IMG/VR virus record: IMGVR_UViG_3300025326_000088
Span: 1-42,109 of that record
DNA: 42,109 bases
Source of the DNA: a virus
Taxonomy: Duplodnaviria; Caudoviricetes
Direction: 5' to 3' (one strand)
Part shown: piece by piece, positions 1 through 42,109 of the stretch
How positions within the stretch are numbered: position 1 is the stretch's first letter
Layout: every line of letters starts with the position of its first letter
Translations under genes and position numbers: made by a program
Notes under the pieces: generated by a model
The model's database searches: none
What the model was told of the DNA's origin: nothing
The model's input: only the letters and a program-made list of their open reading frames with translations

Positions 1-225
1 TTTGATGAAGATGTTCCTTATGTTCATAAATTGTGGGATTGGGCAATAGCTTCTATAATGGAGGGGCAAGATTTCTTTAATGCTTATTTTGAACCAGAAG
101 GATTAGAACTTGTTTCGGTAAGACTTGTTAGTGGAAAAGGTGACACAGAAGTCGCTGAGACCATTTTAACTACAAAAGAAATTGAAACTAAACAAGAAAA
201 ATTAAAATCTGTTAAATCTAAATAA
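1..225 (+). CDS. 3' end of a hypothetical protein (5'-truncated by window edge)
   Basis: Frame +1 is open from base 1 (FDEDVPYVHKLWDW...) to TAA 223-225; converges on the minus-strand arm. Confidence 0.6.
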   Translation, partial: FDEDVPYVHKLWDWAIASIMEGQDFFNAYFEPEGLELVSVRLVSGKGDTEVAETILTTKEIETKQEKLKSVKSK

Positions 226-286
226 TGTTTGCTTGGAAAACATGGGTAAAAATAAAATCTCTTTTGCTCATGTTTTCTACGAATCA

Positions 287-502
287 TTAATCCTCCAGAG
301 GTATTAAATCCTCTCTTGTTACAATAATATCTGGATGTCCCTTAATACGATATCGTCTTTTTTTATACTGTAATTTTTTTTGCATCTCAATTTGACATTT
401 TGGTTTGCCACATTGAACTTGTTTGCGATGGTATGGTTCAAATAACTTTCCACAAAATATACATTTTTTTTCTTTTAATGCTTCTGATTTTGCTGTTCCC
501 AT
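287..502 (-). CDS. Small putative Zn-binding protein
   Basis: CIFC...QVQCGKPKC cysteine pattern, basic C-terminus, start overlaps upstream stop. Confidence 0.6.
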   Translation of the reverse strand: MGTAKSEALKEKKCIFCGKLFEPYHRKQVQCGKPKCQIEMQKKLQYKKRRYRIKGHPDIIVTREDLIPLED

Positions 503-981
503 TATTTTATTCCTTTTTTTAATAATTCTGGATTTTCGTAGATATTGCCGATAATTTCAATTTCTTCATTATTTGGCTGTACGTTTGCGAATAATTGCAA
601 AGCATTACATTCGCAATAAATTAATGGTTCAAGGTCAAAAGCTGGATATTCATCTCCCCATATTACCGCATGAATCGTGAAATCATTTAATTCTGATTCA
701 GCTTCATCATAATAACTATATGCTTTAACAATGTCACCTTCATAAATTTCTTTGTTATTTCTATCCAATAATCCGGTGAATTGCATTAACTCAAATTCGC
801 CTTTATCCTTTGAAAAACCATCCCAATCACCATCACCTTCTTCATTAATTTGAATATATTCATAAATTTCTATAAATGAAAGTTCATTTTTTTGATCCCA
901 TCTTATTTCAGAAAGAACACCATGTTTAGGATGCATTGATTTATTAATTTTATCCCATACTCTAAATTTAATTTTCCTCAT
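502..981 (-). CDS. YopX family phage protein
   Basis: IKFRVWDK, ELMQFTGLLDRNNKEIYEGDIV and IIGNIYENPELL motifs; start moved to the ATG at 981. Confidence 0.9.
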   Translation of the reverse strand: MRKIKFRVWDKINKSMHPKHGVLSEIRWDQKNELSFIEIYEYIQINEEGDGDWDGFSKDKGEFELMQFTGLLDRNNKEIYEGDIVKAYSYYDEAESELNDFTIHAVIWGDEYPAFDLEPLIYCECNALQLFANVQPNNEEIEIIGNIYENPELLKKGIK

Positions 982-991
982 AATGACATCT

Positions 992-1105
992 CTATTTAAA
1001 GATTTCTTTAATTTCTTCAATTGCTTCTATTATCAGTGGATAAAGAAAAAATGCTAATGTAATTGCAATTATAAATGTTAATATATTTAATATTAGCTTT
1101 TTCAT
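992..1105 (-). CDS. Small single-TM membrane protein (37 aa)
   Basis: Read by hand: MKKLILNILTFIIAITLAFFLYPLIIEAIEEIKEIFK with GGAG RBS; below ORF-track cutoff. Confidence 0.5.
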   Translation of the reverse strand: MKKLILNILTFIIAITLAFFLYPLIIEAIEEIKEIFK

Positions 1106-1484
1106 CTGTTTCTCCCATATTTTCTGAAATATTAAGATTTTTGTTGACTTGCATGAAAACTTTTGATTTCTATAGATAAGAAACGACTTTCCTTAATGAG
1201 TTTAAGGAATCTCTAATATGATTCATTAAATGAATTTATAACCTCTTAGAATTGATCGTAGAGCTTATTTTAGAATACTCATTTTTAGTTAAGTCTATTA
1301 TCTATTATTAGTTAAATCTTTTTTTAATCCTCCAATATGTCCTGATAATTATATTCATCATCTGGATTTGATTTTATTTCCTCTTTACAATAAATACAAA
1401 TGTTATTTTCATTTAATTTATGTTGACAAGATTTTTCTGGTTCTGTCGTTTTCCATACATCATAATTTAACAAATAATTATTCA

Positions 1485-1808
1485 TTATTCATCTATTGTT
1501 TTTTGAATTGTTTTTATTTCTGGAACTTCATCACCCCAAATTTTGGCTTCATCTGAAATGATTTTGGCAATTACTGGATGATTGCGGCAATTATCATCTA
1601 ATTTTATCTTACCAGTTCGCCCATATTCCAACGTTATAACTTCTGCTACATTAGGGCTACATACAGCAGCTCCTTCTTCATGGTAATAACGATATTCCCA
1701 ATCAATTCGTTCGTTGTTAACTATACTAATTTTACTACCACAATTGGTTAATCCATCATAATTATCCAACAAAATTTTTTCCGTTAATTTCATATCATTA
1801 TCCTCCAA
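1485..1808 (-). CDS. Hypothetical phage protein
   Basis: 107-aa ORF coupled to the upstream gene. Confidence 0.6.
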   Translation of the reverse strand: MEDNDMKLTEKILLDNYDGLTNCGSKISIVNNERIDWEYRYYHEEGAAVCSPNVAEVITLEYGRTGKIKLDDNCRNHPVIAKIISDEAKIWGDEVPEIKTIQKTIDE

Positions 1809-2274
1809 TTAAATAAGATTTTCTTAAATTAATTAATCCATTTTTTACATCAAGATTTAACATAACTCGTAAATCATTTTGTAATTCTTCCCATTTAACT
1901 CTTCCTTCTGTTGTGCTTTTCCAATATAAAAAGTCATGTAATTCAATAAACAATATTTTATTAATTTCTCTTTCTTTCCATAAATGAATAGCAATATAAG
2001 AATAACCACCGTTTTTATCTACTTCTATAAGATTTTCTATTTGATGTTTTTTAACATCTTCAAAGCTAAAACTTGTTCCATTTTTTAATAGTTTCGCTTC
2101 TATTGCGAGTAAATTACTTTTCCAGTAATATAGAATATCAAATGGTCTTTTAATCATAAACCTGCTTTTTTCTCCGCCACTCATACCTACATCGGTTGGT
2201 TTATGATACCAGCCATCGGGATATTCTATTTGTAAACTATTTTTAATAATTTGATGAGTTTGTATTTCTTTCAA
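1798..2274 (-). CDS. recU: RecU-like Holliday junction resolvase (PD-(D/E)xK)
   Basis: PFD...AIEAK...F..VKKHQIENL...GGYSYI pattern typical of RecU. Confidence 0.8.
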   Translation of the reverse strand: MKEIQTHQIIKNSLQIEYPDGWYHKPTDVGMSGGEKSRFMIKRPFDILYYWKSNLLAIEAKLLKNGTSFSFEDVKKHQIENLIEVDKNGGYSYIAIHLWKEREINKILFIELHDFLYWKSTTEGRVKWEELQNDLRVMLNLDVKNGLINLRKSYLIGG

Positions 2275-3602
2275 AAATGTCCTCCAGGCAATTTGGCTAA
2301 CTTAGCATAATTTTTTCTGGTTACAGAATCTACATCTAATTCATAATAAATACCATATTCTGGTTTAATTGAAACTAATTTAATTCCTGTTTCTGCAAAT
2401 CGTTGTTTGCCATCTATGATTTCTATTATATTTTTGAATGCTGGTATTTTTTGATTTTTGTAAAAATAATACAGCATCCATATCTTTGCCGCCCATTTAT
2501 CTATGGCTTTACTAAACCATATTTGCCAAGGTTCAGGACGTTTGGAAACAGTTTCCATCCATGCCACAAGAACTATTGCACAACCAACCTGTTTAGATAT
2601 TTGTTTTAAATGTTTTAAAATAATTGGAATACCATGTTGTGGCATTTGAATTTCACCACTTCCCGGCATTTCCATGCCTTGAATAGTATCAATTATAACA
2701 ATATCCGGTTGTATTTTTCTAATCCAAAGTTTTATCTCTGCAAGTTCAGTTTCTTTTTCACGGATTACAAGTTGTTTTGTTTTAAGAAATTTCTTTTCAA
2801 TGTTATACATTTCATCTTTGACTATTTTATATTCTTCTGGTGTCATCCTGCCTTCTGGAAATTCTTTAGAATAATTGCTTTCAACAATTAAATTACTATT
2901 AACCTTGGTTCGTAATGAAGTTAATTTTTGTATAGTTTCACGGTAATTACCATCGACCGGGAACATAAGAACACGATAACCACGTTCAAGCCATTCATTT
3001 GTCATGAATATAGTTAAAGTTGTTTTTGTATGTCCAGTGTCACCTGCTATCACGTTTATGTTTTCTCGAAGAATACCATGAAACAACCGTTTCATTGTAT
3101 GATCTTTAAATTCAATAATTGGTTGAGAAGTTAAAATATCCTCAATGCTTTCTTCCTCATGTAAGTTTGATTCTAACACTTCAATTATTTTATCAATGTA
3201 TGACTCTATTACCGAAAAATTAATATCTTCTTTTTGTGAAACTTTATGAGCTTTGTCTAAAATATATTCTAATTCTCGTCGTTTCCAATTATAAATAATA
3301 AAATTAACATCATCTTCCCAGCCACTTATTGTTTTATTTATTTTTAATCTGTTAATTATTTTTTCATTTGCATCAGAATCTTTATGAAATTGAGCCATTT
3401 TAAATTCAAGAGTAACTTCATTTATTTGTTTCTGATCTCTCCATAAAACGGCTATTGATCTAAATAATTCTGCAACTATTTTATTATCTGGTTGAAAATG
3501 TTTAAGTTCAATTCTTTCAAAAACTTTTGGCAAATCTTCTTGATATTTATACATATTTAACACAAGATCAAATTCATACATAGCAAGTTTTTTATTTAGC
3601 AT
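2271..3602 (-). CDS. dnaB: DnaB-like replicative helicase
   Basis: Helical N-domain, Walker A-like AGDTGHTKTT, Walker B PDIVIIDTIQ, LKQISKQVGCAIVLVA and KQRFAETG motifs. Confidence 0.8.
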   Translation of the reverse strand: MLNKKLAMYEFDLVLNMYKYQEDLPKVFERIELKHFQPDNKIVAELFRSIAVLWRDQKQINEVTLEFKMAQFHKDSDANEKIINRLKINKTISGWEDDVNFIIYNWKRRELEYILDKAHKVSQKEDINFSVIESYIDKIIEVLESNLHEEESIEDILTSQPIIEFKDHTMKRLFHGILRENINVIAGDTGHTKTTLTIFMTNEWLERGYRVLMFPVDGNYRETIQKLTSLRTKVNSNLIVESNYSKEFPEGRMTPEEYKIVKDEMYNIEKKFLKTKQLVIREKETELAEIKLWIRKIQPDIVIIDTIQGMEMPGSGEIQMPQHGIPIILKHLKQISKQVGCAIVLVAWMETVSKRPEPWQIWFSKAIDKWAAKIWMLYYFYKNQKIPAFKNIIEIIDGKQRFAETGIKLVSIKPEYGIYYELDVDSVTRKNYAKLAKLPGGHF

Positions 3603-3657
3603 TCTTTATTTCCTTAATTTCCCATGAAATTATTCCATTTTTCATAAAGAGTTTCCA

Positions 3658-4602
3658 TTATTTTAACAGACTCATTTGTTTATTTTTCTCAAAATTTGTT
3701 ATAACAAGTTCAATTGCTTTTCTATTATTACCTAACATAGAAGAATATGTAAATGATATTTCATGTTGTTCAAAATCCTTATACAATTCTCTGATTAACG
3801 GAACATTATCATAAGTAATTAAAAACATATTACCCATTCTATCCACCTGTTTCATGTAAGTAGCTAAAAATCTATGATCTTTTTCTTCAAAAATATGTTC
3901 ATAATATATTCCAGAATCAGACACAACATAAGGTGGATCAAGAAAAAATAAAACTTTTTTGTTAGGTTTATTATATTTTTGTAATATTGCAAGCCAGTCT
4001 TTATTTTCAATTAACACGCCTTGCAATTTTTCTCTTGAACGGATTAATTGTTGGAATACTGTTACGCTTATATCGGAATAATTGTAGGCAAAAGCTGCGA
4101 GTTGCATATCATTGTTAAAATAATTTATGTTTAAATGAAAATAAATTGCTGCCCTAAGTTCTTCGGGTAAATCGTTCCATTTTTGCAAACCTTTATCTTT
4201 TAACATTCTTTGATGTTGTTTAAACATTACAGTAGAATTAAGTGTATGAAATAAATGAAACAAAAAATCTTCAAACATTGGACCAGATACGACTCGAAAT
4301 AAATTAACAAGATTATCGTTAATATCATTTATAATATTATACTTGACTTTTTTCTTTGCAAAAAATACAGATGCACTCCCCATGAACAATTCAACATAAG
4401 TTTCATGTGGTGGCATAATAGATATTAATTCTTTAGCTATGCGTTTTTTACCACCGATCCAACCGATAAAACCATCAGTATTTATTCTTGGGACACGATT
4501 AACTTTTACAAAAATGTTTTTTATAACAACATCTTTATAAGATGCGCTTGCTTGTTGAAGATTAAAACCAGTTTGATTTTTATTTTGTTTTTTCTTTGTC
4601 AT
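3658..4602 (-). CDS. DNA adenine methyltransferase (Dam/D12 class, N6-adenine)
   Basis: WIGGK, YVELFMGSASVF (SAM binding), INDIN, FFLDPPY catalytic motif. Confidence 0.92.
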   Translation of the reverse strand: MTKKKQNKNQTGFNLQQASASYKDVVIKNIFVKVNRVPRINTDGFIGWIGGKKRIAKELISIMPPHETYVELFMGSASVFFAKKKVKYNIINDINDNLVNLFRVVSGPMFEDFLFHLFHTLNSTVMFKQHQRMLKDKGLQKWNDLPEELRAAIYFHLNINYFNNDMQLAAFAYNYSDISVTVFQQLIRSREKLQGVLIENKDWLAILQKYNKPNKKVLFFLDPPYVVSDSGIYYEHIFEEKDHRFLATYMKQVDRMGNMFLITYDNVPLIRELYKDFEQHEISFTYSSMLGNNRKAIELVITNFEKNKQMSLLK

Positions 4603-4828
4603 CGTTCATCTCTTTAGTTAAAAATTCTTTTGTTTTAATTAATAATTCTTCAAAAGAAGTTGCATTTATTTTTTGCTCCCCTTTAGTGTTTCTATTTTCA
4701 AAATAGATTGTTGCTGATATGGAAGTTTTGCTTATCCAAAACACTATACGTTCAACACAATTATGCTGAAATGGATTGTTTAAAGTGGAAATATAACTTT
4801 CTTTATTCTTTAATTTTAAATCAAACAT
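4580..4828 (-). CDS. Hypothetical protein
   Basis: ORF in a tightly coupled operon. Confidence 0.6.
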   Translation of the reverse strand: MFDLKLKNKESYISTLNNPFQHNCVERIVFWISKTSISATIYFENRNTKGEQKINATSFEELLIKTKEFLTKEMNDDKEKTK

Positions 4829-5214
4829 TATAACACCAAATTTATATTTACATCATATTGTCCGTCATCATCCGTAAATTGATTAAAAAATCTGTAAGCA
4901 TCGTAATTCGTATCATTTGTTTTAAACAAAGTTGGTGCTTCTTCTTTGTCAATTAATTTCATTATCCATTTACCAAGAACTTTTCTTTCTTCATCTGGAA
5001 TGCCACCAATACAAGTATAAATCCAAAATGTAATTAAATCTCCAAATGTACTTTGACTAACATTAATTTTAATTACAGATTTTAATTCTTTTTCTGTTTC
5101 AAGAATTTTGTTATACCATAATTTATACCTACGAAGCCATTTTTCTACATCATGTTCTACATATTTAAAACTTTCTGAAAGCATTTTTGCTTTACTGTTC
5201 TTTCGCTTTGCCAC
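4828..5214 (-). CDS. Hypothetical protein
   Basis: 128-aa ORF overlapping its neighbours. Confidence 0.65.
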   Translation of the reverse strand: MAKRKNSKAKMLSESFKYVEHDVEKWLRRYKLWYNKILETEKELKSVIKINVSQSTFGDLITFWIYTCIGGIPDEERKVLGKWIMKLIDKEEAPTLFKTNDTNYDAYRFFNQFTDDDGQYDVNINLVL

Positions 5215-5554
5215 TTTCAGTTGCCTCGATTTTAATTTTATATCCTTCTTCTTTTAAAATTTGTATAGCTTCTGCAATTTTAGTTGGTTTTTTTATTTTA
5301 GAAAGTTCTTTGTTTTTCTCTTCCAAATATTCAATTTTTGTTTCAGCAGCTTTAAGTAATTTGGAATATTTAATAATTTTATCATTCATTTGTGTTATTA
5401 AATCATTCCAAAATGTAACTTGATTTAAATTTATTCCGCTGTAAAGTTTTGCATGCAATTCAACTTTTATTTCTGGCGAAACAATTAACTTTGTTATATC
5501 TTTTACAACTTTCTTTTCTTTTTTTTCTTCTGTCAATTGTACATTCCTTCCCAT
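5192..5554 (-). CDS. Hypothetical coiled-coil protein
   Basis: 120-aa ORF with a charged helical C-half. Confidence 0.65.
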   Translation of the reverse strand: MGRNVQLTEEKKEKKVVKDITKLIVSPEIKVELHAKLYSGINLNQVTFWNDLITQMNDKIIKYSKLLKAAETKIEYLEEKNKELSKIKKPTKIAEAIQILKEEGYKIKIEATESGKAKEQ

Positions 5555-6057
5555 TCAAATATGTTTAAATTATCAGATTCTACTCCAACAATCATTTGAT
5601 ATTCTTTTTCACCATCCCAATATTGTAAAATAGTTCCTTTTTCAAAACCAATAAGAGCAAATTTAACATAGTTGACTGAAGTCATTTTTATTGCTGGTTC
5701 ATATGGCATAATTATTGTATAAAAATCTGTTGTTGGCAACATATTGTCATATCCTTTCGATAAAAGATAATGTTGATTTGGTTTAGTATTATAAAATATT
5801 TCTAAAAATATGTTTTTAGTTTCATTTTCTTTTAATTTATTTTGCCATAAATTATCTAATTCGTCCCAAAAATCAAAACCTTCTTTTGTTCTCGACCAAG
5901 TAAATGCGCTTCGTATCCAGTGTTTAGGTTTTTCGGAGAACATTTCAAATTCTTCTTTTTCTTTTTTAAGGTCTGCGAGGAACTGTTTGTCAGAGTTATA
6001 TTCTTTAAGAAATTCTATAAAGTTCCAAGCAAAGAAAATTTTTTCTGATTCCTTCAT
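5533..6057 (-). CDS. Hypothetical phage protein (AF.W..T.EG..FW motif)
   Basis: Start moved to ATG 6057 (AAGGA RBS); WIRSAFTWSRTKEGFDFW is a recurrent phage motif. Confidence 0.7.
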   Translation of the reverse strand: MKESEKIFFAWNFIEFLKEYNSDKQFLADLKKEKEEFEMFSEKPKHWIRSAFTWSRTKEGFDFWDELDNLWQNKLKENETKNIFLEIFYNTKPNQHYLLSKGYDNMLPTTDFYTIIMPYEPAIKMTSVNYVKFALIGFEKGTILQYWDGEKEYQMIVGVESDNLNIFEWEGMYN

Positions 6058-6084
6058 TTCATTTTTTCCTTTCAAATAAATTAG

Positions 6085-6240
6085 ATAACCGGTTGGCAGG
6101 ATTCGAACCTGCAAGACTGTCGTCCATATTCAGCCACGGTTTTTATCACACCGAAAAAGATATTTTTAGACGATTTAATAATTTTTGCGTCTACCATGCC
6201 TTTGCCGGCTACATATAGGCGTTTCGCCACAACCAGTTAT
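6085..6240 (-). ncRNA. tRNA-like structured RNA (Leu-type D and T arms, no canonical anticodon arm)
   Basis: Terminal stem ATAACTGGTTG/CAACCGGTTAT, perfect T-arm GCAGG-TTCGAAT-CCTGC, D-arm TGGCGAAA...GGTAGACGC with a 26-nt insertion; fills the intergenic gap. Confidence 0.75.
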
Positions 6241-6249
6241 CAAGCATTA

Positions 6250-7017
6250 CTACCAATCAACTTTTTGTTCTGCTTTTTTGCCTTCTGCCACTTCCTCGTC
6301 AGTTACTATATTTTCCGTCTTTGTTTGATATTCTCCACGAATCTTTTTCTCTGCGACAGTTAATGTTCCAAGAATAGGCCATCCAGACTCAATCCTTTGT
6401 TTAAAATCATTGGGATCGACTGGAGTTGTGCATACTATAAATTCTTTAATTTGTGTAATAATTTTATCTTTCTCGTCTCTCGTTTCAATCAATTCTTTTG
6501 GATCATAACGTCCATATTGATTTTTAACAGCTCCTTCTATTGCTTTCATCACTGGTACTTCTTTATGTATTACTGTTAATTTTGCCGGCAATCCTAACAC
6601 ACCAGGAAATTCTTTATCATCATGCGGAGTAAATACCCTTTGATTGTTTTCCATAACATGATATCCAACTGTTCCATTTTTTCTATAATTTTTAGCACCA
6701 AGAGATATCATAAATTCATTGTACATTGGACGAGTATCTGTATTCCCAATTCTTTGTACTGGAAACATTCGATTCCAGGGATCACCTTGACCATTGTTAA
6801 CTCGTGATAGGAACAATCCCGTTTTATCATGTTTCCATTTCATATTAAGAAACACTTTAAAATCTGTGCTCCTTCTTGCTCCTGGCGGATTCATTTTAAG
6901 ATTACCAAACCACATATTCCAGAGTGTAAATAATTGCTCACCTTCTGGAATTACTTCTTCTTCCGTCTGGCCTATTTGATCTTCTTGATAAGCCAACGGA
7001 TCATATTTTTCTGACAT
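6250..7017 (-). CDS. Hypothetical protein, possible single-stranded DNA-binding protein
   Basis: Beta-rich 255 aa, acidic tail ending in Trp, near a Sak-like annealase (function inferred). Confidence 0.45.
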   Translation of the reverse strand: MSEKYDPLAYQEDQIGQTEEEVIPEGEQLFTLWNMWFGNLKMNPPGARRSTDFKVFLNMKWKHDKTGLFLSRVNNGQGDPWNRMFPVQRIGNTDTRPMYNEFMISLGAKNYRKNGTVGYHVMENNQRVFTPHDDKEFPGVLGLPAKLTVIHKEVPVMKAIEGAVKNQYGRYDPKELIETRDEKDKIITQIKEFIVCTTPVDPNDFKQRIESGWPILGTLTVAEKKIRGEYQTKTENIVTDEEVAEGKKAEQKVDW

Positions 7018-7041
7018 AACATTCTCCTTTTTGGTTATAAA

Positions 7042-7704
7042 TTAAACTACAAATTTTTCTCCTGCATCATTTTTTAAATCTTCCAATTCACGTTCCGCTT
7101 CTTTTATTTTTCTTTCTGCAGAAATCTTTCCCCTGTTCATGTATCTTTCTTTTGCTCTTTCAGCTAATTCTGCAAAAGATTGTTTAACATCTCCCCAACG
7201 AGCAATTAGATATTTTTGAGAAGCTTTAAATTCGACATGCATTGCTCCAGCATTAACTGCTGCTTGCTTTGTTTCAAATTCTACTGCTTTCAAACTTTTG
7301 TTTGAATCTTCATAATATGTTTCTTCTTGATAATGTCCCATTATACCAATAGCAACTGGATCAAGTTGTTCATCATCGTACCATATTTCCATTCTTTGAA
7401 AATAATTTTCTTTTGTACTCATAGAAACCAACTTTAACACTTCAAGCGGAATTGGACTAATATTGTAATCAGCAATCTCAACACGACGTGGGCATAATTC
7501 TCTAAAAACATTTTCAAGTGTTCGTTTCATTGGAATAAATGGAATTGGAGATTTTTCAGGTTGAGCAATAACTGTTTGTCCGCTCAATTTCATTTGTTTA
7601 ACTAAATCTTTCCATTCATCCAATTTTTCATCTTCATAAATTAATTCTGTTATTTCTTCAACAAGATATGTTTCTACAACGTTTGGCAATTTATCCTGTT
7701 TCAT
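7042..7704 (-). CDS. Conserved phage hypothetical protein
   Basis: Y..SPIPLEVL...EIW....DPVAIG...YLIARWG pattern. Confidence 0.7.
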   Translation of the reverse strand: MKQDKLPNVVETYLVEEITELIYEDEKLDEWKDLVKQMKLSGQTVIAQPEKSPIPFIPMKRTLENVFRELCPRRVEIADYNISPIPLEVLKLVSMSTKENYFQRMEIWYDDEQLDPVAIGIMGHYQEETYYEDSNKSLKAVEFETKQAAVNAGAMHVEFKASQKYLIARWGDVKQSFAELAERAKERYMNRGKISAERKIKEAERELEDLKNDAGEKFVV

Positions 7705-8419
7705 TTTGTTGCTCCTTTTCTTTTAGTTTTTCTTTAAATGCTTCAACTTGGTTGCTATTTATTTCCATTAATACTTCAAATGCTTTTTCTTTTTCTTCTT
7801 CTGGTAAATCAGCCTCATGTATCATTTTTGACAATTCCCTAAATTCTTGAGAAGTTAATCCAAATGTCGATTCTTTTTTGTATGTATCATCACCATATCT
7901 TGTTAAACGATTAATAGCAAATTTTAATCCTTCGCTAATGGATGCTTTAGCTGGATTGCTTGCATGAATAACATTTCCAGCTTCATTAAAATAATATACA
8001 GCTCCACCTACACCTGGAAATGTTCTTGTATAACTTGCTACTTCCGGAGGCACACCATTCGCAACAAGAAATTTAAATTTATGAATGTCAATAATTTCCA
8101 ATTCTATTGAACTAAGAATTAATCCTGCTTTTGGTCCTTTAAATACGAGAGGCGTTCCCATTAATTTTACAGACCAACCTGGAAACAAATCATCAAGAGC
8201 GGAGCGCATGTCCACTTCTTCGAGATAATCTTCAATTAATGGTTTGCCAGTTTCTTTATCTTTTCCAATTATTCGTCTTTTAGCTTTTTGTTTAGTTTTT
8301 TTTGCTCCAATGTCTTTATAAACTGTGCTCCATGCTTTTTTTAATATTTCTATTTTTTTAGCAAAATCTTTGTCAAATAAAACAACTTCATGGTTTGTTT
8401 TTTCTAAATCTTTGGACAT
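7691..8419 (-). CDS. Rad52/Rad22-like (Sak) single-strand annealing protein
   Basis: YLEEVDMRSALDDLFPGWS and KASISEGLKFAINRL motifs. Confidence 0.7.
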   Translation of the reverse strand: MSKDLEKTNHEVVLFDKDFAKKIEILKKAWSTVYKDIGAKKTKQKAKRRIIGKDKETGKPLIEDYLEEVDMRSALDDLFPGWSVKLMGTPLVFKGPKAGLILSSIELEIIDIHKFKFLVANGVPPEVASYTRTFPGVGGAVYYFNEAGNVIHASNPAKASISEGLKFAINRLTRYGDDTYKKESTFGLTSQEFRELSKMIHEADLPEEEKEKAFEVLMEINSNQVEAFKEKLKEKEQQNETG

Positions 8420-8514
8420 GTTAATCCTCTATTAATCGTCAATAATAATCCATTCTGCTAATTCATGACAATTAATTTTACAACATAATCTTTTCGTCTT
8501 TTCTTTTTTCTTTG

Positions 8515-9291
8515 TCATCTAATCACTCCATAGGCCGCAAGAACATTAAAACATTCCTTTAGCACTCTTATATCTTCTTTATTGTACTGTTTATATAAAT
8601 AAAGTTGCTTTGCCCATTCTTCTGTTAATTCCATTGTTTTAATATTATCAAACAATTCTCCAATTTCATCTGGATAAATTTCTTTCCAATGTTTGTTTGG
8701 TTTAATATCAAGAATAGCAGCAAGTATATCTTGGGACAATACTTCTTTTCTTCCAAAAGGTGGCCAATATTCTGTATATTTCATTACATCAATGTAATTA
8801 TACGGAGCAAGATTAATTTTATACCGAACCGCTTTCAATTGAATGGAAGATATATCAAATCCAGAATATGCAACAATGATTGGACGTCGAATTTCTTCAA
8901 TCTTTTTAGCAAAATTATTAATCATATTAGACTCAGTATATTCTGTTTCATCCATCTGAATAGTTTCATAACCAATTTGATATCCCATAATCACAATACG
9001 ATTAAAGAATGGATTTACCGCATCCATTTCATCAACTTTTTGTAAGGCAGTTGTTATTCGTTCTGGTCTTTGTAAAACAAATTCTTCTTCTTTACGCTGA
9101 TTGGTTTCTTCCTTCCAATCATAACGCCATTGGTATTTTTCTCTTTCTATTTCTTTTTCTATTTTGTTTAATCTTAATTGTTTGACAACTTTATTTGAAC
9201 CTCTGCCGGTTTCAATGTCAAGAAATATATAATTACTTTGTTCTTTCTGATTTTGTTCAGTAAGCAATTTGTCTCCTAATTTCTCATCCAT
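8515..9291 (-). CDS. 3'-5' exonuclease (DEDD/PolB-exo-like, RNase H fold)
   Basis: ExoI FLDIETG, ExoII AYSGFDI, ExoIII YNKED. Confidence 0.75.
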   Translation of the reverse strand: MDEKLGDKLLTEQNQKEQSNYIFLDIETGRGSNKVVKQLRLNKIEKEIEREKYQWRYDWKEETNQRKEEEFVLQRPERITTALQKVDEMDAVNPFFNRIVIMGYQIGYETIQMDETEYTESNMINNFAKKIEEIRRPIIVAYSGFDISSIQLKAVRYKINLAPYNYIDVMKYTEYWPPFGRKEVLSQDILAAILDIKPNKHWKEIYPDEIGELFDNIKTMELTEEWAKQLYLYKQYNKEDIRVLKECFNVLAAYGVIR

Positions 9292-9292
9292 A

Positions 9293-9571
9293 TTATCGTG
9301 TCCTTTCCAAACATTCTAATGATAGCAATTTTTCTATAATCTGAATTAAAGATTCTGGATTTTTAGCCACATCTAATTCAAGCTCAACTAAATCACCTAT
9401 AATTTTTTTAGCACATGAATCACAAATTCCTTCTGCATAATATTTCCATCGTTTTTGATTATAACATTTACTTCCGGAATATGAGGGAATTGTTAATGTA
9501 AATTGAAATGATGCGAGTTGATCCAGTTCAACATCTTTCTTACATTCATTGCATATAAATTTTATTGGCAT
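9293..9571 (-). CDS. Putative Zn-finger protein
   Basis: CNEC...CDSC. Confidence 0.6.
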   Translation of the reverse strand: MPIKFICNECKKDVELDQLASFQFTLTIPSYSGSKCYNQKRWKYYAEGICDSCAKKIIGDLVELELDVAKNPESLIQIIEKLLSLECLERTR

Positions 9572-9573
9572 TA

Positions 9574-9876
9574 TTATTTACCTAAATCTATAAATATTTT
9601 TTTCTGTTTTAATACACCACTTTCAATTTGTTGTTTTATCCAGGCTTCTTTGTCTGAATCAATTTTGCTTTCTTCTTGCATTATCTGTTCTAATGAATAT
9701 CCTCTTTGATTTACAAGCCAAAGAATATCCCAATACCATTGATCATCTTTGCTAAATGTTTTATTAAGCCTTAGCTTTAATTGCCTCAACCAATAAGAAA
9801 AGCATTTTCCTTCTTGTTTTTTTTGATATTCCTGCCATGCTTTTCTAAAATATAAATTAATTAAATTCTGGTGCAA
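9574..9876 (-). CDS. Hypothetical protein
   Basis: 100-aa ORF abutting neighbours. Confidence 0.55.
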   Translation of the reverse strand: MHQNLINLYFRKAWQEYQKKQEGKCFSYWLRQLKLRLNKTFSKDDQWYWDILWLVNQRGYSLEQIMQEESKIDSDKEAWIKQQIESGVLKQKKIFIDLGK

Positions 9877-10323
9877 TTATTTCTCCAAAAATGATTTAGC
9901 AATTTGATCTGCCATTGCTGACCATTTATCTGTATTTCTTTTTATCTTAATAACCTTGGTACATACAAGTAAAGAATATTCGGCAATAATTCGTACCCAT
10001 AATTCTTTATTCTTTACAGCAAAACCATTAGAAGTTAGCCATCCATTGTTTTGCCATTTCTCGTACCATTTATAATTAATGCAATTCACTACATAAGCTG
10101 AATCAGAATATATTTCTATTTTGTTTTTTTGAGTCAACTCATACACTGAAGCAACAAACAATGCATTTAACATAGCATACATTTCTGCTATTTGGTTTGT
10201 ACAATTTTTAATGGCACCTTTTTTCTTTATATAATTTTCTCCATCATATTCCAAAATAATTACAGCCCACCCACCTTTTTTTGTTTGAAGTGAACATGAA
10301 CCATCTGTATAAATTTTAATCAT
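9877..10323 (-). CDS. rnhA: Ribonuclease HI
   Basis: IYTDGSC, GGWA, TNQIAEM, YSDSAYV, KNKELW, MADQIA motifs. Confidence 0.93.
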   Translation of the reverse strand: MIKIYTDGSCSLQTKKGGWAVIILEYDGENYIKKKGAIKNCTNQIAEMYAMLNALFVASVYELTQKNKIEIYSDSAYVVNCINYKWYEKWQNNGWLTSNGFAVKNKELWVRIIAEYSLLVCTKVIKIKRNTDKWSAMADQIAKSFLEK

Positions 10324-10568
10324 GACAATTGTACATGAAAATTGTCAGAAAGCAACAAGAACCAATTCGTATCTAAAGGAAAAACAAATTCATTGCAAAT
10401 TATTCCAATTGAAGCTAAATACGTTGAAGCTGATTCTTTTGCACTTAAAGAAGAATTGTATGGAATTATCTTTCTTTTATTATTATGTAAATCTTTTATT
10501 GATACTCTTGCGCCTTTGTAATTTGTAGGACCAATGTACTTAACATAAAAAGCTCTTTTATGTTTCAT
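10320..10568 (-). CDS. Conserved phage hypothetical protein
   Basis: KYIGPTNYKGARV motif; start moved to ATG 10568 (GGAG RBS). Confidence 0.65.
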   Translation of the reverse strand: MKHKRAFYVKYIGPTNYKGARVSIKDLHNNKRKIIPYNSSLSAKESASTYLASIGIICNEFVFPLDTNWFLLLSDNFHVQLS

Positions 10569-10585
10569 TTTTAATCTCCAATAAT

Positions 10586-10639
10586 AAAGAGACAAGGGAA
10601 CCAAACCCAGCATTCAACCCTTGATCCCCTTGCTCTTTT
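10586..10639 (-). other. Intergenic imperfect RNA hairpin (terminator or processing site)
   Basis: AAAGAG-A-CAAGGG...CCCTTG-CTCTTT inverted repeat downstream of 10672..11163. Confidence 0.5.
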
Positions 10640-10671
10640 CCGTTGGGTACGCATCAACAGAATTTATATTG

Positions 10672-11163
10672 CTATTCTTCTTCCCCGTAAGTTTCTTTTA
10701 CAAACTTTTTGACAGGATTCAATCCGTTAAAATAGCTTGTAAAAACAGGAAGATCATCTTTGTATCCAAGGTCACGGATAACCTTGTCAACATTTTCCAG
10801 AACAGCTTTGCCTTCTGCTGCCGTCCAATCTTCAAATGCTTTATGAGCCTTGTTGCATATCTCATTAAGACGATTTAATTCTGGAATTTTGCTAACAGCA
10901 GATACAGTTCTTTTTACTCCGCCGCCAGGCAAGAATTTTCCATATTCTGATTTACCAGAATGTAGTCCTTTTAGCATTTGTTCGATCGGAACACCTTTGA
11001 TGGATTCGGCATTCTTAATATCTTTTTGGTATGATTCCCATGTTTTGGTATCAGTACCAAAATCTTTCTGTACTAACTTTTCCTTACCTGATTGTAAGAA
11101 TTTTCTTCGCAGTTGGATAGGATCCATTTCTGCAACATCTTTCTGTTTTACTTCATTAGACAT
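10672..11163 (-). CDS. Early protein, paralog A
   Basis: Shares KGLHSGKSEY.KF.PGG with 13679..14179; first gene after a promoter. Confidence 0.8.
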   Translation of the reverse strand: MSNEVKQKDVAEMDPIQLRRKFLQSGKEKLVQKDFGTDTKTWESYQKDIKNAESIKGVPIEQMLKGLHSGKSEYGKFLPGGGVKRTVSAVSKIPELNRLNEICNKAHKAFEDWTAAEGKAVLENVDKVIRDLGYKDDLPVFTSYFNGLNPVKKFVKETYGEEE

Positions 11164-11225
11164 TTCTGTCTCCTTTTTGTTTTGGTGAATAGTTAATTGG
11201 TTAATACTATTTAAAATGGACTATT

Positions 11226-11254
11226 AATTTAATCAATTAGTTTAATAAAGTCAA
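11226..11254 (-). promoter_or_regulatory. Sigma70-type promoter P1
   Basis: TTGACT-N17-TAAATT with upstream A-tracts. Confidence 0.65.
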
Positions 11255-11425
11255 GATATTTTTTATATTTTTTATATTTTGTTAAGTTCTTATTTCTATT
11301 GGTATTTATGCTAATTGTTTTTGTTTTTTCTTATTACATATTTAATTAAGACAAATGCCAAATATATTAGAAAATATCCAATAATTAAAGTAGAAATAAA
11401 ATAATCCAACATTTCCTCTATTTGT

Positions 11426-11707
11426 TTAATCAAACTTTTTAACAAAACTTGGATGAACGGCCCATTTTGTATTTCCTTCTGCTATAATTTTTAAATTAAC
11501 CTTACCAACATTTATTATGATTCCTTGTATTATTTTCCTTTTTCTTTTACTAAACCACTGTACTTTTTCTCCAATTCTAAAATTTAGTAACATTTCTTTG
11601 AATTTGTTATTTCTAATCTCAATAAGTTTATGAATTATTTCTGTTAACAAATCAGTATCAAGGGATTCAATTGTTTTTATATCAATTCCAAATTCATCCC
11701 AATTCAT
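11426..11707 (-). CDS. Hypothetical protein with SH3-like C-terminal barrel
   Basis: FRIGEKVQW...GII...W.VHPS pattern. Confidence 0.6.
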   Translation of the reverse strand: MNWDEFGIDIKTIESLDTDLLTEIIHKLIEIRNNKFKEMLLNFRIGEKVQWFSKRKRKIIQGIIINVGKVNLKIIAEGNTKWAVHPSFVKKFD

Positions 11708-11940
11708 ATTCTTTCCAATCCTAAAATTTCTAAGTTTTTCTGTTTTTCATCGTACAAAGCCGTGATAGCAAATTCATAATTCTCAATCACAATTTCCTCT
11801 CTAACATTATTGTCAATAATTAATTTACCATTATCGTCTGTTAAATAGAAATTGACACTGCGAATTATTCTTTTGCCGTCTTTATGCGGAAAACATTCAC
11901 GCAATAATTTCATGCTTCTTGGGTTAAGATGGGTTCTCAT
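11704..11940 (-). CDS. Hypothetical protein
   Basis: AGGAG RBS; coupled to the next gene. Confidence 0.6.
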   Translation of the reverse strand: MRTHLNPRSMKLLRECFPHKDGKRIIRSVNFYLTDDNGKLIIDNNVREEIVIENYEFAITALYDEKQKNLEILGLERI

Positions 11941-12025
11941 TTTTGTTCTCCTGTTTATCAGTTTGTTACAGTTTCATATTTATTTTGATTATAACTTTGC
12001 ATATAATTCATAATTATTCTCCTGT

Positions 12026-12208
12026 TTATTTCTTTACAATATTAACCGATGCCAAGAACATGTTCCCTTTTTCATCGGCAATGGGTTGTAGTCCATGAGT
12101 AGTAGCAACAACGGTTGTTTTTCCTGACTTACTTGGACCATGATCTTCTGACAATTCTACTTCTATTGTTAATTTAGTTCCTTTAATACTTAGTTTTACA
12201 TTAGTCAT
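12026..12208 (-). CDS. Conserved small beta protein
   Basis: LTIEVEL...GPSKSGKT.VVATT.G family motif. Confidence 0.7.
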   Translation of the reverse strand: MTNVKLSIKGTKLTIEVELSEDHGPSKSGKTTVVATTHGLQPIADEKGNMFLASVNIVKK

Positions 12209-12420
12209 TGCAATTTTCTCCTTTTATTTTTTAGAGTATCATATTGGCGGCTTCCTACCAAATACAATTTATCTACTTTTATATGTTTAATTAATTTTGT
12301 TCTTTCTTTTTGCCAATTTGCTTTTGCTTCATCTTCCTTTGCAATAGTGTATTCTGCCCATAAAATGGACAGTCCTATAATTAATAATAGAATAGCTACT
12401 GAGACAAATATAAATTCCAT
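12205..12420 (-). CDS. Small membrane-anchored protein
   Basis: N-terminal hydrophobic helix. Confidence 0.6.
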   Translation of the reverse strand: MEFIFVSVAILLLIIGLSILWAEYTIAKEDEAKANWQKERTKLIKHIKVDKLYLVGSRQYDTLKNKRRKLQ

Positions 12421-12421
12421 A

Positions 12422-12832
12422 TCATTTCTCCTGTTTTATTATTGGGAATTGTTTTCCTATTTTTTGAGCAAACTGATCCCTGCAAAAAATATACTTTAAC
12501 ATGACGGGTGTTGATGGTTCTCTGCCAATACGAATCAGCACATCTTTTAAATCTTCATTGCGGATTGGAGTAGTTTTATACATAATATAGAATACTTCTT
12601 CGAGCGTAAACGGTGGAACAGGGTTGGGGACAATAGCACCGAATGCTTCGAGTTGATATACATCAATTCCTTCAACACGATTCGGGTCTATTTCTTTATT
12701 GTTCAGCATTTCATGCCAGCCTTCTTGATTGTCCGAGCAAAGCAAGATATATTCATCACTGTTTATATCTCCTTTGCGCAGACGTTCAAATAAGGCAAGA
12801 GCATCCTTGTGATAAATTACTCCATATTGCAT
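12422..12832 (-). CDS. Hypothetical protein
   Basis: GGAGG RBS, 136 aa. Confidence 0.7.
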   Translation of the reverse strand: MQYGVIYHKDALALFERLRKGDINSDEYILLCSDNQEGWHEMLNNKEIDPNRVEGIDVYQLEAFGAIVPNPVPPFTLEEVFYIMYKTTPIRNEDLKDVLIRIGREPSTPVMLKYIFCRDQFAQKIGKQFPIIKQEK

Positions 12833-12872
12833 TTAATCCTCCATTTCTTGTTCTAAAATATTATTAATCATT

Positions 12873-13100
12873 TTACCTCCAATTCTTTTGAATTACGTTA
12901 TTGCATCGAGAAGAACGAATAACTTCTGCTGATAATTTATGCGGATTTGATTTGTCAACAATTATTTTAGAAATTAACCATTTGCTTGGGAACGTTTTTG
13001 ATTGGGCATGTTCGCAATCCTTGTTCAAATGAAATCCTGAGCAGTATTTACAGCGAAATAAAACAAAACTTAAACTTGATTTAATTTTGATTCTTGTCAT
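12873..13100 (-). CDS. Hypothetical small Cys/His protein
   Basis: CKYC..FH...C; the GAGG RBS favours the MTRIK start. Confidence 0.45.
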   Translation of the reverse strand: MTRIKIKSSLSFVLFRCKYCSGFHLNKDCEHAQSKTFPSKWLISKIIVDKSNPHKLSAEVIRSSRCNNVIQKNWR

Positions 13101-13197
13101 AATTACCTCTCCGTTTGTCTCGTTCTTTTTGTTCATTCTTATTTTCCAAAACGCGCAATTAAAAAAATAAGGCCTGCAATTGGCGTTGCCTTAACCA

Positions 13198-13428
13198 TTA
13201 CATTATCAATAGGAACATTATCTGCGCTAATATCACCGCCGTAACGGAAATTTCATCTTCTAATTTTTCAACGAAAATGATTGTTTCTTTTTTAATAAGC
13301 CGATTTACAAAATCTGTAAATCCGTATATTTCTGTTCTGTCTTTAATCTCTACTGTCTCGTTAAATACGCCATCCAGCTTTGAACCTAAGGCAGTTAATA
13401 TGTTAAAATCAGCAAGTTTAATACGCAT
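13198..13428 (-). CDS. Hypothetical protein
   Basis: 76-aa ORF with AAGGT RBS. Confidence 0.55.
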   Translation of the reverse strand: MRIKLADFNILTALGSKLDGVFNETVEIKDRTEIYGFTDFVNRLIKKETIIFVEKLEDEISVTAVILAQIMFLLIM

Positions 13429-13482
13429 TATTGCACCTTTTTCTTGTTCTGGTTATGATGTTCTTGAATACGATGGGTTAAT

Positions 13483-13516
13483 AAAAAAAATAGGGTAACA
13501 ATTAAGTTACCCTATT
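13483..13516 (-). terminator. Rho-independent terminator
   Basis: Perfect 11-bp stem AATAGGGTAAC/GTTACCCTATT followed by a T-run on the minus strand. Confidence 0.85.
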
Positions 13517-13526
13517 CTGTAGTGAT

Positions 13527-13679
13527 TCACTTTTTAGGCTGATACCAAAGAAGAAAAGTTTCAGCTTCTTCTTTAGTATCAAATAGAGCAATCTTTTCGT
13601 AAATCGGGCGTTCAATCTTTACTTTTTCAATCGTGAAAATGCCATCCTTCTCAAAAATCACAAATTTATAAGCTTCCAT
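13527..13679 (-). CDS. Small early protein (50 aa)
   Basis: Read by hand: MEAYKFVIFEKDG...FDTKEEAETFLLWYQPKK; coupled to the upstream stop. Confidence 0.65.
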   Translation of the reverse strand: MEAYKFVIFEKDGIFTIEKVKIERPIYEKIALFDTKEEAETFLLWYQPKK

Positions 13680-14179
13680 TATTCTACCTTGCCTTTCCGT
13701 TTGATTCCCTGTACAAAATCCGTCACCCGGCGAATATTGCGATGATAAAGATCGAATCCGGTAGGATTTTCTTTATCCTTATATCCCAATTCTTTGATTT
13801 CCGCTTCAATCTTTTTGATTAAAGAATCCTGAGCAACTAAAAACTTATTAAATTCTGTTTTTAGCTTATTCTTTAACTCAAAAAGCGGAACCAATTTTTT
13901 CATCTTCGGTTTCGCTTCATAAACTGCGCCACCCGGGATGAATTTGGAGTACTCAGATTTTCCAGAATGAAGTCCCTTCAAAATAGTCGAAAGTGGAACG
14001 CCTTTTATAGCTTTGCCCCTTTCAATATCCTTCTGATATTCCCGGAAACTTTCAAGAGCGGTTCCAAAATCCGCTTGGGTTAATTGAGACTCGCCGGAGA
14101 TTAAACCCTTTCGCTTAAGCTGCTCTGGGGTTAATTTCTTTTTCGGTGAATCGCTACTATTGATCTTGGGCTGATTCAT
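13679..14179 (-). CDS. Early protein, paralog B
   Basis: Homologous to 10672..11163; first gene after promoter P2. Confidence 0.8.
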   Translation of the reverse strand: MNQPKINSSDSPKKKLTPEQLKRKGLISGESQLTQADFGTALESFREYQKDIERGKAIKGVPLSTILKGLHSGKSEYSKFIPGGAVYEAKPKMKKLVPLFELKNKLKTEFNKFLVAQDSLIKKIEAEIKELGYKDKENPTGFDLYHRNIRRVTDFVQGIKRKGKVE

Positions 14180-14297
14180 AATATGCCCCTTTCCTATTTA
14201 AGTGATTAGTTTACCCACTTAGGCTTAGTCCTAAGGCTGGGCCAATAGATTTTTATTTCAAAGATCGTTCCCGCATTTGAGGCGGTAATCTGAAATC

Positions 14298-14326
14298 AAT
14301 ATAATAAATAGAATATAAAAAGTCAA
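14298..14326 (-). promoter_or_regulatory. Sigma70-type promoter P2
   Basis: TTGACT-N17-TATATT. Confidence 0.75.
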
Positions 14327-14379
14327 GGATTATTTTAATTAATTTTAGGAATCTACTATTTTAATATACTGAGTAAAAA

Positions 14380-14575
14380 GTATAGAAAAGTATACAGGTG
14401 TATGAAAAAGTAGACACTGTATAGAAAAGTATACTTTCTAATGAGTGGTCAAAAAGTGTAAACTAAGTTTACGTATACTAAGTATGCAGGTGTATACTAA
14501 ATCATACATGTTATACTAAAGTATACAGGTGAATATAAGTTCACTATAATATTAATAGTGAATAAGAGTATACTA
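14380..14575. repeat. Array of about 8 imperfect palindromic 15-16-bp units (GTATAC-type hexamers ~10 bp apart)
   Basis: GTATAGAAAAGTATAC (x2), GTATGAAAAAGTAGAC, GTAAACTAAGTTTAC, GTATACTAAGTATGC, GTATACTAAATCATAC, TTATACTAAAGTATAC, GTGAATATAAGTTCAC; AAGTATRCAGGTG recurs three times. Confidence 0.8.
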
Positions 14576-14607
14576 TATATAGAGCACTGATATAATTTTA
14601 ATTATTT

Positions 14608-14647
<40 letters not shown>

Positions 14648-14991
14648 CTCTTATATAATATATAATAATATACTACTGACTGAAATTGAAAGAGCATTAT
14701 GCCCTTGAAATAAAAATAGCGGTATAGGAAATTTATAGACTCCCCCGGTCGGCGATATTAGATTGTTTTCATATAAGTTCACACATCATTTTTTTTAACC
14801 TTGTTTTTTAAAGAAAATTTATTAGGTGTTTAGAAGTTCAATATTTGTTCAATATGTTTTTTTATATTAATAATTCTCGTTTTCAACAACTTCTGAAATT
14901 TAATGTTTCTTCTTTTTTTCTGTAAACATTGAAATCTTGATTTTTTTGTTTCTGGTAACATTTGTTTCTTCATTTCAATTTCATTTTCTCC

Positions 14992-15013
14992 AAAAAAAAA
15001 AAAAAAAAAAAAA
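14992..15013. repeat. Poly(A) tract (22 nt)
   Basis: Direct reading. Confidence 0.85.
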
Positions 15014-15319
15014 TTATAAAAATTTTAGGCGTGATTTTAATTGTAGAGATTCTTGTTTGGAAAGTTTTTTACGTGTGGGTTTTGAATAAAATCTTTGTTT
15101 ATATAATTGTCGACTAGATGTTAAATTTAACACTCTCGTTTCATATATTTCCAATATAAAAGAATTTTGTCGTTGTGTTAATTTTCTACCAGTTTTATTA
15201 TAACTCCATGTTCGTTGTATAAAATCTATTTCCCATTTTGACAATTTAAATTTATTTTTTTTATTTTCTATTGCAAGAACAGATAAATAATGTCCAATCT
15301 TAAAGCCAACAATTTTCAA
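15014..15319 (-). CDS. Hypothetical phage protein (LS.WE..F...LT.RQ motif)
   Basis: Recurrent phage helical motif; start uncertain. Confidence 0.55.
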   Translation of the reverse strand: MKIVGFKIGHYLSVLAIENKKNKFKLSKWEIDFIQRTWSYNKTGRKLTQRQNSFILEIYETRVLNLTSSRQLYKQRFYSKPTRKKLSKQESLQLKSRLKFL

Positions 15320-15392
15320 AAAAAATTTTCCCCAAAATATAAAAAATTCCTCTCACTTTAAAATTTAAAAATGTCAAAAAAAACTCTTCTTG

Positions 15393-15421
15393 AAGATAAG
15401 TAAAAAATTAATCAAAGTCAA
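15393..15421 (-). promoter_or_regulatory. Sigma70-type promoter P3
   Basis: TTGACT-N17-TATCTT. Confidence 0.6.
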
Positions 15422-15453
15422 GTAAAAAATGAAAATGGATGATTTTTTTTATT

Positions 15454-15579
15454 TTATATAATATTTTGTTTCTCAAGCATTTCTATTTTAGCATCTTTCT
15501 TTGCAACTTCTTGAATCCAAGAAATTGTTATTGCTAAAATGGCTAATATTCCAACTACAAATAAAACATGTAACCACAT
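15454..15579 (-). CDS. Small single-TM protein (41 aa)
   Basis: Read by hand: MWLHVLFVVGILAILAITISWIQEVAKK...; GAGG RBS. Confidence 0.5.
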   Translation of the reverse strand: MWLHVLFVVGILAILAITISWIQEVAKKDAKIEMLEKQNII

Positions 15580-15596
15580 AGTTGTTACCTCTGTAT

Positions 15597-16187
15597 CTAA
15601 ATTGGTCTTTTTACTCGAATTTTCTTTTCATTAATAGGATTTATTATTGTACCAGTTTTGATAATATGATCCAATAATTGTTTGGTAAGTTTAATATCAT
15701 TGAGACAATAATCTATAACTGTACCAAATCGTTTTTGTTGCCATTGTACGGGAGCATTTCCACCACTTCCAGATTTATCTGTACCAAAATTTATAGAACA
15801 TATATCACCAAGTCCATATCCAATGTGTGATGGATATTGAAAATGTCTTGATAAACCAGCCGCTTCCCAAATTTCTGCGAGGAGATCATAATCTTTCTCA
15901 TCTGGATAATTGAGGTTGTTGGCTTGAAGAAGTTTCTTGTCGAAACCAATACCATTAAATGTGACTATTGTTTCCGACTGTGAAATCAAATCAGCAAATG
16001 TTAAAAAATTATCTTCTTGAAAAATTCTATATTTATCTTTTATATAATCATATACACCAATTACAGATATTCCCATGTTTTTATGATCATGCCATCCGTC
16101 ACAATATTCTATATTTGGGATTCGTGGTTCTTTGTTAGATTGTATTGCTTTTTTTATTTCTATATCATATATTATCATTGTTTGCAA
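15597..16187 (-). CDS. RNase H-superfamily (YprB/RNase_H_2-like) DEDD exonuclease
   Basis: IYDIEI, TFNGIGFD, DYCLNDIKLT. Confidence 0.8.
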   Translation of the reverse strand: MQTMIIYDIEIKKAIQSNKEPRIPNIEYCDGWHDHKNMGISVIGVYDYIKDKYRIFQEDNFLTFADLISQSETIVTFNGIGFDKKLLQANNLNYPDEKDYDLLAEIWEAAGLSRHFQYPSHIGYGLGDICSINFGTDKSGSGGNAPVQWQQKRFGTVIDYCLNDIKLTKQLLDHIIKTGTIINPINEKKIRVKRPI

Positions 16188-16199
16188 TGCTCCTTGTTT

Positions 16200-16397
16200 T
16201 TATATTTCTTCAATAAATTCCATGTAGTCTGTAAATTTTGTAAGGTAAATAAGATATTTACCAATTGCTATTGTAAGATATGTTTGCGATACTTTTCCTT
16301 TGTCTATTGTATAAACTTTTTTATTATTTGCAATTGCAATTATTTGTCCTTTATTAAGGGATGGTGGAATGTTGATTTTTAATTGGAAGATTTTCAT
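16200..16397 (-). CDS. Hypothetical protein
   Basis: AAGGAG RBS, 65 aa. Confidence 0.55.
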   Translation of the reverse strand: MKIFQLKINIPPSLNKGQIIAIANNKKVYTIDKGKVSQTYLTIAIGKYLIYLTKFTDYMEFIEEI

Positions 16398-16420
16398 AGT
16401 TTTCTCCTTAAAGTTTTTGC

Positions 16421-16449
16421 CGCAAGGTCAGCATATCCTTTTGTTAGCG
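16421..16449 (+). mobile_element. attC right half-site (attC-1)
   Basis: GGTCAGCA-N9-GTTAGCG; GTTAGCGG is 7/8 complementary to the R'' CCCCTAAC of the next attC; no left arm found. Confidence 0.55.
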
Positions 16450-16722
16450 GGCTATTCGTTTTTTAAATTCAGCATAAGATAATTCATAAGTGGTATCTGG
16501 GAAAATTATCATCACATCGATTCGTGAGTTAGCGGTTTTTGAAGATTCTCTCCATTCATGCCAGTTAAAAGCGGTCATATCAATGCAAATTCCAATGGCA
16601 ATAGTAGTTTCTTTTAGATAGTTTGGTTCAAGGTTATGCGCTTGAGCAAAAACCCCTAACCATATAATGCAGCCGAACAAAAGGACTGCGGTGGGAATTA
16701 AATATTTAAAATGTTTCTTCAT
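16444..16722 (-). CDS. Cassette-borne secreted or membrane protein
   Basis: Signal-peptide-like N-terminus; starts inside the attC-2 loop and stops at the TTA of the attC-1 R' box. Confidence 0.7.
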   Translation of the reverse strand: MKKHFKYLIPTAVLLFGCIIWLGVFAQAHNLEPNYLKETTIAIGICIDMTAFNWHEWRESSKTANSRIDVMIIFPDTTYELSYAEFKKRIAR

Positions 16723-16777
16723 GTTTTATCTCTTTATAAATGTTTCAAATTTTGTCGGCTGATTATCACCGTTATGT
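16654..16777 (+). mobile_element. Integron attC site (attC-2, 124 bp)
   Basis: CCCTAAC-CATA-TAAT[G]CAGCCGA[A]CAAAA ... TTTTG-TCGGCTG-ATTA-TCACC-GTTATGT: R and L boxes with two extrahelical bases. Confidence 0.85.
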
Positions 16778-16968
16778 CAAGAAGAAATCCAGTTCTCAAT
16801 TTTTTCCGCCTTCTCAGGATGTTCTTTTCTAAATTCATCCCTCAATGCGACGCATCCCTGGCAAGTCACGATGATAGACAAATCGTGATCAGTGCCGTTA
16901 ATCACTCTTTCAATGAGCAATTTCTTTTTGCATTTGGGACATTCCGCAAATGTTATATCGTATCTCAT
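16777..16968 (-). CDS. Cassette-borne small Zn-ribbon protein
   Basis: MRYDITFAECPKC...TCQGC; AAGGA RBS before ATG 16968; lies between attC-2 and attC-3. Confidence 0.7.
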   Translation of the reverse strand: MRYDITFAECPKCKKKLLIERVINGTDHDLSIIVTCQGCVALRDEFRKEHPEKAEKIENWISS

Positions 16969-16998
16969 AGTAAATTTCCTTGTTTTAGCAGTCCGACG

Positions 16999-17127
16999 CC
17001 CTAACAAAGCGTTTGCACCTGAACGGTGCACATACCCCTACGTTCATAGCTGCGACATATGTGAGCCACGTTCCGCCCATCGGATTAATCCGCTACGCCG
17101 TCAGGTGAAACGCCAAATCTGTTAGGA
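16999..17127 (+). mobile_element. Integron attC site (attC-3, 129 bp)
   Basis: CCCTAAC-AAA-GCGTTT[G]CACCTGA[A]CGG ... CCG-TCAGGTG-AAACGC-CAAATCT-GTTAGGA; internal palindrome CGGATTAATCCG. Confidence 0.88.
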
Positions 17128-17306
17128 GTCAAAGCGCGCTGTCCATCGCCCCGCATGGCATCGGGGACATTTAGCAAGTTTACCCTTACTCTTGTGTGTC
17201 CCTTAAATAACATTTGTAAAGATGCTCTGAATAATATCCATGCTGTTTGGTAACGCTGTTTCTTGTTTCCCAATCCTTTCTCCCAATCAATAATTTTCCA
17301 TGCCAT
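17085..17306 (-). CDS. Hypothetical protein (C-terminus reads into attC-3; probably chimeric)
   Basis: AGGAG RBS; final residues are encoded by the attC arm. Confidence 0.5.
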   Translation of the reverse strand: MAWKIIDWEKGLGNKKQRYQTAWILFRASLQMLFKGHTRVRVNLLNVPDAMRGDGQRALTPNRFGVSPDGVAD

Positions 17307-17313
17307 TTTAATT

Positions 17314-17823
17314 TTATCTCCTTTTTCTTTTTACAATTCTAAAAGCCCTAAATTGTATCTGTTTATGTTTATTCCCAATTAATCTAAAATCGATCTTATG
17401 CGCCAGCCCGCAATCACAACATTTCACGTAATAGTTTTTTCTTCTCGGCGTTATCCATTCCCCGTCATATTGTTGTTTGTATCTCATAGTCGGTGTTCTC
17501 GTCCATCGCCCCGCACGGCAGAGAAGACATAGATGATCATAATGTCCGAATCCATGCGCCGAACAAATAGAAGCCCACCAAAACCCGAACCAGGTACGAT
17601 TGCGAAAAAATCCAACTATGCCTTTAACCGGACCCGCTTTGTCTTCTGTGCGCTTATATATTAATAGCTGTATAACTATAGCCGATAGACCCCCCGATGT
17701 AATAATCCCACAAATGATTTTCCACCTAAAAATATTCCAGCAAAATTCATAATCCAAATATTCTTCGGGAGATGGATACAGTTCCACAAGCTCTGATCCA
17801 CAATATTCACATTTGTTACTCAT
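17314..17823 (-). CDS. Cys-rich hypothetical protein, apparent fusion of two small phage genes
   Basis: CEYC...CSAH...CLLCRAGRW joined in frame to MRYKQQYDGEWITP...CCDCGLAH; start moved to MSNK. Confidence 0.6.
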   Translation of the reverse strand: MSNKCEYCGSELVELYPSPEEYLDYEFCWNIFRWKIICGIITSGGLSAIVIQLLIYKRTEDKAGPVKGIVGFFRNRTWFGFWWASICSAHGFGHYDHLCLLCRAGRWTRTPTMRYKQQYDGEWITPRRKNYYVKCCDCGLAHKIDFRLIGNKHKQIQFRAFRIVKRKRR

Positions 17824-17827
17824 CCGT

Positions 17828-18052
17828 TTACACTCCAACAAACCAAATCCCGTCCGGTTCAAACTTTCCGTTGTCATCACAAAAATATTTACGGGTTTCT
17901 TCATAGCATCCGGCAGTCAATACTTCACCATGTGTCACAGATCGGAAATAATTATTTACGGTTATTTCAATAACTGTTCCCGCTTTCATCCACGGCAAAT
18001 CCTTCATTAAAACAAATTTGTTGGGCGTATGAACACTATAAATTTTATTCAT
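17828..18052 (-). CDS. Hypothetical protein
   Basis: AGGAG RBS; LMKDLPWMKAGT motif. Confidence 0.65.
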   Translation of the reverse strand: MNKIYSVHTPNKFVLMKDLPWMKAGTVIEITVNNYFRSVTHGEVLTAGCYEETRKYFCDDNGKFEPDGIWFVGV

Positions 18053-18279
18053 TTTTTCTCCTGAAATAAAAGTAAATTTTGCAAAACATATACTATGTAT
18101 TCCCTATTGTATATTTGCCACGCCCGCTCCCAATTGGTCCATTCTTGTTGTTTGATTTCGCCTGTCCAACTCATGAAATCCTTTCTGTATTCTTCTGGTA
18201 TTTTTGCAAACGGAGGTGCGTATTCTCCGTCTAACAATTTTATCAAATCTTTTATCAAGTTCGCTGGCTGCTTCTTCAT
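18049..18279 (-). CDS. Hypothetical protein
   Basis: AAGGAG RBS just inside the attC-4 arm. Confidence 0.65.
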   Translation of the reverse strand: MKKQPANLIKDLIKLLDGEYAPPFAKIPEEYRKDFMSWTGEIKQQEWTNWERAWQIYNREYIVYVLQNLLLFQEKK

Positions 18280-18322
18280 TTTTTAGTTCTCCTTGCTTTT
18301 TTAGTTCATTGCTCGAAACCCA

Positions 18323-18348
18323 CCTTCCGGTGAGCATCAACGTTATAC
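18323..18348 (+). mobile_element. attC right half-site (attC-4)
   Basis: CCGGTGAGCA-TCAAC-GTTATAC; its TTA is the stop codon of 18343..18648. Confidence 0.55.
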
Positions 18349-18648
18349 CGCCTTTAATTGTTGTATCCAATCCCAAACCAGACTATTATAATTTTTGTTA
18401 TGGTGATTTTTCTTTATTTTGTCTTCCATGTCATTGATAAAGTTGTCAAGAGATATTAATCGTTGCTTCATTTGTTCATATTCATTAAGGGGCAGGCTAA
18501 CCACTGGCTGCTCCCGAACGGAAGGGGCTGAGATTTCTTTTATTGCATTTATAATTTGGGCTATTTGACATCGCACGGAATATGTAGAGCCAAGTTCAAC
18601 TTCTATTCCATGTTTTTTTAGTAATTCAATTATTTTTTTATCAGTCAT
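18343..18648 (-). CDS. Cassette-borne hypothetical protein
   Basis: RBS and ATG lie in the attC-5 right arm; stop lies in the attC-4 R' box. Confidence 0.7.
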   Translation of the reverse strand: MTDKKIIELLKKHGIEVELGSTYSVRCQIAQIINAIKEISAPSVREQPVVSLPLNEYEQMKQRLISLDNFINDMEDKIKKNHHNKNYNSLVWDWIQQLKAV

Positions 18649-18669
18649 AGAGAGCCTCGTTTGTTAGAT
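18495..18669 (+). mobile_element. Long, degenerate attC site (attC-5, 175 bp)
   Basis: GGCTAAC-CACT-GGCT[G]CTC ... GAGAGCC-TCGTTT-GTTAGAT; extra G at the canonical position; loop is coding. Confidence 0.6.
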
Positions 18670-18715
18670 TTGCGCTTTTTCCAACTTATTTTTCATCGGC
18701 ATTTTTATTCTCCTA

Positions 18716-18970
18716 TTATTTTTCCAAATATTTTTTATAATATTCCCAAGTTAATAATGATATTTGACTTGCTGTTTTAACTTTTTGATTGGATTGAAAT
18801 ATTTCTTTAATAGACAATTTTGCTAATGCAATTTTTTGTTTTAATGGGATTAGTTCATTTGGTATTACTATAACAGATTTTTTAATTTTACCATCTATTT
18901 CTAATTGTATCCCAGCTCCGGATGTTCCTGATGGTGATGTTATATTGTTACTAATTATTATTCGTTTCAT
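18716..18970 (-). CDS. Hypothetical protein
   Basis: Coupled ORF. Confidence 0.55.
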   Translation of the reverse strand: MKRIIISNNITSPSGTSGAGIQLEIDGKIKKSVIVIPNELIPLKQKIALAKLSIKEIFQSNQKVKTASQISLLTWEYYKKYLEK

Positions 18971-19242
18971 ATATTTATCTTCTTGTTTGCATGTTCTGCT
19001 ATTATTTTATCAATCCAGTTCTTGTGTATCCAAATCCAATTTTTTTTACCATTTGGAGATACTCCATGGTTGTCGATTCTTAATACGGATTTAGGTACAA
19101 ATGAAGTTAAATGGTTTTTAAGTTTAAATAATATTGCTTTTTGTGTTTGTGAAATAGCATAGACATATTTAAATGGTTGAAAATTGTCTATTTCTTGTAT
19201 ATCTAATATTTTAAGATATGGCTGCCATTCATGGGTTTTCAT
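18967..19242 (-). CDS. Hypothetical phage protein (TQKAILF...VPKS motif)
   Basis: Recurrent phage beta-barrel motif. Confidence 0.65.
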   Translation of the reverse strand: MKTHEWQPYLKILDIQEIDNFQPFKYVYAISQTQKAILFKLKNHLTSFVPKSVLRIDNHGVSPNGKKNWIWIHKNWIDKIIAEHANKKINI

Positions 19243-19245
19243 AGT

Positions 19246-19467
19246 TTAATTCCAAATTATTAACATATTATAAGGTTCAAGAATTATTCGTGTTCCACTA
19301 AATTTTAATTCTTTTTTTTCTATAAAGCGTTCAAAGATATAAAATTCTTCTTGATGTAAGATTGGTGTTTTTATTAATGTGTTTTTATTTTGCGATGCTA
19401 TTATGTTTATTTGATGAAATAATTTTGTGTTTGTCATGTTATTTTCAAATATTTGGAAATGTTCCAA
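19246..19467 (-). CDS. Hypothetical protein
   Basis: ORF in the operon. Confidence 0.45.
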   Translation of the reverse strand: MEHFQIFENNMTNTKLFHQINIIASQNKNTLIKTPILHQEEFYIFERFIEKKELKFSGTRIILEPYNMLIIWN

Positions 19468-19762
19468 TTCCCATGATTTCAGTTATTCTGTATCTAAAAA
19501 TTAATATTTGTTTTTCAAATTGTGGTTTTTCTGTTTCTATTGTCGACATTACCGGGACATCAAATTCTGATTGTAAACTAATGATTCCAGATTCATCGTC
19601 AAAGTGATGTTTCTTTCCAGAAATTTTTTGACCATTTTTGAAATGGATAACAAATTTTTGTCCTACGTTAAGATTTTTTAATACTTGCCATATCCCAGCA
19701 AGGGACAATAAATCTTCTGATATATTGTTTAAATCTTCTGGTTCTTTATATTCATTTGACAT
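19445..19762 (-). CDS. Hypothetical protein, possible Sm-like fold
   Basis: GQKFVIHFKNGQKISG pattern; GGAGG RBS. Confidence 0.55.
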   Translation of the reverse strand: MSNEYKEPEDLNNISEDLLSLAGIWQVLKNLNVGQKFVIHFKNGQKISGKKHHFDDESGIISLQSEFDVPVMSTIETEKPQFEKQILIFRYRITEIMGIGTFPNI

Positions 19763-19965
19763 TATGCCTCCATTAATAATTCATGTTTCTGTTGAAAATT
19801 CTTTTTGGTTAATTTTCCTTTTGAATATTCTATCAGTGTTTGTTTGATACTATGAAGTAACAACTCATTTATAGATATTCCAAGAGTAGCGGCAGCAGAT
19901 TTAAATTGACTGCGTTGTGTTGATGTTTCAAAGTCCATAACATATTTTGTTGTTTTATATCCCAT
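19762..19965 (-). CDS. Ribbon-helix-helix (Arc/CopG-like) DNA-binding protein
   Basis: Alternating beta strand KYVMDF followed by FKSAAATLGISINELL helices. Confidence 0.7.
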   Translation of the reverse strand: MGYKTTKYVMDFETSTQRSQFKSAAATLGISINELLLHSIKQTLIEYSKGKLTKKNFQQKHELLMEA

Positions 19966-19994
19966 GTTATATTTTCCTGTCTTTAAATATCATA

Positions 19995-20027
19995 AATAAA
20001 TATAATAAATATAATAAATATAGTCAA
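19995..20027 (-). promoter_or_regulatory. Promoter P4 overlapped by three 9-bp direct repeats
   Basis: TTGACT-N17-TATATT; AATAAATAT x3 at 19995-20021. Confidence 0.7.
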
Positions 20028-20129
20028 GTTTTTTATTTTTTGAGTTAAGTTTAATAAAATCAATAAGTTATATTAACAATTTAAAATTGATTGAATTAGA
20101 GAGCTCAAAACTCTACATTGTATATCAGA

Positions 20130-21062
20130 ATGAGTATTTATAATGAAAAAGAACGTGAAGTCGGGTTGTTTAAAAGTAATTTTAGTGAAGAAGGAATTAG
20201 ATTTCGTTGTTTAAGAAAAAAAGAAAATGAACGTTGGCAATGGTTGGGGTTGTCTAAATTTTATAATGGAGTTCATTATGCTGAAATTTACACACTCGAA
20301 CAAGCAATTCAAAAAAATATTGATCCTCGCAAAGATTGGCGCATTCCACTTAAATCAGAAAAACATTATTTTGTTCCAAATGTTTATGCCCAAAAAAACG
20401 ATTGGGTTATAACGGAAGTACCTGGTCCATTGGAAGAATTTTGGATTATGCAAGTGCTTTGGAGGTGTGATTCATTAAAAGGAGATTTGTCGCATATTAG
20501 AACTGCTACTGGAACATATTTTGTAGATAAATTTGGAAGAAAAACTAAATTATTTGATGGGACAGATTTAAAAGGACAATATCATATTTCAACATCAGAA
20601 GCATATCAAGTTAAAAGTAACATTAATCAAAAAAGAATTAAATTATTAGTTACATTTATAGTCGCTCTTATTAAACAATATGGAGCATTTAATAAAGAAA
20701 TTGTAATGATGGCTTATAGGTCTGCCTATGGGAATGATGCAAGTTGGCAGAAAGTCGTCTTAATTATGAAAAGCGAGCCAATCATGAGTGAAGTAGCAAA
20801 ACAATTAGCGGATTTGTTAAAAGAGAGGGGGGCATCGCCAGAATTTGTTGTAGATAATTTTGTTGATATGGCCAAAAGTGAATATGATAAAGACCCAAAG
20901 CGTAGGGAAAGGATTAATCGTTTGCTTGGGTTAATGAATAATTTGCCAACGCTTGAGGATGCAAAACAACTTGGGGAAGGAAATGGGAAAGCGATTCCAG
21001 CAAAGTTTAGGGATGTTGAAGAAGTAGAAGTAACAAATGATTTGGAAAAAATTGAAGAATAA
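20130..21062 (+). CDS. Putative terminase small subunit with N-terminal extension
   Basis: Directly upstream of and coupled to TerL; the C-half AYRSAY...IMSEV...L...G...EFVV is TerS-like. Confidence 0.55.
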   Translation: MSIYNEKEREVGLFKSNFSEEGIRFRCLRKKENERWQWLGLSKFYNGVHYAEIYTLEQAIQKNIDPRKDWRIPLKSEKHYFVPNVYAQKNDWVITEVPGPLEEFWIMQVLWRCDSLKGDLSHIRTATGTYFVDKFGRKTKLFDGTDLKGQYHISTSEAYQVKSNINQKRIKLLVTFIVALIKQYGAFNKEIVMMAYRSAYGNDASWQKVVLIMKSEPIMSEVAKQLADLLKERGASPEFVVDNFVDMAKSEYDKDPKRRERINRLLGLMNNLPTLEDAKQLGEGNGKAIPAKFRDVEEVEVTNDLEKIEE

Positions 21063-22831
21063 TGGATTCTGATAAAAAACAACAATTTAGGGATATTATT
21101 AACACTGAACCTATTTGGGGCAAAGCTGGAAATGCCATGGTTAAAGTGTTATTTCCTTATGCTTTTCGTAGGGCTGGCGGAGAATTATCTATATTTGCCA
21201 GATATATTCTTTGGGCGTTAATTAATCATTTAAAAATAATTGTTCAACTTCCCCGGTTCCATGCCAAATCTACTGTAATAACTTTCCTTTATGTAATGTA
21301 TTGTATTCTTATTAAGAAGAAAAAGTACATTCTTATTTTATCTTCAACTGGTGGACAGGCCGTTAAATTTTTAATGCGTATTCGTGTTTATTTACAAAGT
21401 AGAAAAATGCGAACATATTATGGTGATATCGGCCGAGCCGTTGATATTAAAGATGTAAATGAGTCATTTGAATATGTTGAAGAAGATGGTAAAAAGAGAT
21501 CACGTGTTTGGAATTTTAAAGAAATTTACATAGAACCTTGGGGTATTAGAATTATGGCATCTTCTATTAAATCCGCTAATAGAGGATTGCTTAGTGTTGA
21601 TGATCGACCAGATTTAATTATATTTGATGATGTTGAAGACAGAAAGAATACCAATACGTTGGAGTTGCGGCAAAAATTAATTGAAGATATTTTTGAAGAA
21701 ATTATTCCTGCCGGAGATATTGATTGTCAATTTATCGCAGTTGGAACTATTTGTCATTTTGGTTCTTATTTGTTAAAATTAAAACAATCTGATTCTTGGT
21801 TTAAAATTCCGATGGAAAGATCAACAGATACGATTGAAAATATTTTAAAGTTAAACGATTTGCTTCCAAGTGAATTTCCAAAAGAATATAGATTTAATCC
21901 AAGATCAGAATATTTTACACAGGATCAAATTGGTATTGATGGACATAAATATTTTAAAGGACAGGAAACCCCGGAAGTAGCTTTATGGCAAGGTATTTAT
22001 GATTATGAATATTTTTGCGATAAAAGAGAAGAAGCTGCTGCCGTTGGGGTATTGCCTTCTTTTTGGCAAGAACGATATAATATTCCTAAAACAAATGAAT
22101 CCAGAGTATTTACAGAATTTCGGTATGTTCAAGGATTAGAAATTAAATATTTGTTTAATGAACTTATTCTTGAAGCAAACGTTGAAAGTCCATTTGTATT
22201 TCCAAATGGAAGAAAAGTTTGTAATGTTCTTTCATTTATTGGTGGCGACCTTGCTGTAAGCGAAGCAACGAGTGCTGATTGGAGAGCATTTTTTATTGGA
22301 TTTACTGATCCTTGGGGAAATGTGTATGTATTGCCTCCTTATAGAACAAAAGAACCTGATCCTTTTATTATTGGAAAATGGATATTAACAAAACATAATA
22401 AATATAATTTTGAATCAGGAACGTTTGATGGTCAGCATTTTCAGAAATGGTTTGGGAGAATTTTAAAACATTTAGTTGTGCATGAAAAGAATAAAGATGG
22501 AGAGAAAGAATATAGCAAATTAAAAGTGTATCAAGAACCAAGAAGCGAGCAAAAAGAACAGGTAATTTCTGGTACATTGGCTCCATATATTACTGGAGAG
22601 AAATTATATTTTGTTGGAAATCCATCTGAATTTAAAGAAACTGTTGATGAATTAATGTATTTAGGATATTGGGACACTGATGATCTTGCTGACGCTTTAA
22701 CGTATTTTTGTTCACATTTAAAATTTCCCGCTTTTATTGATTTTGATTTTATTAGGCCAATGGGACAAATTTCAGCAAGATCGGCATGGTACGATGATAT
22801 ACCAATAGAAAGAAGAGCATGGCTTTCGTAA
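21062..22831 (+). CDS. terL: Terminase large subunit
   Basis: PRFHAKST Walker A, LIIFDDVE Walker B, VGT coupling motif, GGDLA and DDLADAL nuclease motifs. Confidence 0.93.
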   Translation: MDSDKKQQFRDIINTEPIWGKAGNAMVKVLFPYAFRRAGGELSIFARYILWALINHLKIIVQLPRFHAKSTVITFLYVMYCILIKKKKYILILSSTGGQAVKFLMRIRVYLQSRKMRTYYGDIGRAVDIKDVNESFEYVEEDGKKRSRVWNFKEIYIEPWGIRIMASSIKSANRGLLSVDDRPDLIIFDDVEDRKNTNTLELRQKLIEDIFEEIIPAGDIDCQFIAVGTICHFGSYLLKLKQSDSWFKIPMERSTDTIENILKLNDLLPSEFPKEYRFNPRSEYFTQDQIGIDGHKYFKGQETPEVALWQGIYDYEYFCDKREEAAAVGVLPSFWQERYNIPKTNESRVFTEFRYVQGLEIKYLFNELILEANVESPFVFPNGRKVCNVLSFIGGDLAVSEATSADWRAFFIGFTDPWGNVYVLPPYRTKEPDPFIIGKWILTKHNKYNFESGTFDGQHFQKWFGRILKHLVVHEKNKDGEKEYSKLKVYQEPRSEQKEQVISGTLAPYITGEKLYFVGNPSEFKETVDELMYLGYWDTDDLADALTYFCSHLKFPAFIDFDFIRPMGQISARSAWYDDIPIERRAWLS

Positions 22832-22868
22832 ATAATAAATGTTTAATTAATAATTAAGAGGTTGTAGG

Positions 22869-23855
22869 ATGAATAAATTATTTAGTTTTATTTTAGTATT
22901 GTTAATGGTAATTCCATTATATTTGTTTTCTCAAGACGGTGAAGGGATTGGTCCATTTGGTAGAAATATTGGCAGCGTATACAATAGACCCGTGTTTTCA
23001 CGTGGAGCTTCTTTTTATGCAGATTGGTCTCTTAGTTTTAGAAATAGATATAATCTTATGTATTCTTCTGATGATTCTTCGATGGTTTGGCATGTTGATA
23101 CTCTTACTTTTAACATTGATTATATTAAACAAGGTCAAGGATTTTGGGCTAATTGTCCTTTGCCAATATCTGATCCATCTGGAAGTTTTCGATATTTTGA
23201 AGATTTTATTGGGATTCCATTTGTAGTTACAACTAATGCTTGGGAAGGATGGAAGGCTACTGGAGATGCTTCTTATGTTATAGCTTCCGCCGCGGGTAAT
23301 CTTGGTGGTATCGTAAGTGTTACTCCGGTTACTGCAAGCAATAATGAAATTTATTTTCAACTTGGGGAGCTTGGTACAGAGACATTTATTGAGTATACAG
23401 GGGATAGTGGTTTACAAAGTTGGGTTGAATTTAGAATATCCACAGATGCGGTAACGGATGCCGGTATTATATTTGTTGGATTGGCAGAAGAAGGTTCTTC
23501 TGCTGCTGATTTTCTTAATGATGATGGCGCTGATGTGGCGGATAAAGATGTGGTTGGGTTTTGTGTATTTGAAGCTAATCCAGATACGGTGACATTTATT
23601 TATCAAACAAGTGGAAGCGCATTCGTTACTGACACATTGTCTGTTATTACTACCGCATATTTTACCGCTGGATTGCATTTTGATGGAGTTACTACTGTTG
23701 ATATTTATATAAATGGCACTCAAGTATCTACCGTAGAAACGGATGTTGCTGGTTTTCCAGATGGTGAAGAATTGTCTCCAATTGTAGCTGTGAAAAATGG
23801 AGCAGCAGATAAAACAGTTTATTTAGATTGGATTAAATTTGTAAATGAAAGATAA
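22869..23855 (+). CDS. Signal-peptide-bearing beta-sandwich (ConA/LamG-like) protein, possibly virion-associated
   Basis: MNKLFSFILVLLMVIPLYLFS-Q leader; acidic beta-rich body ending VYLDWIKF. Confidence 0.6.
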   Translation: MNKLFSFILVLLMVIPLYLFSQDGEGIGPFGRNIGSVYNRPVFSRGASFYADWSLSFRNRYNLMYSSDDSSMVWHVDTLTFNIDYIKQGQGFWANCPLPISDPSGSFRYFEDFIGIPFVVTTNAWEGWKATGDASYVIASAAGNLGGIVSVTPVTASNNEIYFQLGELGTETFIEYTGDSGLQSWVEFRISTDAVTDAGIIFVGLAEEGSSAADFLNDDGADVADKDVVGFCVFEANPDTVTFIYQTSGSAFVTDTLSVITTAYFTAGLHFDGVTTVDIYINGTQVSTVETDVAGFPDGEELSPIVAVKNGAADKTVYLDWIKFVNER

Positions 23856-23867
23856 TTTGATGTCAAG

Positions 23868-24053
23868 ATGGCTAAAATGAAAAATAGATTACAAAAGTTG
23901 GATAAAATAAGTTCTAAGATGATACATTGTTTTGTTTTAGTTTTAATTATTATGGTTGTGGTTTGGATAATTTTTGAACTTATTGTAGGCTATTCCACTT
24001 ATCGCAATTGGTGGTTAGTGTTTGAGAAACTTATGACGGATTTGTTTAAATGA
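23868..24053 (+). CDS. Small membrane protein
   Basis: One TM helix. Confidence 0.55.
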   Translation: MAKMKNRLQKLDKISSKMIHCFVLVLIIMVVVWIIFELIVGYSTYRNWWLVFEKLMTDLFK

Positions 24054-24406
24054 TTGAGATCATTATTGTCTATTTGATTATCCTGGAATTGAAGACCATA
24101 AGGGATATAATCTTGTTCCGATTCTCGATTTCAATTCTGACCAAATTGCCGGAGTGGTTGCGGCAATTTTTAAAAGGCAGTTATAACAATTACGATGTCA
24201 CTATGCGAGCGAATGTTTTTGATGGTTTTCATTTAACCGATGGAACAATCATTACTGGCAGTTTTGCATTGACGATGTATTTTAAATATGGACTGATAAT
24301 AATGCTGTGGACTATTCCGCTTTTTTGGATAATCTTTTACCCGGTGTTGTTCAATTTCAATTATCATTTCATACACACATTGAAAGCATTTAGAGATTAT
24401 GAATAA
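24050..24406 (+). CDS. Multi-TM membrane protein
   Basis: Hydrophobic segments; D.FH motif. Confidence 0.6.
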   Translation: MIEIIIVYLIILELKTIRDIILFRFSISILTKLPEWLRQFLKGSYNNYDVTMRANVFDGFHLTDGTIITGSFALTMYFKYGLIIMLWTIPLFWIIFYPVLFNFNYHFIHTLKAFRDYE

Positions 24407-24767
24407 AGTTTATGGATATTCTCTTTCATTAGATTTGCATGATTGTGATATTAAGAAATTTAATAGAAAATCAATTAAAATGTTTTTTAAAGTGCTTTGT
24501 CAATTTACAAATATGACGCCCGAAAAGTTATCATGGTGGGATTACGAAGGAGAAGATATGATTCATGTGCCTATTCATTTATCAGGAATATCGGCAGTGC
24601 AATTTATAACCACAAGTTCTATCGTTATACACAGTTTAGATAAATTAGGAAAAGTTTTTATTGATTTTTTTTCTTGTAAGGAATTTGATCCCAATCAGAT
24701 AAGAGAATTTTGTGCTAATTTTTTCGCAGGAGTAGAAAAACGATGGAGTTATTTTGAGAGAATTTAA
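24399..24767 (+). CDS. S-adenosylmethionine decarboxylase-like pyruvoyl enzyme
   Basis: YG..L.LDLHDC, GISAVQFITTSSIVIH, IDFFSCKEFD motifs. Confidence 0.85.
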   Translation: MNKVYGYSLSLDLHDCDIKKFNRKSIKMFFKVLCQFTNMTPEKLSWWDYEGEDMIHVPIHLSGISAVQFITTSSIVIHSLDKLGKVFIDFFSCKEFDPNQIREFCANFFAGVEKRWSYFERI

Positions 24768-25761
24768 TGTTGTTATGATTATTCCTACCGGCATCGGATG
24801 TACTATTGGTGGTCATGCAGGGGACGCTACACCTGCCGCGAGGCTTTTAGCATCTGTTTGTGACAATTTAATTGTACATCCGAATGTAGTTAATGCTTCT
24901 GATATTAATGAAATGACTGAAAATATGTGGTATGTTGAGGGAAGTATTCTTGATAGATTTTTGAAAGGAGAAATTGCGCTTTCAAAACTTGGTCAAAATA
25001 AAATTTTATTAGTAGTAAATAAACCGATTCGTGGAGATACAATTAATGCGGTTGCAGCAGTTCAACATACCTTGGGAATTGACATAGAAATCAAAGAACT
25101 TGACATTTCGTTGCTTATGAACGGAAGTTTTAATAATGATGGAACTGCGGGCGGAAGTTATTCGGGGGTTGAGGAGTTAGTTGAGCAAATAAAACAATAT
25201 GATTATGATGCTTTAGCCATTCATACTGAAGTCGAATTAAGTCGTGATATTGCTCTTAATTATTTTAAAAATGGTGGAGTTAATCCATGGGGTGGAATTG
25301 AAGCAATCGTTTCCAAATTAATCGCTACGGCAATAAATAAACCAGTAGCTCATGCTCCAATGGAACGTGAAGAAACTATTTTTGATAAAGAGTTAATTTT
25401 TTATTATAAAAATATTTCTTCTCAACCACGTACTTGTGCAGAATTATTGTCTACAACATATTTGCCATGTGTTCTGAAAGGATTAAATACAGCGCCTCGT
25501 ATTGATCCATATGGACGACAATTAAATTATCCTATGGATGTTTTGATTTCTCCAAATAATTGTTATGGGATGCCTCATAAAATTTGTGAGGAGCGAAATA
25601 TTCCCATTATTGCAGTGCGTGAAAATAACTGTTGCTTGAATAAGCCAATCCCAACTAATCACATTTTTGTTGAGAATTATTTAGAAGCTGCTGGTATTTT
25701 GGCTTGTATGCGAAGTTCTATTAATCCTAAATCAGTTTTGTATAATGTTAAAAGCATTTAG
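24754..25761 (+). CDS. DUF3326 family protein
   Basis: IPTGIGC.IGGHAGDA.P.ARLLA.VCD.LI.HPNV.N and GVNPWGG.EA..S...P.AHAP signatures. Confidence 0.85.
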   Translation: MREFNVVMIIPTGIGCTIGGHAGDATPAARLLASVCDNLIVHPNVVNASDINEMTENMWYVEGSILDRFLKGEIALSKLGQNKILLVVNKPIRGDTINAVAAVQHTLGIDIEIKELDISLLMNGSFNNDGTAGGSYSGVEELVEQIKQYDYDALAIHTEVELSRDIALNYFKNGGVNPWGGIEAIVSKLIATAINKPVAHAPMEREETIFDKELIFYYKNISSQPRTCAELLSTTYLPCVLKGLNTAPRIDPYGRQLNYPMDVLISPNNCYGMPHKICEERNIPIIAVRENNCCLNKPIPTNHIFVENYLEAAGILACMRSSINPKSVLYNVKSI

Positions 25762-25766
25762 AGATT

Positions 25767-26108
25767 ATGAAAGCAAGAGAAGATAAAATATTGCTATTAA
25801 TTATCATCATTGTTATCTTGATGCTAATCAGAATGGATGCACAGGATTTATCGAACGAAGCAAACTTAACCGATGAGGTATATCATGTTGAACAAATGTA
25901 TAATATTCTTAATCTTGATTCTCTTCGCGCTGAGTTTCAAGAGCTCGATCGCCAGCGATTTCAAATTCGCAGCAGCGGCTGGACTGGCGAGCTACGACTT
26001 CCACAACGATTGGGAAGCCTTAAAGACGCCACTTATGGGCGGTGTGGAATGGACAAAAGTCAAGAACCTTCCATTAGGGATTTTCATAGCGCCGACCATC
26101 GGCAATAA
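25767..26108 (+). CDS. N-terminally membrane-anchored protein (i-spanin-like)
   Basis: TM at residues 8-21 followed by a helical segment; overlaps the next gene out of frame. Confidence 0.45.
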   Translation: MKAREDKILLLIIIIVILMLIRMDAQDLSNEANLTDEVYHVEQMYNILNLDSLRAEFQELDRQRFQIRSSGWTGELRLPQRLGSLKDATYGRCGMDKSQEPSIRDFHSADHRQ

Positions 26109-26265
26109 GAACGGCAAAAATATTTCAACGCTCGATGCTATTTTCCATACTGATTTATTGTCAAAGTTTGGCATCGGATTCTCCGCACAATTTTATGATG
26201 TAAGAAAATCAGGATTAGTATTCTTCAGAAATCGAAAGTTAGTTTTGACATGGAGATTGCGTTGA
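25873..26265 (+). CDS. Secreted beta-strand protein (outer-membrane barrel-like)
   Basis: Signal peptide ending SIA; amphipathic strands; C-terminal LVLTWRLR. Confidence 0.55.
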   Translation: MRYIMLNKCIIFLILILFALSFKSSIASDFKFAAAAGLASYDFHNDWEALKTPLMGGVEWTKVKNLPLGIFIAPTIGNKNGKNISTLDAIFHTDLLSKFGIGFSAQFYDVRKSGLVFFRNRKLVLTWRLR

Positions 26266-26768
26266 ACAACTTCAGGGGCGTAAAATCAAGATATGATTAT
26301 AGTCTAAATTTCTTACAAAATTATGTAAAAACCTATGAAACGATTCTTGATTTGGGAGCAAAAAATAATTTATCACATAAAATGAAAAGACGAGGATTTG
26401 AAGTTGTTAATACAAATTACGATCTGGATTTGGAACCCGAAAAACTTGAGAAGGAATTTTATAACGTGGTAACTGCTTTTGAAATATTGGAACATTTGAT
26501 TGAACCTGCACAAGTTTTGAAAAGATTGAGTGGAAAATTATTGGCGTCTGTTCCATTAAATGTTTGGTTCTCCTCTCCGCATTGGACGACGGAGCCTTAT
26601 GAACAACATTATCAGGAATTTCATCCGCAGCAGTTTGACAAATTGCTCCGTTATTGTGGGTGGGTAATCGTAAAGAAAAAAAAGGTGAGAATTGTTAAAC
26701 GATTCGGCATAAGACAAATATTAAGTTTAATTTTTCCACGTTATTATTTTGTATATGCGGTAAAATAA
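26250..26768 (+). CDS. Class I SAM-dependent methyltransferase
   Basis: ILDLGA, VVTAFEILEHL..P, ASVP, HYQEF. Confidence 0.85.
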   Translation: MEIALNNFRGVKSRYDYSLNFLQNYVKTYETILDLGAKNNLSHKMKRRGFEVVNTNYDLDLEPEKLEKEFYNVVTAFEILEHLIEPAQVLKRLSGKLLASVPLNVWFSSPHWTTEPYEQHYQEFHPQQFDKLLRYCGWVIVKKKKVRIVKRFGIRQILSLIFPRYYFVYAVK

Positions 26769-26769
26769 T

Positions 26770-26985
26770 ATGAGAAAACTACTTTTAAATAGTTTTGTAC
26801 ATCGGGAAAAGTTAATAACTATTCTTAAAAATCAAGCAACGAAATCCGATTTTAAAGAAGAATGGGTAATGGAAAATTGGTGGGTCGAGGATGATGGACG
26901 GGGCTTTTTCCTGCTTTATTTAGGAGAACCGAAAGAGGCGAAATTAATTGCTCACATTTTGCATAATGATGTTATTGAAATATAA
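26770..26985 (+). CDS. Hypothetical protein
   Basis: Coupled ORF. Confidence 0.55.
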   Translation: MRKLLLNSFVHREKLITILKNQATKSDFKEEWVMENWWVEDDGRGFFLLYLGEPKEAKLIAHILHNDVIEI

Positions 26986-26996
26986 GGGAATAATCA

Positions 26997-27308
26997 ATGT
27001 CCATAGAAGAGACTTTATTGCAGAAATTGAATCAAACCATCAAGGCGTTGGAAGAGTTTAAAAACAGATTCGATAAGTTGGAAGCTATTATTTTAGGTAA
27101 AGAAGGTAGAGCGGGACTTGATGAAGAAATAAGAATGAATACAAAATTGAGAAACAAGATTGAAGGAGAAAAGATTATCGAACAAGTGGAAAGAAATACT
27201 GTTGTTATAAGAAACGTAGTAAAATTTGTTTGGATTGTAGTTAGTGTTTTTGTGGTTCAAACAGTAGGATTTGTCTTTTTCATAATTAATTATCTTACAA
27301 CGAAATAA
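26997..27308 (+). CDS. Coiled-coil protein with C-terminal TM (XhlA/holin-like)
   Basis: Heptad N-terminus, single C-terminal hydrophobic helix. Confidence 0.55.
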   Translation: MSIEETLLQKLNQTIKALEEFKNRFDKLEAIILGKEGRAGLDEEIRMNTKLRNKIEGEKIIEQVERNTVVIRNVVKFVWIVVSVFVVQTVGFVFFIINYLTTK

Positions 27309-27333
27309 ACTCATATAACAGAGAGGATATACC

Positions 27334-27621
27334 ATGGGATTCTTTGATGATTTAGTAAAGATTGCATTTCCGCTTATTTTGAGTGCGGTTAAATCCATAG
27401 CGGATTCACAAGTGGATGGAGCTTCTTTGAGCTCCGAACAGAAAGGTTGGTTGTATTCTGGTTATGTACTCATTAATGTCAACTTCGATAAAATTGTGGA
27501 AAGTACTGACAATGAATATGATGATCAGACCTTACAATCATTATCGGATTTTGCAGCCGATACGCTTCAAGAAGGTGGAATTACAGTTCCTTTCATTCCG
27601 CCCGAGCTACAATCTCTTTAA
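27334..27621 (+). CDS. Hypothetical protein
   Basis: GAGG RBS; amphipathic N-terminus. Confidence 0.65.
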   Translation: MGFFDDLVKIAFPLILSAVKSIADSQVDGASLSSEQKGWLYSGYVLINVNFDKIVESTDNEYDDQTLQSLSDFAADTLQEGGITVPFIPPELQSL

Positions 27622-27641
27622 GATTATGGAGAAAAATAGAA

Positions 27642-27818
27642 ATGCCAGAAGCATTTGACAGTTGCGTGAAGAAGGGTGGGAGGGTTGTTACCGTGTCCGG
27701 TCCAAATGAAAGGTGGAATTTAAAAGCCGGTGAATATGTTCATATTTGCTGGTTAGGTAAAAAGCCATATCGTGGTTATACAAAGAAAAAAGAAAAATCT
27801 GATGGCAAAGAAGCGTAA
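27642..27818 (+). CDS. Conserved small phage protein (58 aa)
   Basis: Read by hand: MPEAFDSCVKKGGRVVT...YVHICW; GGAG RBS. Confidence 0.7.
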   Translation: MPEAFDSCVKKGGRVVTVSGPNERWNLKAGEYVHICWLGKKPYRGYTKKKEKSDGKEA

Positions 27819-28044
27819 TTATAAACGTGAATATAAACAATTTCATGGTAAACCGGAACAAGTTAAAAAACGATCCACCAGAAACAAAGCTCGACGTAAG
27901 AAAAAACTAAAAGTTGGGGATGGCAAAGAGGTACATCATAAGAAACCTTTGTCAAAAGGTGGAACAAATAATAGTAAAAATATTGTTGTACAAAAAGGTA
28001 AAAAGAAGAATCGTAAAGAAGGTGGAAGGATAAGTAAGAAATGA
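27802..28044 (+). CDS. Small HNH endonuclease (packaging-region type)
   Basis: RNYKREY...RNKARR...GDGKEVHHKKPLSKGGTN...N...NR; start moved to ATG 27802. Confidence 0.8.
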   Translation: MAKKRNYKREYKQFHGKPEQVKKRSTRNKARRKKKLKVGDGKEVHHKKPLSKGGTNNSKNIVVQKGKKKNRKEGGRISKK

Positions 28045-28214
28045 AAACAATAATAATAACTTATAGCGGAGAATTAGATAAGATTCTTGATGATTTAATT
28101 GTTAAGGTAATGAAGAATGCTGGATTTGAATGGTATGCTCAAGGTTATGATTTGGTAAAAAAAGAAAGAAATATTTGTTTTGATGTTAAAGAGGAAATTT
28201 TAGAGAATGCCTAA
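28041..28214 (+). CDS. Hypothetical protein (57 aa)
   Basis: Read by hand: MKTIIITYSGELD...ERNICFD; overlaps both neighbours. Confidence 0.6.
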   Translation: MKTIIITYSGELDKILDDLIVKVMKNAGFEWYAQGYDLVKKERNICFDVKEEILENA

Positions 28215-30201
28215 ACCAATTAAAAACGACAAAGAAGAAAAAAAACTTCTTAAACTTATTTGGGAAACTCATTTCTGGTCAAAACAGGCAAGAGATCAAG
28301 AGTTTATGCCACGTTTTCAGCATGCCATGAGAATGTATATGGATCAAACTATTGATTCAGATGAATTACAAATAATATATGAACGTGGACAAACTGATGT
28401 AAGCGTAAATTATCTTAGATTCTTTTTGCGTAAAATGCAGGCATATATGACTGCTAACCAACCTCAGTGGGTTGTATTTGGTAGTATATTTGATCGGGTT
28501 AAAAGTGCTTATTTAGCAAATGCTTATCTTAACCATAATTGGAGAATATCTAAGGGATATTTACAAGTTGTTGATATTCTTAAAAATATGACTGTTGGTG
28601 GTTTAGGTCTTGCTTCTAATTTTATTGATTATAAAGCAAGAGAAGGAAAAGGTGATGTTCGTTGGAGATCATTGCCTGTTCAGTATTATTATCCAGATTG
28701 GAGAAGTCAAGATCAATTACAAGATGATGCAAGTTTTCAACAAGTGGCTTTCACTGTTACATTGGAATCAGCTATTAGAATTGCTCCTGACAGGGAAAAA
28801 GAATTAAGAATGCTTGAAACTGTTCCAGATAATTATGATACTTTATTTCAGGAAGGAGCATTAACTTATGGAGAATTTCCTGATCCAGAAAAGTTGCATA
28901 GAGTAAGACGAGTTGCTCATTATCAAGTGGAGGAAGGTAAAATTTGGGAATTGCGGGATTTACTTGATAATAAGACATATAGAGTAAATGAAAATCCAGA
29001 TTTACCATTACCTTATACTGTTGATATTAGAGAACTTAGTGTTCCAAGGCTTGTTAAATATGATTGTTTTTATGGTATGGGTGAGGAAGATGGAATAATA
29101 TTTGATAAAACAATGTTTCCTTTTCCAGATTTTTTAATTAAACCATTTATAAATGAATTTACTGGAAATCCATTTCCTGCTGGAGAAGCATACTTTTTAG
29201 AAAAATTACAAAAGTATATTGATAAATCATTGAGGATTGCTTTACAACATGAACAATGGAACTCTAATCCAGGTGTATTTTTGCCAGAAGGTTCTGTTGA
29301 TGATATTGCCGCTTTTGAAAAAAAGGTTATGTGGCCGGGATTTGTTCAAACTTATAACGCAGAGGAAGGGAATCCATTTTTTAAACAAGGCGTTGCCGGA
29401 CAAACTGGTTTTTATAAGATTGTAGAGTTTATGATTGAATCAATGCGTCAAGGTGTTGGCAATATGTTTAATCCAGGCATGGCAAAGGGTAATGCAACTG
29501 AGGATCAATTACTTAAAGAATATGGACAAGAAGAAGGTGATATGTTGTTTAGAAATTTTGAAGTTGCATTGGAATCAAATGCTGTCGCAGCTTTAAAACT
29601 TGGAAAATATCATTATACTGAACCAATGCTTTTAAAATTTATTGATCGTCAAAAACATCCACAAGTTATTCCTGTTAATAAAACATTTGTAAATGAAGAA
29701 GGTGAATTGGATGGATATTATTTAAGAGATATTGACCATGATTTGGTAATAGCCACAAGGTCTTATGCTCCTTCTCATAAATTTGTTCAACAAGAAAGAA
29801 TTGTTAGGGCGATGCAATTTTCGCCGCCGCAAGTTCTTGATTTATTGTTTAAAGAATTAGTTAAAACTATGGAGCTTGATCCAGAAATATTAGATGAAGT
29901 TAACATGAGAATGGATTTAATACCGCAATTACAACAACAAATGCAACAAATGGTTGAAATGCTTGATGAAATGCAAAAGAAAAATAAACAACTTGAATCA
30001 CAAGTATTTACAGCTGACAGAAAGGCTGTTAGAGCTGGATACGATGCTGAATTAGTTGGGTTTGTAGATAAATTTAAAACAAACCTTAGAGCAATAGAAA
30101 AAATTTATCAAAATCAATTAAATTCAAATGTAAAAATTCAAAAGGCAATAGCCCAATCAAGGGAAGCCGGAAAGGTAGGACAAAATGGGACAAGCACGTA
30201 A
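28207..30201 (+). CDS. Portal protein (P22-like)
   Basis: 664 aa; position; RGQ..V.VN, L..LQ..ID and C-terminal Gln-rich coiled coil. Confidence 0.88.
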   Translation: MPKPIKNDKEEKKLLKLIWETHFWSKQARDQEFMPRFQHAMRMYMDQTIDSDELQIIYERGQTDVSVNYLRFFLRKMQAYMTANQPQWVVFGSIFDRVKSAYLANAYLNHNWRISKGYLQVVDILKNMTVGGLGLASNFIDYKAREGKGDVRWRSLPVQYYYPDWRSQDQLQDDASFQQVAFTVTLESAIRIAPDREKELRMLETVPDNYDTLFQEGALTYGEFPDPEKLHRVRRVAHYQVEEGKIWELRDLLDNKTYRVNENPDLPLPYTVDIRELSVPRLVKYDCFYGMGEEDGIIFDKTMFPFPDFLIKPFINEFTGNPFPAGEAYFLEKLQKYIDKSLRIALQHEQWNSNPGVFLPEGSVDDIAAFEKKVMWPGFVQTYNAEEGNPFFKQGVAGQTGFYKIVEFMIESMRQGVGNMFNPGMAKGNATEDQLLKEYGQEEGDMLFRNFEVALESNAVAALKLGKYHYTEPMLLKFIDRQKHPQVIPVNKTFVNEEGELDGYYLRDIDHDLVIATRSYAPSHKFVQQERIVRAMQFSPPQVLDLLFKELVKTMELDPEILDEVNMRMDLIPQLQQQMQQMVEMLDEMQKKNKQLESQVFTADRKAVRAGYDAELVGFVDKFKTNLRAIEKIYQNQLNSNVKIQKAIAQSREAGKVGQNGTST

Positions 30202-31396
30202 AAAGTCTGTAGAAAAAGTTAAAGAGACTCCAGAGAAAAAAGCACAAAAGGAATTAGCACCAGATTTTGTTGACGATCAGGAAATAAAAGATCAGGAATA
30301 TGAAGACCCTGTTTTGATGAAAATGATTGCCGGCGAAGAACCGGAAAAATTGGAAATTGAGGAAAGTGACGCTGAAAAAGAAATAAAGCCCCCAGTGAAG
30401 AAAAAGGAAAAAATGGAAGATGAAGCTCCAGATATTGTCACAAAGGAAGAAGTGGACATGGATGAAGAAGTGGAGTTTGATGATGATGAGGAAGAAGTTG
30501 AAACAAAGAAAATTGAGAAAAAAATTGAAGAAGAACCGGAAAAAATTGAATTTAGCGAAACGGTCAAGAGTGCTTTAAAGCCTTACAATGGGAATTTGCA
30601 ACAGAAAATTGAAGAACTTGTTAAAGCGTATAATAGTGCACAAGCACAATTAAGTGCTTTGAATAATGTTCAAAATGTTATTAAAGAAATTGGTTTTGAT
30701 GAATTAAAGCCTCATGAGTTGATCGCTTCGATGAAGGAGCTTAAAACAGCAGCGTTTGATTTTATGAATAATCCTCTTGCATTGGATGCATTAAATGGTT
30801 TAATGACTGGACAAATTCCGGATGCTTTAAAGCCTGATACAAAAACTGTTAAAGATTTTATGTCAAAAGATTCTTTGGAAGATTTTAGTTATGAAGAATC
30901 TATTAGTGATCCAAAGTCCGACAGTTGGCAAGCAAGGATTAATTGGGAAAATCATAGAAAACAACAAGAATCGAAAGTTCAAGATTTTGTTAATATCATA
31001 AATCAAAAGAAGGAAAATGTTACAAACTTACATACTCAGCTTCAAGATGCTAAGCGAGTTATAACGGAAAAATTGGATGAAGTTAAAGCTTTTGCTGTTG
31101 ATGAGTATGGTATAGATAAAGACGATCCTGTTTTTGAAAATTTTGAAAAAAAGGTTAAGAATATAGATGTAGATTTTCTAAAAGTTTATTTTGCTGTATT
31201 CGCAAAACAAAGTAAAATTGAAAGTAAAGCATTAAGAAAAATAAGAGAACAGAAGGGAAAGAGTTTCGCTGAAACAGAAATTTCTCGATCTGTTGAGGAA
31301 AAAGAATCCAGTCTTGAGCCAGCCGATAAGGACAGGGAAAAAGAATTGGAGGAAACATTTCCTGATTGGAATAAAAATGATGGTTATGTTTATTAA
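30185..31396 (+). CDS. Capsid scaffolding protein
   Basis: Acidic disordered N-terminus plus coiled coil, between portal and capsid. Confidence 0.75.
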   Translation: MGQARKKSVEKVKETPEKKAQKELAPDFVDDQEIKDQEYEDPVLMKMIAGEEPEKLEIEESDAEKEIKPPVKKKEKMEDEAPDIVTKEEVDMDEEVEFDDDEEEVETKKIEKKIEEEPEKIEFSETVKSALKPYNGNLQQKIEELVKAYNSAQAQLSALNNVQNVIKEIGFDELKPHELIASMKELKTAAFDFMNNPLALDALNGLMTGQIPDALKPDTKTVKDFMSKDSLEDFSYEESISDPKSDSWQARINWENHRKQQESKVQDFVNIINQKKENVTNLHTQLQDAKRVITEKLDEVKAFAVDEYGIDKDDPVFENFEKKVKNIDVDFLKVYFAVFAKQSKIESKALRKIREQKGKSFAETEISRSVEEKESSLEPADKDREKELEETFPDWNKNDGYVY

Positions 31397-31421
31397 TTTT
31401 TAACAAACGAGGTAAATAAAA

Positions 31422-32663
31422 ATGCAAGACCCGAATGCCGATCAGGTATCGACTGGTTTTAAGGGTTATGCTGGCATTTTTGCTCAGCGTCGGAAATATG
31501 ATTTTTCTGACAAAGTAATCCAGAAAAGCAGGGTACATGCTCGATTATTTAACGTATTGTCAAGAAATTTGACAAAAATGGCAACGTCTGAACTTGAACC
31601 AAGAATTTTTGAGTTCACAGAAGAAAACGATGCTATTTCAATGGCTTCAAATGCAAGCACAGGAACAATTGTTGAGTTTGCGAATGTTGATGCTCAAATT
31701 CTTCAAAAGGATGATGTTCTTTATGTTTTACCTGTTTCAGTCACTTCTGCTCCATCTCAAGAAACAATTAAAGTTGTTTCAGTTGGGGCAAAAGATGGTG
31801 GTACTACCGGGGCAGGATATACGAATGTTACTGTTCGTAGAGGAAGCTCTCCGCTTACACTTACGGCGGCTGATTTTGTATTAGCATGGGGTGGTAATTC
31901 TGTCGCAGAAAATGCTGCTGGTTCTCAGCCAAGAACCAAAGAACCCAATTATACTTATAATTATCTACAACTGTTTGATAAGACAGTTGGCGAATCCAAA
32001 GATGTTCAAAATAGTGAGTTTTATGCGAAGGAATTTTTTAGCATTAATGGACAAGCAATGCGGAAGCGAAATATGTTAATGAAAAATATCAATTGGGCTT
32101 TTTATCTTGGTGAACGTGATAGGGAAACATCAGAAACGTCCGATTATAGGCATTTTACAGGAGGTGTTTATGAGGCTGTTCCTACTGCCAATAAATTGAG
32201 CATGAGTGGAAATATGACTGTAAATTATTGGCAGGAAAAGTCGTCCACGACATGGTTTAAACAAGGAAACGAAATGCACACGAAGTGGCTTTCTTGTGGG
32301 CCGCAGTTTCTAAGTTCTCTTGAAAATATGTTTACTCAATACTACCAGTTGCCGGTTAACAATGTTCTTTCTACTTTTTATGGCATTAAGATTAAAACTC
32401 TTGAGCTTTCAGGTGGAACATTTAACATATTTAGGGAGGAAACATTTCTTGAGACTGGCTATTCAAATTGTGCATTTATTTTGGATGGTGATTTTCTTGC
32501 TTATATGTATTTAAGAAATAGGGATATTCAACTTGACAAGGATGTTACAGATAAGGCTTCCAAGTGGAATCAGACAAAATGGAAATTGTTTGGTAGGATT
32601 GGATTGTTTAGAGCTTATGATGCGGCGCATCATTTTCTGTATAATCCTTCTGAGCCGGCATAA
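31422..32663 (+). CDS. Major capsid protein (SU10/DUF5309-like, HK97 fold)
   Basis: YNYLQLF, INWAFYLGER, RHFTGGV motifs; strong RBS; position. Confidence 0.88.
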   Translation: MQDPNADQVSTGFKGYAGIFAQRRKYDFSDKVIQKSRVHARLFNVLSRNLTKMATSELEPRIFEFTEENDAISMASNASTGTIVEFANVDAQILQKDDVLYVLPVSVTSAPSQETIKVVSVGAKDGGTTGAGYTNVTVRRGSSPLTLTAADFVLAWGGNSVAENAAGSQPRTKEPNYTYNYLQLFDKTVGESKDVQNSEFYAKEFFSINGQAMRKRNMLMKNINWAFYLGERDRETSETSDYRHFTGGVYEAVPTANKLSMSGNMTVNYWQEKSSTTWFKQGNEMHTKWLSCGPQFLSSLENMFTQYYQLPVNNVLSTFYGIKIKTLELSGGTFNIFREETFLETGYSNCAFILDGDFLAYMYLRNRDIQLDKDVTDKASKWNQTKWKLFGRIGLFRAYDAAHHFLYNPSEPA

Positions 32664-32715
32664 TTTGAGTAAATTAATTAATTGAAGTTTAACAAATAAA
32701 TTTGAGGTATTAAAA

Positions 32716-33015
32716 ATGATTGGCGAAGGTTTTATTTTACAGACTATTCATGGTCGTGCCTTCCAGTCGGGTGATCGCCTTATTGAATTTGGAACGGTTG
32801 CATTTGTCACAACTGGTTCTACTGTTGAAATTACGACAAATCTTAGTGTGGTGGAATGTGTTCTTGCTTTGCCAAAAACTGTTACGTATGGCGTCAATGA
32901 TCAATTAAGCTCTGATGGTGTTGTTACTACCGGAGCAGTTACTTTGGCAAGAAACGCTTCTGGCACAAACGGTCTTTCTGCGTATTATCTAATGATTGGT
33001 TACAGGTACGACTAA
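32716..33015 (+). CDS. Putative capsid decoration protein
   Basis: Small beta-rich protein immediately after the capsid gene and before the terminator. Confidence 0.6.
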   Translation: MIGEGFILQTIHGRAFQSGDRLIEFGTVAFVTTGSTVEITTNLSVVECVLALPKTVTYGVNDQLSSDGVVTTGAVTLARNASGTNGLSAYYLMIGYRYD

Positions 33016-33022
33016 TATTATC

Positions 33023-33049
33023 GGGGGCTGAAATGCCCCCTTTAAATTT
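33023..33049 (+). terminator. Rho-independent terminator after the capsid genes
   Basis: GGGGGC-TGAAAT-GCCCCC-TTTAAATTT. Confidence 0.75.
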
Positions 33050-33058
33050 GGAGAAAAT

Positions 33059-33652
33059 ATGTCATCTGTAAATTTGTTGACATTGGCAAGATTAATTAGC
33101 AAGGATTCTAATGATGGAGAATATTTAAAGATAGAAAAATATTCTATGCTTTCAGCTGGACAAGAAGCCCTTGCTACTTATCTTCATCCAAATTATTTAC
33201 GTTCTTTAAAAAAAATCAAGACACATGCTTCAATAGCAAGTCCTGGAGCTGTTACTGCTGAAGCAGATTTTCTTAAAAGAGTTCATTGGGAAAAATCTGA
33301 TGGGACGCCGATTGATTGGTTGGAGCTTGAGGATAAAAGAGAATTGGAAAATACTATTGAGGGTGGAAACAATAAACGTCCAAGATATATTCAATATTAC
33401 GATGGAACTAATATAAAGTTTAAAGTGCTATTGGATACATATCCTATTACAAATTCTGTTCAGTATTATGTAGCACAGCCGCCGGCACTGTCGGATTCTG
33501 TTAATCCTTTGGTAATTGGGTTCGATCATTTAATTGCAATGTATTTTAAACATTTATTTCATTTAATTGAAGGACAAGTAGATTTAGCTCAACTTGCTTT
33601 AACAGATTTTATGAAAACTGTTGATGATTTAAATACTAAATTGAGGTTATAA
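33059..33652 (+). CDS. Head-tail adaptor (tail tubular A-like)
   Basis: Size, position, helix-beta-helix layout, YYVAQPPAL...P...FDHLI motif. Confidence 0.65.
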   Translation: MSSVNLLTLARLISKDSNDGEYLKIEKYSMLSAGQEALATYLHPNYLRSLKKIKTHASIASPGAVTAEADFLKRVHWEKSDGTPIDWLELEDKRELENTIEGGNNKRPRYIQYYDGTNIKFKVLLDTYPITNSVQYYVAQPPALSDSVNPLVIGFDHLIAMYFKHLFHLIEGQVDLAQLALTDFMKTVDDLNTKLRL

Positions 33653-34335
33653 TGGCTGGATATACAGGGATGACTCCGAGACAAATTATTGAAAAAGCCA
33701 TGACCATTGCAAAGAAAAATGGATTTCAAATTTTATTTGCAGAGGCAAGAGCGGTTTTTGATGAAGCTATGCTTTGGGTTTCAAAAGATATTATTGAATA
33801 TGGACAATTATATTCTGCAACATGGCCAACAACAGATCAAGTCGCAATGGGAACAAATAACATTTTGCATCCTATTCGTGTTTATGGTGATGCTAAAGAA
33901 TTAGTGTTTATTCCTTATGAAATTTATCGTAAAATGTTTTTAGGTGATGTCGTTGATAAACCATCAAGTGATACCAATAATTATTATACAATTCTTGGAA
34001 GAACAATTTATCTTGAACCAGATTTAGAAGGAACGTTTACAAATGTTGTAATTGAACATGGAGTACGTTCGGCTTCTATTGAGACCGGTGGTGTTGATGT
34101 TGCTCTTAATTTAAATTTAGAATATTCTTTAGTTGTTTCATATAAAATATGTCAAATTCTTTGTCCTGCTCAATTACAAAAGTTATTTTTTGGTTTGTAT
34201 AAAGATGCTAAAAAAGAGGCAATTAGTTTTAAAAATAAGTTGTATGCGACAGGACATGCAACATTTTGGAATCCATTTGCCGGTGGTAAACAAGGTAGAT
34301 CAAGTGGATGGCCGGGCAAAATAAGTAATGAGTAA
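33652..34335 (+). CDS. Second head-tail adaptor / ring protein
   Basis: YYTI.G.TIYLEP adaptor-like motif; position. Confidence 0.6.
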   Translation: MAGYTGMTPRQIIEKAMTIAKKNGFQILFAEARAVFDEAMLWVSKDIIEYGQLYSATWPTTDQVAMGTNNILHPIRVYGDAKELVFIPYEIYRKMFLGDVVDKPSSDTNNYYTILGRTIYLEPDLEGTFTNVVIEHGVRSASIETGGVDVALNLNLEYSLVVSYKICQILCPAQLQKLFFGLYKDAKKEAISFKNKLYATGHATFWNPFAGGKQGRSSGWPGKISNE

Positions 34336-34362
34336 GAACATTTTTAAAAAAATGAGTAAATT

Positions 34363-36543
34363 GTGCCAGGAATAGCAAGAACAGATTTTTCAGGTGGGAT
34401 GATTACTGATGTTTCTGAACTTTTGATGCCAGAGAATGCGGTAAGAAATGCCCAAAATATTGATTTATGGAGCGAAATTGGAGCTGTTAAATTATTTCAT
34501 ACTTTTTTGTTTAAACATTCTTTTCCAACTGGAAAAAGATATGATCATCATGTCATATTTCCTGTTCAAGGGGATAAAGATTATGCCATAATAATGACAA
34601 CTGATGGTAATATTTACACTTATGAACCTGTTGGTGGTTTTAGTGCTTCTTTGATGGCGGTTACTGTTGGTGCGCACATGGTTTATGCTGGAGAATCTGT
34701 ATATGTATTTTATAGAGCAATGTCAAATCCGTCTTTGGCAAATACGATTAGAAAGAGAATATATTGGGATTATGATACTTCTGCATTTATTGTTGAGGAT
34801 GTTATTATTAATGAAAGAATTTTTATTGGTAATGTTTTTGAGGTAGCAAATACTGTTTCAAATAGTCTTGTTTATTATAAGTTAATTTTAACATCAATTA
34901 TTGGAGATGGTTCAGAATCTTTTGGTCATTTAAAAATAGATGTTTTGAGTTATGGGAGAGATCATTATTTAGTAATTAATACAATAAGTGGATATTTTAG
35001 AGCAAGAATTTATTTGGCGTTTAAAGCTAATAATTCTGACAGTTTTTTGTCTCCGCAATTTTGTTATGAACTTGAAGCAACAGATAAAAAAAGTTTTATT
35101 CCAATGGTTTCTGGGCAATTTACAAGTGCTCCAACTGGATCGCCTGGTATTAGGATATATTATGAAGATGGGATTGGAACAAATGTTCAAACATTTTGGA
35201 CTACAATTTTAGAAGAAATTGTGACAGGTGAAACACTTTTTATTACACCAGGAAATAAAATTAAAGTTTTTGGAGTGGAAGTTGAAGTTGTTTCAATAAC
35301 AAAGAATGTTACAAATAAATGGTATTTTATAGAAGTTGATAATGTAATACCAGCCATTGCATCATTTGCTAATGATAATGATAGATATGCTGTAATTGAA
35401 ATTCAGTTGAATTGGATACAATCTGGTAGTGTGTATTATTTATGGATTCCTATTTCAAAAAGATATATTGATTTAATTTCAACTCCTGTTGATGAAAATA
35501 GACCAGAAGGAAAATTTACATCTGGGACTGGCAATGTTTCTGCTTTTGCATCTAATAAATTATTTACAGCAAATCCATATTTTCCTGATGTTTTTTCTAC
35601 GGGAAAAGATAATGATAAAAAAGGGTTTATTGGATGGAATTATATTACTGGTGAGGGAAAACATGCTTATTCTTTGATTCCTGATATACAGTTAATTTCT
35701 CCAACATTTTCTGGTTCAAGAATTATAGATATGTTTGGATTTCAAGATACATTGTTTATATTAATGGAATCTGGAATTGCAAGATTAAAATATGATGCTG
35801 GCATTTCTTTTTTACAAAGTGATAAGTATGGTGTTTCTTCGAGAAACAAATATTTTGTTGACCTTGGTAATATGTTTATTTTTTCTGAAAATAAACTATA
35901 TTCTGGCGCTGTTGATAAATTGAATTATGAAACAGGTTCTTTTGATTTTATTGAACTTGGTAGAACTATTTCAAGCTTGTTATCTTCTTTGGTTAATCCA
36001 AGAATTGTTTATGATAACATTAATGAACTTATCTACATTTCAGATTTAGATGATGGATCAAATTATATATGTTCTTTAAGAGATGGTAAACCTGTATGGG
36101 TTAAACTTGATACAGGTGGTCTTTATTTTACATCTGGATTTAGATTGGGTGGAAATTTTTATTTTGTTAATACAATAGTTGCACGTGATGAAATTTCTAC
36201 AAATAATTCTTCGTTGTATGGAAATGATGTTGTTATTGAGGACAAGAACGTTTATATTCCAATGTCTAATGATTTTATTAGGAAGTTGGAAGTTCTTTAT
36301 CAAAAAACATCTGGTACATTATCTTTTGAACTTATATTGGATGGTGTAACTGTAAAAACATATACATTATCAAATAAAACTTCTATTGGTTTTGAGGAAT
36401 TAAAAGTTCCAAGGGGAGGTACAACAAGATTTGAAAAGATTAGATGGAAATTAACTGGCAGTAGCTTGTCAAGTGATTTTAAATTTTTGGGAGTATTTAT
36501 AAACAGGGATGATTATGGAAAAGAAACACAAAGGGGGTATTAA
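34363..36543 (+). CDS. Tail nozzle / stabilisation protein (tubular B, P22 gp10-like)
   Basis: N-terminal DFSGGM...PEN....AQNID; beta-propeller-like composition. Confidence 0.75.
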   Translation: MPGIARTDFSGGMITDVSELLMPENAVRNAQNIDLWSEIGAVKLFHTFLFKHSFPTGKRYDHHVIFPVQGDKDYAIIMTTDGNIYTYEPVGGFSASLMAVTVGAHMVYAGESVYVFYRAMSNPSLANTIRKRIYWDYDTSAFIVEDVIINERIFIGNVFEVANTVSNSLVYYKLILTSIIGDGSESFGHLKIDVLSYGRDHYLVINTISGYFRARIYLAFKANNSDSFLSPQFCYELEATDKKSFIPMVSGQFTSAPTGSPGIRIYYEDGIGTNVQTFWTTILEEIVTGETLFITPGNKIKVFGVEVEVVSITKNVTNKWYFIEVDNVIPAIASFANDNDRYAVIEIQLNWIQSGSVYYLWIPISKRYIDLISTPVDENRPEGKFTSGTGNVSAFASNKLFTANPYFPDVFSTGKDNDKKGFIGWNYITGEGKHAYSLIPDIQLISPTFSGSRIIDMFGFQDTLFILMESGIARLKYDAGISFLQSDKYGVSSRNKYFVDLGNMFIFSENKLYSGAVDKLNYETGSFDFIELGRTISSLLSSLVNPRIVYDNINELIYISDLDDGSNYICSLRDGKPVWVKLDTGGLYFTSGFRLGGNFYFVNTIVARDEISTNNSSLYGNDVVIEDKNVYIPMSNDFIRKLEVLYQKTSGTLSFELILDGVTVKTYTLSNKTSIGFEELKVPRGGTTRFEKIRWKLTGSSLSSDFKFLGVFINRDDYGKETQRGY

Positions 36544-37007
36544 TGGCTGGGCAAACAAAAGGGAAAGGCATACCTGACTGGTTATCTTTGATTGGTCCAT
36601 TGGGAAATTTGCTTTTTCAACCAGATTTTCCAGAGATTCCAAATTTAAGTGAATTTGGTTTAGACCCTAAACAGCTTAGGGGATTTTTTAATTTGAAAAG
36701 GGCAATCACAAGGTCTGGAATTTTTCGTGGCGCTTCTGATACTGCAAGAAAGACTGCCGGAGCATTACCATCTTCATTAAGTCAATCAACTATTCCAGCT
36801 TCATTTACTGCCGATATATTTAGTAAAGCAGAAGATCAAGCAGCTCAAGCAGAAGCGGCTATTGCTGGTGAAGAAATTAGTGCTTATGCTCAAGCATATC
36901 AATTAATGTTACAAAAGTTTGGAATAGAGGCAGATATAGCAAAAGAAAAAAGAGGTGGAATAAGTGATATATTTGAAATTGCGTCATTTTTGCCTTTGAT
37001 TTTATAG
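36543..37007 (+). CDS. Putative internal virion (ejection) protein
   Basis: Ala/Gly-rich helical protein after the nozzle. Confidence 0.6.
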   Translation: MAGQTKGKGIPDWLSLIGPLGNLLFQPDFPEIPNLSEFGLDPKQLRGFFNLKRAITRSGIFRGASDTARKTAGALPSSLSQSTIPASFTADIFSKAEDQAAQAEAAIAGEEISAYAQAYQLMLQKFGIEADIAKEKRGGISDIFEIASFLPLIL

Positions 37008-37016
37008 GAGATTAAA

Positions 37017-38063
37017 ATGGCATTTGATGTTTTAAAACAAACATTAGGTAGACGTGCTCTTGAGAAATTAAGAGAAAATGATCCAGATGTTATTGCTCAA
37101 AGAGAACAATTAGAAGCTCAAACATCTGGATTTATTGAACAATTAAAAGAAACTCAACGTCAAAGAGCATTAAAAGAGGGTGCTTTCAAGGCTGGAGAAG
37201 AATTGAAAATGGTAATTCAGGAAGCATCTAAATTACCTCCATTAAAAGAAGAAGAATTAACTGATTATGAAAAAGCATTGAAAAAAGAACATCCAGAGCT
37301 TGAAAATACATTTAGAATAAGAAGAATGTTACTTGAGAAAACAGATGTTCCTTCATTTATGTTTTCCTCTGGCGATCCTGAATTGGTTGCGGCTGGACAT
37401 GCTTTGTATCCAGAATTGGTTAGCAAACAAGAAGGTCAATTTGCTCCATTTCATTTTGAAGAAAAGAAAGAATTGATGGATTTAGAATTTGAATATGCTA
37501 AACGATTAAAGCAATTAGATGCTCAATTAAGAACAAAAGAAATTGAACAAATGACTGGAAGGGATATTTACAAAATATTAACAAAAGGTAAAGTTGATAT
37601 TATTAATGATTTGACTAAAGGTAATGTTGGAGCAGCTCTTGCTCAATTTAAACATAACTTAGATGCACTTGCAAAGGCTGATCTTAGTCCATTGGATAGA
37701 GCGCAATTATTGTTGAATCTTGAAATAGTTAAAAATGAAGTTCTCAAAACATTGGGTTCTGGATTTTTTAAAGATAGTGATGCTGCAAATGCTTTTGAAT
37801 CTGAATGGGAAAAAGCAACAGAAACTGGTGATCTTGATAATTTAATTAAAATGTTTACCCCTGGGGCGCCAGAAGCGATTAAACCATTTTTTGGTACAGA
37901 GCAAGTTCCAGAAAGTGATTTGAAATTATTTCCATCTCATGAACCAACACAGCAAAAATTAAAGCCATTAGATAAAGAAACGGCTCGTAAGATTTTGGAG
38001 GAAGCCGGTGGGGATAAAAACAAAGCGAGAGAAATTGCTAAGCAAAGAGGTTATGAGTTCTAA
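37017..38063 (+). CDS. Putative internal virion (ejection) protein
   Basis: Helical; C-terminal EAGGDKNKAREIAKQRGY module. Confidence 0.6.
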   Translation: MAFDVLKQTLGRRALEKLRENDPDVIAQREQLEAQTSGFIEQLKETQRQRALKEGAFKAGEELKMVIQEASKLPPLKEEELTDYEKALKKEHPELENTFRIRRMLLEKTDVPSFMFSSGDPELVAAGHALYPELVSKQEGQFAPFHFEEKKELMDLEFEYAKRLKQLDAQLRTKEIEQMTGRDIYKILTKGKVDIINDLTKGNVGAALAQFKHNLDALAKADLSPLDRAQLLLNLEIVKNEVLKTLGSGFFKDSDAANAFESEWEKATETGDLDNLIKMFTPGAPEAIKPFFGTEQVPESDLKLFPSHEPTQQKLKPLDKETARKILEEAGGDKNKAREIAKQRGYEF

Positions 38064-41000
38064 TGCCTGATATTTTTGATACGATAGCTCCAGATACAAC
38101 AAGGCAAGATATATTTGATACTATATCTGCAAAGGATTCTGTTGTTCAAAAAGAACCAGATGTTTTTGATAAAGTATCTTCGCAATCTCTTTTGGATTCT
38201 TTTTTTGGTTCTTTGTTTCAAAAGAAAAGTTCAGAAAAATTAGAGGCAATGAAGCGTGTAAGAGAATTGACAACAGCAGCTTTTGGTGGGGCAAATATTG
38301 ACAAAGAAGAGTTTGAGAAACAAATTGATATTGCGACAGAAGGAGATCAACCTGGTGTTTTAGGCCAAACAATTATTGGAATAATGAAGGGAGCTACTGG
38401 TGGAATTGGTTTTGATAAAGAAACTGAAACAGATATTCCTAAAGGTACAGTAGAAAGAATAAGTAGAATGACCGGCGAATTTGCTGGATTTATAACTGGT
38501 GCTCCTGTGAAAGCTGGAACTGCTGTTGCTGGAAAGTTTTTTACAAGTAAAATTGGACAAAAGTTTTCTCAAGCATTAATTAGAAGATTTGGTAAGAATG
38601 TACCAAAATGGGCACAAGAGGCATTGGCCCTTGGTTCAGCATCAACCTTTGCTGGAAATGAAAATTTAACAGAGATTGTAAGTGATCCATCTGTTGATAG
38701 AATATTAGATGATCTTGTTGAAAGAACAAAACATTTTACATGGGGGGCAGCGGTTGGTGGTAGATTTGGAATTATTAGGGATAAAATTGGAAAATTTGGA
38801 GTTAGAATTGCTTTGAATCTTGCCATATCTAATGGCACAAATTTTGGTTTGGCTGGTTTTGATGTCGACAATATGCCATTAGAAGACATTGTGTTTAATT
38901 CTTTGTTAGATGTTTGGTTTTCAAAGAATGGGAAAAAACCAACAATTCAAGAAGAAAAAATAATTAAAGAATCGTCTAAAAATATCGCGCCGGAAGTTGC
39001 TAAAGAGTTAAAAGCATTGCCAGCAGCAGGTGAACCAGAAATTAAGTTTATTGGAACAGAAAAAGGGATTGTTAGAAAAAAAGGTATTGAAGCTATTCCA
39101 AAATTTAGAGAATTTGTCGAGGAAACTGGTATTCCATTTGAACGTGTTAGCGGAAAAAAAGCTGATCCAGAATTAGCACAAAAACTTGTTGATGATTTTA
39201 ATGCTTTAAAGTTTGGGAGAAATGTATTTACTGTTGATGTTGAATCTGCTAAAGCATGGAAAAGATTAACTGATGAGAAACTTGATGTTTCTAAATCGGA
39301 GATTAAACCTAAAAAACAAGCTGAAAAACTTGTTGAAACTGAAGCTAAAGTATTTGAAAAAGAGATTGAGAAAGAGATTTCTAAATCCTCCAAAGGAATC
39401 GTTAATAGAATAGAAGGTTTAGAAGGAGAGCCTCTTAGAACTCAAATTTCAGAACTTACTAAAAACACAAAACCAGGAGAATTAACTCCTGATGCTTATA
39501 AATTTGGGAATAGTTTATCTGATGCCGATATTCCAGAACTAAAGAAAATAGTTGTTGATTTATCAAAACAATCTCTTAATGAAGGTTTGTCAATTAAGGA
39601 AAGAGAAGCATTAACATGGGAATCTCAGTTTGCAAGAGAAGCTCTTATTGCTAAAACTGGAAGATATTATACTTATGAGGTTGAAAAGGGATTGCTTGAA
39701 AAAGATATTCCATTGTCTGTTAAAAAAGATATTAACAAAATACTAATTAAAGATTCTTTTGAAAAAACGGGTGGAGTAGAATTTATATTAGGAAATAAAG
39801 ATAAATTTACTGTAACAAAATCAACAAGTGTTCCTGATGGTGTTCAAGTTGTTCAATGGAAAGATGGTACTCCTGTTAAACATGAACTTTATAATAACAT
39901 TGATGAAGCAATTAAAAGAAATCCTTATATTAAAAATGTTGAAAGTGTTAAAGGTGCTAATGTTGGTAAAAAAGAACGTAGAATAATTAGTGATGAAGCG
40001 TATAAAAAAGCAAAAAAGAATATTACTGACAAAGGTCAAAGATTAACAACAGGAATTGATCCATCTTTGATTGGTGATTATGTAACTGTTGGGGCATATC
40101 ATTTTGAAAATGGACTTAGAACATTTTCATCTTGGTCAAAGAAAATGATTGAAGAATTTGGCGATAGAATAAAAACGCATTTAAGAACAATTTGGGATAA
40201 AATTTCAAAGGAACAAAAGGAAGCAAAAGTTGAAACAAGTGTAAAAGATAAATGGAATAGAGCAAACAGACAAATGAGAATTGCTGTTGCTAAACATAAC
40301 AAAGAAAAGAAAGAAAAAATTGATGATATAAAGTTACATAATATTCTTGAAGATGTCACTGGTAAACGTTCTTTTAAAGAAGCGACTCCAGAAGAAATTA
40401 AAAGTGTTTCAGAGCAAATAGGTAAAATGTCTATTTCTGAAACAGAAAAATATCAAGAATTTAAAAAACAAGAACTTGAAAAAATTCAGAATCTAAATAT
40501 TAAAAAAGAAATTGAAAGCGTAGAAAGAAGAACTGTCGAAAGAAGAAAAAGATTTATAGACAGAAAAAATATTAACTCAGACGCTACAATGTTTTCTAAA
40601 AGTTGGGTTGGTGATTTTTTTTCAAAGATTTTAGATATTCGTTATGCTTGGGAAACAGCAGAAGAAAATACAGGTGCTCCATTTAAAACCCTTGGTAATG
40701 TATTGGATGAAGGCGGTCGAGAAGTAAAAATTAATACAATTAAACATATGGATAATATTTTTATAGAAGCTAAAGTTCCCGCTGGTGAGGTTGTTGGTGA
40801 TAAGGCTGTTCAAAAAGCAATCACTGAATGGATTATTAGTGGCGGAAAAACTGATTTACCTGCTAAATATCAAGCTGTTGCAAAAGCTCTTATTAAAGAA
40901 TTACAAATGCTTGAACCAGATGTTAGAAAAGTTAGAACTCTTCGTTATTGGAACAATGAAGCTCCAAAACCAATGAATGCTTCAAAAGAAATTCTTGAAG

Positions 41001-42109
41001 AAGGAAAAAAAATATTATTAGAACAAGGAGAAAAAACATTTGATGAATGGATTAAAAAACAAGATTATGGAGTTATAAAAGAAGGTTATCTTCCTGGTGC
41101 TTATAGGGCAGCAACGGAATTGGATGATTTTACCAGCACTTTGTTTTTAGAAAGAAGTAAAGCATGGGCAGAAACAAGGATTGGTGATTATTATAATAAT
41201 GTTCCGTTGTTTGCTGGTGTAAGAAGATATTTTATGAATGTAGAAGCTTATAAAATATTACATCCATATAAAGTAAAACTTGAACAATTATTAGATGAAG
41301 TGCAAGCATCTTCCTTGGATAAAAGAATGGTAAAAGAATGGTGGAAAAGATTAAATGGAATTAATGTTGCAAATGATCCGATTAGTAATGTTATTAATAA
41401 GTTTCGTGGAATGTTTTGGACAGCAAAATTAAATGCCAATCTTTTTATATATGGGAGAAATTTTTTACAGAATCCAAATCTTTTATATCAGAAATTAGGG
41501 TTTGGGGGAATGGTAAAACATGGATGGAAATTATTTATTCCAAACATAAAACTTGCTGGCACAAATGATCCATTGATACAAGAAATATTAAAAAGACAAT
41601 TTCATAATAGAATGAATGAAATGGTTGGTTTAACTGATGATTATTTTTATGTTCAGGATGCTTATACAAAACATAAATTAACTACAAATGCAAGAAGAGT
41701 TGTTAGATTTTTACCGGCAAAATATGGTTATACAGATTTATTTAATAGATTAAAAGCATTCAGAATTGTTTATGACAATGGGTCTATGTTGTTAGAACAA
41801 TATAAAAAAGGAAAAATAAAGGAACGTGAACTGTTTAAAAAAAGTGGTGGTTATAATCTTACAAATTTAGAACAAAGAGAATTATTAATGCGCCTTGATA
41901 GAATTAAAGAACCAGGATATAATCCATTTTTAGAGAATCTTTCTGAACGTGTTACTCAAAACACTCACTTTTTATATACAAGGTTTGGAAAAGGTTTAGC
42001 AGAACAATTTGCCGCCGGACAACATGGCTTAGATGTGTTTACTTGGTTTAAAGGTACTGTTCAAAATTTTTATAAAGGTGGAATAGAGCGTGTTTATGAA
42101 GGAATGAAA
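38063..42109 (+). CDS. Very large internal virion / DNA-ejection protein (3'-truncated, at least 1349 aa)
   Basis: ATG 38063 overlaps the upstream stop. The frame reads open where translated by hand and is still in frame at the window end, which explains its absence from the ORF track. N-terminal D[IV]FD repeats, a Gly/Ala-rich region, and the GIDP...GAYHFENG...FSSWSKKM motif of large polyvalent-type proteins. Confidence 0.8.
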   Translation, partial: MPDIFDTIAPDTTRQDIFDTISAKDSVVQKEPDVFDKVSSQSLLDSFFGSLFQKKSSEKLEAMKRVRELTTAAFGGANIDKEEFEKQIDIATEGDQPGVLGQTIIGIMKGATGGIGFDKETETDIPKGTVERISRMTGEFAGFITGAPVKAGTAVAGKFFTSKIGQKFSQALIRRFGKNVPKWAQEALALGSASTFAGNENLTEIVSDPSVDRILDDLVERTKHFTWGAAVGGRFGIIRDKIGKFGVRIALNLAISNGTNFGLAGFDVDNMPLEDIVFNSLLDVWFSKNGKKPTIQEEKIIKESSKNIAPEVAKELKALPAAGEPEIKFIGTEKGIVRKKGIEAIPKFREFVEETGIPFERVSGKKADPELAQKLVDDFNALKFGRNVFTVDVESAKAWKRLTDEKLDVSKSEIKPKKQAEKLVETEAKVFEKEIEKEISKSSKGIVNRIEGLEGEPLRTQISELTKNTKPGELTPDAYKFGNSLSDADIPELKKIVVDLSKQSLNEGLSIKEREALTWESQFAREALIAKTGRYYTYEVEKGLLEKDIPLSVKKDINKILIKDSFEKTGGVEFILGNKDKFTVTKSTSVPDGVQVVQWKDGTPVKHELYNNIDEAIKRNPYIKNVESVKGANVGKKERRIISDEAYKKAKKNITDKGQRLTTGIDPSLIGDYVTVGAYHFENGLRTFSSWSKKMIEEFGDRIKTHLRTIWDKISKEQKEAKVETSVKDKWNRANRQMRIAVAKHNKEKKEKIDDIKLHNILEDVTGKRSFKEATPEEIKSVSEQIGKMSISETEKYQEFKKQELEKIQNLNIKKEIESVERRTVERRKRFIDRKNINSDATMFSKSWVGDFFSKILDIRYAWETAEENTGAPFKTLGNVLDEGGREVKINTIKHMDNIFIEAKVPAGEVVGDKAVQKAITEWIISGGKTDLPAKYQAVAKALIKELQMLEPDVRKVRTLRYWNNEAPKPMNASKEILEEGKKILLEQGEKTFDEWIKKQDYGVIKEGYLPGAYRAATELDDFTSTLFLERSKAWAETRIGDYYNNVPLFAGVRRYFMNVEAYKILHPYKVKLEQLLDEVQASSLDKRMVKEWWKRLNGINVANDPISNVINKFRGMFWTAKLNANLFIYGRNFLQNPNLLYQKLGFGGMVKHGWKLFIPNIKLAGTNDPLIQEILKRQFHNRMNEMVGLTDDYFYVQDAYTKHKLTTNARRVVRFLPAKYGYTDLFNRLKAFRIVYDNGSMLLEQYKKGKIKERELFKKSGGYNLTNLEQRELLMRLDRIKEPGYNPFLENLSERVTQNTHFLYTRFGKGLAEQFAAGQHGLDVFTWFKGTVQNFYKGGIERVYEGMK

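Follow-up and report, generated by a model that had tools for sequence, protein, structure and literature searches.

Reversed genes in an eroded, integrase-less attC cluster of a tailed phage

Introduction

Clusters of attC sites that lack an integron integrase (CALINs) have already been published for phages. According to passages of Qi 2023 (PMC9892861), 10,705 phages yielded 17 CALINs, and IntI1 recombined five of the six phage attC sites tested. The same passages describe divergent sites in one phage and make no mention of reversed genes in the text, and orientation may be shown in the figures or the annotation file of that study. According to the sections of PMC5027507 that deal with the folded substrate, IntI requires the bottom strand of the site, and unpaired bases largely set the choice of strand. 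Part of a further study (10.1101/2022.09.11.507474) describes the insertion of cassettes by IntI at GWT cores that lie outside integrons, where the inserted folded attC is easily lost.

The locus described here occupies positions 16,421 to 18,669 of the window, by which we mean the whole stretch of viral DNA that was analysed (42,109 nucleotides). It is an eroded phage CALIN of the reverse-polarity kind, with attC sites that overlap the genes between them and with mosaic exchange that falls away from the G|TT crossover points. Like the phage CALINs characterized in passages of PMC9892861, it has at least two attC sites within 3 kb, no intI, and small genes between the sites; like bacterial CALINs as outlined in part of PMC4889954, its sites have less than 4 kb between them and lie on one strand. 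The sites also share with integron attC sites and with those of bacterial CALINs, as portrayed in portions of PMC4889954 and PMC5027507, the R''/L''/L'/R' boxes and the unpaired L'' bases six pairs apart. Unlike the usual attC site, the first unpaired base of the bottom strand is C and not G, a feature found in 4 of 55 high-scoring bacterial sites, and the locus further departs from the usual integron in the long spacers of one site (site 3 below), in R'' boxes that mismatch the cassette start, and in that neither intI nor attI was found. Reverse polarity combined with gene starts inside the attC loops is not described in the literature searched, and none of the open-access papers listed by our searches described reverse-polarity phage cassettes.

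Phage genome and setting

The assignment of this DNA to a phage, made earlier from the letters, is borne out by genes of a tailed phage, namely those for the large terminase (21062-22831), a P22-like portal (28207-30201), and an SU10-type capsid (31422-32663). Helicase, methylase, and nuclease genes make up the left side of the window, and the array sits among small ORFs running leftward. The stretch was present in 20 of the 23 sequencing runs listed, all of them soil or sediment DNA and 18 flagged as possible sources, and no RNA run with the stretch was among the runs listed. A 53-kb metagenome contig of the same phage, which is an independent assembly, carries an identical array. The GC content of the array is 38.7%, compared with 28.0% and 26.7% in its flanks and at most 37.0% in the rest of the window, in agreement with the GC-richer block noticed previously. 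Searches of the window with Rfam returned a single weak and unrelated match outside the array, a tRNA search found none, and promoter-like sites in the region occurred at chance level (33 vs 28.5 +/- 5.5).

The preliminary description had also seen no integrase in the window, and this held: 10 IntI queries compared with all six frames of the 42-kb window gave nothing at E<=1, the same queries do detect a truncated intI control, and no tyrosine recombinase was found among the 65 window ORFs. Within this scope, 42 kb of a phage whose contig reaches 53 kb, there is no intI near the sites, as expected for a CALIN, and no intI in cis, which a complete integron would carry together with attI. Our searches turned up neither a host nor an intI or a matching attC family from one, and the relatives of the terminase did not point to a host.

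Complete attC sites

Five attC-like elements had been proposed for this region, and each is present where it had been placed; we number them 1 to 5 from left to right. Two of them, sites 2 (16654-16777) and 3 (16999-17127), are complete on the plus strand as attC top strand, with an AAC-containing R'' box, a GTT-containing R' box, and a paired L stem. Site 2 consists of the AAC, a 5-nt spacer, three pairs, an unpaired G (16669), six pairs, an unpaired A (16676), a 6-nt spacer, and the GTT, with the canonical G|TT crossover at 16771/2. Site 3 has the L stem of site 2, with its unpaired G at 17015 and unpaired A at 17022, longer spacers of 6 and 10 nt, and its G|TT at 17121/2. In both sites, the two unpaired bases are thus on the L'' arm, six pairs apart.

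A geometric attC scanner, tried on 40 loci around bacterial intI genes, gave scores of 17.0 for site 2 and 17.4 for site 3. Because 96 of its 97 hits in these 40 bacterial loci point away from intI, the strand that it calls can be taken as the standard top strand. The best remaining hit in the window (16.4) is AT-rich and lies inside a late gene, and no shuffled sequence reached 17, either in 40 shuffles of the whole window or in 600 shuffles of the region. A covariance model (R1) was built from 33 outside sites, 31 from bacterial intI loci and two from integron-bearing prophages; running such a model had been suggested as a check, and both sites were significant with it, on the plus strand only, at 31.5 bits for site 2 (E 1.7e-5) and 20.1 bits for site 3 (E 0.011), E-values that should be read as rough. 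For comparison, R1 also finds the attC sites of phage TJE1, including the tested attC2, a site known to recombine, which scores 23.6 bits. When considering free energy, site 3 is more stable than its shuffles (z about -3.0), and site 2 is no stabler than shuffles (z -0.47 and -0.15). Judged by their geometry and covariance scores, sites 2 and 3 are attC-type, as had been claimed, and their recombination by IntI is a prediction. They are on one strand and 221 nt apart, well inside the 4-kb limit used for CALINs.

Degenerate sites

For the incomplete elements, half-site weight matrices were built from 71 bacterial sites and applied to 1,646 candidates. Among left arms, the first three places go to sites 5, 2, and 3, in this order, with 16.2, 14.6, and 11.7 bits (best of the shuffles on average 8.3, maximum 12.5). 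Among right arms, site 2 comes first with 14.0 bits and site 4 second with 13.0 (best of the shuffles on average 8.9, maximum 15.8); the right arm of site 3 ranks eighth. Both arms of site 2 are therefore within the top two of their lists. None of sites 1, 4, and 5 has, as a whole site, the boxes together with a paired L stem.

Site 5 (18495-18669, plus strand) had been described as long and degenerate. Its left arm, with the R'' box at 18495-18501, is the top-ranking left arm and keeps the six-pair spacing of unpaired bases seen in sites 2 and 3. Its right arm is weak, falls outside the 14 best candidates in the array, and doubles as a ribosome-binding region; the element pairs poorly overall, scores below the scanner threshold of 7.5, and has no covariance-model hit. 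The half-sites fared unequally as well. Site 4 (18264-18348, plus strand) is upheld by its second-ranking right arm (18323-18348, G|TT at 18342/3), and a 9-nt segment at 18264-18272, identical to 18504-18512 in the left arm of site 5, is likely a leftover of site 4's own left arm. Site 1 (16421-16449, no strand assigned) consists of a single attC-like arm, whose GTT box occupies 16443-16445; it ranks 31st as a right arm and 21st as a left arm, neither of them significant, and no partner arm was found for it. Nevertheless, site 1 recurs, with a similar arm at positions 1020-1050 of a 7.8-kb viral record (L004, discussed below) and another, in two runs, at the end of a contig. The array thus comprises sites 2 and 3 as complete sites, good half-sites at 4 and 5, and site 1 as an arm that recurs.

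Further members of the site 1 family were sought with a pattern that gave no viral matches, and another pattern gave four genome matches and one viral match with no hairpin after any of them, which were taken as chance. None of 401 genomes of one phylum contained the family. A weak match to a further record, L016, came without an attC and was set aside.

An origin of these elements as fortuitous hairpins, or as RNA structures native to the phage and with no relation to integrons, would agree with the fold of site 2, which is no better than that of its shuffles, and with the lack of significance of site 1 and of the right arm of site 5. Still, the covariance model, the geometry, and the arm matrices, all derived from integrase-linked arrays, single out these sites and on one strand, and we regard such an origin as very improbable.

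Array genes and their orientation

The predicted genes of the array are all on the minus strand, opposite to the attC top strand, and several overlap the sites. The first ORF (16444-16722, 92 aa) starts in the loop of site 2, runs through its L'' and R'' boxes, and terminates at a TAA within the site 1 GTT box; its start is hydrophobic and signal-peptide-like as judged by eye, and no homolog besides itself was found, including by tblastn against phages. The second ORF (16777-16968, 63 aa) encodes two CxxC motifs and has a ribosome-binding site, and its stop adjoins the R' box of site 2. It is common to another phage at 99% identity, and its match to NF047912 is weak and below the cut-off. A leader (16965-17007, minus strand) extends from the R'' box of site 3 to the start codon of this gene. 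The third ORF (17085-17306, 73 aa) crosses the site 3 right arm and has its stop codon in the loop of that site. From site 3 to site 4, approximately 1.2 kb holds several genes and no attC; the small ORFs there (17314-18052) are 17314-17823, or its 17314-17487 part, and 17828-18052, the latter also existing as a variant one codon shorter. A 30-nt direct repeat (17141-17170 and 17501-17530) lies in the same part of the array. The next ORF (18049-18279, 76 aa) has its start in the presumed loop of site 4, and the last one (18343-18648, 101 aa) starts in the loop of site 5, runs through its L'' and R'' boxes, and has its TAA stop in the R' box of site 4; no homolog of it besides itself was found. 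Regarding the small proteins as a group, no Pfam or PHROGs family was matched, the NCBIfam search gave the one sub-threshold match, and the Atlas look-alikes were below the bar. Reversed genes and their overlap with the sites are not mentioned in the preliminary description.

Most of the minus-strand array genes have ribosome-binding motifs, and their codon scores range from -0.18 to +0.17 per codon (17 frames), compared with -0.31 to -0.88 for seven plus-strand ORFs. The genes are accordingly those on the minus strand, and are thus reversed with respect to attC, which is not the orientation of canonical cassettes, whose gene is on the top strand and ends ahead of or within R''. In 12 bacterial arrays used as a control (intervals of 100-1000 nt with intact boxes), 133 of 146 cassettes were forward, 8 were reverse, and 5 had no gene; under a cruder orientation rule, 38 of 48 bacterial cassettes were forward. 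The genes of phage TJE1 are on the attC top strand, in the canonical manner, unlike those of the present array, which have the reverse orientation, begin within loops, and end within R' boxes. In contrast, two other phages from Qi 2023 resemble the present locus: in MW202573, all five R1 hits, three of them at E<0.001, are opposite to the annotated genes, and in P12002L, attC1 is opposite to the annotated genes according to R1.

These orientations bear on the idea of a one-time capture, by illegitimate recombination, of part of a chromosomal cassette array of the host, followed by decay and without any action of the integrase on phage DNA. A capture of this kind, which parts of Qi 2023 propose for other phages, would fit a block that, compared with its flanks, is richer in GC and agrees less with the codon usage of the phage. 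We consider it improbable here since 133 of 146 cassettes of host arrays are forward and the genes of this array are all reversed and overlap the sites, the sites are unlike one another in family, and a phage contig of no relation, as well as two phages already published, has the same layout.

Exchange with co-occurring phage DNA

Contigs from two of the four runs examined contain other DNA with pieces of the array. The flank of L004, which is otherwise without DNA similarity to the window, matches such a contig end in 30 of 30 letters. This record has the ORF at 16777-16968 with 99% identity over the 138 nt that it contains, as well as a leader 87% identical to that of site 3, placed behind an attC and before a different CxxC gene. 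Its own attC is perfect, has the same reverse polarity, and carries a TAA stop in the box. It is likely that pieces of the region were traded with another phage in the same samples, and we infer which pieces form one genome, the partner phage being known only as contig pieces and the 7.8-kb record. The variable accessory region proposed earlier is in this sense supported, with pieces common to co-occurring phage DNA. A rise in contig depth that might have served as proof that the partner has 16909-17723 was set aside, as GC bias could give the same rise. Searches with the terminase and the exonuclease led only to the same phage or to distant contigs that lack this region. With the array as blastn query, 50,697 phage records yielded short matches only (E>=0.07), and site 3 matched plasmids only at E 5.

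The preliminary description had proposed that cassettes are gained and lost at G|TT. In the comparison with this partner, a different phage seen in pieces, none of the five breakpoints is exactly at G|TT, and their distances to the nearest one are 2, 152, 78, 152, and 15 nt, which does not support current gain or loss there. For two breakpoints the distance to a start codon is 0 and 1 nt; another is at an R'' edge, and one is 2 nt from the crossover of site 2. The circular form of the cassettes gives a similar picture. The 7/8 complementarity between R' and R'' of the first cassette was counted correctly, and the signature of a once-circular cassette expected from it is weak: the outer three R'' bases pair with the cassette's own start at 2/3, 1/3, and 1/3 of positions here, compared with 3/3 in 140 of 146 bacterial cassettes, so that R'' is not complementary to its own cassette start as in a canonical cassette. 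No circular junctions were listed in the contigs of four runs, which cannot show absence, and no crossover joints were listed in them, which is weak evidence given that contigs drop rare forms.

An array that is still active, from which a host IntI excises and inserts the cassettes 16444-16771 and 16772-17121 (with genes reversed) at G|TT, appears unlikely to us on these data. The canonical geometry of site 2, its covariance score above that of an experimentally active phage site, the breakpoint 2 nt from its crossover, and the 7/8 match of the first cassette speak for activity; the positions of the breakpoints, the poor circular-form match, the independent assembly that is identical across the array, and, more weakly, the lack of crossover joints in the listed contigs speak against it.

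One contig joint runs from 18264 to 18495, skipping 230 bp, with eight other letters between. Position 18495 is the first base, at the outer edge, of the R'' box of site 5, and the joined frame is 378 nt long, a multiple of three. The N-terminal part at the joint has seven differences listed, three of them silent and none creating a stop. The predicted 125-aa fused protein was absent from the protein-search matches though within the length range searched, and the continuity of the fused gene body depends on the contig graph. In the simplest reading, site 4 would originally have possessed a left arm resembling that of site 5, with in-frame loss of the R'' box of site 4, and the two left arms would have recombined with each other, linking the N-terminus encoded by the loop to the other gene body. 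Read in this way, the window would offer a single example of a domain swap, in frame, at the edge of an attC.

The same joint can be placed in or beside the R'' box of site 5, in frame, as would be expected if polarity were functionally flipped, with the plus strand recombined and the crossover in R''. The mobile unit would then be a gene body plus the next hairpin, and shuffling would make in-frame chimeric proteins by design; top-strand recombination is known for some sites, according to a section of PMC5027507. This account seems to us improbable as well, given that the positions of the unpaired bases favour the other strand, that homology in the shared arm explains the joint equally well, and that the frame of the R'' box differs between sites 2 and 3 on the one hand and site 5 on the other.

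Origin of the array

The reading that we favour, and hold to be somewhat probable, is that of an integrase-less attC cluster with reversed genes, likely built by a host IntI acting in trans and now apparently decaying, with recent exchange likely due to short-homology recombination. Its formation may have started at stop codons. A TAA-C stop reads GTTA on the attC top strand and would fit the GWT core of IntI secondary sites; insertion of a cassette there would not disrupt the upstream phage gene, whose stop would come to lie in the newly formed R' box. Only cassettes in the orientation of the operon strand, that is, reversed ones, would then be read from the leftward operon of the phage and kept, with the attC loop supplying a ribosome site and a start codon and the L''/R'' arm becoming coding. 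Arms would be lost over time, as at sites 1, 4, and 5, fixing the genes in place, and start codons and arm sequence in common could be the points at which modules pass from one co-occurring phage to another, and a loop-encoded N-terminus could fuse in frame to a different gene body. Insertions outside integrons (SALINs, attG), as described in part of 10.1101/2022.09.11.507474, would fit the stop-codon-derived R' boxes and the half-sites seen here; unlike the present case, they were demonstrated for bacterial chromosomes in E. coli, and that part of the work does not describe insertion into phages or at stop codons.

A broader and rather doubtful idea, put forward tentatively, is that phages keep their own pool of back-to-front cassettes, in which the loop is the start of a protein and the arm is coding, exchange at the arms yields chimeric phage proteins, stop codons are the entry sites, and new cassettes may even be made by phages. 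The layout of reversed genes with starts inside the hairpin would in itself mean that phages adapt the swapping system of their hosts to their own operons, beyond carrying host cassettes. The window itself is a worn, late-stage example, with lost arms and exchange away from G|TT, and is not evidence of integrase activity.

The reversed-cassette layout bears on the question of where new cassettes come from. Insertion at stop codons has the support of two genes in the array and one in L004. The TAAC stop context occurs in two of seven array genes, compared with none of 56 other window ORFs (p 0.011). Against the model, only one of nine annotated genes in MW202573 stops in TAAC, and mixed polarity was seen in another viral array, located by a pattern search.

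attC remnants in L004 and repeats in the array

A second attC-like remnant was located at positions 3654-3702 of L004, the 7.8-kb viral record from the co-occurring partner phage, where it scored 19.2 bits; its inner arm is gone while the R boxes are retained, and the neighbouring genes again have the polarity opposite to it. The flank at 133-147 of the same record looks like the complete attC site 2 of the window minus the right arm (compared over 16755-16779), with a 9-mer recurring just past the arm, and this resemblance suggests that the arm was lost near a 4-nt repeat. Within the window array, a GC-rich 30-nt direct repeat (83%) occurs at 17141-17170, just outside the R' box of site 3, and at 17501-17530, just ahead of a start codon. 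Two CxxC-containing ORFs share the same 12 bases around their start codons (16960-16971 and 17479-17490).

Gene polarity in other viral arrays

In two phages with published CALINs, MW202573 (2069-3883) and NC_028924 (30005-30059), the annotated genes also run opposite to the attC top strand at the CALIN sites, an orientation that the main text of Qi 2023 (PMC9892861) does not mention. The viral contigs L099 and L100 carry nine compact attC sites in a run (about 2998-6425 in L100, continuing to 4241 in L099), all nine with the unpaired G and A, and forward bacterial-type genes are interspersed there with short reversed phage-like ones. An IntI search of L100 returned zero matches.

Other features of the window

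Outside the array, a non-coding stretch at 14200-15050, possibly an origin or terminus region, contains imperfect repeats of 39-92 nt together with a poly-T run of ~34 and a poly-A run of ~20. The similar ORFs at 10672-11163 (163 aa) and 13679-14179 (166 aa), in which a conserved central motif was recognized by eye, are apparent paralogs. Between the terminase and portal genes (24399-26768), genes for AdoMet decarboxylase, DUF3326, and a methyltransferase were found.

Follow-up and report, generated by a model that had tools for sequence, protein, structure and literature searches.

The window, by which we mean the whole stretch of 42,109 nt that was analysed, belongs to a phage from sediment and carries an attC-type array at 16427-18714, in a region of small genes. 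The features of the array and a candidate promoter upstream of its genes are as follows.

16427..16449, + strand: right half-site, an arm and R' GTTAGCG; low confidence as an attC arm, left arm not found
16444..16722, − strand: 92-aa ORF; start in the attC-2 loop, stop on the TTA of the neighbouring R'; N-terminus signal-peptide-like by eye
16654..16777, + strand: attC-2, complete, 124 nt; unpaired G at 16; predicted crossover between G16771 and T16772
16777..16968, − strand: 63-aa ORF that forms the body of cassette 16772-17121 and encodes two Cys pairs
16999..17127, + strand: attC-3, complete, 129 nt, strongest hairpin; unpaired G at 17; predicted crossover between G17121 and T17122
17085..17306, − strand: 73-aa ORF; runs through the attC-3 R' and stops inside the right arm, an exception to the rule of stops on R'
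17314..17823, − strand: 169-aa ORF, likely a module fusion; in frame through the orphan left arm; no Pfam match
17610..17635, + strand: orphan left half-site, an R''-like box and arm; 8-nt complementary arm at 17853-17860
17828..18052, − strand: 74-aa ORF
18049..18279, − strand: 76-aa ORF; its body is fused to module 1 (the N-terminal module of 18343..18648) in a co-occurring virus
18262-18275: degenerate left arm without R''; overlaps the first codons of 18049..18279
18327..18348, + strand: right half-site, an arm and R' GTTATAC; right arm only
18343..18648, − strand: 101-aa two-module ORF; stop on the TTA of R'
18495..18669, + strand: attC-5, weak composite, 175 nt; unpaired G at 16; inner arms mismatched
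18664-18702, − strand: 12-aa remnant ORF; stop on the TTA of the attC-5 R'; AGGAG at 18714-18710
19994..20028, − strand: candidate sigma-70 promoter, 10/12 consensus, upstream of the operon running through the array; consensus match only

An attC site is recognized by an R'' box (RYYYAAC) and an R' box (GTTRRRY) that close an imperfect hairpin of about 55–141 nt (range from PMC7370490). This arrangement is found in attC-2 and attC-3, whose AAC/GTT boxes depart slightly from the consensus; attC-5, at 175 nt, lies outside the length range. L''/L' pairing and an unpaired base near position 16 of the R'' arm are also present, with the unpaired bases on + (numbering as in PMC5027507). The detector scored the three sites at 18.0, 17.5, and 9.4, respectively. 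It returned no site scoring at least 13 in 20 simulated windows, which held about three sites of attC-5 grade each, and none at 13 in 84 loci (L001-L084). The initial annotation had drawn on attC-2 and attC-5 alike; attC-2 and attC-3 stand well above chance, but attC-5 is composite and within chance, and 16427-16449 and 18327-18348 are right arms only. Constrained folding of the bottom strand, computed with a constraint set of our own definition, gave probabilities of 0.61 for attC-2, 0.89 for attC-3, and 0.06 for attC-5, and attC-3 was the only standout by plain MFE z-score (−3.7, against −0.7 for attC-2 and +1.4 for attC-5). None of the three long window sites was recovered by our covariance model, which has 60 positions and was built from 41 short attC sites. 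The regular expression used for half-sites was derived from 16427..16449, so that the match of that half-site to the motif is circular. In the co-occurring virus, a half-site of this kind stands ahead of the 16968 start. The arm at 17853-17860 is too distant from 17610..17635 to form a normal attC. Strong sites flank a single cassette of the window, 16772-17121, on both sides.

All credible ORFs of the array lie on −, the attC bottom strand, and the unpaired bases make + the top strand. Among plus-strand ORFs of at least 30 aa that start in 16300-18800, the codon score, taken from the first start, is negative for 20/21, which bears out the claim that the cassettes are oriented on + and their genes on −. 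Three ORFs had been said to take their stop codon from the TTA of a GTTA box, and all three are confirmed from the sequence, with the G of the box at 16443 (16444..16722), 18342 (18343..18648), and 18663 (18664..18702). The fourth ORF ends as described, on a TGA at 16779-16777 that overlaps the last base of the R' GTTATGT, and the AGGAG proposed as ribosome-binding site of the remnant is present. None of the 61 genes called outside the array ends on TAAC. The left arms of attC-2 and attC-5 do encode LFGCIIWLG and VREQPVVS, and both in-hairpin starts are as reported, but attC-3 obeys neither the start nor the stop rule. The best start of 16777..16968 (16968) is 30 nt outside attC-3, and a GTG within the arm at 17031 is possible. 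Residues 1-45 of 18343..18648 are encoded in the attC-5 loop, residues ~44-51 by the left arm, and residues 47-100 in the cassette body.

Neither 16444..16722 nor 16777..16968 has a homologue outside its own virus cluster, and their codon scores are weak (+2.1 and −0.3, respectively); that of 17314..17823 from the first start is not positive. Searches of Pfam and PHROG gave no family for any array ORF, and an Atlas search with module 1 gave no named family (best 0.83). The comparison of the array with GenBank phages and plasmids by blastn returned short chance matches only. The region 17314-17499 has three weak viral matches. No syntenic region was found among the viral contigs that are close relatives by terminase, and the nearest virus record leaves 12000-24000 uncovered.

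The window contains no detectable IntI: there were no tyrosine recombinase families among its 71 ORFs and no tblastn match at E<=1, the search having covered the window out of a 53-kb contig from the same virus (~11 kb lie beyond it). A complete integron, with intI, attI, and Pc adjoining the array, is therefore not present in the window, as intI is missing. The array does correspond to a CALIN, defined by a minimum of two attC sites that share a strand and lie within 4 kb (PMC4889954), because attC-2 and attC-3 are 221 nt apart, both have + as top strand, and no intI is near. The array does not fit the classical cassette, whose ORF lies on the top strand and finishes no later than its own attC. 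The initial annotation also placed four phage promoters (P1-P4) in the direction of the genes. Four could not be confirmed, as 40 consensus matches were counted against 31.4 +/- 5.0 in shuffles. The candidate promoter (20027-19999) has a 35-nt copy at 14327-14293. Loot (2017, PMC5371416) has reported that attC folding is favoured when the bottom strand is the lagging-strand template, an arrangement that may also hold in the window. GC skew tracks the coding strand throughout the window, in which 38063-42109 is a single long + ORF, and the polarity of replication is thus not readable from it.

Relatives provide the cassette ends. A methyltransferase cassette is common to three viral contigs (L101, L117, and L120). 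Invariant columns make up 15/91 of the left flank, 313/668 of the gene, 74/79 of the 5' leader with the cassette's attC, and 10/77 of the right flank. The steps in conservation fall between G and TTA on both sides. This cassette is thus cut on both sides at the canonical point between G and TT (G/TT), which shows that the genes are truly backwards. The methyltransferase gene keeps the hairpin on its 5' side and its neighbour changes directly after the TAAC stop, a pattern also found in L609, L610, L612, and L605. The cargo of relatives includes DNA methyltransferase and YopX genes.

The co-occurring virus carries module 1 in frame with another body (18049..18279), the joint being at R'' (18495), and shares 16777..16968 from the ATG through 3 nt beyond the stop. 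The ends of its shared segments are start codons, R'', and 16774, two bases inside the predicted crossover. An exact G/TT joint variant of the window cassettes was not found among 7 runs examined; the sole window variant, L599, has a degraded left arm, has lost the GTT, and has no partner arm. Homologues had been expected to retain the boundary stops. This holds for 5/16 non-self loci of module 1, which end on TAAC with the shared sequence stopping there, and fails for 11/16, of which 2 are cut by contig ends. Module 1 is seen in three settings, namely a free phage gene, the body of a cassette, and the loop of an attC site, which makes the origin of cassettes a testable question. The in-hairpin start of attC-5 arose by rearrangement.

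The orientation of genes was surveyed in viral and bacterial loci. Among the matches listed, 161 viral attC sites were found in 82/278 loci, with a left-hand gene that was antisense at 100, sense at 17, and missing at 44. The 21 bacterial sites listed (18/80 loci) had 0, 14, and 7, respectively. These site-level counts exclude loci shorter than 1200 nt, and the flanks are those of the first 80 loci of large scans. Counted per cassette, 74 of 98 viral cassettes were antisense, 5 sense, 3 both, and 16 without a gene, against 0, 15, 2, and 9 of 26 bacterial cassettes. A phage-associated class of antisense cassettes had been proposed, and the counts per cluster uphold it: 55 viral clusters were antisense, 13 sense, and 6 tied, against 0, 14, and 4 bacterial loci (Fisher p 9e-9). 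The bacterial control is small, being made of one pattern and fetched arrays; 20 stretches adjoining bacterial intI gave 14 further sites, of which 11 were sense, none antisense, and 3 uncalled. The gene calls come from our own codon model, which makes errors (L106 was called sense and looks antisense by eye), and the site detector misses the TJE1 and H101 sites and gives L609/L610 a weak opposite call (9.2).

Stops on the TTA at the crossover occurred in 30/77 viral cassettes with an antisense gene, against TAAC ends in 97/1452 control phage genes. Starts inside the hairpin mark a subtype, found for 17/100 antisense genes and for 14/29 at sites longer than 90 nt. The data did not support a single set frame for reading the left arm: 11/17 shared a frame where 8 were expected (p 0.11), and two frames occur in the window. 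IntI scored above the cut-off in 5/50 viral records, and 3 of these 5 are related and adjoin antisense arrays. The reversed layout is thus general among viral arrays, though it is no absolute rule, as 13/74 clusters and phage TJE1 are sense. The proposed storage of such cassettes in host integrons has a single instance, a 2.3-kb contig whose origin is unverified (L605), against 0/26 host cassettes.

Overall, the observation made in the initial annotation is partly confirmed and its interpretation partly supported. The array is probably a partly eroded attC cluster, whose antisense cassettes were likely moved by IntI acting in trans at G/TT of R' and are likely read by a leftward phage transcript and not from a host Pc. 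IntI supplied in trans would cut at the normal point of R', and the cut would leave the TTA on the cassette, which would therefore carry its own stop codon to any G that it joins. The gene would begin next to the hairpin of its own cassette, as a rule 15-45 nt outside R'', or within the loop where this is long. Because the hairpin fixes the orientation, neither an antisense cassette in a host integron nor a host-type cassette in the array of the window would be expressed; silence behind a host Pc would likewise follow from canonical crossover at R' (from Nivina 2016, PMC5027507). Outside 16772-17121, splitting and re-pairing of arms seems to have occurred, and left arms stranded within coding sequence may act as in-frame joints of protein modules, the site at 18495 being an example. 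The cargo probably consists of small accessory phage proteins, here a predicted exported protein and a Cys-pair protein. Against the full rule, only two sites are strong, and the strongest, attC-3, breaks it at both start and stop.

The erosion could also mean that the sites are inert relics of a one-time capture, no longer integrase substrates, the arms of which offer short homology for ordinary phage recombination of gene pieces. Most sites of the window are indeed half-sites or composite and no IntI was found there, the break points with the co-occurring virus lie at ATGs and R'', and L599 has a left arm with neither GTT nor partner. We consider this explanation unlikely, because attC-2 and attC-3 keep full geometry and folding, in relatives the attC is conserved far more than its gene (74/79 against 313/668 columns), and a relic would account for the present state of this copy but not for the polarity. 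Movement of the methyltransferase gene with its 5' hairpin, its new neighbour appearing after TAAC as in L609/L610/L612/L605, also makes it quite improbable that the sites are mirror images, in which the other strand recombines at R'' and the genes are ordinary sense cassettes with the unpaired bases on the other arm. Further, H101 sites prefer the bottom strand (PMC9892861). A mirror-image site would explain why the order on − is GTT, gene, TAAC stop, and hairpin, as in a classical cassette, and why the co-occurring virus swapped a module at R''; recombination of the top strand at a low rate is known for some attC sites (PMC5027507).

Hairpins that arose by chance, or RNA regulatory stems among co-transcribed phage genes, would have no relation to integrons. 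Such an origin would suit attC-5, and A+T-rich DNA has TAA as its most frequent stop; the short-site covariance model, too, finds none of the window sites. It is nevertheless very improbable given the scores of attC-2 and attC-3 against the simulated windows and L001-L084, the clustering of the sites in 2.3 kb, and the IntI that adjoins the same antisense layout in L101.

According to the integron rule, the asymmetry of attC inserts a cassette so that it is readable by Pc. In most viral arrays the gene polarity that accompanies this asymmetry is the opposite one, suggesting that phages are served by a second pool of cassettes. Under the preferred reading of an antisense attC cluster, phages likely borrow integron shuffling for a gene pool that only phages would read. 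A more doubtful extension is that this pool mirrors that of hosts on shared IntI and attC, with opposite polarity and each pool silent in the array of the other. Phage genes would be unexpressed in host integrons and captured host anti-phage cassettes off, coding arms would be in-frame joints that build proteins, and free phage genes would be a visible source of cassettes. Many anti-phage systems are stored in host integrons, according to the part of 10.1101/2024.07.02.601686 consulted, and a polarity that silences host cassettes in phages would bear on phage-host conflict. In a large metagenomic survey (PMC7370490), ORFs were called on the attC strand alone, and any with an attC overlap above 50 nt were discarded, so that antisense cassettes would go unnoticed or pass for empty ones.

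Phage attC clusters are already published, and the reversed polarity is the new part; no earlier description of it was found in the literature search. According to Qi (2023, PMC9892861), two tested sites of phage H101 recombined with attI1 through the bottom strand; the words "antisense," "opposite," and "reverse" do not occur in the text of that paper. Among the orientable clusters of that study, H101 has its genes on the attC bottom strand (antisense), ctTUS972 is antisense, and TJE1 is sense. The window resembles these clusters in having two or more same-strand attC sites spaced by less than 4 kb, without intI, and in its small hypothetical genes, with DNA methyltransferases in relatives. 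The window shares with integron cassettes (Cury 2016, PMC4889954; Nivina 2016, PMC5027507) the R''/L''/L'/R' geometry, the crossover at G/TT of R', and the unpaired base at 16-17 on the R'' arm. It differs from them in the bottom-strand gene, the stop on R' and not R'', the ribosome site and start beside or inside the gene's own hairpin, and the apparent lack of Pc, attI, and intI.

Toxin-antitoxin cassettes of Vibrio superintegrons are host cassettes with inverted ORFs. Gene-less host cassettes with antisense promoters also exist (10.1101/2023.11.21.568050). Transcription against the array direction is common to these host cassettes and the phage arrays, but in hosts it is exceptional and comes from a promoter of the cassette itself, whereas the phage arrays are reversed as a whole and co-directional with the phage operon. 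A review has described ORF-11 of attI1, which takes its stop from the crossover box and acts by translational coupling (PMC8876359). ORF-11 ends on the top-strand TAG of GTTAG, whereas the phage cargo genes end on the bottom-strand TAA of the same box. Nivina et al. in 2020 reportedly placed synthetic attC sites inside protein-coding sequence for module shuffling. In both cases the arms are translated and stand between protein modules, but the phage case is natural, and its joint lies at R'' with an eroded partner arm.

The cassettes in the window are genuine attC-type cassettes, their genes are reversed, and the array is eroded. The sites were located with a purpose-written detector of attC geometry, and the chance level was taken from 20 simulated windows. 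Two sites stood out, attC-2 with a score of 18.0 and attC-3 with a score of 17.5; no site in the 20 simulated windows reached 13. The site at 18495-18669 scored only 9.4, and about three such sites are expected per window by chance. All three carry an unpaired G at position 16-17 of the R''-side arm on the + strand (R'' and R' are the outer boxes of the attC hairpin), which is the canonical place of the unpaired base in the numbering of PMC5027507. Two other attC sites of the initial annotation consist of right arms only. The features of the array are as follows.

16654-16777, top strand +: attC-2
16999-17127, top strand +: attC-3, the strongest hairpin
About 17610: orphan left arm
18262-18275: orphan left arm, found by eye
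18495-18669, top strand +: attC-5, a composite

A G+C-rich direct repeat of 30 nt (17141-17170 and 17501-17530, 83% alike) lies within the array, close to where two of its coding modules have their 3' ends.

Polarity is shown for the cassettes, as are cassette ends, the latter in relatives. As first described, three minus-strand ORFs (16444..16722, 18343..18648 and 18664..18702) end on the TTA of a GTTA box in the window sequence, the stop of a fourth lies three codon positions further in, and two begin within a hairpin and code through its left arm. This start and stop design stands for the cited ORFs but not as a uniform rule, as attC-3 deviates: ORF 17085..17306 passes through the R' of this strongest site, and the gene next to it most likely starts outside the site. 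The claim that every gene lies on the minus strand was largely upheld by a codon model, for which long ORFs from the window and from the fetched loci served as training set: 20 of 21 plus-strand ORFs were negative and most, but not all, minus-strand ORFs were positive. Two cassette ORFs of the array gave no homologues beyond this virus.

The attC-5 site is composite: proteins homologous to the product of 18343..18648 align to residues 1-53 or to residues 47-100, not to both. A second virus, found at about one third of the depth in the same metagenome runs (which are not independent and possibly stem from one campaign), has 18495-18648 including its own ribosome site and without the right arm, joined in frame at R'' via 8 bases to codon 6 of ORF 18049..18279. 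The left arm thus moves with the N-terminal module and marks a module joint. The same population shares 16774-16969, from the ATG to just beyond the stop. Two candidate routes to the joint are the integron integrase (IntI) acting on the top strand and short homology between like arms. Module 1, the N-terminal one, also occurs on its own as a free gene and forms the body of antisense cassettes, with a TAAC end in 5 of 16 non-self loci.

The antisense cassette class, with the gene on the attC bottom strand, is widespread in phages. The loci came from one pattern scan of bacterial genomes and five of viral contigs. At a cut-off of 13 they yielded at least 161 distinct sites in viruses (82 of 278 loci) and at least 21 in bacteria (18 of 80 loci). 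Among the viral sites listed, 100 had an antisense gene to the left of R'', 17 had a sense gene and 44 had none called, as against 0, 14 and 7 among the bacterial sites listed. When related loci were clustered, the matches listed gave 55 antisense, 13 sense and 6 tied for viruses and 0, 14 and 4 for bacteria (p 9e-9). Counted between neighbouring sites, the viral cassettes among the matches listed were 74 antisense, 5 sense, 3 both and 16 none, and the bacterial ones, with 40 further stretches included, were 0, 15, 2 and 9. Of the viral cassettes that contain an antisense gene, 30 of 77 have its stop on the TTA at the crossover; in control phage loci 97 of 1452 genes had a TAAC end. Antisense cargo included N6/N4 methyltransferases and YopX. 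No site reached 13 in loci L001-L084, and such arrays are therefore absent from some phages. A viral contig (L085, 1085-2975) has a canonical sense array carrying a methyltransferase and an HNH-like gene, so viruses show both polarities. Another locus (L135, 1668-2057) has two attC-like sites, 270 nt apart, whose strand calls are opposite.

Starts inside the hairpin do occur, as the initial annotation had it, but in a minority of the antisense genes surveyed: 1 of 52 at sites up to 70 nt, 2 of 19 at 71-90 nt, 10 of 23 at 91-120 nt and 4 of 6 at longer sites. The remaining 83 antisense genes have their start outside the hairpin, in most cases at a distance of 15-45 nt from R''. No single reading frame is kept through the arm: 11 of 17 genes use one frame, where 8 are expected from the open frames (p 0.11). 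The cleanest case of the proposed design is locus L612 (75-737), where the genes of two tandem cassettes start in attC sites of 194-198 nt and stop on R'.

The window belongs to a tailed phage. A scan of its 71 ORFs recognised terminase, P22-like portal, major capsid protein, DnaB-like helicase and DNA methyltransferase, and the array is part of a leftward-reading series of small genes that is situated upstream of the terminase block. The stretch is identical in two metagenome contigs. It was detected in metagenome runs from soil and sediment, and the majority of these runs may be where this DNA came from. Between genes, long poly-T/poly-A tracts form a 55-nt inverted repeat with a 345-nt spacer (14591-14645 and 14991-15045), possibly an origin or genome end signal. 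The GC skew changes sign at about 19050-20030, where transcription diverges, with the cumulative minimum at 19050. In the late region, 24399-26768 encodes AdoMet decarboxylase, DUF3326 and a methyltransferase domain and is possibly a DNA- or polyamine-modification cluster. An open-ended plus-strand ORF of at least 1349 aa (38063-42109) has no Pfam match; the minus-strand ORFs listed within it are likely shadows.

No tyrosine recombinase family matched the 71 ORFs, and an IntI protein query against the window gave nothing by tblastn at E<=1. IntI above the family cut-off was present in 5 of 50 viral records; in three of them, which are related, the intI gene sits downstream of the cassette genes and is encoded by the bottom strand. 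The same arrangement, with intI co-directional with antisense cassette genes, is seen in the viral contigs L101 (1-3756), G006, G010 and G011. The window and other records without IntI would rely on a host enzyme; of 25 bacterial genomes that carry such sites, 16 have an integron integrase. We infer integrase activity on the window sites, expression of the genes and mutual silence. Storage in host integrons, with homologues inverted between attC sites, had been proposed. In one 2.3-kb metagenome contig of unverified origin (L605), a module-1 homologue starts in a weak long hairpin, stops on R' and is surrounded by an array whose attC sites are nearly identical and whose genes are sense, which would fit such storage, but 0 of 26 host cassettes were antisense only.

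The phage sites might instead work in mirror image, because on the coding strand the arrays resemble classical cassettes. The natural ends of the cassettes contradict this. A methyltransferase cassette with a nearly invariant hairpin (L101, L117 and L120, one family because the contigs are related) has its start at G|TTA next to each of three unlike neighbours and its end at the G|TTA that it carries itself. In another family, made up of L605, L609, L610 and L612, similarity is likewise lost directly after the TAAC stop. In L101, at 1950-2010, the methyltransferase cassette has a leader complementary to its attC left arm, giving a rival hairpin beside the ribosome site, and R'' on the bottom strand reads TATAAT, a possible cassette-borne -10 box.

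Clusters of attC sites in phages have already been published (PMC9892861). Reversed gene polarity as a class was not reported in the searched passages of openly accessible papers, PMC9892861 among them, or of bioRxiv preprints, whose supplements may list inverted cassettes. In the experiments of Qi et al. (PMC9892861), bottom strands of phage H101 sites recombined with attI1 more efficiently than top strands did, with the junction at R', and the attC bottom strands printed there match the strand that carries the annotated genes. The H101 genes have no stops on R', and its top strand holds one unannotated ORF of 82 aa. ctTUS972 is antisense, with one CDS ending on R', and TJE1 is sense.
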